From: Lingula anatina
Lineage: Eukaryota; Animalia; Brachiopoda
Length of the DNA: 64,000 nt
Direction: 5' to 3'
Assembly: GCA_051362555.1 (NCBI GenBank)
Contig: CM120648.1
Location: 6,568,587-6,632,586 of the forward strand
In this document: in pieces, positions 1-64,000 of the stretch
Layout of the letters: each line of letters opens with the position of its first letter
How positions within the stretch are numbered: position 1 is the first letter of the stretch
Position numbers and translations under genes: made by a program
Notes under the pieces: model-generated
What the model was told of the DNA's origin: nothing
The model's input: only the letters and a program-made list of their open reading frames with translations
Databases searched by the model: none

Positions 1-1
1 A

Positions 2-244
2 CTGCGATACGATTTCGTAGCATACTTTGAGACTATCGAAGAAGACACCAAAAACATTCTAGCTCTTCTAGGCGCAGATGACTTAATCAAGCTCCCGCCC
101 TCGCATCGATCAATCAAATTGTCGTCCGACGATGAAGCTCGGAAATACTATACTGGAATTGACCAACAACTTAAGAAGCGACTTTCGGAATTGTATTGGA
201 TTGAAGAGAAGTATTTTGGATATAATATGAGTTTATTTGGATAA
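2..244 (+). CDS. 3' end of a carbohydrate sulfotransferase (Sulfotransfer_2 / CHST8-14-like), truncated by the window start
   Basis: Frame 2 reads LRYDFVAYFETIEEDTKNILALLG...KYYTGIDQQLKKRLSELYWIEEKYFGYNMSLFG* (TAA 242-244). This fits the YDFxxxxETxxED ... LxxLYxxDFxxFGY C-terminal pattern of this family. Not in the ORF track because it has no start codon. Confidence 0.8.
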   Translation: MRYDFVAYFETIEEDTKNILALLGADDLIKLPPSHRSIKLSSDDEARKYYTGIDQQLKKRLSELYWIEEKYFGYNMSLFG

Positions 245-1249
245 AAATGAAAAATAACTGCAATCAAATTATATAAAGGAGAACCAAAAGACAGATATTG
301 TTTATCAGCTTTAAACAATAGCAGGGTTTGTAGGACATCTATACTTTGTGGTTGTAATATTAGCTTTCACCTCTCTATGACAAAATAATCAAAATCTTGG
401 AAAATCTGGAAATGTTGTATGTTTACATCGGGAGATTTTTCCCAACAGAAGTCAATCTTGTTTCCTAGGTCCCCTAATAACCGTCTCTGAATGTCAGCAA
501 AAAAATTATAAGCTGGTAATTTTGCCTTTTTGTAACACGGTAATATTTGCACATGCCCAACCCTACACCCTCATAAAATTTTCAATCAAGGAAGCTGTAA
601 CTTCATAAATACTCTTAAAGTTTTGCTCCTGTCCTATTGCGTCTGTCTTAACCAGGATCACCAACCACAATCTTCAAATCATGTATGGATCCACTGTAGA
701 ACCGTCTTTTTCAACTATAAGCATTTAGCAACCACAACGTAATTTGCAAACTGAAAAACGTGAATACGAATTTTGCAACCTTAACAGTTAACATATGTTG
801 ACGAACTAGTGGATTAACTATTTTTGTCATTGAGAGACTTGTAGAATGATAGAGATATCAAATAAAATTGGAACAGCATACCTGAATTGCACAAATCTGC
901 AGGTGCAAGTACGTTTGTTACAAAATGTGATACTGGCATTTTTTTTTTTTTTTTTGCAACCTATCGCATTTTGCTTCAGTTTACTACAATATATACGTTT
1001 GGTATTTTATAAGTAAATACTTCATTTGTTTGGTTTATGCACTAAAACAAAACGTGATAAAAAATCCAATATTTAATATCAACTCTTACAATTTCAATTA
1101 CAACTTTGGCCATCAAATTGAAAATCCAGCAGCAATGTTTCTTATATCATCGAATATTTTCAATGGACTATGAAGAAAATTATTAAAAGATATTATGCAC
1201 AAAATACAAAACAAAACTTCGCATGCTAAAAAAATCCATAAATCTATTT

Positions 1250-1286
<37 letters not shown>

Positions 1287-1921
1287 ACAAGTACTTGCGC
1301 TTCATACTATAGTGAATGAGTCAAGTGTATTAAATATAACTATAAAAACCCTACCAAAGTTTTCCATCTGACTTTAGTACCGAATCACCCGATCTGCAAA
1401 ACAGATCAGCTTGCCAGTATTTAGGAGTATTAGCTCTCTGACTGTAATTCAAAACACCTTTCTTCTAAAAGTACCAATTTTTGTCACATTTCCTGTCAGG
1501 TTCTGGTCAGGGAAATCAAATGGAACAAAAATTATATCAGGTACTTTGACAATATATTCACACATGGCAAGATAATGGCGCAATTTCACCTGTGAGCACC
1601 TCTATTCAGTAAGGATACAAATTGATATTCGACTGATTTCCAGATCGAGAATCAGTTCATCTCAAGCTTAAAGGAGGTCAATTTCTAATCATTTTCATAC
1701 GCAATTCATTAACTACAAATGTGGTATGAACCAATAAAATAATACGAATTAACGTTTGCGCACTTGCTTTTCATTCATGTTAATGCATTTCTGCCTCTCT
1801 CTCTTTGTAGGTATCAAAATATATAATAACAGCAAGCATGTTGTGTAAATACAACACTCGATGAAATCAAAAAATTAACTTTTTGCTTAGATCTCAGGAT
1901 GGTGTATTGCACAAATAAATT

Positions 1922-4900
1922 CTAACTAAATACTTCGTCGTCTTTTTCTTCCGAAATCATATGCAGCGGAATATCTTCCGGTCTACCTCCATCTACAAGA
2001 TCGGTTTGATCTCGCAGATTCTTTTTCATATCAGGGTGCTTTCCTTTCAATTTCTCCATTGTCCTTTCGTCTATTCGAATTAAAAGATCAACATGCTCAG
2101 AATCAGCGAGTAGAGCACGCTCCTGGAGGCCTTGCCACGTGTTCAACATGGTCACGGAGCCGTCATTGAAATCTCGCGGGACTTCAACGTCACTTGTTTT
2201 GCTGGTGTCACGCATGGTGCTCATGCTTGCGCTGCTGACCTGTCTTCTCGGAGCATCGGCATATTTGAATATAGTATCAGCAACCTTGTCCAACGTGTGG
2301 ATATGAGTTTCGTCATCACAATGAATCTCGCCCAGAGGAGAAAGTTCAAGACTGGTTGCTATGGTAGCACTCTCTGGCTGTGAGAATGCTTCATAATCTT
2401 CTGGCAACTCTGTCATGTCAAGATCAGCAATTGGCCATGTCTGCGTGAACGCCGCCATAATTTCGTTGAAACGACTTTTGTAGCTTATGGTCCCGGTGTA
2501 ACTTGTGTCAAGTTTTGGAGGCTTGCAGAAACTGCGTAGAAAAAACGGAATAAAACCGCCGGCAAGTGACGCAAGAGTTTGATTAGTCGTGGATATATTA
2601 TACAAATTCCCAAAAGTCCCTACCACAACGAATACGAACGCTATAAAGAGGGATACCAACAGAAGGTACACAATAGCGCCCCACATCCTCTTGTAAACCG
2701 GTCCCGGTGATCCACATAGTTCTATCTCGCACATCTGATTAAACAGTTTCTTTGGTATCCTGGCCGTGTCATTCGAATCCAAAAAAAGAGCGACATTATT
2801 GAGATGATAATGATTCCGTTTTTTCTTTGATAAACCATCCGGCACGTACTTGAGGGTTTTTGTTACATACAACTGAGGTCGCTCTAACTGGAACGCTCTT
2901 GGCTTCTGGTATTCCTCCGGTTGCAAGGCGGTTGTGTTGGCTTCGCTCGCCATATTGTATGAAGCGGTGACAATACTTTTGCAAAGAGCAAGGTATCCCT
3001 TGTAAACGTCGTTAAATGCGTCATAACTGTACAGCGCAATAAGGGTTAGAAGGGACAAAAATTTCAGCGTTGTCCCGGCGTTCACGATGGCTCCCATTAA
3101 CGTCAGTGCAAACATTTCTGTTAGAAGGTAAGCGCACTCTGCCAGAATGATCAGGATTGCGTACAAGAAGAAAAGACAGAGGGTCGCCACCAGAAAATGT
3201 TTCACAACGTTTTTAAACTTCGCTCCACATGTCATGTCTTTAATGTTAAGCTTTTCTCTGAGGTAGGCATCAGAGTATGTCTTATTGATCTCAGAGAGTG
3301 GATCCGTCACGGCCTTTAACCCTTTCTTGATCCCGGCTTTAATATTGCTTCCGTGTTCTTCGAATTCGGTATTGTCAGGTTGTTTCTTCCGAGCGCCTTT
3401 CCGTAGAGTCATTTGCGAATTCCACAACACTCGCAAAGAAAGGTACGCGGTTGGCAGGCAGTAACTGAAGGCAATTAAAAGACAAACAGGGACGACCACA
3501 ATCCAGTACAGGAGGCCTGGAAAAACACCCCATATGCCAAACTTTTCCATAGGGAGTAAAAACACGCCCGAGAGTTTCTGCAGAACATTCCTGTACTCGA
3601 TACTGAATAAGTCTTCGAAGGACTCCCTGACAGTTTTTTTCACGGTTCCGGTTCCAATGACCCCTTTGTAAGCCAAGCAAAAAGTGGTGCAGCACACGAA
3701 GTAGAAAACGTAGGCGAAGATGAAAGCCGGGTGAGTGGGAGTAAAATACTGAAGGAGATTGTCTTCGTACTTTTGGCGAAGGTTCAAGTCCTCTAAGGCT
3801 TGTTTTCTTATCATCATCTCATCGTGTTCATACAATAGGTAGATAATCAGACGAATTACGAATGGGAATGGGATTATGAAAATGATCGTAATTATTAGTC
3901 CGACGATCTGCCACAGGTGGAGCCACTTGCAACGACAGCCCCGCCTCGAGAGACACCCACATAAGTTGGAGTGGCAATACATGTAACAGCCCGGTTGCTT
4001 GGCTACTTTACACTGGAAAAACATTCGGGAAACCGAATCCATTATTCCAATGGGCACTTTATGCATAGTCAATGTTTTGTCCAGGTCAACGTTTAAGTAC
4101 AGCTCCGGCGTGTCGACGTGAATATTTTTATCGAGTTTATTTTCTCGAATCCATGTCCGTAGTTTTGGCGTCAGCTTGGGATAGTCCAGCGGGTCAGTTA
4201 CGTCTAACACGTGTCTCGCACTCACGCCCGCCTCGCGCTCTTTGCCGCTCATAACAGTCATGCGCACTGAAAACCTTATTTTCTTTTCCTCCGCCCCCGG
4301 GCCCAGCTTCAGGACGTACGTGTAAGTATCCTTCGCGAATGTAAACAACCATCGTGGTGCTAAAAGAGGCGCAAAAAGTATGACCAAGTACATGAGGGCG
4401 AGAATCATATAGTCCAACACGATGACCCACGTGTCCTTTAACTGGTCAGTGCAACGGACTTCGCCTTTTACCCAGCGACAACACTCGTAGAGAAAGACTC
4501 CGTGCCCGCTGACGTTCTTGACCACTGGGTTACAGATATGATCGTCAATGGTCAACGACGTCTTCGTTGCATTGATGTCGAAGTTGTTAAGTAGAAGATC
4601 GCGTATTTTTTTCGTTTTACAAACGGCACTGAGAGTAGCGAGGCAGCCCTGGGGGTGGTCGGCTAAAGTAACGTCCATGTCGACTTGACCGATGCCCAAC
4701 ATGGTCAGAGAAAGGATGTCGTAGTTAAAGGCCAGCGTGAGTAACGTCTGCCCGTGACGAGAGTGTGCACGCGACCAGTAATTGCCTCGGTACAAATTGG
4801 ACATGTTGACTAGAAGAGGATTCGCTTTCGTTGGATACCCAGCAAATTTAAAGAGAAACTGGATGAGTTTCGTTTGCTTGTTCACTAGTAATTCTATGTC

Positions 4901-5140
4901 CGCGCTAACAGTTGGATCTTTGGGATAGACAACACACCTTGCTGCGTGCATAGAGTCACAGTCATCAAATGCCGGTGTGCCCGCCATGTTTACTTTCTGC
5001 TTATTATTCTCGCTAATCAAGGTGAAATTTCTGTCGCTTTTTTCGCTGCCATTGTACTTCAGAATAGTCTGTGTAGTTGCGTCTTGGGAGACCACCTTCC
5101 CCAAAGTTAAAAGCACCACAAATAATCCCAAAATGGCCAT
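1922..5140 (-). CDS. Intronless uncharacterised multi-pass membrane protein (~1072 aa) with signal peptide and Cys-containing ectodomain
   Basis: 3.2-kb open frame. The first ATG (5140) begins MAILGLFVVLLTLGKVVSQ, a signal-peptide-like sequence. A ~240-aa N-glycosylated, Cys-containing region follows, then roughly 8-10 hydrophobic segments and an acidic C-tail. The ORF-track start at 5206 is a GTG and is probably not used. Confidence 0.85.
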   Translation of the reverse strand: MAILGLFVVLLTLGKVVSQDATTQTILKYNGSEKSDRNFTLISENNKQKVNMAGTPAFDDCDSMHAARCVVYPKDPTVSADIELLVNKQTKLIQFLFKFAGYPTKANPLLVNMSNLYRGNYWSRAHSRHGQTLLTLAFNYDILSLTMLGIGQVDMDVTLADHPQGCLATLSAVCKTKKIRDLLLNNFDINATKTSLTIDDHICNPVVKNVSGHGVFLYECCRWVKGEVRCTDQLKDTWVIVLDYMILALMYLVILFAPLLAPRWLFTFAKDTYTYVLKLGPGAEEKKIRFSVRMTVMSGKEREAGVSARHVLDVTDPLDYPKLTPKLRTWIRENKLDKNIHVDTPELYLNVDLDKTLTMHKVPIGIMDSVSRMFFQCKVAKQPGCYMYCHSNLCGCLSRRGCRCKWLHLWQIVGLIITIIFIIPFPFVIRLIIYLLYEHDEMMIRKQALEDLNLRQKYEDNLLQYFTPTHPAFIFAYVFYFVCCTTFCLAYKGVIGTGTVKKTVRESFEDLFSIEYRNVLQKLSGVFLLPMEKFGIWGVFPGLLYWIVVVPVCLLIAFSYCLPTAYLSLRVLWNSQMTLRKGARKKQPDNTEFEEHGSNIKAGIKKGLKAVTDPLSEINKTYSDAYLREKLNIKDMTCGAKFKNVVKHFLVATLCLFFLYAILIILAECAYLLTEMFALTLMGAIVNAGTTLKFLSLLTLIALYSYDAFNDVYKGYLALCKSIVTASYNMASEANTTALQPEEYQKPRAFQLERPQLYVTKTLKYVPDGLSKKKRNHYHLNNVALFLDSNDTARIPKKLFNQMCEIELCGSPGPVYKRMWGAIVYLLLVSLFIAFVFVVVGTFGNLYNISTTNQTLASLAGGFIPFFLRSFCKPPKLDTSYTGTISYKSRFNEIMAAFTQTWPIADLDMTELPEDYEAFSQPESATIATSLELSPLGEIHCDDETHIHTLDKVADTIFKYADAPRRQVSSASMSTMRDTSKTSDVEVPRDFNDGSVTMLNTWQGLQERALLADSEHVDLLIRIDERTMEKLKGKHPDMKKNLRDQTDLVDGGRPEDIPLHMISEEKDDEVFS

Positions 5141-7689
5141 TTCATACCTCTTAATCCACGCAGTAAGTTCGTAAGTAATATGCCGCTCAGGTCGTGTTGT
5201 CTTCACTGTGTGTTTGTGAGTAGCAAGCCTGAAGCATGCGCGGTTAATATAATTGGGTCGCCATAAAAGGCGGAACAGAATAATGACCTAGTTCCATTGA
5301 CTGAACTACTGCACACAAAAGCGCCATGAATATCGAACAAGTTATAAACGTACATTTTCTTACACAATGGTCAATACAAGAAGGTTCCTCTGATTGACAG
5401 GCAAGTTAGGTCATATAACGCTCACCTGTACAGTAGGCCTACCTGTATGGAGCTTTCGATGAACATTATCAAGATTATAGGCGAAACTAAATGGGAGATA
5501 TTCAAATTAATCTATCTTAAAGCCCCACAGCTCATCAGAATAATGTACAACAACACAATGTGACAAAAAATTGTATAACATAGAAAAAAAGTTTGGTTGG
5601 AGTTTATAAGTGTTTGAATTATTCAAAACGAGTAAACACTTCTACATTTACGCAGTGCATACGTGTTCGCGCATTATTGTTTTCTGTTATTATATTTTAA
5701 AATGAACATTTCTAGAACACCGAAAATAGCACTGAAATGTTTATATGGTTCATTTTCTGGTTTATTGTTGTTCCTATTTTTTTACTGGCGTAATCCAGTG
5801 AACTCTGTTTTCTTTAGTCAACCTGTGAAAACAAGAGCTCGGCTGCAGTCAAATCAATCTTTAGACTTCAAGGTTACAGTAAAAGGTTGCACCGACTGCT
5901 GTATTCTTCACTCCACCAGAGGCCTTCGGTCATCTCTGCTGTTACAAAATGAAGTTAAAGATTGGCGTATCAGCTTGTATATAAAAGCTAGAGAAGACCC
6001 TAGTGTAGGGTACGTAGGAATTACATGAAGGTGTATTAATTTCACCAGGGTTATTAATTAACGCGAAATGCGCAGCTTAGCTTTACCATAGAAAAGATTA
6101 TTAATATAATTTACAGGTGTGCTGAACGCACAGCATGATTAAGTGCCCACAACTCACAGGGCAACCACAAATGTATACCTCCTCTTCAGCATCTTAAGGA
6201 ACACTTGCGCTTGGGATTCAACTTGCTCATAAACACGGCTACCAAAACATTTTAACGTCTGTTAAGGGGTAAGGTGTGTGTGTGTGCGTGTATGCGTTGC
6301 GCGGGGGGGGGGGGGGGGGGGGATACAGGGCTAGAAACCTTTTATGGGACACGGCACGTTCGAGAAGAAAAAAAAAACTAATAAAATGGGAGTACCAGCA
6401 GGAGGGGGTGGGAGGGTTGAAGTGAAAACCACTTGTCCCTTGTGCTCCCTCGTTCCGAGATGTGCAGACTTTTTATGAGCCGAGACACATTACTCGGAGT
6501 AATGGGGAGGGGAGGTTGTTTACTTGTAGAAGTAATGTACGCAGTGGCTCCGTACAAAGTACACGCTCGCGGAACTGGGATGGTATATACTTTGATCAAC
6601 AACAGAGATTAAGTAACAAAAAAACCCTTGGCCTTGACACCGAATGAGAAAGAAAAATAGAGACAAGGACAAGCTCCTTTTGTTATCTATGATCTGCATT
6701 TATTTAATAGTATAGACAGCGTTATTCGAATAACAATGAGATCAGACATGGAAAGCCGCCAAAGGGAAACCACCCCATCTTCCCCACACTGTACAAAAAG
6801 TCTGGCTTTGACTAAAGTGAACTTTTTGACACAAATATCCTATTACAACAAATAAACAACGTGGCAGCTAATTTATCTAGAACAATCTGCACCAAGTTTT
6901 CTGAAAATAGGGAGGAAAAGAAACACCCGACAATTTACACTTTTCATAAAAAAGCAAAGTGCACATTTCACCCGCGGTTACCAAAATAAGAAGCAGTCTT
7001 TACAAACTTATGTCAAATGAAATGAAGCCTCCCACCTAATCTAAATCTAGCGAACCATCCTGCTACTGGTATAACACTTTGGCCATTCTGAATATTTCAT
7101 AACTGTACACGGTGCACGTTAATATAGATCGAATCAGAATAAACACGCCAATGTACAACGCTATATACAACTGTTCTTTTCGGGTTATTTTAAACTGTCC
7201 GAGACGATATGACATATACAAAGCACGTGAACCCGCATAAATAACTGAAGTTCAATAAATACATCGAGTACTTCTTATCTCTTCAAATAAAGATATACCT
7301 GTGGTTAAATATTATACTGATCATAAAACTCAAAGACAGTAACTTATTCTTTTAATACTATGCTTTATCAGATTGCTGCCAAAATACACTCACGGAATAT
7401 ACGTCTATCGGGGAAAATTAAAACTACTAGAATGAATTAAATACACCAAACCTTAAAGAAAACTAAAGCAAACTGTTCAAATATGTAGGCAACCCCGCTA
7501 TCCAGAAAAAAAGTTATTACAACAATGTTGATATGCATTTGAACTTCTACTTTACAACATATATATTCGAAAATTTAACAACAGTTGGTCCAGGGCTTTA
7601 TTTCCCTGACATCGTCAATTTCGTTGATTTCTGTGTTTCATCCCCCTTCGCTCCTCTTCTTATCGACGTTAGGTATTCCCAGTTGAACT

Positions 7690-7912
7690 TCAGCCATATG
7701 GCTTTGGTCGAGAGTTTTTATTCCTGGAGGTAAATTTGACTTTTCGGTTCGGTTTATTTGTTCCTTTGTCATCTGTGAGATCTTTTCTCTGGTCCATTTT
7801 CTTCTTTATATTGGGAAGTGAAACGTATTTTTTGTTGCTGGTGCTTAGGTCTTTGTTTCCTTTGTTCAATTGGAAGTTGTGATTTGGGCTATGTATTGAT
7901 GGAAATTTCATT
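7690..7912 (-). CDS. MLF: Putative alternative terminal coding exon of MLF (basic C-tail, ...RNKNSRPKPYG*)
   Basis: Acceptor ttttaatttcag ends at 7913. One nt precedes the 73-codon frame, which is phase-compatible with the internal phase-2 donor GAC AG|gtacgg at 11210. Confidence 0.5.
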
Positions 7913-8686
7913 CTGAAATTAAAATTTAAAAAAAGTTAAATAATGGGAAAAACATCATCGAAAACCTCTAGCAATAGTTGAGAAGGAATAGAGACAATTT
8001 ACTTTTAAACAATTGAAGTACATAGTTAACAAAACATATTCACATTTTTTTGTCACAAATATAAAAGCAAAACTGAATACATGATTGTGAAAAAGTATTT
8101 TATTACCCCTTCCAAAAAGGCCATGTTACTTCAAAATCCTCAAATAGAGGATTTAGAAGTATGTTGGCTGGCCCATTTCGATTTACATTGGTTGGTTTGT
8201 TAGTTGACAAACAAACTCACTAACAAAAGGATGCTTTTGATCAAATTTTGGGGGAAGGTCAAAAATGTGCTTATAACACACAGCATCAAATGCAACTAAT
8301 TGTTGTCAGTGATCCATTAATTAACTGATAACAAAATAATTAGAAATGTGCTGCCTTGGCTGAGGGTCTGGGTTTTTCTGAGTGGTTTTTTAGTCTTATT
8401 AGAATGATGTATCACGTTTGACAAACTTAAAGCATAGCATTTACAGTCATGCACTTAGCCAAGCTGTCATCACATAATTTACATGGCCACTGAAAGGGTT
8501 AAAATGCCATGTAGTGGTACGCAGAACATCTGTTGTAGCAAGCAGCACAGCATAAGGCATGAACACACTTTAATAAACTAAGAAACAGAGGTCATTATAC
8601 ACCAACTGAAAATATATAAAAGTGATTTTTTCATCAACTTTTCTACAGTTACAAATGTCACTATTGTTAGAAAAAGCATGCTCTCA

Positions 8687-10652
8687 ACTAGAGGATCAGA
8701 GAGGCGATACCGCCTCCGGATATTGTACCACCAGCTGGAGTAAGCGCATTCGTATGGACCCCCCCCCTTCCAAAAAGGGACACCATCACCAGTCTTGTGC
8801 TTGACAAGCTCTATAAGATTTTCGAATTGACTTGCATTTTCCTACCCTTGATCACTCCTGTATTCTCTAGACAAAAGGCCTATTGGTTTTCCTTGAAAAG
8901 TGTTGTTAATGGTGCATATATGCTGACAAAAGAGAAAACATAGGGGCAACAAGGGGCACATCTCTGCTAGTTTTAAAGATATGAGAGGCAAGAAAATATG
9001 CAAAGCTCAGTTCATGGTGAAAAAGTAGGTCAAAGGTCAATTTCAATATCATAGTTTATGAATTTCTATTTAAGTTCAATAGCAACCATGGGCATTTCTT
9101 TGCCAATTTTGCAGATTTAAAGGCCTGAAAACATGCAAAAAGCAGTTCATCATAAAAAGTAGGTCAAAGGTCAATTTCAAGGTCACAGATTGCTAGTGTA
9201 TTACTTCCTATTCAAGTTCAATAGTAACTATGGACCTATCTCTGTCAGTTTTAGAGATAAAGGAGAAAGAAAATTTGCAAAGTTCAGTTCATAGTAAAAA
9301 GATGGTCAAAGGTCAATTTTAAGGTCACAGTAAATTGCCAGTATATGACTTACTACATGTACTTAAGTTCAATAGTAACTATGGACCTATCTCTGCCAGT
9401 TTTGGAGATAAAAGGGAATGAAAATTTGCAAAGTTCAGTTCATGGTGAAAAGTAGGTCAAAGGTCAATTTAAAGGTCACAGTAAATTGCCTCTGACTTTC
9501 TATTCAAATTCAATAGTAACTATGGGCGTATCTTTGCCAGTTTTGGAGATAAAAGAGAACAAAAATTTGCAAAGTTCAGTTCATGGTAAAAAGTAGGTCA
9601 AAGGTCAAATTTAAGGTCACAGTAAATTGCCAGTATATGACTTCCTATTCAAGTTCAATAGTAACTTTGAACCTATCTCTGCCAGTTTTGGAGATAAAAG
9701 GGAACGGAAATTTGCAAAGTTCAATTCATGGTGAAAAGTAGGTCAAAGGTCAATTTTATGGTCACTGTTAAATTGCCAGTAAGTGACTTCCTATTCAACT
9801 TTAATAGTAACTATTGACCTATATCTGCCAGTTTTGGAGATATAATGTTACAATTCTGAGTTACAATAATGTGCCACCACAATGTACTTTTTAATACAGC
9901 ATAACACGAAAACCGTATGAAATACAAAAAAACGAAGACCACATGCAATGTTGGGCTTTACATGCTCTACAAAATGCAAAAAAGAACAGGTCGCTAGCAT
10001 TAACGGTTCCCGAATTAGAGACAGTTTTCAGTTTCGGTATCTTATGGCCGCTTCTCCCGTGAAAATGCACCGATTGACCCCAAATTCACGGAGATGAAAG
10101 ATGACCCAAAGGGTAACACTTTCCAATAATATTATTGGTTAAGTCTGTGTAGTGTCTGAATAACAGCGCAAATAATATTTTTTTTGTAAAAAATTTCATT
10201 TTTTTGAAAATTTTGGCCTGTTTGACCTTGAAATAAAGGTCAAAGGTCAAATCCAAGGGCATATTTGAAATCTACACATATGACTTTTGGAAAGCCGTCT
10301 GTAGAAATTTTTCCCATAATTCCTTCCGTAGGGTAGATAATTGGCATTGAATTTTCAAAAATTTTGACAAGGGTGCATTTCAACAAGCGTCACGCCCAGG
10401 TTAATGCACCGACTGAGACAAAAAAATCTGGGGGTTCAAGTTGAGGTTATATGTGACCTAAATCCAAGAGATGGGGACAGGGGTCCTTGCGGTCTAGGAG
10501 GAGTAGCGGTAACGGTGACTTGTATCCGGCGCCAGTACGCGGAGCCGGCGGAGCTTACGGAGCCGGCGGAGCCAACGGAGCCGGCGGAGCCGGACGAGAC
10601 GGGTCGGGACTAAAACCATGAGTACCGCCAGCGTACACGCTGGTGGTACTAA
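8687..10652. mobile_element. Non-autonomous Helentron/HINE (pearl/DINE-1-like) element carrying a central tandem array
   Basis: Short hairpin gaggcg-atac-cgcctc (8701-8716); subterminal inverted repeat gtaccaccagc (8725-8735) / gctggtggtac (10639-10649); terminal hairpin 10621-10650; (cggagc)-type microsatellite 10539-10610; internal ~120-bp repeats. Confidence 0.7.
8930..9842. repeat. Tandem array of a ~115-122 bp unit, about 7-8 copies, inside the HINE
   Basis: Recurring unit ttcaagttcaatagtaactatggacctatctctgccagttttggagataaaag...aaagtaggtcaaaggtcaattt. Confidence 0.9.
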
Positions 10653-10782
10653 TAATGCTTCATTTTGATTTGTCACTTGTAAAAGAGAGAGAAGGAGAGA
10701 CAGAAGGAATGAAAGAGAGAGAGAGCTAGTAGGTAGTAGTCAGATGTTACAGTTAAGCTGATATACCAGAGGTCAGTTGCAC

Positions 10783-10815
<33 letters not shown>

Positions 10816-11100
10816 ACTCTTCATACTTTCTATGACCAGGTCCAATGATTTCAGTGAGGTGAACAGATCATTGAATTCCCATGGATTAAAGCAATTTAAA
10901 ATGTCAGCCTTTAAAAAAAAAAAAGTTGAACCAAAATTGTGATTGCAGCTCTTGGGTGAAACTGACCCTAAGTGTGAGTCTGAACAAAACTGACCACAAA
11001 ACCACTGACCACAGAGAGGGCAGCCAAGGTGACCATTGTTAGTGCAAAAGCCCACCAACCTAATATATGAAAACTGTGAGGATGCTCGTGATGAAGTTAA

Positions 11101-11327
11101 TTATTCCAGATCCCGCTCTCGGAATCTGGCTCTTGGATTGTTATCTCTTGGGGTATACTCTAATGCTGGGGTTTGCCGCCTCCTCCTCCTCTCTCTGTGA
11201 TTGCCGTACCTGTCACGTCCATCTGTCATGGCGGGCTGATGGCGACGACTGTCTCGATCTCGTTGAGACTGGGAAAAGCCTTGTTGTGCTCTTTGAGTCC
11301 ACTCAGAGTCAAAACGTGGTGCTTCCT
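11101..11327 (-). CDS. MLF: MLF exon 5 (terminal form, stop at 11101-11103; internal donor at 11210)
   Basis: Acceptor cag at 11328-11330 completes a phase-1 codon; reads EEAPRFDSEWTQRAQQ..., matching the MLF ExxxFDxEW motif. Confidence 0.8.
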
Positions 11328-11621
11328 CTGTAACAGAATCTTGATTGTTGCAAAATGTTTTTATACATACATGTACATTTCTAAATTCTGCCAAGTGTTA
11401 TGAACAAGTCTTACTGTTGGTAAGATGCTCAAATTCAAAGGACCTTTGTTCAACTATTTTGTGACCACCAAACTGCTGGAAAAAAAGTTAATTCAATTTA
11501 ACCATATTAAATATTAACACCAAAAGTCAGGCTAATTTACATCTGCCTTCCAATCTAAAACTTCCACACTAACACTGTCAACATTAATTCACTAAGCTAT
11601 CACTATGCCTTGTCACTCTAC

Positions 11622-11781
11622 CTTCGTCAATATTTACAAAATCCTGATTCTCTTCCATATCCCCAGTCCGCGTGTTTTTGGCTTTTGTGATCACATGACC
11701 TCTGTCTTTAATATGGCGGCCAATGGCCATCTTTTCTGTTGCTGTTTCTGAGTCGCGGACAGCCTTACGGGTCTCTCTGAC
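11622..11781 (-). CDS. MLF: MLF exon 4
   Basis: VRETRKAVRDSETATEKMAIGRHIKDRGHVITKAKNTRTGDMEENQDFVNIDE is the conserved Mlf1IP core. Bounded by cag and gt; 160 nt, phases consistent with neighbours. Confidence 0.92.
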
Positions 11782-12094
11782 CTGACGGCAAATAGGACAA
11801 ATCAATATTTTTGTCTTCAACACATTCTGCTAAACAAAAATGTCATTAAAATACAAATATAACTTACTAGAAAAAAGTTGTGATCTTTGAAGTGGTCTAA
11901 ATTACATTAAAACACCTTTATTAATTGTTTAACACTTTTTTCATAAAATACCTGCCCAGAACACAAATCCAGGAATTCCCTAAATAACTACATGTAAGGA
12001 CGAGGCTGGGTCAGATAAAAAATCCCTGAAAATCAGACAACTATTTAATCATCAAATCCACAAAACACAATTTTACCCTTTGCAAACAGGAGAA

Positions 12095-12392
12095 AGTTAA
12101 GGACGTACTGCTCACAGTTAAAGAAATGAAATGGAGGTGGGCAGGACATGTCAAAAGAATGAAGGACAATAGGTGGACAATCAGGCTTACAGAATGGACC
12201 CCAAGGTATGGACAAAGAAAAAGAGGAAGGCCGGTCAAACGATGGAGGGATGAATTAGATGACTACTGGAAGTCTTGGAAGAAGAAACCTTGGCCAGAAA
12301 TCTGAGGCTCATGATAGGAAACAATGGAAAAAGCATGCTGAGGCCTTTGTCCAACAGTGGAACACTATAGGCTCTAAATGATGATGATGATG
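12095..12392 (+). mobile_element. 5'-truncated RTE-clade LINE with (TGA)n tail and 11-bp target-site duplication
   Basis: Translates ...KWRWAGHVKRMKDNRWTIRLTEWTPRYGQRKRGRPVKRWRDEL, the RTE C-terminal signature. Ends in atgatgatgatg. Flanked by aaacaggagaa at 12084-12094 and 12393-12403. Confidence 0.88.
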
Positions 12393-12813
12393 AAACAGGA
12401 GAAGACCTGATTTCAGGCTATCTTGGTCGATTCCCAATGTATCCATCGAAACGATACAAGTGGGTCAGACTTGGATTCCTTGAAAACAGGGTTTATGCAG
12501 ACTCATCACACTTCAATCATAAACTATACCACAGTCTGTTCCAAAAATCTGTACCCACTCTTTGACTGCCCAATACTCATATACTGTTTAGATTTAAATG
12601 CTTATTGACACTGCACCAAGTCTAATTAGTTATAATTAAAAAATTAACATCAGAATAATAACAAATACCGAGGCATAAAAGAAGAATATTCCCCCCTCCA
12701 AAAAAAAAATAAAATAAACAAACAAAAAAAAACAACAAACAAACAAAAAAAAAACATTAGTAATGGGCAGTCCAAGAGTGAATCCATATCTTAGGGACAT
12801 CCTGTATACTTAC

Positions 12814-12948
12814 CCCTCCAGGGGCAGTCCTGGTAGAAGTGGTCGCCTGATACACCTTGGGCGGCCCTTGTCCTGTATTGGAATAACTCATCACAGAAGA
12901 CTGGGAAAATGTGTGAACATTGGAATCAGGATCATTCTGTAAGTGTTC
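12814..12948 (-). CDS. MLF: MLF exon 3
   Basis: [45 protein letters not shown]; 135 nt, ag acceptor and gtaagt donor, phase 0/0. Too short for the ORF track. Confidence 0.92.
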
Positions 12949-13468
12949 CTTTAAAAAAGAAGTTCAGAAATGTTAACAACTCTGATCATTTATATATTTA
13001 TTTGTTTGTGCTATGTTATAGACAGCTGTGCTGTCACTGATTGTACCTTGTATGTGGAAAAGTTTATCAATAAAGAATCTGAACCGTACGAGCAGTATTA
13101 AGCCTCCAATGTTGACTACATAACCCAAGATGTGAAAGCTGTCAAAGCAATTATTTTTAAGACAATAACATAGTGCTCACAGTTTTTGATGTCTAGGATT
13201 CAGATATTACGCCAACTGCCGTGTATACTTAAATTTAGTTTGCTTTCTTAAAGGGCATGTAACCACTGCACTTAGAAAATCAGCTATGAAGGGAAGCATT
13301 CACATGCCTACAAGGTGGCATGTACTTATCATATTGCTGAATCCCATGTCAACTTTTTTTTGTTGTTGTTGCTGTATTGTTCTTTCTTCTGTCATACCTC
13401 ATGATTCAGAAGTTCATATTTTATGGATCTAAATGTAAGACTATTACTTATTGAGAAAAAAAAATTAC

Positions 13469-13748
13469 CATATTTTGATGCATGTTGCCCATTAGACTTC
13501 TCATGTTACCCATCATGCTATTCATGTGGCCAAATATTCCGCCAAAGGGGTCCATCCCCCCTGCAAACATATCCCTTGGGGCCAGCTCCTGCCTACGATT
13601 TCGTTGGCCTCGTCCTGGATCGCGCTGATTTCCCTGTGGCCGCCCATCTGTGAGAGCCAGTGGGTGTGCACTCCTAAGCATTGCGAACGGATCCTGCAGC
13701 ATGCCATTCATCATGCGCTCGTGGTGCCTCATCATCTCTTGGTGGCCA
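13469..13748 (-). CDS. MLF: MLF exon 2
   Basis: tttcag acceptor; GHQEMMRHHERMMNGMLQDPF...MDPFGGIFGHMNSMMGNM...HQNM then gtaatt donor; Met-rich MLF N-terminal region. Confidence 0.88.
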
Positions 13749-13753
13749 CTGAA

Positions 13754-13788
<35 letters not shown>

Positions 13789-14368
13789 CAACAACATAAA
13801 CTTATGCAATTTATAAAATAAGAACATAAATTTATGCAATTTAAAAAGAAATATATATGAGACAATAATCGTGCAGTTTTCTTAAAAAAACACAATCCAC
13901 ATGTACAGCAGCACTATAAAAGCACAAGACTTTGTCTGAAAAGGAGTTATGGGTAAATGGCAAGTCTTAAAGATGTTTACAGCACAGAAGGCTTTGCCTA
14001 GTCCCGTTTGCTGTCTTCAAAGCACTCTGAGGTCCTGTTCACATTGTGGCGTCTACTTTTTTTGTACCACACCATTCTGAGAGAGGCAAATTCTTCTAAC
14101 CAGACTATTATTAAACAAGACATCAGTCATTTAAATGGAAACCCATGCTCAATGTAAACATTTAACCCCTTCGATATTATGACTGGTTCTAACACTTGAA
14201 GTGAACTTGTGAAAGGGGATAAATGAATAATAATCAATATGTTAGAGACAGTCAAAATGTTGCAAGGGGCATTGCAGAAGGGTAAATGATGTTTGAAACT
14301 GTGCCACAGATCATGAGATGGCAGCACTAATGGCTAGGATTTGGCAGAGCTGATTAACCAGGTTCTGG

Positions 14369-14402
<34 letters not shown>

Positions 14403-14621
14403 TAAACGCCGTCTGACACCGACTTTCGACATAGTCTAACATATTAGTAGGCCTTCACATATATTTTAAAAAAATAAAATGCGGTGTTTTCATGAGTACA
14501 AGAACACTTTATTATGTGTTAAACCTACCTTGCCTTAAATACAACACCAAGGAGAACATTTTAAGTTAACTAAATATTAAAAGATGAGATCTCCACATTG
14601 TCAGAACGGAGACTTACTTAC

Positions 14622-14671
14622 CTAAAAAACGGGTCATTCTCGAATTCCCTAAAAAAGGAACCCCCCAACAT
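14622..14671 (-). CDS. MLF: MLF exon 1 (coding part)
   Basis: ATG at 14671: MLGGSFFREFENDPFF then AG|gtaagt, phase 2, joining exon 2 in frame; matches the FExDPFF N-terminal motif of MLF. Confidence 0.88.
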
Positions 14672-14806
14672 TTTAAACTAACGCACTCTTTACTAGTGAG
14701 CTTTTGTAGGTCACTCTTAAACGCCAAAAATTACTATGGTGTCGTTAAACGCTGAAAATCTGTCAAATACTTTCGTTCCTGACGTCTAGAAATTTCCTTT
14801 GTGAAA

Positions 14807-14816
14807 TGCGCATGCG
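14807..14816. promoter_or_regulatory. NRF1/EWG-type site in the MLF proximal promoter
   Basis: tgcgcatgcg about 140 nt upstream of the MLF ATG, within a locally CpG-rich patch. Confidence 0.4.
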
Positions 14817-15433
14817 TCTTTCGTTACTAGGATAGACGGCGCCCTAGTACCCAAGATAATACGCATCGAGTAATTCTATTAAAAGCATACAAAGAACACT
14901 TTAGATATTTTAATTTAACAAAAATAATTTTCTTGGAATTTTTATCTCTTTTCCCAGGTGTAACGTTTCTGGTAAATGACAAAATAAATAAATAAACAAA
15001 TAAAACAGATAAAATTGAATCAAATAAAAAGAGTTTAAATTAAAAAATAGAGCCTACAGTACTCACTGAAAATGATTAGTCGTAGGTGGTTAGTTTTAAG
15101 CACAGGCAAATGCAGATCAAACTTATACATGGGATTGGGAAGCTGAAAATAGTGTTTGTTTTTTTTTAGCTAAAGTCTGCCTTACCCAGTGGCAGATTTA
15201 GAGGGGGTGTCAGGCGACCCTCCCCCCCCTTCGGTTTCTGAAAAAAAAATCACACCTATATGGTCCTCTTGAAATGAGAAATCTGACAAGCTGAATCATA
15301 GTTATATAAATACCACCATACCAAATACCACCGTTAATGTTTTGCCCTCCAAAACAAAAATTTTTCGGGGCCCTTGAGCGCCCACCAAGCCAAGGGGGTG
15401 AGGGTGGTATCGTATTCGAAGACTGACATTCCT

Positions 15434-15464
<31 letters not shown>

Positions 15465-18400
15465 ACTTCAAATAGTCCTGGATCCAAATGCATTCTTTTA
15501 ACTGACATATCCTTGGGAACATATTTACAGTTTTTTTAAATTAAGTTCATTACTTTTACTGAGTCGTTTACAATCAACATTCAATTTTTGTGTTAATGCA
15601 TTATTGTGTTAATGCACTTTTTTCTTACCTTTTTCCCTTAAAGTGTATTAATTAAAAAAAGGGGTAAGCCAAATGGTTGAAAATGATTCGTTCATCAAGT
15701 AGCCTATCCAACAGAAAATCTTGGATATCCCGCTCCCCCTTTTGCTCTTATCATATTTTTAATAGAACAATTTTCTTTTCAATAAACTAAAAACCAAAAG
15801 CGTTTTTCCTAGAATGTATATAATCGTGGTTGAGCTTTTTGTTTCGTGATGTTTTCACAGAAGAGAAATTGATAACTTTTATGGCTCTTCGCCCCTGGTA
15901 AACCATCATGCAGACAATCAGATTAAGGTTTTGTCGTTGAATAGCGGTTTTCTTTGACAGTTCAGCACAAAGTTGTGTCACGTAACCTTCCGCTAACATG
16001 CCATGCTAAACACTGTGCTGCCACGTATCGGACGGAAAAAAAGAACACGGAACGAGAAAAAAAATATCTCGAAAACTTTCCGGTAAAATGTACATTTAAA
16101 AATTATCACTGTACATCTACTGGCTCATGGCATATTCACCAGGGTCGCCACAGTAGCTTTAACAACTTTGTTTCTGTTTTGGGGTGATCAATACCAATAC
16201 CCTTTCCCAGATACACAAAATAAATAAATAAAAAATAATAATAATGGGAATATAGCCTTAAACGAGCCCTTAGGAACTATGTGTTGTTAGACCAGTCTAA
16301 AAAAATGAGCGAGATTTTACTTGTGGTGAAACCGTATGCGTGGATATTCTTAGAAAAGCAATACATACAAGTGACAAAAAACATGGAGTTGTGCAATAGA
16401 CTGTAATTCGACAGAACTTAAAAGAAGAAAACCTGCGGATGAACGGTATCAGCTACCGAAAGCCCCATTATCTAAGTGTCACGCCATCGCAGTTTTTTAA
16501 CCGCCACAGAATAAGAGAGTGTTTAGGGAAAACACACCACAATACACAGCTTGTATAACCTAACATCATTTTAAGGTTTAAGGTGAAAAGGGCTAAGTTT
16601 GTGGTATCAAAATTAAACTAGTTTGGTAATGTATATAACTGAAATGTAACATGTTTGAAATAGGGCCTGCCTAAATTCCACAAGCTGAGAAAAAAAATAA
16701 AATGGCAAGTGACGACATTTGAGATTCCGTGATCCAGGAAATGCCATTTGGTGCATTATGGAAAATCTAAAATCTATAACTGAGTTCACGTGAAGAATTC
16801 TAATATCTAAAACTAAATATAAAAAACCCTATCTGCCAATATAATTACGTAATAAATTCATCATAAGCACCGTGTTGATCTTATTTAAGGAATAAATGAA
16901 TAAATAGAAGAATAAATAAATGAATAAATAAAAGTTGGGATAACACACCCGAGCTAGTCCAGGTCGTCCTTGAAGAAGGCACATATGGCGAAAGCGCAGG
17001 CGTTTTATACCCAGTTTTAAGTCTCTTTTTAGATGCGTTTTTAGCTGAAAGGTTAGAAAATTCAATAAATTTTATTTTTGCCACCCACAAATAAAATCAT
17101 AAAACCTCACATAAAAACGACTTAACCCCTTAAATATTTTTTGGACCGTACCTCATGCTGATACATGTATTTCCGTCGTAGCTTTAGGAAATCGTCGCTG
17201 CTCATAGTGACTTGGCCAGTCATTTTAAACTAAGTCAACCTTTATAAATTGAATTAAGGTCGAATCCAAGTGCAGAAAAGGATAGATAAATGATTCGTGC
17301 GTACGAGAAATTGATTATTTTCCCGAAAAAATCCTTTTTGGTGGTTATATCCCATAGAGTTGCCCTTAAATATATTTTTTATTATTATTCAATACCCACA
17401 TAATGGCCATAATGGATAGTAGGCCTATGTATAGCAAAGACCCGATAGCAAACAGGCGTAATCAACAATAGGAAAACAAGACCTTTTCCATTTCAACCAA
17501 ACTTTTGAAGTTAGGCTCCAAATGCCAAATGGGCAAACTGATCTGCCTGTCGTCTGCGTGCGTAGGCATTAATGCGCATGCGTGTGGAAACATTTTTTTT
17601 TTATGACTCGGCGTGTAATCTACACACGCGCAATAAAAAGAAATGGTGTTGCGTATCAAATTTGATAAAAGCTTTGAGTCTAGACGAAAAAGAGGATTCT
17701 TCCCAAATGATGATAAAACAAACAAACAAAAAGCCATTCCCTTTAACACTCATGCGTTACCTTAGATGGATAAAATTTTTGCTCGTAGGCCTACCTGTAG
17801 GGCCTACATGTAAATGACTAACATCTATAGGCCTTTATAAATATCTGACAATTTAGATTTGTATTTATAAGCATACACATGAAATTATCTGAGCTTTACT
17901 GAGTTTAAGGTGTAATAATGGAACAGTTTTAATTTGCCTGTAGTTGTGAAAGAAAAAAGGTAATTCTATCTGAAAGCTACTGCACCGCCACACCTTGAAT
18001 AATGCTCAGTCAATACACACAGACATGCTGCCAGACATTTCAAAGGGGGTCCTTATCCTAAAAAAATTTAGACCTTTTTGCCCTGTATTTGACTCAACTT
18101 GATCGATGGCACTAGACCTAGATCTAATTTTTATTGGATATAATAGACACAGAATATGATATTAGAATATGACACAGGAGAATAACAATATTTAAGCCGG
18201 TGTAACGTGACAGAGAGTCCCCCATGATAGATAGGAGTCCGCTTCCCATTCATTTGTAAAGGTAAGCCTCGCCCTAGATTTTGACCCACTTAACCCAGGT
18301 TAACTAAATGGAGGGACCCTCAGTTTCGATACAACGGCACTGACTGTCTTCGATAATGGTCATGTAGGTGAAAATGACGTTGTAAACAGTAAATCAATGC

Positions 18401-21400
18401 TTCTTTTGTGCCAGGCAGCGCAAACGATGCTTCTTTTCCCTTTAATCGGCGCACTAGTACTTTTCTTGTGCCTTCACTGGCGGATCCAGATATCTGCGGA
18501 GGGGTACAAGGATAATTTGTTCAGTCGGGTTATGTGAGATTTTTTAAAATTTGTGTTGTTTTCCGTCTTTTAGACTGTTTTTGAGAAGGAAGATCGGTGA
18601 AAAGGGGGTATCTGCGAAACTGGGGAGGGGTGGGGGCACTTTGCCCTTGGGGGTCGCCATTGAACTTATAAACACGAAGTTAGGTTGTTCTGCTTTTGAA
18701 CTGATATTCATCACGTCAGTCTTGAAATACACATCTCCAAGCGTGATACCATAAAATGTCAATATACAACCTTGATTTGATTTTACTGATAATCTAGAAG
18801 CACGACTACAGTCATTCGAGACAGGTGCCCTATGTTATATCACTCCCTGGTCTATTAAAGTAATTCTAATGCTCTTGGTATTCAGCCTTGTGTGATGATT
18901 ATTTCATAAGCATCCCAAACTGGTTATCTTTAGATACTGGCATTGTACAGGATTGTTTAGCATGATTCACTGATTCTGTGGAAATCGGGGATTATGTATA
19001 ACTTCCCTTCGCCTTGCCCTATCACGCAATAACTTAACACGCTATACTGCGTGGAGCATTAATGCCAAAGGCATTGTCTGAATTATTCTTTCTGGTGATA
19101 GTGTCTTATATCTTTTGCTTGACAATTTAATTTTTTCTCGTGTCAAGTTGCAATTAATGGTTGTGGTTGCAAAAGTTTTTTTTCACACTTATTCCTCTTA
19201 GAAATTGCTGCTGTTGCATGATAACCTTAGACTTAAGTAGATTGCATAGATATCGCTCTCTTTTGAAAGTGCACTGTGAGAAACTCAGCCACCCAACAGC
19301 CAAAAATTTGCACATTAGGTTATTATACCGACATTTATGTAGAACAATTAGACATAATGTAGTTTTATTTGATTATGTAGATAATCAAGATAATATTTTG
19401 ATTAATAGAAATAACGCAATCACAATTACTAATATTCAAAGTGTTTGACATCAATAAAGGGTCAAAAAGTATTATTTGAAATTTATTGAAGTTGTTAGAT
19501 ATTTTATCATTACATATATATCCCTCCATTCAACAAAGGGAAGTGTGTCGTTATGGACTGATATTTAGACCCTACTGATATATTGGTAAGTACATGAAGT
19601 ACTCAGTCCCATAGTGACACACGCTGAGGAAAGTCACAGTGCGACCGAACGCTTTGCGCCTTTTTGTTCATTTTGTGTAGAGAGTGAAATGTTTAAAATA
19701 AGAATAAATAACAACAGACTACACAGATGAATTTTCATCAGAAAATATCGACAAATAAACGGGAACATTATAAATGCTTAATTCTGAAAATTTAATAAAA
19801 TATTAAACATTACTTTTAAAATGTTAATTCGTGTCCACTTTACACGTTAACTTAAAAATACATATTAAATATACTCTTGCCCGAAGATCCGTTTTAAAAC
19901 TAAAAGTCGAAAAATAAACTAATCTCTAAAGATCGGTCGTTAACCGCATACTACTATAATGAAGAAAGTTACTCACAAGACAATCAGAAAGCTATGCTGA
20001 TTTGCACGTGCCACCTGATCGCACGACTGAGTTTGTCGTTGTTTAAAATGTTCACATAAAAGTGAAAGCTAAACAAGAAAGTGGTTTATCAAAACATTAC
20101 ACAGCTAGTAGAATTATTTGGAAATGTTTATTGCGAAAAATTAGGTACAACTTCAAATGCAACATCCAGAAAGTCGAGATATTAAACTTAAACGCCAGCA
20201 TTTCAACTTTCAAAGATTTAACAATGAGATGCATCTGAAACGGAGTTCGTGTTTATGATCGATCGCGACATAATGGTGGACCCTACAGTTTTCAGGAGCG
20301 GATCCAGAGATATTTTCTGACAGTTTTCTAAATTATCTTTGTTGATACATCCCAAATTTTGACCGCCTTCCGACAGACAAAATTAGGTACCCATCAAAGT
20401 AAACTTTAAAATCTTGCCCTCTTCCGGAAGACCCAGAAGACGGCCTCAATTCGCCCCTGGTTTTAATGTACATTAGTAAGATGATTTTATGGGCTTTGTT
20501 GTTTCTTATCCTTACATCTCCAATACATGTCTAACGCGAGAATTGATCACTGGTTTATGAAAAGGTTCATCAAGGTGTCGTGTAAGGCTAGTCAGAGCTG
20601 TCATCAAATTTCTCAACACGCAACGCAGACAGTACTTAATAGACAGCATAATCTGGGTGAAAAACCAGGGGGATTGAAAAGGAAATTAAGAAATGAAGAT
20701 ACCTATAGACAAATTAAACCAAACGCTTGAGACTTGAATTTTGAGATCATGGCCAGATTTTTGAAGTGGTAATGTCATTTTCGTGCTGGGCCGCGTATTT
20801 ATAATGGGTGACGGGGTAATTTGACATCGTTTCCGGCTGAGTGGTGGGACTCTGTAGCAGGCGACAGTTGCTTTACTGTGCAATATATAGTAGTGGAGAA
20901 AGTACATGAATGTTTAACTGGTAATTTCTCCTTTGTAAACGTTATTTATACATCGCAATATAAATATTAGCGGTATTCCAAACCTGGATGATATAAAGAT
21001 GCATTTAAAGAATGAAATAAACATACTTAAGAAGAATGAATCAAAAGTTTGCCACAAAACCTGACCAAATGCCACCATATAGTTTCAAATAGCATAACAT
21101 AAAGAAATACCGAAGGGCATCGTTTCGCATTTCCCAAAAAATGATATTTGAACGGATATTTTCTGCTTTCTTTTTGTGCTATATATAACCCTCGGCCGTT
21201 TTCGGCAAGTCGTTTGAATAATGGTGGTATTGCGCAACAGAAATGCGCCATTCATTACAATGTCATTTGGCGGACTTTACGTACTGGAGGGACGGATAAA
21301 TAGGCCAAATGTACGACCAGAAACTTAAAGAAAATGCAGTTTTAAAAGCTCTTCTATTGCTGATCAGCTGATCAATTTGGTCTATCCCTTGACATTTCGA

Positions 21401-21789
21401 TTTTCTTTGAGTCGTATAAGAAATAAGTAAAAGTGGTTTTCATGCGTATAAGGTAATCCACGCTCGCTTCATATATAACTTAAATATTTTTCCTTGACAT
21501 TTGGGCTGTTTTTGTCCACCATTGGAAGAGCTGCTCATAATGTCATGTTTTGAGTTCGATTAAGGAGGTGAGGTGGCGTAGGAGTTAATGTGTATTAGGT
21601 GGGGGGGGGGGGGGGGGGGGGGGCACTTCCCTCCCCTTGCTAATGAAGTTAACACAAAAACATGGTGCATTTGTACTGTTGTCGAATAGGATGTATTCTG
21701 CCAATCTTTTTCCGTTGCCGCACCGTACTCTCTGCCCTGTCATTCTTCTGACCCCCCACTCTCTTCCGATACTAGCGTGATTTCAGAGA

Positions 21790-21910
21790 ATAATTTCATC
21801 AGCTGTGTTAGGAAGTAAGAATAAAGTATTTTTTCTTCAATCAACGGCTAAATGTTGAAATTGTTTACCTCCAATATCTCGATGTCTGTCAGAGCATCTT
21901 CACCAGGGTA
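21790..21910. repeat. Dispersed repeat (MITE-like family), further copies at ~42500-42750 and ~53660-53800
   Basis: Shared sequence aatttcatcagctgtgtta...aataaagtattttttcttc...gtttacctccaatat...agagcatcttca. Confidence 0.65.
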
Positions 21911-23392
21911 TGTGGGAATAAGCTTTTCTTGCAGTTACAAAACCGGATATTCAACACAATTTTAACCGCTAAAACAGCTAAACAAACCCCAGTAGAGAAT
22001 ACCTCCCTCCCCCACCCTTTCAGACAACTCGACTCAGATATATCACACCTTAAAATTAAGCGAACCTCTTGCCGACCTTTCCAACTGCTAACCAGTGCAG
22101 ATATCCACTACACGTGCTGCGAGCAGATAACGTAAGTCATACCTGGAAATGTCTCCCATAGGTGATACTGGAATAGGTCATGTTAGGACAACATGAAATG
22201 AAGAAACTGCTAATCCCACTGGCAGAATATTCAAATATAGTCACTCATCATTATGTATAAATGTGTTGTAACTGAAGCCAAGAAAGTACATGTAAAGTTC
22301 AGTTCAGTTTTTTTATGCCTCACTTCACGTGCGTCTAAGTGTAGTTTACTTTACGCCTGGTTTATTTTTAGGGGCCAGGGCATAGCCTAGGTATTGACCT
22401 TCTCGCCTCCCTGGGGAGGATACAGCCCAACTGCTATATTATAAGGCATTGAAAGCTAGCTAACGAACAATATCTTTCACTACCAGGACCTTTACCCCTG
22501 CGTCAAGCCCTAATTTCTGAGTGCCAAGTAAGGAGACGACTTTACACTCTCTACTTTATATTTCTATATAAAAATATATTCCTTGAGGAAGGGGGGATAG
22601 TCCGGGGGGAGGGGGGTTGTCCTTGGGGGGAATTGTCCGGGGGGGGGGGGGGTGCGTATCCGGGGGGATTATCCAGGGAGAATTGTCAATTACAGCTGCT
22701 TCCAAACCTTTTTTTTTCAGTTTCATTTTTATAGTTATTAAAAATATATTGTCATGTAGATTGTATGGTGATTTTTTTCTAAAGAACTTACAAATAGAAT
22801 TTGTAGGCAGCCTGCTTTTCAGTTTTGATGCTACCACTCAAAAAGGGTGTTCAAATGGAAAAAAAATTACATTCTTACATCCTTTTTTAAAATTTCCACT
22901 GTATTATAATTCGCAAGTACTTGCTTGGGCAATTGTTTCTATTGTTTTTTTTCTTGTCTGTTTGTTTTCAAAGTGAACACTGCATAGAAAGTTTGCACCC
23001 CGTTACCTGAATGGCTTCACTCGCGTCTTCGATCGCCATGCCACCACCCGTGCGTTTCTTAAACTAGATTTACACCTTTATGAAATTTATGTAAAAACCA
23101 ATAAAATGGTATACAAAATTGTTAATTTCAGTTCGTTTTCTTCTGATTATGGTATACCGTTTTAAAGGTTGGCATCCAACATCTAATTGAATCAATTAAC
23201 AAGGAATTAGAAAGACGTTCTTCTCCAGATTAATTTCCTGTTATTGCAAAAATCTGATATTTAAATAATTACTGAAAAATTTATGTAATAAAATCAACAT
23301 TTAATAGGAAACATTGAAGTTGATTTTTTTAGAGAATAATACCCTGTAATTGATGGTAATTAATGTTATGGCGGTGAATGTTCATACCGTCG

Positions 23393-23720
23393 TTAAAGGG
23401 ATAATAGCCGTTCGTAAGATATCCATATTTCACAATAAATACATTGTAAATAACTCATAGAAATACACTAAATTCCCAAAAGGGCGGTTAACACAATTAT
23501 TTTGGAATTTGTGCTTTCCATCACATCACCTGACCTCCACATATGGCTACACCCTGTAATAATCTCTTAAGAGATTATTACAAAAAACTTTTTAGAAAAA
23601 AAACAGGGACTTATTATGAATGTTGGAATGGATTCATTTGATATTGGTAAGTATGGAAAAATGTCCTTTACCCCAGGAAAATTAATTTTTTGGCCAAAAT
23701 AAACAGTTTTTATCCCGTTA
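23393..23720 (+). mobile_element. Dispersed non-autonomous DNA element starting at TTAA (Kolobok-like); copies at ~28200-28335 (+) and ~39990-40323 (-)
   Basis: Begins ttaaagggataatag. The block aatggattcattt..attggtaagtatgg.aaaat...taccccaggaaa recurs at 28248-28305 and, reverse-complemented, at 40010-40065; that copy ends in tatccctttaa. Confidence 0.55.
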
Positions 23721-24345
23721 ATATAACTGAAAGTACCGTATAGGTGTAGATGAGTATACACATAATGCTGACTAATTAGGAAAAATTGGTAGGTGCATTT
23801 TAGATATCTTCTTTGTGAAAAAATGAATTAGATACTGGTTAAAGGTAATATCTATGCATGATAACAGAGCGACTAAATCTGCTTCCAATTTGCTCTATCA
23901 CTTAGATTATTTAATTGGGGTGACTAGTCTGGGTGGGTTAATTTTAATGTACTTTGTGGTGTCTCGTAAAAAGTTTATTGGATAGGTTTTGCCTAGGGTT
24001 AGTTTTAAAGGGTCATTACACCAGTCTTTGCTAAAAACGTATATTTTTATATTAAAGGTGGATATTCTTTTATTTATAGTGATATATGTGATCTCCAAAA
24101 TAATTTTGACGCTGCTGTTGCCTCCCGCGAATATCTTGAACTATAGCATCAAGACAGAAACCATGGTCGTTTCATAGTCAGAAGTCCCACCACTTTGTAG
24201 ATTGCTCCCATCGATCACGTCTGCTCGTTTTACTATCTAGGGCCTTTGTGACATCCAACGCCTGTTGCATGACAGTTATCCGAAGAAAAAAAATCATCTC
24301 TCGAAAAATCAGTCAAATCTTCAAGGATCGTGGTCTGTTCTTTAA

Positions 24346-25014
24346 TGCCCCTATTTCACACAGACCACAAATCCCACGAATGGCCATGAATTGACAAATT
24401 TCACGATTCGTGGTTGCATCGTAATCAGTTCGTGAAGTTCTTAACAGATTTGTATATATTCGTAGTCAGTTTTTGCACTTCTTGACCAACAGGAATTAGT
24501 GGCAAAAACTTTGATGCCCCTATTTCACACAGACCACGAATCCCACGAATCGCCAGGAATTGAAAATTTCAGGATTCGTGGTTGAATCGTAATCAGTTCG
24601 TGAAGTTCTTAACAGATTCGTATATAATCGTAGTCAGTTCTTGCAATTCTTGATCAATCGGGAATTCGTGGCAAAAATTTTGAGCTGTTCAAAGTTTTGG
24701 CCACGAACTCCCGATTCTAAAAAATCGTAGTAAATTTCTGGACAATATTCGTGCGATTCCTCGTTACACTATCGCACCTGTATCGTAACTGAATCGTAGA
24801 GCGTGTCAAATTAGACTAGAAAATTGGAAAAATCTCACGATTCCAGCCGAATCCCACGAATATTCGTAACACTATCGTAACTGTATCGTAACTGAATCGT
24901 GAGCGTGTCGAATTAGACCAGAAAATTGGCAAAATCTCGCGAATCCTCACGAATCCTGAAATTTGTCAATTCCTGGCGATTCGTGGGATTCGTGGTCTGT
25001 GTGAAATAGGGGCC
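24346..25014. mobile_element. PIF/Harbinger-like MITE with long TIRs and a duplicated left end
   Basis: TIR gcccctatttcacacagaccac.aatcccacgaat at ~24347 and again at ~24516; inverted copy ending ~25013; TAA on both flanks. Confidence 0.75.
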
Positions 25015-25977
25015 TAAGATGTAAATCCGCCTTCTCAAAATCTATGTCTGGTCAACTCCTTTGTATGGCTGCGAGTCTTAAACTTTGAAAGCCGAAACTC
25101 AACGCAACATCGAAATGCCATAATGTGGTTCTACTGGCGCATGCTCCTAATCTGCTGCATTGATAAGTTACCAACGAAGAGGTTCTTAAACGTTGTTGTC
25201 AAAAAATTATATAAAGGGTCATATATATATATATATGGAAAATCTTAGCGTTAGTGGTAGAATACCTGGCAAAAGTGCCCGAGACAGATAACGAAATACC
25301 TTTCTTGACAATTCTGAATTTGATATTCCCACAAGGCATCTTTGGTCAACTGCAAGAAACAGGAACCTTTGGCAAAATATCAACATTCAGCAAACACCCG
25401 CATGGTGATGGCACATGAAAAAGAAGAAGAATGTGGCCCCAAGGAAATCCCCATGCAATAAAAGACAAAGTACTCCTCGTGACAAAATGACTTAGCATAA
25501 AATATCTCGATTCTCACGGAATTGCGGTTAGGATAACTTAGCATATAATATCATGGTTCTCACAGAAGTATCGTTAGATTATTTGGCATAAAATTACGTT
25601 TCTTTTATGTTGAAATCGACCGGCCTTTGTCATCGAATGAAAGACGAAACAATTCAAAGGATCTTATACACAAGGTAAAATGCGCAGTTAAGACGGCATT
25701 CAATTGTAAAGGAAAGTTATAAGGGAGACCAAAGCATTACGAACAAAAGCTCCTTTCTCTATTGTTAACCGCTGAAATAGGCATACAGTAGTTAAGTAAG
25801 CATGAGCAACGGGAGTCTTCCGGAAAATTCAGGCAATGCACTGTTCCAGTGTTTCACTTAGTTTACAATTTTAATAGAATCAAGAGAACCAGCATTGACA
25901 TTAGCAGCCCCACAAGGGAGCAATTGACACCTTAGAATAATGATGAGTTTTTATAAGCACTGAGAAATATTAGCAAA

Positions 25978-26718
25978 ATGCAGGAAGAGATGGGGAATGA
26001 CATTTCTGATACGGTTACGCAGTCAAATAGCGTCAGTGCCCCTGAACTGGATATTGCAGCTGCCGCGGGATTTGGTCATCAACCTTTCGGAAATACGGAC
26101 AACGTTACAATGCATTCCAATGATACCAGCCACTCGAGTTTCTCGCAAAGTGATAACATTATTGCTGGCGTATACATTATGGTGATTGCGATATTTGGCG
26201 TGATAGAGAACGGGGTTGCCGTCATGGTGTACAGACAGAATCGGAGTTTGCAGACTGCAACCAACTTGTTCATTATTTCCATGTGCATCTGTAATCTAGC
26301 GCAATCGGGGCTTTCGTTTCCCCTCGTGGGGATCTCGTATTTGGCCGGAGAGTGGCTCTTTGGCATCACGATTTGTCATCTTTACGCTTTTCTGGTATTT
26401 ACTTTAGGACTGATAGGGATGTTCCATCTGGGCGCCATAGCCGTTGATCGGTACATAGTCATTTGCACGAAGAAGAAGGTTCGGAAAAGCGTTGCCATTA
26501 GGGCCAGCGTTGCCTGCTGGCTGGCCGGGATGGGCTGGGGATCGTTTCCTCTCCTTGGATGGAATGGCTACGAGTATGAACGCGGCCACCCATCTTGCTG
26601 CATCAAGTGGCACTCGAAGAGTCCAGAAGATTTGAGTTATATAATCACCATCATGGTTTGCTGTTTGTTTTTACCATTGGTTATCATGCTGGTGTCGTAT
26701 GGGAGGATATACATAAAG
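25978..26718 (+). CDS. Opsin-like GPCR first exon A (N-terminus to TM5, 247 codons); xenopsin/ciliary-type-like
   Basis: TM1 Asn (ENG), LQTATNLFI, WLFG...C (Cys110), DRY, GWNGYEYE...SCCIKW extracellular loop 2, SYII, P..IM..SY..IY. Phase-0 donor AAG|gtgaga. TM6-7 and Lys296 are not in this exon. Confidence 0.88.
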
Positions 26719-27239
26719 GTGAGAATTTTTTGATAACTTATTGGTTTGATGTGTTTAATGTGTTTGTCATCAGTCGCCTTAAATTTCAGACAAGTTTGGC
26801 CGATGGATGTGACAACATTCCATACAGTTGGGTGCACGTAACAATATTTGAAAAAAATGCATAATAGATCTGGACGTTATACTCACTTTCGTCTTCTCCA
26901 TTAGGAAACTTTGTTGTGGATAAGAGATGCTACAGTCACTATATTGTCAACGTATTAACCATGCCTGGTTTTAAATGTTGTGTAACTCACTGCTTCAGTA
27001 TTCATAAGCTAGGTAGACACTAGGGATTTTATAAGTTTCAAAAGGACCCTTACGAATGAAATAATTGAATTGATAACATCGACAGAGTCGGAAATAAACG
27101 AGGAGAATTGCACGAGTAAGACCTCATGCTGAACACGATAATAATAATAATAATAATAATAATTTTGATCCGCCTTCTCAAAATCTATGTCTGGTCAACT
27201 CCTTTATATGGCTATTATAGAATAATAATAATAATTATT

Positions 27240-27890
27240 ATTATTATTTAAAGTTTAAAATCCAATTATATTCATTGGGCTTGACAATGTGAATATAGAA
27301 TTTAAAAGGCTTGTAAAAAAAAGAAAGCGTAAGTGAAAGCAAATTGATTTAGATAATGTAGAATTGAAAGTGATAATTCATCTTGTCCTTTAAAAAAAGT
27401 CCTGAAGTTTCTATACATATTTTTTTAAAGATACTTTTTAAGTTCATTTTGAAAGTGTCCGGAGAGGCGTTCCTTTAAGTTAAAAGTGGACTCAAATTAC
27501 ATATTACATTGGTTTGGTGCAGCAACTGAAAAAAAGCTGTCAAGTCTATAGGGGTGTTTAAAAGCAAATGGTCAGAAGAGCGCCACTTGCAGGGGGGAGG
27601 GTCGTAATATAATACATAGTCACATTTATATAGCTGGGCAAAATTATAAAATGCAGCATGAGCATGAAATGTTCGAAAGAATTCTTGCTTTTGTAGGAAG
27701 CCAGTGAGTTTGTTTGAGGATAGGAGTATTTGACAGTGGCGTTACGAACGTATTTTGTGGACAACCATAAAGAAGAGAATTGCAGTAACGTAGTCGAAAT
27801 GTTATCCGGGCGTTGAGAATAGTAGATGTAGAGGAGAGACTGAAGAGACGTAGATGAAGCTGTGTTTTTGATGTGAAACATGCATGATTT
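27240..27890 (-). mobile_element. Degenerate L2/CR1-group LINE 3' fragment
   Basis: Minus strand reads TPILKQTHWLPTKARI (27675-27727; L2 'HWLP' motif), followed by an FSVAAP-like segment (~27510-27535) and an (AAT)n tail. Confidence 0.6.
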
Positions 27891-28448
27891 AGAAATTTAG
27901 GCTATTGCTTTTTTTTTCATAGACAGAGACTTGTACTCAAAAACACAGATAATTTTCGCATTAGAAGGAACACTGACCATACTTGCCTCTTGATACTGAG
28001 GGTTACAGCAACGTGTTGTGTTGACTACCTAGCAGAGGTTAAGTCTTGTGTTATGATAGTCAGAGGAGGCTGATGAAACATGGACATTGTATGTACGGAA
28101 ACTTCTACTTGCACACGTGCGCGTACATAAACACGCGTAAATATTTGCTTCGCCATCAGCAAATACTTTATGCGCGTTTGCAGCCCACCCACCTGTGTAC
28201 CAATTGTCTCTTAGGAGATTATAAAGAAAACATGGACTGAATGTCAGAATGGATTCATTTGCCATTGGTAAGTATGGTAAAATCGTCTTTTACCCCAGGA
28301 AACTCCTTTTTTGACAAAAACGAACTGTTGTTTTTCCCTTTTATTATAAAGAATTTCTCCTGAACTCTCAAGTGTTAAAATTTTAGCTTTAAGATCGAGT
28401 TGCTTTTATTATTTTTATCATTGTTTTGTCATTATTCTTGTGTTATGT

Positions 28449-28509
<61 letters not shown>

Positions 28510-29197
28510 CCTTGTAAAGTATAATATAATGATAATTATTCAGTATGTGAATAATGAGCAAATAGAGCTTTATATAATGACCAGATGTAATAGGTAAATA
28601 ACTAATTAAATATTTTAAATAGATATTCAGTTAAATACATGTTCATCTTAGTGTGTGTACAGATTTATGATAAACACTGCATGTAAAAATTACAAAGTTA
28701 TGTATACATAAACTAAACAATTAAACATGACATTAATCTCGAGAAATACGTTCAGGGAACATTAGGTCCGTTTGTTGAAATATGTGCACAGTCTTTTTTA
28801 AATTTTATCCGTGCTTTTCATGACACTTCGGGCACAATTTAGTGAAAAGGAGTCGTGTACGATTCTTTTGAAATGGCTAGGTGATATGCTCGTTTTATGG
28901 CGTCTGTTATCTTTCATTTTATCTTTATAAACTTTTCATTCTTTTAATATCCTAAGGGACATCTTATTTAAGTAATAGAATTTGATACCGAAATGTGCAT
29001 TTCTATGTGAAACGAAATGAAAGTACAATTTTGTACAAATATATACGTTCATTCAGCTAAAACCCAGATGAAAAAACATTTTTAACATTTTAGAATATTT
29101 TGTGTAGCTAGGAACTCGAAAGCCCGAGAGCCGAAAAAAAAACAAAAAAACAACACCCGTATGAGTCCCAGAAAATTTTGTTTATTTTCTGTTTTAT

Positions 29198-29890
29198 GAC
29201 CCTATTCCACACCACGAATTCCACAAACCGCCAGGAATTGATCAATCCCAGGGTACTTACTTTAATTGTGATGAATTCTTTAAGCTGTTGACTGATTCTT
29301 ATTTATTCTTAGTCAGTTCTTAAGATCGTGAAATCGGGACAAACGTTTGAAGCTATTCACAATTTTGGTTCCGAACTCCCGAATGTAAAACATCGTGCAT
29401 GGTTAATCTGTGGTACATTCTTAGTTATATGTAAATGATTCCTAGTACATTTTCAGCCACTCCTATGTATTCTTACCTTAATCTGGGAATCGTGGAACAT
29501 TTATCTGATCACGATTTGGCTACGTTTCTGTAAAGTGGGGCTGAAGGCTTTTTATACCTGTCTTGAGGGAACATTCCTCGACATTTAAAGAATAGTCAAA
29601 GATACTTTTATGATCTTTTATAATCGTGCCAGAATCGTAGGTGCATTTGGCGGATACATAGCTTTCTCTTAACCGAATCCTAACAATCTTCATTCTTAAA
29701 AAATTTAACAAAACGTATCTGTTTCTTGACAATATTCGTGCTGTTCAAGCAAAAGTCTACAAATAGTAAGTATATCTTAACAAATTTGAAACCTTCAGGG
29801 TCAGGATTTCTACCAGAAATGTGCGAAACTCTACGATTTTTAAAATATATCTATTCCTGGAATTCGTAGTCAGAGTGGAATTGGGGCATT
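29198..29890. mobile_element. Older, diverged relative of the 24346-25014 MITE
   Basis: Starts gaccctattccacaccacgaattccacaaaccgccaggaattg and ends ttcctggaattcgtagtcagagtggaattggggcatta, resembling the same TIRs. Confidence 0.55.
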
Positions 29891-32478
29891 AGCCCCATGT
29901 AATAAGATACTCAAGTCACAAACAAGCATGATGCACGTTGAGCACGTGTCTTGCAAGAATTTGTACAGCTTACGTGGATCTTTGAATACGAAGCTGTCAC
30001 AACCCCCTCCCCCGCGCAAGGATGAGTGGGCAACATACTCGTGTAGAAACATGTGCTTAAAGAACAACACATATATTTACAGTACAAGCGAATCTTTTGT
30101 GTATACAGAAAAATAATCCGTCACTTGTATGAACGTGTTCAAGCATCCCTTTCACCTTTTCATTGAAAACAGTGATCATTGATATTTATGTCTTGAGCAG
30201 ATATAACATTTGGTGACATTTGATGTCGCATTGATATGGTATTCAGTGAGTGGCAGTAGGCCAAAATTAGAATCTTAACATTGGTCAGGTATATAAACAT
30301 GAACTAGCCTTGGATGAGATACATGTATGTATCTTATAATGAGCACTCTTCTACATGTTACCTGGGATTTATATTTAAAAAATTGCCCAAAAGTCCAAAT
30401 CGCACATGTGTGATCCATCTTTTTTTCTTTGCGTTTAAACGCAAATGTATCCTATGAAAGTATCGAGGTAGTGGTATGGTATTGTGTTATTGTTACTGGA
30501 TATAACATGTTCTGATTTTAAAAAAATGCCACTGGATTTTTTGGACCCTAATTAAATGGAATCATGACCATTCTAGGCAAACTCCAGAGACTTCGGGACC
30601 CCTCTCCCATTGCAATACACGTGCCATCATGACGTCATAGAGCGAACGCTGGGACGCCTTGTATTTATATAGGCAGCTGATCCGTAATTTTTGATATCAT
30701 CTTTAAACTAACAATTTTACGCACACTTTCTAAAAACCGGGTTGGCTGTCATGTTTTCTGTGGAATGAGTGATTTCATAAATCGTTTCCACATTCATTTC
30801 ACTTTTAAAATTCATGAAAAACAGCAAAATCACCAGCATGTATGATGATATTGACAAAAATTATTTTGACAGTGTTGAGCTTAAACACCTGTTATATACA
30901 GGCAAATAAGATCCTTTGTAGTTTACAGCATTTTAATTAACTAGACACCATGCCGTATAGACGGATATTGCAGTGCGCGTTCAATGTACTGACAGGTATC
31001 TTAATCACACGTTTAGGTACTTTAGCCACCTCTTTTTGAATTTATCTGAGGACCAGTAATACTTTTTATCAAATTTTAACAGTAACCCTGTTAATTATTT
31101 GGTTCTTCAGTTGCCGACAGGTTTGTTTAAATAATCTGGTTTCGTTATTGAACTCGGATTTCTTCTGCATGCTATTCTTTAATTATTTGGTTTTCCTATC
31201 TCCCGTCCACTTCCAGGTGATGTCCGCTCTTCCTGGTAATATTTGTTATACATTTTCTGGGTTTTTACTCAAAAATACACATTATATGTCACCATGCGTT
31301 GATGCGCCTTATTGTCCTTCAACATTTCACAGAAGTTTTTTTTTTTTCTTCCGGGCATTTATTGCCCACTGCGCCCCGCTTGCCTGAGTCGCTGACGTAG
31401 ACTATCGGTGCCAATTAGTGCATTGCGTGATACCGTATTTTTCATTTGAAAGAAGGAAGTTATTTTGTCTTGGCGTGGACGTCGTGGATTGCTACTTCTG
31501 TTGACTTCTCACATATAATTGATTTATATAATTACACAGTGGATTAACAAAATAATGCTGTTTTCTATTGTAATTTTGCCAATTTTTTCTATTTATTTTG
31601 GGCGTATACATTTGCTGACCTGTGCGTGTGCCTCATTTTGAAAAGGCAGTTACCGTTAAATTAAGGTATAATGCGGGGTTCTCGTGTCATATTACCTTTT
31701 TCCGTGGAAAAAAAATTCACTTAATTACGAATTGTTGCTCGAACCGTCCCTGCGCTTTCATTCGATATTTTGTAACAACTGTGAATTATCGGCACGTGAA
31801 ATCGTTGTTTGCGAGGTGTTTTTATTCCGTTGGGAATGTAAAAAGCGACAAAGAATTAATCAATGACTTAGCATTACTCACAGTTCGTTACACTTAAGGG
31901 CGGGATGTGTAGGCATGACGGGCAGGATTTGCTGGCCGCTTCAAGAAGCCTGAAACACAATCTGTTGTGCAAAGCTGTAGCAAATATAAAACACCAAGGT
32001 TACAAGACTGAAAAATTCAATAAGGAATGATAAGGTACAACAGCTACGAGTAAGGGATAATAATGTAACCAATGCAAATCAATACAGCAACGGCAGCAAA
32101 TCTGGGAACAAAGGTTGAAGTGATTCATATCTGCAGCCCGTGAAATAGGGAGTCAATAAATCCGCTTCTTTCAATGACGTAGTCAAACATCGCATTGGAA
32201 CAATAAGGGTATATAGAATGGAACAAAAAAACAGATAATTCCTAAGTCTGTATGATATCGAACATTAAATGTGAAAATAAGTGATATCGATAGTTACCAT
32301 GGTTAAAATTGGGATGGATTGTCCTCACAACTGTCTCTATGCACTGAAGTCGTAAAATAGGACAACACTAATTGGTTTGAAGACCATCAAAAAACACTGC
32401 AGCCGACTAGTGCTCTGCGATAACGAGTTTCCAACAACCGGCAGATCATTTCGTCTGAACACTCGCTAAAGCCACAGA

Positions 32479-33231
32479 ATGAAATGGGGAAATGGTTTCC
32501 ATATTTTTACGTCGCCCAGTGGTTACAATCGCAACATTCTGGGCCTCTGGAATAACACGAATCTTTATGAGAACCATTTTAGCCATCAATATGGCAACTT
32601 CGTAAATTCCAGCTCAATGGTTTCTGCCGGCCGTTTTCCAAGTGATTCTGGATTGACGTACACTCAGAATATACTGGTCGGGGTTTACGTTTTGGTAATA
32701 GCGCTTGGTGGTATACTGGAAAACAGTATCGTGGTGATAGTTTACAGAAAGACAAGACGTTTGCAAAACTCTACAAACCTTCTTCTCGTTTCAACATCCG
32801 TGTGCAATCTATTGGAAGCCACCATATCCTTCCCTCTTTTGGCTGTTTCAAGTTTTGCTGACAGGTGGATCTTCGGGGAGATTGCCTGCCAACTTTATGG
32901 TTTTGTGATATTTTCTCTAGGCCTGGCGGGTATCTTTCATCTCGTTCTTGTCGCCTTAGACCGATACGTCGTGATATGCTCCAAAAAGACCGTCAGCAAG
33001 AGTTTGGCCGTCAAGGGCTGCACGGCCTGCTGGTGCGCCGGAATACTGTGGGCCATTATGCCGTTTTTCGGTTGGAACAGTTACATATATCAACGAGAAC
33101 ATTTGTCGTGCTGCATAAATTGGTATTCGAAGGACCCACAAGATTTAAGTTTCATCTTTACTGTGATGGTGTTTTGTTTATTCCTACCGCTGCTGATAAT
33201 GCTTTTGTCGTATCAGCAGATCTACTTCTCG
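32479..33231 (+). CDS. Opsin-like GPCR first exon B (N-terminus to TM5, 251 codons)
   Basis: Paralog of exon A (ENS, LQNSTNLLL, WIFGEIAC, DRY, GWNSYIYQREHLSCCINW, SYQQIYFS). Phase-0 donor TCG|gtaagt at the homologous codon. Confidence 0.88.
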
Positions 33232-33845
33232 GTAAGTATTTGTACACGCTCATTTATGCGCTTGTTATCGTTTCCGACGTATTATCACGTACACTGAAAA
33301 GTTAAAAACCGTGATAATATACAAGTTGTATATTTTCCTAGATTAGCATGTAGTTATACTCTGTTTAATATTTATGTTGTCCAGCTGTATTTTAGTATTC
33401 TAAGAACATAATGAATCAAGCAGTTAACAAAAAATAAAACAAAAAAAGCATAATCAGTAATCACATCCGACAACATTAAAAAATACAAATTACCGTAAAT
33501 GTATTCATAAATGTTTTTATTTTCCGAATTAAATATTTGTGATCGAGGATAAGCAAATAATTGACAAACTGCGCGCCAACTAACAATATATTTTGCGATT
33601 GATTAGTGCGTTTAAAAAATATCACATTCAGAGGCGGGCATTGCCTTGGCCTGTATTCTTAGTAATGGTGGTGACAAAAGTGACATAGAAATCGTCCATT
33701 AGGTTTCCGTCTATACCTTAAGAGTACGGCGACTCTTTATGGCAACTTGCATGACGTTAACAAGTTCGACTATAAGCATTTTATCGGAATCTAGGGTTTC
33801 ATTAAATTCTTCTGAGTTTGCACAAGATTTATCGAATTTTTTTAG

Positions 33846-33895
<50 letters not shown>

Positions 33896-34787
33896 GTGGT
33901 ATGAGTACATTTGACAGTGGGCATGGACTAATTATAATATATTCTATGATTATGTGGTGTTTAAAGTACAGTAATGATTTGAAAATAGGTTTACATTAAA
34001 ATTGTATTCAGAAAATATTATAATTAAGGTACATGTATATGATCAACTATTTTGAGTGAATATACGTTGGTTGCTTCAGAATATGGTTTCTTTCATTTTT
34101 GAACATTATAACATAATTAGTTACACTCTTTATGGTTTTTCCGGTCACGTAAATGTAGAGGGGATTTGAATTGTTCAGTTGCACAAGTTCCAGTTCCTTT
34201 TGGTGTTTTAATATAGTTTTTTTTAACGAAAATGTAATTTAATTTCCACTTCCTTTGAACATTATAAGTAAATTCTTTGTTTTAATTGACAGCGATTTAG
34301 GTGTCCAATATCTGCCATCTGTATCGGGCATCCCTATTGCAAAGGTTTTTATTTGTTGCACTAATACACTGGCTCTGTCCAGTCAGTGCATTAATGGACA
34401 AAAGGTGATGAAAATGAACTTTTCTCATGGCAACACACGAAATCTTTCCTACATTTTTGCCCTTCATAAAATATCTCTTTTGATTTTGCTCTCCCTGGTT
34501 ATTTTTTTCGAAGTTTCTAATCGAGATGATGTGTGCCCTTTATTTGCACATCTAGATTATACGTTTATATGGCTTTTTTTTTCAACGACACGGTATTTCC
34601 TATCAAAATGTACCCAAGAAAATATCTGTTAAAGAAGCTTTAGAATTTCCTCCGTCATCAGATAGAAGGCAGAATTGTTCGATTATATATATTAAGGGGT
34701 AAGCTGCATAAGAACTACACTAATCGTCACCATATCTGAATAATTTTTTTAATATTACGCAGAATGACTTTGTTCATTCTTTCTCTT

Positions 34788-34836
<49 letters not shown>

Positions 34837-34974
34837 CAGAAACTTTGTATTAATTTCAACGTTGTGCCTTGGAGAAGGGTACATCAATCTAAACAGTGGC
34901 AGATGGCCTTTGTCCAGCAGCGATGGTCTCTTTGCGTGTTAATCTGAAAGATCATTCTTGAATGACAAACGGCA

Positions 34975-35230
34975 TAAGTATACGGTGTACCTTTGGCGAG
35001 TCTGATGTCCTGTCACATGTGCGTTGTTGGCAGTGCATTTTCAAATCATATTTCCCAAAGGCTATAGTGTCTCCAGCACATGTGCTGTGTAAGCATATTA
35101 AGTATACGCGTACGGTATACCTTTGGCGAGTCTGATGTCCTGTCTCTTGTGCGTTGTAGGCAGTGCAATTTCAATGTATATTTCCCAAAGGCCATAGTGT
35201 GTCCAGCACATGTGCTGTGTGAGCATATTT
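34975..35230. repeat. Two-copy tandem duplication of ~130 bp
   Basis: tacggt.tacctttggcgagtctgatgtcctgtc...ccagcacatgtgctgtgt.agcatatt at 34981 and 35111. Confidence 0.85.
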
Positions 35231-36636
35231 CCCTCTCAGTAATGTCTCTCTCTCTCTGTATTAACCTTAATTTAAAACATGTACCATAGCGGTGATTTAA
35301 TAACCAAATCTCTAAATGTATGTTATTTGGAAAATATTCTTTTCAAGTTTTAAAGGATGCTTTCAGTAGCAAAAGGGTTAAGTAGATTTGTCATCATGGC
35401 TTCACCATTTTGCTTAAGTTAAACTGAAGATCAGTTTGATTGTGTTAAATAGGCCACTAGTATAGGCCCCTATGTATAGAATGGCTTTAATTTAGGAATC
35501 ACTTGGGTCTGTTTTAAGTGTTTTATCTTGTATATGATATATGTAGGGAATACATTATTTAGTATATTGTTAGTAAAGTTCGGTCGGTGGCAGTGAAAGT
35601 TGATTTGCCGCATTTCCTTGTGAGACACCAGTTAGAGAGTGACTATTGTGTTCTTTGGAAAGTGAAACACACGTTATTAATGAAAAGCTTCATAGGCAAA
35701 TTTGATTCAGTGAAGTCGAGGCAAAATATGTCTACAAACAGTGCACGTAACGCGGTACTGAAGTTTCACCTTTTTGTACAATAAGGGGCAAGCAATTTGA
35801 AACTGTGATATATTTTGAAAATATCTTACAATAACAAATATTCAAAAGAAAAAATGTACAGTGAAGAAAACCACGTCTGTTTGTTTCCTCAAAATGAAAT
35901 GCCGTTTGTATTCCCAGTTCTATAAAGCATGTGCAATATCTTCACATAGTTATTTTGGCCATTAAAGTTTTCTTACATTATAAATAACATCACTCTGCTG
36001 TGCAAGTGGCACAGATATGCTGCTTCACCTTTTGGGACTTTTTTCTTTCCGTTGGTTCCAAAAGTGATGTATAATTATCGTCGACTGCACTTTGGGTTAC
36101 ATTTTCACAAAAAAAGTTGCCCTCTTTTATTAGATCTGCTCTCCAGTTCTGAGAAACATATCTGCTTTCCGCTTGGAATTATTTCCTCTCAAGAGAATGG
36201 CATGGCACCGTGCGGCTTTATCTCTTTAAAACACGATTAGTTGTCACGCACTCTTTAATCCCCTGATAATATTTTGTTATTTTCTCGCTTGATCAATTTG
36301 GGTAAACTTTTGTTCGCAATCAGGTGATATCTCTCGGGCTTTGATACAAGTCTGGGGCCTTGATGACCCTTCCATCAAGAACCAGGTTGAGACTTGGTGC
36401 TCTAATAACCTTCCTATGTTCTCTGTTTACTTTTATTCTTCTGAAATCAATTTGAATCAACCCATGCGTACTTGATGTATTCTTCATTGCCCCACTGTTA
36501 TTCCGTATATATTTTTTAAAAAATTGGTTCCTGTGGTGTTGTTGCACATTTACACCGTTGAGAATTTTAATCATTTCATACATTTTCGTCTGTGTCCGCT
36601 TAAGTTAATCCGGGAGACAAAGATCAATGTCCTCCG

Positions 36637-36688
<52 letters not shown>

Positions 36689-39600
36689 TGGAACTTAGTT
36701 GTTCCTGTTTTGTAACACCAACGATAACACCAACTGTTATGATGGCCAGATTTGGTTTTGATGTTGCATCGACGAACGGCCACGTTTTCCCAAAGGGGCT
36801 ACCACTGTTAATTAATGCCAATCTGACACCAAGACCTTTTCATTATTTCATGTAGTTTTCCGTCTTTTATTTTCTTCTTTCTTTCTTATATTCTTTTTTT
36901 ACTTGTTTCTTATTTTTACTTATATAAAAAGCTGCACTGGAAATAATATTTTAAGGCAACGGTTCCAAATGATTATATACCCCTAAATCCTCTGTACAGT
37001 ACCTGTTGATGAGAATGGAAATTTGTGTGGCTTCAAACCCCGCTTAGTGTTCGATTAGGTTGATTGCAATTATTTTGAACTTGATCTCTTAAGCCGCTGT
37101 AAGACAGACTTGTGGCAGGTTGGAGATAAATATAGGCCCACACAGCGCTTCTGTTTCGACTGCACACCAGGTATAAGATTTGGCATGCATGACATTTGAG
37201 TGAATAACTAGAAAGACAATGTAATTCCTTGGCTGTTGCAGAGGCCGAAATTAAGCTTCGCTTATCTATTTCTAAAGACCATAAATGTTATCTTCTGCAT
37301 AATATAACGCAATCTTGTCGTTTTGATAAATTTTGATGACTTTGGTATGGGAAGAAAGCTGAAAAGAAGTCACTCGTGTAATACTATTGCGCCTCAATAA
37401 ATCTAGGTCTTACCATAAAACGATAAAACATCGGCATATCCTTTTGATCGTAATTATTTGTTCTTTTATCAAACGAATTAGGATTAAGCCCAACAAAATG
37501 GAAGAAAGGAAAATTTAAAAAAAAGCTCTGTGTATCGAAATAACACAAACGTGTCAAACGGGAAGAAAATGGCTGGAATATGTAGATGGCTTAACTGAAT
37601 TTCGGATCTATATTACGCATCGACTTACCGGGGTATCATATGTGTTCATATGTGTAATATATGTACTTGTAGAGAACGCATGTCCCCGCTTAGGTCCACA
37701 CTGAAATGCTAAGACATTAAAAAATTAGATTGGTAAAAAGCTAAGTGTCATTGAGGAGTGGGCGTCCTCTGTGACAAGTTAAACTGTGTGTAAAAATGGC
37801 AAAATACAAGAACTATCAACGTACTCAACCTATAACCTGATAACCATGGTCAGATGGTACATGTATAAAGAGATTTTACTCTGATGTTCGTATTAACCAA
37901 CTCGATCTTACTCATTATCTGTTTCATTATTTTTAGAATGTGTTAAATTCCCCAGTGCACTACAACGATGTCGGCGTTATGACATAAACCTTGAAAACTA
38001 ACTCACCTGTCAAATAAAACAGCACTTTAAAACAAAAAAGACAGAATGTGGAAAGAAGCTACTATTTCACGGTACAATTTCATTTTCAAAGAAATATTTA
38101 AAGTTGGGGTCAGAAATGTCGCGTAATGATATAAAGCTATGTCAAAAACTGAAAAAATAACACGTAATCTACTTTGAAGAAGATTTTACCATGTATCACG
38201 TTAAGTCTTCTTGCAAGTGCTTAAAGCAGTACAAGTGAAGTCACGTCGGTGCTATGGCACGACCTAAAGCTATTAAGTTAAAAAATGCTGACGGTATAAG
38301 GCTTCTCTTATTCATATTAAGGACACCGTAGAAAAGGATTGGCCTAACACTTGGCGGGCTGCCTGTCTATAGGCAGTATGCGGATAACAAAGAGTACGTA
38401 AGGAAAGCAATCGAGATGTTTCGTTAGCCTTGTACGAGTGACCATCCTAACGAACATAGCGAGGCGAAGGAAGACAGGAGATCTATTGATGTACATATGT
38501 TTTTGGCTCGTTGGAAATGTTTCATATGTTTGTTTCAGTAAATTCTGTTATTTGATATTTGCATATTAAATGTATAAGTGATTGTAAACTGCATATAAAC
38601 TTCTCTCTCTCACACACACACACATACACATACACACGCATTAACGAATACGAACGAACGCACATACTTTCACACATGCACACGCGCACATGACATGTAA
38701 CATGCACATTGAAAAAAATCGTCCCTTTTTAAAAAATTTCATGGAAGGATTGGCCTGAAAATTATACCCATAAGTATCCAACGCATTTGGCACTTAAACC
38801 ATTCATCTACTTGTACAGATGACGCAAAATTTATTAACACAATTAACCAACTCCAATTCTGCTCTCTAGTCATTTCCATGCAAAAATTCTCGAAGGTACA
38901 GTAAGTAATACACAGTGCACAAAAGTGCAAATAATTCAAACCAGAAAAAAAATATTTGTGAATATCTCAAATTAAGCGTTGGCTCTGATAGCAGTTACCA
39001 CAATACCGAGAAGAGAGAAACAGTATCTGGCTAATATGATATGAGCCAGCCAAAGAAGCTTTTAAAATCGATTCCATTTCCTCCCACATTTATATCCCTT
39101 ATCCTTATTTTTGCAACCTCCGGGGTCATGTTTTTTACTACCTAAATGCTACCAAACACACAAGTCGATAAAGTACAATGATTTGACATGCAGCCCAAGG
39201 TATTTTTCAGTCCATCAAGAATAACCAAAAATGCACGCCAAAGTGCCTTCGGTGTCAGAACACACTGTTTATGTACGACGCACTCAAGGTTTGCGCACCT
39301 TAGAAAGGTTATGTTGTCAAGACCCCGAAAAACGCTTCTGCCCTTGGGAATAACGCCTCTGTGTTAACCTTTCTAAATGTTCGTCAGAATATATCAATTT
39401 CCTCCCCTACGGGGTCTTACTGAAGCTGAGGTTAGTGCTACCTCAGTCAGGTCACTACCATCCATGTTCGTTTGGCAATTTAACTTCGATTAACTCGGGC
39501 TCGTTTTAAATCCCGAGTGTATTTTTAAAGCATAGAAAAAATCTGATCGTTCGGTTTTAGTTAAATATCCTGGACTTATCGTTTTTTGTTTGGTTTAAGG

Positions 39601-41049
39601 GTATTAGTGCTGTCAGGCCTTGTTACACCGGGCTTGGAGAACAAAAATATTATAGGCTTTTCTTTTGTTACAGAGATTTGTGAAACTGAGACAACATATA
39701 CATTCGTTTCCCAAGCCGTGTAAAAGGAGCTTTATAACACTTCTCATATTCATCGTTTGAATGTGATGTTGACGATGGAATGAAAACACCCGCACTTGCT
39801 GAGTATAGATGTACATTTGTAAGCACCTTGATTGAAAAAAGTATGTAATTTTCGTACAATATTGTGTTTCTGTCATAGCATTTGCTTGGAGTTATGGACG
39901 GTATCATGAATAAAAGCGGGCAGAATTCATCCACGAAAATGTCAACTGCTGTCATAAGCCACTTATCAAGCTTAAAGGAATAATAACTCTTCGTTTCGGC
40001 CAAAAAATGAATTTTCCTGGAGTAAACAACAATTTTCCATACTTACCAATGGTTAATGAATCAAATTTTACATTCAAAGTTAGTCCCTGGTTTTTTTTCT
40101 CTAAAAAGTTTTTTTTTTTTTTTTGTTAAAATCTCTTAAGAGATTTTAACAGAGTATAGCCATCATTGGAGGTCACGTGGTCTAAAGACAAGCTCAGATA
40201 TCAGAATAACAACTATAACTGCTGTTTTTGTGGTAAAACAGAATATATTATATTTCTATGAGTTATTCACAATGTTTTTATTGTGAAATATAGATCTCAT
40301 ACGAAGAGTTATTATCCCTTTAACTAAGCTGTCTTGGACAGTGCCAATTCGCGATCCCCGACGTCAGTGGGTGTGATAGCGGTCTCAACTGTCACATTCG
40401 CAATGTTGTCCTTCACCCACTGGGCGGTTTTCTAAAGAGTTACTGTATGAGATGCGCTGTCTGTGGATTTTAGATGCGTATTTTGTTAGAACAAACTATG
40501 TACTTCATTAAAAGAGTTGTGCGAGTAATGGTGATCATAATCTGCATATTTTTGCGTCGATCCATATCCCTTTGGGTGTCTTGATTACTGGTTTGAAGAT
40601 AAACGCACGAATGACTGTTGGCAATAAGGGGTTCTTTTAAGACGCTTCGACGCTGTTTTTGATAGTGCCATCTGCTTATTCTATATCAAATAATCAAAGT
40701 CCAAGTTTTCTACTAAGCATTTTTTGATTTTGTGCGTTTAATGCAGGAATATGCTTCGCAATAAGCACCCGCTGTCGGATGAATCCGATACAGATGTACA
40801 GGTAATAGATCCACGCACATGTAACACCTGCTTAGCAAATCACGTTGTTAGGAACACCTTTGTTCCATTTTTTTCTGATTGGATTGTTGTTTGCAGGCAG
40901 GCACGTGCATGCAAAAGACCACTTAAAATAATAGTCAAAACATACTAACATGCTATCGCGTCTCTAGAACATGCTATAGAACAGAACGTGTTTTTATATG
41001 TAAGCGTTGGATTCGGGGTTGGTTCAGGTGCAAGAAGGGGGGAAGCACC

Positions 41050-41080
<31 letters not shown>

Positions 41081-44000
41081 ACAAATCACAAGTTGTTTTC
41101 AAATACCCCTGAACTAAGTACGGGAAGTGGGCTGGGTGCGAAAAAGGAGCTTTGTCAACCTCTTATAGCCAAATTTGTACTTGAATAAGTCATTAATATC
41201 TTGGGCCTACACCTGAATCAACTGATACATTGTAGGTAAGTGTGTTTTTAATTGCAGTAACTTCCGGTTTCATTTTATGTCTAAAACACGTAGGAAACGC
41301 TGCAGGTACAGGTATATAGTTCCCAGCGCCCAGGGCTTAGTATCCAGGTGGTTCGTGCCATTTCTGCGTGTCTCTGGACTTACCGACGTTTTTTTTTACC
41401 TGACACAGGTGCTGCAGAAATGCTAGGCACGACTGCCAGCGTTTTTGTTAACACGCAACTGTGCAATGAACCAGCCGTAGCCGGTCTAAAATTACGTTAT
41501 CTGTCTAACTGCATTTTATCTTAACCTGCGGCGTGAAAATTGACTTTTAAACAACTTGAGGCTGTAGACTAAAAGGTTAAGCAAATTTTACCTGGCAGTT
41601 CAAGACTTCTGTTTGTTTTTGAGGGGTTTATTTTCTCAATTGTTTCACTATCAGTGTCACATTATTATTTTTACTTGTTATACACAGACCTTTCTAATAT
41701 GGCTAATATTTAATTCTGAACAATTCTGTGTGCATTGTCCAGGGATATTTTTTGCTCACGATTCACGACATCACTCAATCAGATGGCTTTTTGTAGAAAC
41801 CATCCTCGATGTGTAAAAACAATTCAACAAATCAGCACAGTACCAGCTGTGAAGGCTATGAACCCATTCAGAACAGCGGACTAACAGATCCGCGGATCAA
41901 ACATGGCGACCCACTAAAAAAGCTTGTCGCTTAATTCCCGATAAGGCACAGAATAAGGGGATTACGCAGCGACATTTATGGGTCGGCCATATTTGATCCG
42001 CAGTTCTGTTAGCCCTCTGTTCTGAATGCGATCTATGGCCTTCATGTGGGACAAGTTCAATGATTCGGATTGTGTGGTAAACCTGCACAATTTTCGTTCT
42101 TTGAAACCATCAATTAATCGAATAGTTATTCGAACTGACCCATTACTGATCGCGTTGGGGGCAGAACTGACATTTATGAAACGCTCTCTGAAGATATTGC
42201 GTGAGGCGTGAAAAGGTTAAGATTAATGAAAAAATTTGTTTACAACCTGATTTCTTCGGTAAATCAGTTTAGGTTACTTCATGGTTTAGATGTTTTCTTT
42301 GCTGGGTCTGCTCAGTCTTCACTCGCCGTGCGCCCCCCCCCCCCCCCCCCCTCCTCCCACTTCCCCCTTCCTTGTGTCACTCAGAGAAATATTGCAGGTA
42401 ACTCTTCAAATCTGGCAGCTGGAAACGCCCCCTCGTTACCCCAAGATTTATATACTTAACACTCAAGGAAACATCAGGGATGTGTTTTCTATCTCCTTTT
42501 TTGTTTCATCTGATCGAATAAAGCAGTAGTTTTTCTTCGGTCAACTGCTGGCAATAAAATCGTTGTTTACCTCCGTTATTTCGATGTTTATTTAGAGCAT
42601 CTTCATCAAGGAATGATGTTATGCAGGCCGATAAACTCTGCCCAGTATTATATCATGAGTATTGGAGGTAAACAACAATTTGAAATTCAATACTAGCCGT
42701 TAATTGAAGAAAATACCGATTTGTTTTCAGTATCTGTCGCAGCTGATGTTGTTCATGTCTGATGTATGAAGTTAGCGCCATTGGAATAACACACTGTAGT
42801 TCACAGAACCAGAATTAGTCTAATCTGTCTTCCTATAAGTGGAATGTATACGTAGTCACTACCGAGGAGCTTATAAATTGCATTGTAATAAATGAAAACT
42901 GCTTTGTGAAATCAACGATTGATTATTTTGACATTCAAAAATCATTGTTATATCTGAAAACACCATCACCGCTTTTAAAGTTACTGATACCGGATGAGGT
43001 CGTTTACATTAACAACCCCAGGCGCATATTTGTTGGCGTTTTTTTTATTGTACGTTATTTTTTCCATGAAATTTATCATGAGTTTGTTACATTTCTGTAT
43101 AACTGTGACAATTGTAACAGTGAACAATTTGTCCAGTTCACAGTGAACACTAGTTCGTATATGAAAACTGCATCTCTGAGTCATTAAAAGTTGCATTAGT
43201 ACTGAGGTGGTCTGAGACCGACTTCATAAAAAAAAATATGTGTCTGTGATAAAAATTATATCAGTGACACAGCCTTTAAACTAAAGACATCAGTCACTCA
43301 ATACGATACATTTGTGGTATTTTAGTTTTAAGATTTTAAACGGTTATAAAAATCAATTTTCGGGAAGGAGAACTATGTTAATTGTCATCATACATGTATG
43401 GTATCTGCCCTCCTATTCCTGCTTCATATTTGTTTATTTATGCACCTTTTCATTTTGTTTTTGAAAAAAAAAAAGAAAAAGCCAATTAAGAATGTCTGAT
43501 AGGGTGCACAGTGCTAGTTTTGTTTTGATATATCACCAGAGCTAGGCCTGGAAACCAAGAAAATTTCATTTGAAAAAAGTACATTTTTCTTCCTTAAGCT
43601 AAATTATATGTTTCAGAAATTCCTACATTAGTGTGTAAAATACAACTGCAGCTATCCAGCAATGTGTATTATAAGCTTTTTTTTATTTACCAAAAAGCTT
43701 CTTTTGTGCAACTACCAAACATATCTGTATTTCACAAAAAATTCCGTGGGGTCGTAAACGACTCCCCCCGGTAGGAATATGTTGCTAAATATGCCGGTAT
43801 AATTAGGGTTAAATATCCACTGGGGCCCACCTAGCGTATAACACTTGTATAAGATTGCGCTGAAATCGACCTGGCATGTCATGCTTAATTGCATTGGTTT
43901 TTGCTAGGATTGCACATGACGCATGCTTCATTAGTGGCTTCCATACTGCAGAACGCTACTTTCTATAGCACGCGATCTGAGGCTTCCGGGGTACGGTCGT

Positions 44001-45089
44001 TCAGCCTCAAGAGCATTTCTAAAATTGCATTAATAGACGGCGCGGAAAACAGGAAAGAATGCAAACGTAAGATAGCCTTAGCTACGCTAGCCCCGTTAAC
44101 GTGTATACGTAAGTATAAAAAAAAAGATACTTCATTGTGAACCTTTCACCGTTCAAACAATCATTTGTGATTCTTATTTGATCTGAATTGACTGGAATGT
44201 GCAATGAAGGATGATATCGGTGCCTCTCTACTTACAGAAATGAAAAAAAAGATTAGTACTTCAATTACAGTAATGCCCATGGACCGACAACCTGCTCTGC
44301 GCTACAAATTGCATTTTCAAACGAAATTGCTTTCGTGATGCCGCTCCTGCCGACACGAAAGGCCCATGCTCACGTGGGCATTTTAACCTGTAAGCTTCCT
44401 TGCGGAGTTTACCTAACCGGGGTTTGCATTGCAGTTGCGCACTGACTCTTTGCACGGTATTGATTATTTGAGATCGACTTGATAACGAAAGTAGAGGCTC
44501 GTTTAATCACAGTGCAAAGCGAGTTGTGGACGTCTGCTTATCACTCGCAAGTGGGGAGAAAGCACACGCGCAGTGCCAGAATGAAGCCAACGTGGAAAGT
44601 TCAGCGTAATTGACGGTGTATGTTTGGCGGCGGTTTGGGAGTGCGCACAAAGGACAGAAATTGTGGGAAAATTCAACCAAAAAACATCAAAAGTTAGTAT
44701 ACTGACTGAAATTTAATGCAACGAAATGCAGAAAAACATATCGTGAAAAATGATACAACCAGTATTTCAGAACTGTTTCTATTAGATTGACATTTTGGGA
44801 CAATTTTTTAAAAGCGTTTTGCCAGAAGAAAAAATGAAAACCCTACAAAAACCCACTAAACCAGGCTTATATTATACCTGGAACAAATAAGTAGATCAGT
44901 TGGAGATCGTCCTTAGCATATATTTTCAATCAAAGGGCGATTGAAACTAAACGAATTACATCACCGGAATGCGGGCAATGTGCGATAATTGAAATTCTAT
45001 ATGGACCATATGAATAGCAAGAATAATAGGCCAACAATTGCACTAACCATATCCAAGTAAAAAGCACATTAAGCTGAGACCCACCGAGC

Positions 45090-45854
45090 ATGGACGGCAC
45101 CTTGACGAGAGAAATGTATGACATCATTTTTACTCAAGTTACGGACAAGGACAATAAACTGATGTATGCCGACGAAAACTTGACGAATGACATTGCGGGG
45201 CACTTCTACCAAATTTCGCCTACCTCAAATACCACGGTGTTATCCTCTGTGACGCCACTGCCAAATCAGAGTCACCTTGCCCATAACGAGAACATCTTCG
45301 CCGGTGTTTTTGTGTCTCTGACTACACTAGCTGGGATAATAGAAAACGGGATTGTTGTCATAGTATACAGACGGACAAAAAGGCTCCAGACTTCCACCAA
45401 CCTTTTTCTCCTCTCTATGTGTGTTTGCAACTTGGTGGAGGCGGCTCTCTCGTTTCCTCTCATGGCTAGCTCAAGTTTTGCTCAACGGTGGCTCTTCAGC
45501 AAAATAGGCTGCCAAATCTATGCCTTTATCATATTCTCTTTGGGTCTGACGGGGATATTTCATCTTGTGATTGTAGCGGTAGATAGATATCTAGTCATAT
45601 GCAAAGACACTAAAGTCAAAAAAGGTTCAGCCATCAAAGGGAGTATAGCTTGCTGGCTGTCTGGAATACTATGGGCGACGCTACCGTTTTTAGGGTGGAA
45701 TGGTTATATCTTTGAGCGTGCGCATTTGTCATGCTGCATTAACTGGTACTCAAAGGATCCTCGAGATTTGAGCTACATTGTGACAATCATGGTCTTCTGT
45801 CTGTTTGTACCAATGGCTGTGATGTCGTTCACCTACGGAAGAATATACATTACG
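45090..45854 (+). CDS. Opsin-like GPCR first exon C (N-terminus to TM5, 255 codons from the first ATG)
   Basis: Paralog of A and B (ENG, LQTSTNLFL, WLFSKIGC, DRY, GWNGYIFERAHLSCCINW, TYGRIYIT). Phase-0 donor ACG|gtgagt at the homologous codon. The exact start Met is uncertain. Confidence 0.88.
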
Positions 45855-48167
45855 GTGAGTATTGATATTGCTTGGCAGCATTGGCATATTTTTTCTAACG
45901 TTATTTCAGGCGAGTGATTAAGGTAAAACGTTGCCTCTGGCAATCTCTGAAACTGAACACCTGTCTAAGTGCCTCACACCCATTTCTTGAAATTACTTTA
46001 TTCGTTTCAAGTGGCACGTGCCTTTCGCACCGAACAAACAACACTGAGCTATTTTTAATACCCCGTGCAACGATATCACAAAACATATTGTCTGGAAATG
46101 CTCTGGAGAAGTCATGTGTCTTCTCATCTCTTTGTGCGACGAATGTTTTTCATCCTGTGTTTCTAGAATTAATCCTTTTTGCAAGCCGTGAACTCCGAGA
46201 TCTTAAACCGCGTAGGCACGATTCTTGTCGTTCTCTTCTCACCTGGTGTGACAGCTCTGGTTTTCTACAAACCACACTGCCAATCCTTCAGCTGTACACC
46301 CCTCTACGTTCAGGTCATCACTATCACTAGACTTTATTCCGGTCACTAAACATGGTAAAAATCCCGGCCGTAAAGATTATGTATACATGTACTTTTTTAA
46401 CCCTCAGAACATTGACGGAATTAACAGTTACCAGATGGTTACGAGTTTGCTCTTCGAGAGGCAAAACAGATCTTTTTCCGCTTGCTTTAGCTCAAATTAC
46501 CGTTCCAATTAGATCACGTTTGGCACATTTGATCCATTGATATTGTGTTGAAGCGTACCCTTGAACTTCTGGCAGGGTCATCTGGGGCCCATTATTGGCT
46601 AACGAGTTTATAATTAATACACATATTTTGGTAAAAAAATGACTCCTTTTCGCAGTAATAAAAAAATCATAAAACGTTTGCTGAGGGGGCATCTTAAAAG
46701 TAATCATGCAGATTGTATTTTAATCTTTAAAATTTAAACCTGTGATCTAAGGTTCGTTTCAAAACGAAGAGTTTATTAATGTCATTGGGCGCGCATCAGT
46801 TTTCCAGCAAAGTGAAGCCGCTGATGCCACATTGAGCCGAAAAACAGTACTAGTTGGCCAACTTTCTTCCGTGTTGTTATCATAAGCTTACCCGCAGCCT
46901 GTATCCTTTAGTTCATAATTCAACAGTTTTTTGTCGAGGGAGGCAAACGTAATCCTTTATTGGCTTCATTTAAAAAACGAGACAACTCCCACGACCTGAC
47001 TAAAGGGAAATTAAAAAAAGGAATTTAGGTAGCGCTATCATGAAAACCAAACCGATAAGCACTTTGTAGAATAAAAATGGCAATAAAACCACAGACTCAT
47101 ATAACAACGGGCATCTAGCTGTTTGAATGCTAACTGTTCCGCTGAGTTAGATCTAGCCGCCGTTTTCTGGACCTGTCCTAAGCTGGCTCAGAACGTGAAC
47201 CTCTTCCTGCCTTTTTCTACATGTACGTTTTACCCACTATTTCAATGAATCTATTTAGTCGATTTTAAATAACAGTGATCATTATTCTCCAACTACTTTC
47301 TTCAGGATTGTTGCTGACAGTAAAAAGAAATTACAGAAAAAAGTTTTCGTCTATTAATGTCTTTAGTCGTCAGTTTGGCGTCTAAATTTAGGCCTGTTCT
47401 GGCTATAAGGGAATGAGCGTATTGGACAAAATCAAAACTGTTGGATATAAATGACGTCATACGAGACTACAAAAAGTACGAGTATCCGCGTGAGATAAGG
47501 TTCAGTTATTAGCGATAAGGGCGAAATTTTATGTGGCGAGAATAGGGTTTATGAAAACAGTTAAAGAAGTCAAACGCAAATCATGGTGGATTCGTGCTTG
47601 AAACTAAGTTTTAAGAACTAAAAAAAGGGAAAATAGCCATGGATAAATCCCGACAGATTTTGTTCATTGCCGCACCAAGCTTGCGATGGTATTCTTGCCG
47701 ACCTCACTCTCGCACAAATCCCTCAATGTTTCGCATGACTTTACCTTTAGTTGCGATAATTCATGGTTTCTCGGATAATTCCCATTCAACGCATTGACTT
47801 TGCCGCTCACATTAACTTTTCTGATTCGCTTTAGATGATTACCGGTATATTCATTAGTTGCGTGCAAGATGGAGGAAAAAGGTGTCCGAGTACAATTGCA
47901 TAATCACTGGGCAGTAAAGCTCATTATGTAGAGGTGAAGGATAATTTCTTCCACAGGGGATGTGATTATCTCCAACCTTGACCATTATATCTCTAAGCTG
48001 TAGGTAATACCGCCGGTCGTTCGCTGCCCAGCAGCAGAATTAACCTTGACAGTTACTAAACACAATGGTTTATAATTGCAAACAGATTCCATAAAAAATC
48101 GCATTATGGGGGGGGGGGGGTGTCTTATAGGTTAGCAACTTGCGGCGCCACGCCACACCTCAATGGG

Positions 48168-48169
<2 letters not shown>

Positions 48170-48214
<45 letters not shown>

Positions 48215-48310
48215 GTAGTAGTAGTAGTAGTAGAAGTAGTAGTAGTTGTTGTTGTTGTTGCTGTTGTTGTAATTGTACTTTATAGACCATTAGTAATAGT
48301 AGTAGTAGAA
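48170..48310. repeat. Compound microsatellite (TTA)n(GTA)n(GTT)n
   Basis: Seen directly. Other microsatellites occur at 13757 (AAT), 28452 (TA), 33848 (TTA), 34792 (TG), 36638 (TA) and 62183 (AAT/AAAT). Confidence 0.95.
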
Positions 48311-49467
48311 GTGGAAGTATTTGCTGTTATATACCGGTATTTGATTTCTATCTTCAAAGTTATTTTTTCATGAAGGAGAAAAAAATGTCCGACGCGTTAC
48401 TGCTTTTGCCTACTTTTATGCACTTGTCTTCTGTCACCCAAACACCCAGGCAGTTACGACACGTTTTTAATGACACACCTTACACGGTTCGTGCTTCATT
48501 AAATGACAACTCCCAAGGCTCAGCAGAGTGTTCCTCTAGGGCACTTTAATTTTATTGATTTCTCAGTTTATCTATTTATAACAAAAATTAATTCATGAAG
48601 CATCTAACTGATCAGTCCATTTCTTTTTTTACTTGTACATTTATTCATTAATTCATATCTGCATGCTTCGACACAATTTTTAGTGCATAAATCAATTTTG
48701 TAAATAATGAAATTCATTATTTGTTAATCCTTGTATGTATCTATATAACATTTTCGTCATTATTACTGTTATTAATATCATAATTAATATTATTAATAAA
48801 CGTATACCCAAAAGCCCCTTTACCACCCAAAACCTGGGTACAATATGATGAAACATCTCGTTGTCTTAATTGCCAGTATATCTCATAAAGGCAGCACGTA
48901 GCGCCGGTGCGTTAAGTCCGATGCCGTACATCAAGCATGGGAGACGTCATATTAGATTACCCTAGAAATACCGTGGCCTGGACGACTGCGCGAAGTTACG
49001 TCTCGCACATGAGAGATCGGAGACTAGTTAACCAAAATTCCATAATTAAATAGATAACTGTAGTAGGTAGGCTCATTGATTAACATAGGGAGTTTTCAGA
49101 ATTCTACGGGGCTGTTTCATTAATAGTGCTTGGTTCGAGTAGAATTTGTCTATGATGCAATATTATACGTGAAATGAGCACAGGAATCAAATTTATAATT
49201 TATAATATTTATAATAATTTTGACTTTTTTTACTCGAGCTTTATACCTGACGGTGTGGTCTTCATTTATCTATTACCGCATACGGTTGAGCAGCAAATCA
49301 CCCCGCAAGCCAGCATGACATAACTTTAACCGACATTTGTTCGTAATAATATTACCATAGAGCCGGAAGTCATACACACACTCACATCGTAACTCAATTA
49401 CAGACCTACCAGTATTGGATGTTCTTAAAGACCTTAACCTCAGGATTTATAGATAAATTTTGAGGAG

Positions 49468-49498
<31 letters not shown>

Positions 49499-50088
49499 GG
49501 GGGTAGTGGGGCACACAAACCGCCCTTTTTGGCGGGTAATGTCCGCTTTAGGTGCATTGTTAAAACTGAGCTAGGTACACGAATATTTCATGGTAAAAAG
49601 GTTCACTTTTTTATGAAAAGACACCCCCTCCCCACGCCGCTATGAAATTGCTTTCTACGAGACTAAATTGATGAAAAATCCTTCATACTGAAAAACGGCA
49701 GCTATGTAGAGAATCCCCATGCATCCATTCTACTAGATTATCCCTGTTACGTGAACATTTAACTGTCAGACCTCCAAGCACCTGGGAAAAATGATCGGGG
49801 CCTGGTTGCAGGTAATGGGAACATTGAACTCGTAAACACATTTTGTCAACCACAGGGGGGATATCCAAACGCAAAATGTACCACTTGTGTGCATCATGAA
49901 CGCTTGTGGCAATTAATTAGTCAGTTCTGTCGACAATATAACTAGTATTGCCTTTCCTGAAATTGCCCATTGTGTCAACATGTGTTTATAAAGCAGAGGG
50001 GACGTATACGCAACCCGGGATGGTTTCTGCAGCGCAAATATACTACATTTACATGTACAAAGCCATACAATGCGCGTAAGGCGTTTAG

Positions 50089-50123
<35 letters not shown>

Positions 50124-50190
50124 TGCCCTGTAATTCAAGCAATTTTCCTGTGTCACCAGGATATGCCGTGCAAAAGTTATTTTCTCTTTA

Positions 50191-50303
50191 ACCCGGCAAA
50201 CGCAGAACGTTTTATAACGTTACCATAACGTGGCAATAACGTTTTTTTTTTGGGTAAAATTAACGTTATGGTAACGTTATAATAAAGTTATGTGTTTGCC
50301 GTG
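50191..50303. mobile_element. Short MITE-like inverted-repeat element
   Basis: cggcaaacgcagaacgttttataacgttaccataacgt ... acgttatggtaacgttataataaagttatgtgtttgccg. Confidence 0.6.
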
Positions 50304-51630
50304 AAATTCGTTTTCGATTTTTTTTTTTAATTTTAAATTTACACTGTCACTGGTAGAACCTGCCATTTACACAAATCGAGTTATTCAAAATCTGGGAACG
50401 TTTAAGTTTTGAAGAGAAACTTTAAAATAGGGACATTTGTCGTTATTCTGTGAACGGTGATTACCAAAGAGGAAATGGAATTTCCAGGAAAATTAAAGTT
50501 AAAAGGTCTAGCGCTCCATGTAGGTCTCTAAACGTTTATTGGAAGTAATCAATCTCCAGTTTACACCTCCAATCACATATTATTAAGTTTCTTATTACCG
50601 ACGCCTGGGAGACCATGTTATGCCGTTAATTCTTAGTTTGTTAATTAACAGTGTAACTCACATACTTCGTTAGAGACCGGATATATTTTGATACACTTTC
50701 AGGACAAAAGCGTATAACCAATTAGATTTGGTGGTGATCCACTGATTGAATAATCAAGTAATTAACACTAGAAAATTAGCTGCCTTGGCGGAGGTCCGCT
50801 CTCTGTATACGTCACCGGTAATGATTCAGGTGAGGTGTCTGCACTGACATAACTACCATTTACCGAGAATATGAACTTCATGTTATAACATGAACTAGAT
50901 GTTAGAAGGCTTTCTATCAATAATTTTCCATCCACCCGTCGCAGCTCTTTTAAATTGCAGCAATGTTTTTGTGATATCCTGGTTGCAAAATTTGAAATAT
51001 CACCTGGTTTTTATATCCCCGCTCCGAAACGCAGACCATTTAACCTTAGGTTTATTTAAACCTCAACGAAAGCAAAAGAAAAATAAATTTACTTGTTTAC
51101 TTTTGTTAGCAGGATCTATATCAACGACCGTCTAAAGAAGGGTGCTTTATATAAGCCTTAATACGAATATATCTAAGCGCACGTAACAGGTTACTTGCTG
51201 GAACCGATGGCGATTAATTCAATTTTCTTTAACCAATTTCCTGCCTCCGTCATGGAGAAGCTAATGTGAATTGGGATCATGTCCTCGCAAAGACCCCGAA
51301 AATCAAATATATTCGTATTAGATCAGGCAATTGCCACTTCCAAGTCTTGCAATAAGTAAAATTGAAAGCGTTGCTGTCATGGAAAAACGATTATATTACA
51401 TCTTCTCATAAAAATCGGACGTTCTGATCGACGCAATTGAAGAAATTCATTAGTGTGTTAATAAACCTATCCGATTTTGAAACGCCTCTGTGACAGGTAC
51501 ATTTCAAACAATAACCCAATGAGGAGTGAATAAGCAGGTCTTAAAGGCGTTTTGGCTCGTTTTGCCATCTGATTGCTGCTGTGATGAATTCCCCCACACT
51601 GTATTTTAATACCAACCGAGAATAGTCAGA

Positions 51631-51670
<40 letters not shown>

Positions 51671-52877
51671 ATCAATACCCATTATCCTCGATACCCGGAA
51701 GACTATGAAAGATTTTGGGTTATAACCACATTTCAGAGATGATAAAAGATTCACAAAAAATCTAAAGGCATAATCCATAACTTAGCTCAGCCCCATGTCA
51801 CGCGTAATATTAGGTAACTTCATTAAAACGGGAATTTAAAATGACTTACTGCGTCTTTTGAGATGACCCCTTTCCCGAGGGTTACTTTCATAAGATACAA
51901 AAAAAAAAAAACTTTAAGACTAAACACTGCTTTTTGATCTGACCAATTTTGTAATTGAGATCTTCTTCACCATCCATCATTTCTATAAAAGCATTTCTGA
52001 TATTTAATTCGATTCTGTTCGAATCTCAAATGATCAATTAGTAAGCCTCATCGCCTAGGACGTGACGCAATAAGTGAAGAACTAGCTATGGGGCGTAGAT
52101 CTTTGTTTTCAAAGCTCGTGTTGCTGTCACGCTTTTCTTGTAAAACAATGTGTACAAATAACTGTCTACATGGGTTTATTGCCAACGACAGAGGATTCGT
52201 GTGTGGAGTCAGTAGATAGTTATCGTAACGTTGTTCCCAAACTTAATAATAATGGCGATCTTAAGTTTAGAAAATGGTATAAGTATACAGTTCAACGAGA
52301 AACTCGATGTATTACAAACTTATCAAAACCGCCACGAATTGCTTTTATGCTCAAAGTGGAAGAAAGATGTTTTCAAAAACATGCGCATAGGCGTTCAAAG
52401 TTGCAGTCCATCAAAGCGTCTGACCATTATTTACTGGCAAGGTCAACCGCATATTATCTCGGAAAGTTGTGAGATTGATGCAAATAAAGTACGATCGTTA
52501 ATCAAAAATTTGTGAAGAAAGATAGGCAATTTTCGCTTTGAACGGCCTTTCTCCCGGCGGCGCTTCAGTTTCAAAGGGATATGATCCGAAGCAATGATGA
52601 GTTTTATTGATCTCGAAGTCAATTTCAAAAACAAGTCAGGGTATCAAAAATTATAAATACAAATTAAAAAAATTGGTTTCCGGTGCTCAGTCACCGTTCA
52701 TTTCCCCGTGGTGACTGAGTGTTACCAATGCTGCTATTTGAAGAAAACAGAGAACGGTAATTTGACATGTTACTTACCGAAAATAGGTGCTAGGAGTAAG
52801 ATGCAATAAGTGCCAGGAGAAACTGGCTTGGCTAAGTAACTAGTTGGCTCGTTGTATAGCTGCTGTTTTTGTTTGTG

Positions 52878-53102
52878 TTTTTTTTTTTTCAAATGGACAC
52901 CTGTAAGTCATTTTCAGAAACAACCGATAATCTGAACGTTACTCGAAAGTTAAAACTAGAGCTACCTCTGATTCAAATCATTATTCATTATAATCATTTT
53001 TTTTTTCAAATGCACACCTGTAAGTTATTTTCAGAAACGACCGATAATCTGGACGTTACTCGAAAGTTAGCAACTAGAACTACCTCTGATTCAAATCATT
53101 AT
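52878..53102. repeat. Two-copy tandem duplication of ~120 bp
   Basis: ttttttcaaatg.acacctgtaagt.attttcagaaac.accgataatctg.acgttactcgaaagtta...tacctctgattcaaatcattat occurs twice. Confidence 0.85.
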
Positions 53103-56064
53103 ACAGAATTAACTGCCATTCCGCTTGTTTCCTCGCCTCATGCCTGTACATGTCATATATATACCGTATATGATCAACTTTCCAATCTAATACACAGAGT
53201 ATTTCAGTTGTCAAACAGGTTTCAAGCTAGGAATCACACCAACTGGCGGATTACTTTCTTTATGAATAGAACAGTCTGGGGAATAGAAGTGGGCTACTTA
53301 TCAGTTTCATATCGTCTTCAATATTCCAGAGTGGATTGCTCTTCTAGAGAGTTATTCATGATCGCTTTGACAGGATACAATGGAGGATTAGGCTCTTGCC
53401 TTCTCGTAGCATTCAGGAATATTTATATCTATTACAGTTCATTGAACTTGTAAAGTATGGGACTGCGGGGAGGGGGGGAGGGGTAGGGACATGAACGAGC
53501 ATGTTTGATTTTCACTAGTCTTTTGTGTACAGGTTTGCACCTAAAATCTCCAGTTAAATCCTCTTGGCTGTCTTTAATTGAAAATAGCATTCGACTGTTA
53601 AAAAAAGAGCCCATTTTTGATTCAGAGTACATGTATAAAGATAAGTATAGAAATCAGATAAGAATTTCATCAGCTGTGTTATGTTAAAAATAAAGTATTT
53701 TTTTCTTCCATCAACAGTTAAATATTGGAAATGTTTACCTCCAATATTTCTATGGTTATCAGAGCATCTTCATCAGGGAATGAGGCTATCCAGGCGAATA
53801 GCCTCATAAAATAGAATACAAAGGTTTTTGCAAGACATGGCTTGTGATGGATCTAGAGGAAGTTGTCTACACCTGGTGAAAAATCACCTGAAAGCTTTAA
53901 GTGCTGTGCAGATAATTTTCTCTTAGCAACATGACTTGGCGGTTACACCTGAATTCCTCCTCAAGTCAATGACCTTTTTACCCCTCTCTAGTTATGGAGC
54001 CATACATGTAGTTACGTGTGTCAACTTCTTAAAAATACACTTAAAGCCAGCGAGGATTTCCAGCAACGCAAATAAACCACTTTTAATAGTTTCCTACACG
54101 ACTAAAATCTTAAAAGTCGACAAATCAAGCCATAAACCAAATGTATCTATCGTTCAGCTAAAATAGCTTACCAAGTGCACCTTCTTCAATTTTTTGTCGG
54201 AAATTGACCTATTTATCTGGACCTACGGTTCATCATTGCAATGGGGTAGTACTCGCATTGCATAACCATTTCTCCATGTATAGATGTATAGCTTCGCGCG
54301 CCATTGCATACTTATTCAAATGAGACTGCTTATTTATAGCGAAGAAAGAAAGCAGAAAAATCAGATAATACATCATTTTTCGGGAAATATAAAAATACAC
54401 CCTTTGGTATGTCTCTAAGTCATACTAATTGAAAGTATATGGTGGCGTTTGGTCAGGCTTTGTGTCAAAATTGTACTTTAAATCATTTAATGCATCTTTA
54501 AGCTACAACAAATAAATATACATAGGTTGTGAAGGGAATAAACAAAGCAGTATTTCATTTTTTTAATTGGCCTCCTGTTCCAAAGTTTCGTCCCCCAATA
54601 TCCAGAAAACCTTTGCCGATGAGGCCTATGTCACATTTTGCCGGAAAAATCTGAACCACATCTTCAAACCAAATATTCTGAAATATCGTTTTGCCATTTG
54701 CCATAATCCCACCAGCGTGAAACTTTGGAATGACAAAGAAAATTGTGATATGGAAAAAAATGTTACTCATCCCCTTCCAAAAATGTTTAAACACATAAAT
54801 AAGTGAATTAAAAAGTTAACACCCATGCGTCATCGGCAGGTATTCTGAAAATAAAAATTGAAAAAATGAGACTCTATAAGTAAAGCGTAAGAAAAGATGT
54901 TTTGAGGACAGGAATCACTCGAGAGAGCCCAAAGTCTCGCGACTTAACGTGAAATCAAGCGAGATGTCGCGGGGTTTGGAGGAGAGTGGGACCAGAAATG
55001 ATGGCATAAAAGCAGGCAGAATTAACCCATGGACTTCTGTGCTGTATTAGACAAGTAAATCCCTTTGTTAAAATATACTGTACTGATCTGAACTTTATTA
55101 GGTAGATGCCTAAATTGAGGAAAAATGACGTCCTTGAAAACGGGACTTAACTACCCCTGTGGATCAGAATGACACTAATTGGCAGTATTAGGGAAACGCA
55201 TTTCAGATGAACGCTTTTTAGAGGTGCCTTCTCTGGTAGACGTCAATTAAATCTTGTTATTTTGTTGATTTTGTGATTGTCGTCATCCTCTCTTTAACGA
55301 GATACATGTACTTGTACAGTGCACATTTATGTATCTACAACACATTCAGTATTAATAGTATGAACATCATTAGTTCCTTATTTAATGCACATTGTTAAAA
55401 CTCCGGGCGTTAATTACATTGTAACCAGCTACCTGGAGCTGTCATAACGAGAGACCTATTGCAATAGTAATAAGTCACCACGTAACCATTTTAATGAACT
55501 CGGTTAAAATATACATATATGTTTAAGCTTGTTAAGTCATAGCCATTTCAGAAATCTATACTCTACTTGTGGTTAAAATGAATATTTTAAAGGGAACAAG
55601 ATTTAGTGAAATTATTGTAATGATGATGATATATATTTTACATTTTAAAACCCATAATAAAATGTTCGTTAGTCTTTTACACCCCATTTCCATAGATTTT
55701 TAGATTGATCTATCCCTGTGGGGAGTCTCACTAGATTACTGTCAGCTTGGCCGGCTTAAGCGTCTGTCCCGCCTACTAAAAGCTGTAAGGGGGTAATTAA
55801 CTATGGTGCCCGCTCGGCTGACTGCAATTTAGCGTGAACCCCCAGGGAGTTAGGTCGATCTAAATCTTAATCTTTAGATCGATCTAAATCTGGGAAAGCA
55901 CCCTTAACCAGTGTTTTATGGGTATAGGTACAGGTACCAGTACAATGTGTGCAAGGTACATCAAAAGCAAGATTGTTTATAAAAGATATCAAGTACAAAT
56001 AAACTACTTGGATAATTAAAAAATTAAACGAGACTTACCTGTAAGTTGAAGTTTGATAGCAATT

Positions 56065-56177
56065 CCTATTGTCCTTCGGGAACATGAGGGATTAAGCGAG
56101 AATGCGAGGCCTTCTACAATAACTCTAGAAGGCCTCGTATTCTCGCTTTATCCCGAATGTCCCGCGAGGACAATAGG
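56065..56177. repeat. Imperfect fold-back inverted repeat (~50-bp arms, ~10-nt loop)
   Basis: cctattgtccttcggg...aagcgagaatgcgaggccttct / agaaggcctcgtattctcgctt...gaggacaatagg. Confidence 0.85.
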
Positions 56178-56548
56178 CATAAGATGCACACGTATAGATC
56201 TGTCTAAAATATACATGTTTTAACTCAGTCTTAAAATGACCAGGGGTGATGGTATGACTACGATATGGCGACCGCTTTTTTCCACTACCAGGGGGTGGTA
56301 GCAAGGTTGCTGTCCCAGGGGGCTAATAGCAGATGATGACGTCCTGTGACTGCCTTGTGAAATAGGCATTTTGCACTTAGATAATTACATGTTGACTTCT
56401 CTTGCTTACAGAAGAGCATGCTCTCCGGCATTATTTTGTTTACTGGAGAACAAGTTCTTCAGTAAATAAAAGAAATCAATAAGTAGTCATCTAGCTGTAA
56501 AAGGCTCATTAGGGATTGGGCAATAGCGACATGCATGAACAGTGGTCT

Positions 56549-56594
56549 ATCCACCCTAAGATCTAATAAACGTTTATTAGATCTTAGATCCACC
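56549..56594. repeat. Perfect 32-bp palindrome flanked by a 7-bp direct repeat
   Basis: atccacc-ctaagatctaataaac|gtttattagatcttag-atccacc. Confidence 0.9.
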
Positions 56595-59500
56595 GAACCT
56601 GGTTCTTTTGTTTTTTGACAGCCGTTCACTCGTCTTCGAGGTTTTTGATTAAGGTGTCATTTTATTGACTGACATCTACTCCGGTGGATTTTTTTTGTAA
56701 CGTCCCCGCAATTCACTCTTTTCTGTCTGTCTGTACATGTCCTTGCCCTGAAAATGGTACGCCGATCTAACAAGAAAATGGCCGTTTTTCACCTCTCTCT
56801 TTGATCACCCCTGCCAGTAGAGAATTATTGTCACGTTCTTCGATTGGGAAATTCTATTGGCTCATTACTCATTGTCACGTTTAGACTAATGAGCTATCTC
56901 CTCTCTATAATAACTTAGATTCAGACAGATAGCTTAGCCCCAAGTGAAAAAGGCATCGTTGCAATCTAAGCGCGTTTAATTAGTTACCAGGAAACGTGAC
57001 CTGTCACCTCCACTGCTGAAGAATTAAGTTCATCTGCAATTAGCTACCACGCCGGCTGAGCAAGAGATTTTACAAAGGGAGACAGAGAGATGAGGTTGTC
57101 CCGTTTCATAAAGAAAATCACTGGACGTGGACACTTTTAACGTTGAAATTTGGCGAAACTGTGGGTCTGTGAAACAGATAGTCCACCCTCCATTTAATTA
57201 TACAGGTTAGGGTTAGCCTGACGCAAGTGGATCAAAATCTAGGGCGAGGCTTACATGTGCAAATTAATGGGAAGTCTATCACGGGGGACTCTCTTTCACG
57301 ATACACCTGGCGCCCCTCCCCCTCCTCTCCGCGGTCTCTATAGTAACAGATTGAGACCGAGACTGTCATTTTCTCTCCTTTGGTCGAAAAGCATCGTGAC
57401 AAATTCTCTGTCTGCAATTCATCTGATATATTATGTATTATACATCATACTGTGTATTTTGTTAAAATAATTATGATGATCAATTTCAAATGATAAAAAA
57501 GAAGTCTGGGTAGACCTATAAAAACAGGGAAAGAATAAATATACATGTACATTTGGTAGTTAATTTTTAGCATATTACTGTCAACAAAATTTTATTCCGT
57601 AGAAATACAGTGTCCTGAGTATCAAACTTTACGTGTTGGAAAAGTCCAAGCGTCTGACCTCTTTTTAAAACTCAGGCCAACATAACGGTCATATGGCGTT
57701 GTGTAGGGGTTCGAATCATTCTCTAAGAAAGTATCATTTCTAAACCGTCTGCCTTCCATGTCAATCTATGCATAATGCTGTAAATTAAAGCGCCCCCAGT
57801 AGGTCTATAAATACCAACAGCTTTTATTTGTCTCGGACCCTAAAGGTACCACTCTACTGCGCGCATTTGAAAATGTTCCAAATTTGTCTTTCCCAATTCA
57901 GACCTCTAAATGATAAAATCCTTTTAAATAGACCTTGATGTCAAGATTTCCTTTTGAAATATCATGCAGACTATGGCGGTATAAATGTCTGACTGGACAT
58001 TTGTCGCCATTTTATCTTTATTAGAAATGGCATAAAACAACGATAATTTGCGAGTTGGAGAAAATTGATTTTTTCTGGAGGAAAATTAGATTTGGCGTGA
58101 AAATACAGGATAGAATACCAGGCCCAACTGTGCCTTTAAGCTTGTGGGTTATGATATGATACATGTGTTTATTCTGCTTATCACTGTTTCTATTATGTTT
58201 ACCTATGCCATGTTCAACATTATATATTGCATTATTTTAGACGGAGTTTTGATTTTGAAGGAAAATGCCCTATATTGGTGATACAGGCCTGTCGCCAGCA
58301 ATTTTACCGGGAGTGGGAGGGGGCTCAAATAGTGGACCTTTGCACCCCCCCCCCCCATCCACCCCTTCGTTGTTCTGTGGAGAGAAATGGCATAAACCCT
58401 ACCGGGATATCAAAATTTGATCTTGAATAGACTTTAATTGGCCAAAAGGTCGGTTCTTCCGGGACTGTTTCTACTCGCGAGCTTGGCTACAACACATAGA
58501 TGACTAAAATATCAGCCAACTTCAGAGTAAGTATTCTACTGCACTACATGTACACTGCTGGCAATTCTGAAGCATGGAAACACTGGGCTAATACATGTAC
58601 CTGGTAGTAAAAAGTGCATCATCAGCCGATACTGGTATTTCATTTCATCTCGTTTATTTACCCGCCTGATGAAGTGTCCATTAGTCCCAATTTACGGGTC
58701 TGTTCATTCCCGCAGAACGCCCGTTTTGTTTTGAACATTTAATTTGTAATGATGCAACTTATTGGGATTTCACTTAGCTGCAGGTATGCTCCCATTGGGT
58801 GCTTTGATACAGTGGCAAATGTCGGGGGACATACAGTGATCTAAGTATGACGAAACAAGAACGCCAAATTCCAATTTAGGTAGATTTCAAATCCGCCTTG
58901 GCGGAGTCCCATTTTACAAACTTAAAATTATTATGTGACAAAAAAGCCTACTTATAATGCTCTCTTTTAAGTACTAATTAAAAAATATTACTTCGGTGCA
59001 ATTATCCATTTATGAACTAAAAGCAAATTAATGCTGCAACTATTTTCATCAACGCTGAGCCTGTTTCCTTTGATCAAGAGGTCTGGCACTGGCAGCTTGC
59101 TTACAATATCCTCCAGAAACACTTACACTATGGCCTGTGAATTAGCCGTAATCGTTGCTGTTAATAATAAATGATTTGCGAAAAAATCCTTTTAGAATTT
59201 GAATAAAAACAGTAGTTTGACTGCTTGATTTTCTGTATCACTTAACGCATTGCATTAGGGTGACACTTTTTTGCTAGGGGTATACTACAGAAATGGTAAC
59301 TAATAATAACACTTGCGTTATCTAACACCAACGAATTCGCCATCTGTACCTTTTTTGATGATGTAAATGCGGTTTGACAGCCGTCAGTACGTCTTGATAC
59401 AGACAAGCTGTTTCTGGCGTAAATTAAAACTGGCAATTGCAGTATCCATTGTAATAATATATTTGTGAATAGATGACATGCAGTTCATTGAAGTACATTT

Positions 59501-62191
59501 AATGAATTTGTCTTTGGCACGCAAGAACAGTATTCCCATTAGCCGACAGCGGACTTTTGTTTTATGTACTGATGGATTGGTGCATATGTACGTAAGAACT
59601 TAATAGGTACCTGCCGAGGGTATTAATGAAATATTTGGATTTGGTTCTCGTTCATGCAGCGGGACACGTGGACGCAAACCCTTGCAGGTCAAAATGTAGA
59701 TCTTTTAATTAAAACTCCATTTCAACAGGCACCGTCGGTCTACGTGTATCGACCCAACTTTGCGTTGACTCTCGCTGAATGCAATCACCTTCACTGAATG
59801 ACACGCCTTCTGGCGTAAGGTAGTGTAATAAAGCTGATGATTATACGAGTACGTTGGAAGCATGGGAAGGCGTCTCGCTCAGTTAAGCTGATTGCACTTA
59901 GCGAGATTCCGGGATCGCAGTTGGAGTTGGATCGAACCGCGTTGACCGAAGGTGTCTATGGAAATGGAGTCTTATTTTATCTCTGTGTTTGACTCATTTC
60001 TGGCCATTTTAAACGTTTACTGATAGAAAAAATTGACCAGCGAGGAACAGCCCCATAATGTGATCATTTCCCAATTTCCATCTTGGAAAGGGAATCGACT
60101 TTTAAATGAACGGTCAAGCGATCGCACTGGCATAGCTTTAAACTAAGCTGCATTATTTTCCAGTGAAGCCGTCAGCCCGGAAGAATAGGTTTCATTGATT
60201 GCAGCTGCCTATCTAAAGGTGACTAGGCGGACAATGTGTCAAAGTATTTTAACGGTTCTGTATTGAAATCTCATTGGGGGATTTAATGATCAATTCTCTC
60301 TTTGGTTTTTGGTGGGATATCTCTGGTGGACAGCAAGTTAACCACAAGAAGCTAACGGATCAAGGCAGAAACGTGGTTGTATTAGTTAGACAATACCTTT
60401 AACTATTCCTTTGCAATTTAGATCAAAGTCTGATCGAATATTTGGCTTGGTGATGGAATGGAAAGAATGACAGAGAGATCAAAGCGAATGCGGTTTACTC
60501 GGAAAAAGCCCCTAGCTGAATTTTAATTAGGAACTAGTATTACAAGTCAGTTACATGTATGCCATTGTATAAAAAAAGCTGCGAGTTAACGAAATTAATA
60601 TAACAAAACAGCAGTGTAGCAATTCTTATGGTTTCCATCAAAAATAACGCCGTAATTCCTGATAGTAATGCATAAGAGGGATCAAAGTAAAGCCCTGTTA
60701 CTCCGGACTTGCAACGCGTGGAAAAAAATTTCACCCTCTGTGGCTTTGATAATATTTGATAACAAACATCCAGACAAAAGAATTAATGGGCATAAGATTT
60801 TACAGCCGTTTCTTTTGTAACACATACTTGAGAGTTGCCCAAAATTCCCTATCCAAGCGGCTACAAAGCACGCAGTCTGACACTGCGATGAAGTGGGTAT
60901 AGCAAACCGTCTTTTTGCGCTTGATTTAAGCTACCGGGTATAAACTGACGTGATTGTAAAGTTAACATGCTGCAGTAGAAAAGGCCTTGTATGCAATCAA
61001 GTATTGGTCTAATTAAGCGTAAAGGTTAAATCCAAAGTGAGTTTATATATACATTACAATTAATGATAGAAAACTTACTTAAAACAGCCATCGTTAAAAG
61101 GGGCGACAAGATGGGACCATTATCCCATTTCCAGCTTGGAGAAGCGATTTCATCGGCACTGATTCCCAGCAGACCAGCGGTCAGCCGAGCCGTTGTTGAC
61201 AGGGGGTCCCACAGAGAGTATTGGTTTTAAGTGATTCTGGCAGCTTGGATGAAGAGATTTCGCCAATGTCGATTTACAATTTCTAGGGATCTTTATCACA
61301 CGAAATGTCACTGACCTTGTACTTCGTATTCAAGACGAGGACACGTTTCTCATATCTCATTAAATTGATCATTTCTGACATTTCCTGACCGAAAGTGAAG
61401 TATTAATGTATTTTTTTACCGTATCGTGAAAAATTATCAAGACAATGGCATAATACGGTAGTCATTCACAATTTTCTGGAATCTCAATATTGTACTGCAT
61501 GTTATTCATCATTTTCTTGGGAATCAGTACGTTATACTTAAGATCTCCTCGATGTTGTTTCGTTCACATTTCTTAAATGACGGCGAAATTCCTATCACGA
61601 AATCTGAATCGATCTTTTTTTCATGGTTTTTGTTGGCGTCAAAAATTATCAGATTTGATGATTAATTCTGAACAAAATGTCACGCACATTGATGAATGAG
61701 ACGGCAAAGCCTTTTCTGTACTAGACAGCATTCAAGTCGAGATAACGAGCTGGCATCTTGTAAAAATATGTGTGTGCGTCCTTATCTCAATTAATGAAAT
61801 CAATTTTCCAGGCTAATAGTTTCACATAGAAATAGTGCTAACTGCTCGCCAGCCTTGACGCACTTCTTTCACCTTTCATATATAAAAAAGGAATCTTCAT
61901 CAAAGCTGGAAATTAGAAAATGAACCCATTTTGTCGCCTTTCCTTGCTGGTCAATTACAAATTGCGTGCATTAGAATAAAAGATAAATGAATTACGACGG
62001 TAGTTGCCTGCCCGTCGGAAGCTGAAGAATTGAATTATAACACGCGTGAGTTATGATACAGATGCACTTCACAATCGCAACAGGTTAAGAATCTTGTGAG
62101 GCTCGAGAGGCCTTTATTTTGATTCATTTGCCAGCACTGTGAATGGGTTTGCTAGTGGCATTTCTTTTGCAAAAAAAAAAGTAATAATAAA

Positions 62192-62241
<50 letters not shown>

Positions 62242-64000
62242 AATAAATAAATAAAAAATAAGCACGTGTTAAGTTCTAGAAATGAATAACACGAAGGTTG
62301 AAGATATATTTTTTATTGACGAAGTAATAGATTTTATCAAGAGGGAGTGATGGATAAAAAGGATAAAAGTGGTGACGACTGACGCCAATTATGCAGCATG
62401 CAGCGAGGACCCCCCCCCTTCCCTTCCCCAACACCTTTCCAAATAAATTACCAACTCATCTCTCACTCCCTCAAAGGTAGAGAAAAATAGTGTGGTCTGA
62501 CAAAATTACTGTTAAACTTTCCCAAAATGGAGCGCTGTCCTTTTCGATAGCCTGGAACTGCATGTGAACTGCCATTTATAGATTTCAGTTGTCATATTGA
62601 TTTTATTAATGAATGCGTTAGATTAAGTTGGGGGGGGGTCAGTTTTCATCGGCAACAGACAACAATCAAGAGTGTATGGTTTTCATTAACTTTATTACCA
62701 TCTAAAGCATCGACGCTGAGAAGATCAGGGATGATTGTTTCATGTTTATCTTTGTCTCATTCTTGCTTATTTTGTTTGGGGAAAGTTAGAACTGGAGGAT
62801 ACTCGGAGTATTTAGGGGCACCATCTGGAAAATACGGCCGCTGTTTGAGCGTGGTGGCTGATTAGATTAAAAAGGGTAGTGGGTTGACACCGCAACACAC
62901 AAACGATTCTGAGCATCAGAGGTTACAACACGTATCACTGACCTAGCAGCCGTTATTAACATCGTTGTATACTGTAGAGAAAATCTTCACTAGAATAAAA
63001 TAATTTCATAGTTAGAAAACAACGATGGAACTTGTGTTATTCATTCGACAAATTATATCAGCGGGAAGAAGAAAAACGGCGGTGATACAGTTACAGGATC
63101 ATTTACAGACGAGTCCAATATTGGGTCGAAGTGCTTCCTAATGGAACCCTAGTTTGACGCAGACGTTTTAATTGTACTCCAAATTGGCATTTCCTCAAAG
63201 GAAACGATGCATGTTCCAATAATACAAGAATCCATTGACTCGTATGTCTTAACATTACAAAACATGTGTTATGCTTTGAGATTCATATTTTTTTTTCAAT
63301 TTGTCGCCATTATTACATGTTGTCGTAATATGAGACAAATTGTTGCTAACAGAGCTGGGTCAAAACGTGTTTGATTTATGGGCGTCTGACAACAGTACAT
63401 TAAAAACCAATAAGAATACACGTTATTACTTTTTGTTACCACCTCATATATCCCGCAGTGAAATGTAGGGAGACGCATGAGACGCGTTTAACTTTTTGAT
63501 GCATATTTCAGAACACAGTTAACGGCCTAACGAGCGGCTTTTGTGTCTTTTATTTTCTACAGTTGTTATCTTTGATTACTTCGAGATCAATACCGGAGCA
63601 AATGTTTTACTGATGACTGTTCTGTGCGAACTGAAAACCAAGCACCATCTGTTTTTGTCATCTAAAGTAGCATTTTATCTTTTTCTTTGGATGCGTATTT
63701 GTTCGAGTCAATTTCCCTCCTTTTATGACGAAAACAATATTGTTACAAAAGTCATTGGCAGTCAAGAGTATTGGCGTCAATGGCTATCGTAGTTATCTTT
63801 AATGACCTAAAGATATTAAAACCCGGGTAATTGCCTGCTATTGCGCGAATTATTACCCGTAAACGATTAGTGGTACTTGCAGTGTATTTTTAAAGAAAAC
63901 AATCAAAATAAGATTCTACGTGGTATCATGTGTGATCAAAGTGATACGCATTATTTTAAAGCTGTAATAGTTTCATCATTATTATCGATTTCTAGTGCGT

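Follow-up and report, generated by a model that had tools for sequence, protein, structure and literature searches.

A Lingula anatina xenopsin locus with three tandem TM1–5 first exons that probably share one TM6–7 tail

Can one opsin gene make several photopigments by choosing among first exons? The question is raised by a xenopsin locus of the brachiopod Lingula anatina (GCA_051362555.1, contig CM120648.1, positions 6,568,587 to 6,632,586 of the forward strand), analyzed here as a single window of 64,000 nt that contains zero N. A preliminary description had reported three intact, same-strand paralogous exons of 741, 753, and 765 nt, and their coordinates, start codons, frames, and donors were all as claimed. 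The features of the window are as follows.

25978..26718, plus strand: coding part of exon A, xenopsin N-terminus to the end of TM5; 741 nt, 247 aa; phase-0 donor GTGAGA at 26719
26719..32478, plus strand: gap between A and B; 5,760 nt; dispersed repeats; no TM6/7 exon or Pfam match; TATATAG 269 nt before the ATG of B
32479..33231, plus strand: coding part of exon B, N-terminus to the end of TM5; 753 nt, 251 aa; phase-0 donor GTAAGT at 33232
33232..45089, plus strand: gap between B and C; 11,858 nt; no TM6/7 exon or Pfam match; transcribed dispersed repeats near 39972–40324 and 41850–42044
45090..45854, plus strand: coding part of exon C, N-terminus to the end of TM5; 765 nt, 255 aa; phase-0 donor GTGAGT at 45855
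45855..64000, plus strand: start of the intron 3′ of exon C; at least 18,146 nt; tail exon(s) probably beyond 64000

All three exon lengths are multiples of 3, and each exon has an ATG start and an open frame, with an in-frame stop 12–24 nt 5′ of the ATG. Every exon carries three N-x-S/T sequons, of which at least two precede TM1, in agreement with the glycosylated N-termini proposed earlier. The Pfam 7tm_1 match is limited in each case to model positions 1 to 177–179 of 260. All donors are of the form GTRAG and interrupt the frame at the same codon in phase 0 (YGRIYIK/GTGAGA in A, YQQIYFS/GTAAGT in B, and YGRIYIT/GTGAGT in C). Variable-first-exon clusters have large paralogous first exons in tandem, similar in length and sharing frame and donor position, and that feature is present here. 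The motif G/GTRAG occurs about once per 9,000 positions in the gaps, and A, B, and C have all kept it, despite flanks that are unalignable except for one common repeat.

To establish the identity of the locus, a tree of TM1–5 was built from 48 rows, namely the three exons and the 45 best-covering fetched relatives, with a midpoint root. A, B, and C grouped with named xenopsins (support 97/96) and formed one side of a branch (100/95), adjoining the full-length xenopsin P0007 (99/95). Two other Lingula xenopsins on record, 33–37% identical, fell outside this clade and have their own TM1–5. The supplement of Ramirez 2016 puts XP_013400870 beside a Terebratalia xenopsin; the tree and this published placement rule out the database label "Peropsin". 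Judged by its sequence, the locus is a xenopsin. The intron 3′ of TM5 lies at about bovine codon 229 in phase 0, which fits the available xenopsin intron text of PMC5648526, where two conserved introns are described, the first close to the second c-opsin intron. The tripeptide after TM7 is NQQ in P0001 and NRQ in P0007, both variants of the NKQ described for xenopsins in the same portion of that paper (PMC5648526). None of six short motifs was found in the available part of the PMC10097855 supplement, which has Lingula tree labels.

The remainder of the receptor is known from a database model, XP_013400870.1, which joins exon C to a TM6–7 tail carrying the retinal Lys296. This model starts at Met110 of exon C, has one residue of C that is different in the window, and carries a 136-aa tail lying outside the window; the joining of C to the tail rests on this record. 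We infer that loop 3, TM6, TM7 with Lys296, and the C-tail are encoded by one or more exons beyond the window, and A and B would have Lys296 only by using the tail of XP_013400870.1. A tblastn search of both strands of the 64-kb window with the locus's own tail detected no TM6/TM7 sequence, the best match (E 0.003) falling in a minus-strand stretch of basic residues at 11 kb. A xenopsin-tail HMM likewise found no TM6–7 exon in the window (top score 8.3 bits, E 0.43). Held-out tail pieces planted as a control scored above background in 72 of 75 trials when 20 aa long and in 70 of 70 when 25 aa long; pieces of 15 aa did so in 61 of 80 trials and pieces of 12 aa in 41 of 85, which leaves room for micro-exons. 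The preliminary description had seen no TM6/TM7 exon in the 5.8-kb gap, the 11.9-kb gap, or the 18 kb past C and had proposed tblastn with TM6–7 between the exons as a check; tblastn and the powered HMM bear it out. Private constant exons are absent from the stretches between the variable exons, at a power that is high from 20 aa and about half at 12 aa.

The window also yielded no further copy of the first exon beyond A, B, and C. Pfam found no match in 69 gap and downstream frames of at least 70 aa (exon-overlapping and a few low-complexity frames left out), Rfam found none, and a metagenome scan returned a single irrelevant match at 28%. Dispersed repeats were present in both gaps, as had been noted.

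Among six matches in the protein database (proteins of 155–494 aa searched), one carried the XP_013400870.1 tail, and the databases yielded no protein whose front end is A or B. A protein search likewise revealed no second front end on the tail of the relative P0007, for which one front end is recorded. Six proteins with two matched stretches (P0009, P0048, P0065, P0116, P0121, and P0147) were considered as chained first exons and rejected, being fused or duplicated fish models, a crustacean model, or long-loop proteins; they give no example of such an arrangement among xenopsins. These searches bear on a reading in which A and B belong to separate, interleaved genes with private, unannotated TM6–7 exons beyond the window, or elsewhere and reached by trans-splicing. 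Such tails could sit past 64000, and tail-only models shorter than 155 aa fall outside the protein search. However, only one such tail turned up among the proteins of 155–494 aa, tandem duplication would hardly yield A-B-C followed by three tails, and each donor would have to pair with its own acceptor across similar sites; we regard this arrangement as very improbable.

Next, we asked whether the exons have been maintained. Over TM1–5, the pairs among A, B, and C share 54–64% amino acid identity, with pN of 0.21–0.27 and a saturated pS of 0.75–0.77. A dN/dS well below 1 had been predicted for all pairs; it holds for A–C, at 0.08, and the saturated dS of the other pairs allows no estimate. In simulations, none of 500 neutral frames was still open at 0.5 changes per site and 19–27% were open at 0.05. 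All six relative-rate tests were non-significant (p 0.42–0.86), and of 33 family-conserved columns A kept 29, B 26, and C 27. As far as these sequence comparisons go, A and B are not decaying but are under purifying selection at rates equal to C, which backs the earlier argument that open frames with conserved motifs are not dead fragments. Saturated dS is evidence of past constraint and says nothing of present use. Extracellular loop 2 has 13 residues identical in B and C; gene conversion was ruled out as the cause, because 7 of the 13 codons differ, all silently.

The same constraint bears on a reading in which A and B yield not pigments but truncated five-helix proteins, or transcripts with a regulatory or dominant-negative role. 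Past their donors, the frames of A, B, and C run into the intron and stop after 5, 21, and 20 codons, respectively, so that short products of A and B can be envisaged. Yet the donors are kept while the read-through tails are dissimilar and unconserved, and constraint on the disulfide cysteines and the extracellular loop 2 lid is sensible only if retinal is bound via the TM7 lysine. Truncated products thus seem hardly credible to us.

Expression was assessed in eight of nine raw-read RNA runs chosen by species label (all but X5), with 6–30% of each run read and tissues unspecified. No joint or loose end was found at the donors of A, B, or C in these runs, in which exon depth, at 0 to ~1, was too low to reveal them. 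Exon A had zero reads in all eight runs; exon B had about two in X9 and one in X2 (2 of 8 runs), similar to intronic background; and exon C, counted over the two bins that hold it, had about four in X7 and three in X8 (2 of 4 runs). Repeats dominated the RNA tables of the window. Upstream, TATA-like words were present at −260 for A and −269 for B, C being without one. No strong acceptor was found within 120 nt of any of the three ATGs by a crude pyrimidine count. A search for a common upstream promoter motif gave one word at each of three settings, against 0–2, 0–6, and 0–10 in 12 random controls, so the protocadherin-style promoter choice invoked earlier gained no motif above control. In clustered protocadherins, single cells choose promoters stochastically with CTCF sites, a mode of choice of which the sequence and read data used here give no sign. 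Given the lack of a common motif, insect Or/Gr loci, UGT1A, and GCNT2 are the closer models.

These RNA data also open the question of whether A and B were recently orphaned or silenced, as former front ends of tandem genes or isoforms whose 3′ exons or expression have been lost or are missing from the assembly, leaving C alone at work. Almost no RNA falls on A or B, C is the sole front end modelled in databases, a frame free of selection is still open at 0.02 changes per site in roughly half of cases, and B has lost the Glu181 kept in 18 of 19 tabulated relatives. Against this, two separate recent losses would be required, yet neither gap holds a trace of TM6–7; both gaps are shorter than the first intron of C, and the window has no N; the database model set, with its one different residue in C, is also without full A or B proteins; and there is no rate increase, while C itself is scarcely expressed in the same runs. 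We therefore consider recent orphaning unlikely, though the most serious of the alternatives.

Instead, we favor as the probable explanation that A, B, and C are spliced onto shared constant exons, giving three photopigments from one gene. The lack of private 3′ exons, purifying selection, the kept donors, and the one tail joined to C all agree with this reading as first proposed; the part that did not materialize is a splice joint from A or B, none being present in the eight runs. A promoter and exon 1 would have been tandemly duplicated within the long first intron once the lineage had separated from its nearest full-length relative, and each copy would be transcribed from its own start. A and B would then bypass the downstream first exons, because those exons lack good acceptors, and join the same acceptor as C. 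The predicted proteins of A, B, and C have 383, 387, and 391 aa. Lys296, loop 3, TM6, TM7, helix 8, and the tail would be common to the three pigments, which would therefore probably use the same G protein and shut-off, whereas the N-terminus, expression, and tuning would differ.

Selected residues of the three exons (bovine numbering) are as follows.

Exon A: Gln86, Tyr113, Glu181, Cys188
Exon B: Glu86, Tyr113, Gln181 (usual counterion Glu181 missing), Cys188
Exon C: Glu86, Tyr113, Glu181, Cys188

The claim that the locus swaps most of the retinal pocket was overstated. Although the exon itself is exchanged, A, B, and C agree at most of its pocket residues and throughout the core of the pocket, and 13 of 24 tabulated positions vary little in kind. 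The group has Asn83 with Cys188, and the changes worth noting fall at positions 86 and 181. Where B has Gln181, 18 of 19 tabulated relatives have Glu and the remaining one Asp; the loss of this usual counterion suggests a different spectrum for B. Speculatively, B (Gln181 with Tyr113) may be UV-shifted, or its counterion may be Glu86, Glu183, or chloride. That one opsin gene makes three spectrally distinct pigments through TM1–5 exon choice, with B lacking Glu181 and reciprocal Glu/Gln at 86 and 181, is close to an even call, leaning slightly toward no.

Insect Or and Gr proteins are ligand-gated channels and not GPCRs, whereas the receptor here is a class A GPCR whose shared part holds the chromophore lysine. 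The gene layout is nonetheless alike, as in Gr60a-m of Blattella germanica, with tandem long first exons and common C-terminal exons encoding a seven-helix sensory receptor; in the sections available, some isoforms of these arrays are pseudogenic and the splices are commonly RNA-supported (PMC6175461), whereas none was seen for A or B. According to the available part of PMC1885805, UGT1A, UGT2A, and GCNT2 also have a large, near-equal-length, same-frame first exon in tandem before constant exons, with ligand recognition in the variable part and, in GCNT2, three variable exons as here. These are vertebrate enzymes, however, and UGT1 has documented promoters of its own with a conserved upstream motif (PMC1885805), whereas no common motif was found here. 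Protocadherins alpha and gamma similarly combine variable first exons with constant downstream exons but have more than 12 variable exons against our three (PMC1885805, same part).

Closer to home, the lophotrochozoan xenopsins (Terebratalia ADZ24786.1, Owenia xenopsin3, and Lingula XP_013397676.1 and XP_013382905.1) share the sequence clade and a first intron placed close to where TM5 ends, with Lys296 and an NxQ tripeptide in the tail on record, but in the portions of the literature available known xenopsins are treated as having one front end per gene, with no mention of extra first exons. The parts available of PMC10097855, PMC10733189, PMC11373642, and PMC11886862 likewise do not mention them. 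Zebrafish LWS-1/2 and RH2-1 to 4, as described in the text available, are tandem opsin duplicates that possibly differ in spectrum and expression; they are complete genes under a shared enhancer, however, whereas exon 1 alone is repeated here. The preliminary description knew of no opsin with this layout, and a literature search on titles and opening lines of abstracts, which did not extend to subscription papers or to bioRxiv supplements, found no precedent either. Insect taste receptors are known to have such a layout; for opsins this search brought up no description of it.

Whole genes are the unit in which opsin repertoires are counted, and published trees include XP_013400870.1, the C form, as a single truncated gene. 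As pipelines retain only models with Lys296, according to the available text of PMC10733189, first exons such as A and B would be dropped as fragments, and if our reading is true, full-length, Lys296-filtered opsin counts miss pigments. If the splicing holds, an animal can enlarge its pigment set by duplicating only the half of the receptor that holds the chromophore lid while keeping one G-protein face; with spectrally distinct pigments, this would diversify spectra at a fixed signalling output. The locus would then also provide natural chimeras, three pigments with identical TM6–7 and one of them without Glu181, in which the role of TM1–5 in tuning and counterion choice would be directly testable.

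Re-reading exons A, B and C, three paralogous xenopsin first exons, gave coordinates, strand, frames and donors exactly as in the preliminary description.

Xenopsin first exons of the locus
25978-26718, + strand, exon A: ATG to end-of-TM5 codon, open frame, then GTRAG, phase 0
32479-33231, + strand, exon B: ATG to end-of-TM5 codon, open frame, then GTRAG, phase 0
45090-45854, + strand, exon C: ATG to end-of-TM5 codon, open frame, then GTRAG, phase 0

All three frames stop at the same codon position, at the end of TM5, and the Pfam 7tm_1 match in each spans model positions 1 to 177-179 of 260. The window, whose sequence is free of N, holds no fourth first-exon copy. Squid and spider rhodopsins were the closest relatives with solved structures.

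The last 146 residues of exon C were 99% identical to the Lingula anatina protein XP_013400870.1 (P0001), labeled "peropsin" in the database. Beyond C's donor, this protein continues for 136 residues (the tail) with loop 3, TM6, TM7 and its retinal lysine, NPIIY and an NQQ tripeptide. The database model begins at Met110 of exon C, without the N-terminus, TM1 and part of TM2, which are encoded in frame at 45090-45416; published trees include this truncated form. The nearest named relatives of A, B and C were xenopsins of Terebratalia, Owenia and flatworms, and the tree text of the Ramirez 2016 supplement places XP_013400870 beside Terebratalia xenopsin. Our TM1-5 tree comprised 48 rows: A, B and C plus the 45 fetched proteins that scored best among those covering the region. 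P0001 was too short to be included. The three exons fell on one side of a branch (support 100/95), adjoined (99/95) by P0007, a full-length xenopsin on a 2.2-kb contig, so the exon copies arose after the split from the P0007 gene. The other Lingula xenopsins on record, P0012 and P0013 (33-37% identical to A, B and C), were placed elsewhere, each with its own TM1-5.

The preliminary description had found no TM6 or TM7 exon by eye in the gaps or after C, and for exons of ordinary size both of our searches agree. A tblastn search with the locus's own tail produced no credible match in the 64 kb, on the plus or the minus strand, and an HMM of relatives' tails reached at most 8.3 bits in the translated window. 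When pieces of five held-out xenopsins were planted there, 72/75 of 20 aa and 70/70 of 25 aa rose above this background, as did 41/85 of 12 aa. Ordinary-size private TM6-7 exons are thus excluded from the window by these searches; a private string of micro-exons is still conceivable, but would not fit the two introns described for xenopsins (PMC5648526, PMC7529461). That A and B have private tails further downstream than the window is very unlikely; the only tail found was the one joined to C (one of six protein-database matches).

Neither the gaps nor the sequence after C yielded a further gene (0 Pfam matches in 69 frames), and Rfam gave no match in the window. The upstream neighbor, on the opposite (-) strand at about 10500-14000, is an MLF-like gene (MLF, myeloid leukemia factor); an exon near 13448-13801 matches Pfam Mlf1IP weakly (E 0.002), short of the curated threshold. 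An intronless 1,072-aa frame at 1922-5140 (- strand) is rich in hydrophobic segments and probably has a signal peptide. It matched no Pfam family, had no usable Atlas match and encodes a putative large membrane protein. At 8960-9842, a 145-nt unit is repeated in tandem about six times, the copies being 80-84% alike. A dispersed repeat of ~350 nt (39972-40324, also 23392-23721 and 28219-28349), with thousands of divergent RNA reads and joints with inverted ends, resembles a miniature inverted-repeat element that many transcripts carry.

Over 188 TM1-5 codons, pairs of A, B and C were 54-64% identical, with pN of 0.21-0.27 and pS of 0.75-0.77, the latter at saturation. A simulated unselected frame was still open in 19-27% of runs at 0.05 changes per site and in 0/500 at 0.5. 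In six relative-rate tests (p 0.42-0.86) neither A nor B showed an excess of change, and family-conserved columns were kept at 29/33 in A, 26/33 in B and 27/33 in C. In a 13-residue loop common to B and C, seven codons differ, all silently. The donor G|GTRAG, a word occurring about once per 9,000 gap positions, is kept in all three exons, in contrast to their flanks, which can no longer be aligned. Judged by sequence, A and B are not decaying, which bears out the earlier view that they are not dead fragments; this evidence speaks to long-term constraint and is compatible with very recent loss. Selection on a donor implies splicing to some acceptor exon. The kept donors are at odds with A and B giving five-helix products, which we regard as hardly credible; the read-through tails of A, B and C are also unlike each other.

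It had been proposed that the exons swap most of the retinal pocket. With bovine numbers assigned from motif anchors, the core pocket was instead identical in all three (Tyr113, Phe118, Gly121, Leu122, Tyr178, Ser186, Cys187, Cys188, Ile189, Trp191, Cys211), and the clear differences lay at 86 and 181.

Residues at positions 86 and 181
A: Gln86, Glu181
B: Glu86, Gln181
C: Glu86, Glu181

Cys188, which in other opsins has been associated with self-regenerating photocycles, is present in A, B, C and P0007 and in 0/18 other relatives tabulated. Position 83, usually Asp, is Asn in A, B and C and His in P0007. B's Gln181 aligns to a Glu of squid and spider rhodopsin that is the counterion in spider Rh1 (PMC12401545). 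Because the Gln181 site is without read coverage, it may be a one-base error, an allele or early decay.

The RNA data came from eight raw-read runs, of nine labeled with this species, and covered 6-30% of each; exon read counts were derived by converting depth to letters. Reads on exon C came from runs X7 (~4) and X8 (~3), whereas X1 and X4 gave none; exon B had ~2 in X9, one in X2 and none in the six other runs, and introns drew reads to a comparable extent; exon A had none in eight runs. The locus is close to silent in the sampled RNA, of unspecified tissues. At these very low counts no joint or loose end appeared at any donor, and given this near-silence missing joints are not counted against splicing. 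The thin RNA on A and B would fit recent orphaning, silencing or assembly loss of their tails, as would B's lost Glu181, but two traceless events would be required and the older model set is also without full A or B proteins; we consider this explanation unlikely.

Variable first exons joined to constant exons are already known from UGT1A, UGT2A, GCNT2 and protocadherins (PMC1885805), and insect Or/Gr loci likewise splice tandem long first exons into common C-terminal exons (PMC6175461). Here the layout is well supported at the genomic level, with the key splice inferred: the C-to-tail join is predicted by the database model, its one source, and the joins from A and B are our prediction. In agreement with the preliminary description, no opsin precedent appeared in the literature searched, whose scope stopped short of most subscription papers, figures in the papers on xenopsin gene structure and data in outside repositories; as far as searched, the layout is new for opsins.

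As the likeliest mechanism, we propose that promoter and exon 1 were duplicated twice inside a long first intron, and that a transcript from A or B would pass the later first exons, skipped because by crude count no strong acceptor lies near their ATG, and join the tail's acceptor. TATA-like words lie 260 nt before A and 269 nt before B, with none before C. No upstream motif common to the three was found beyond chance, so nothing points to stochastic promoter choice in the protocadherin style; a common non-coding leader is possible. Predicted products are 383, 387 or 391 residues, and would have Lys296, loop 3, TM6, TM7, helix 8 and the tail in common. Judged by GPCR anatomy, the isoforms would probably use the same G protein and shut-off. 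E181Q retinochrome is "counterion-less" unless chloride replaces the counterion (PMC12401545), and a deprotonated Schiff base confers UV sensitivity (PMC10729476); with its Gln181, pigment B may therefore be UV-shifted or use another counterion.
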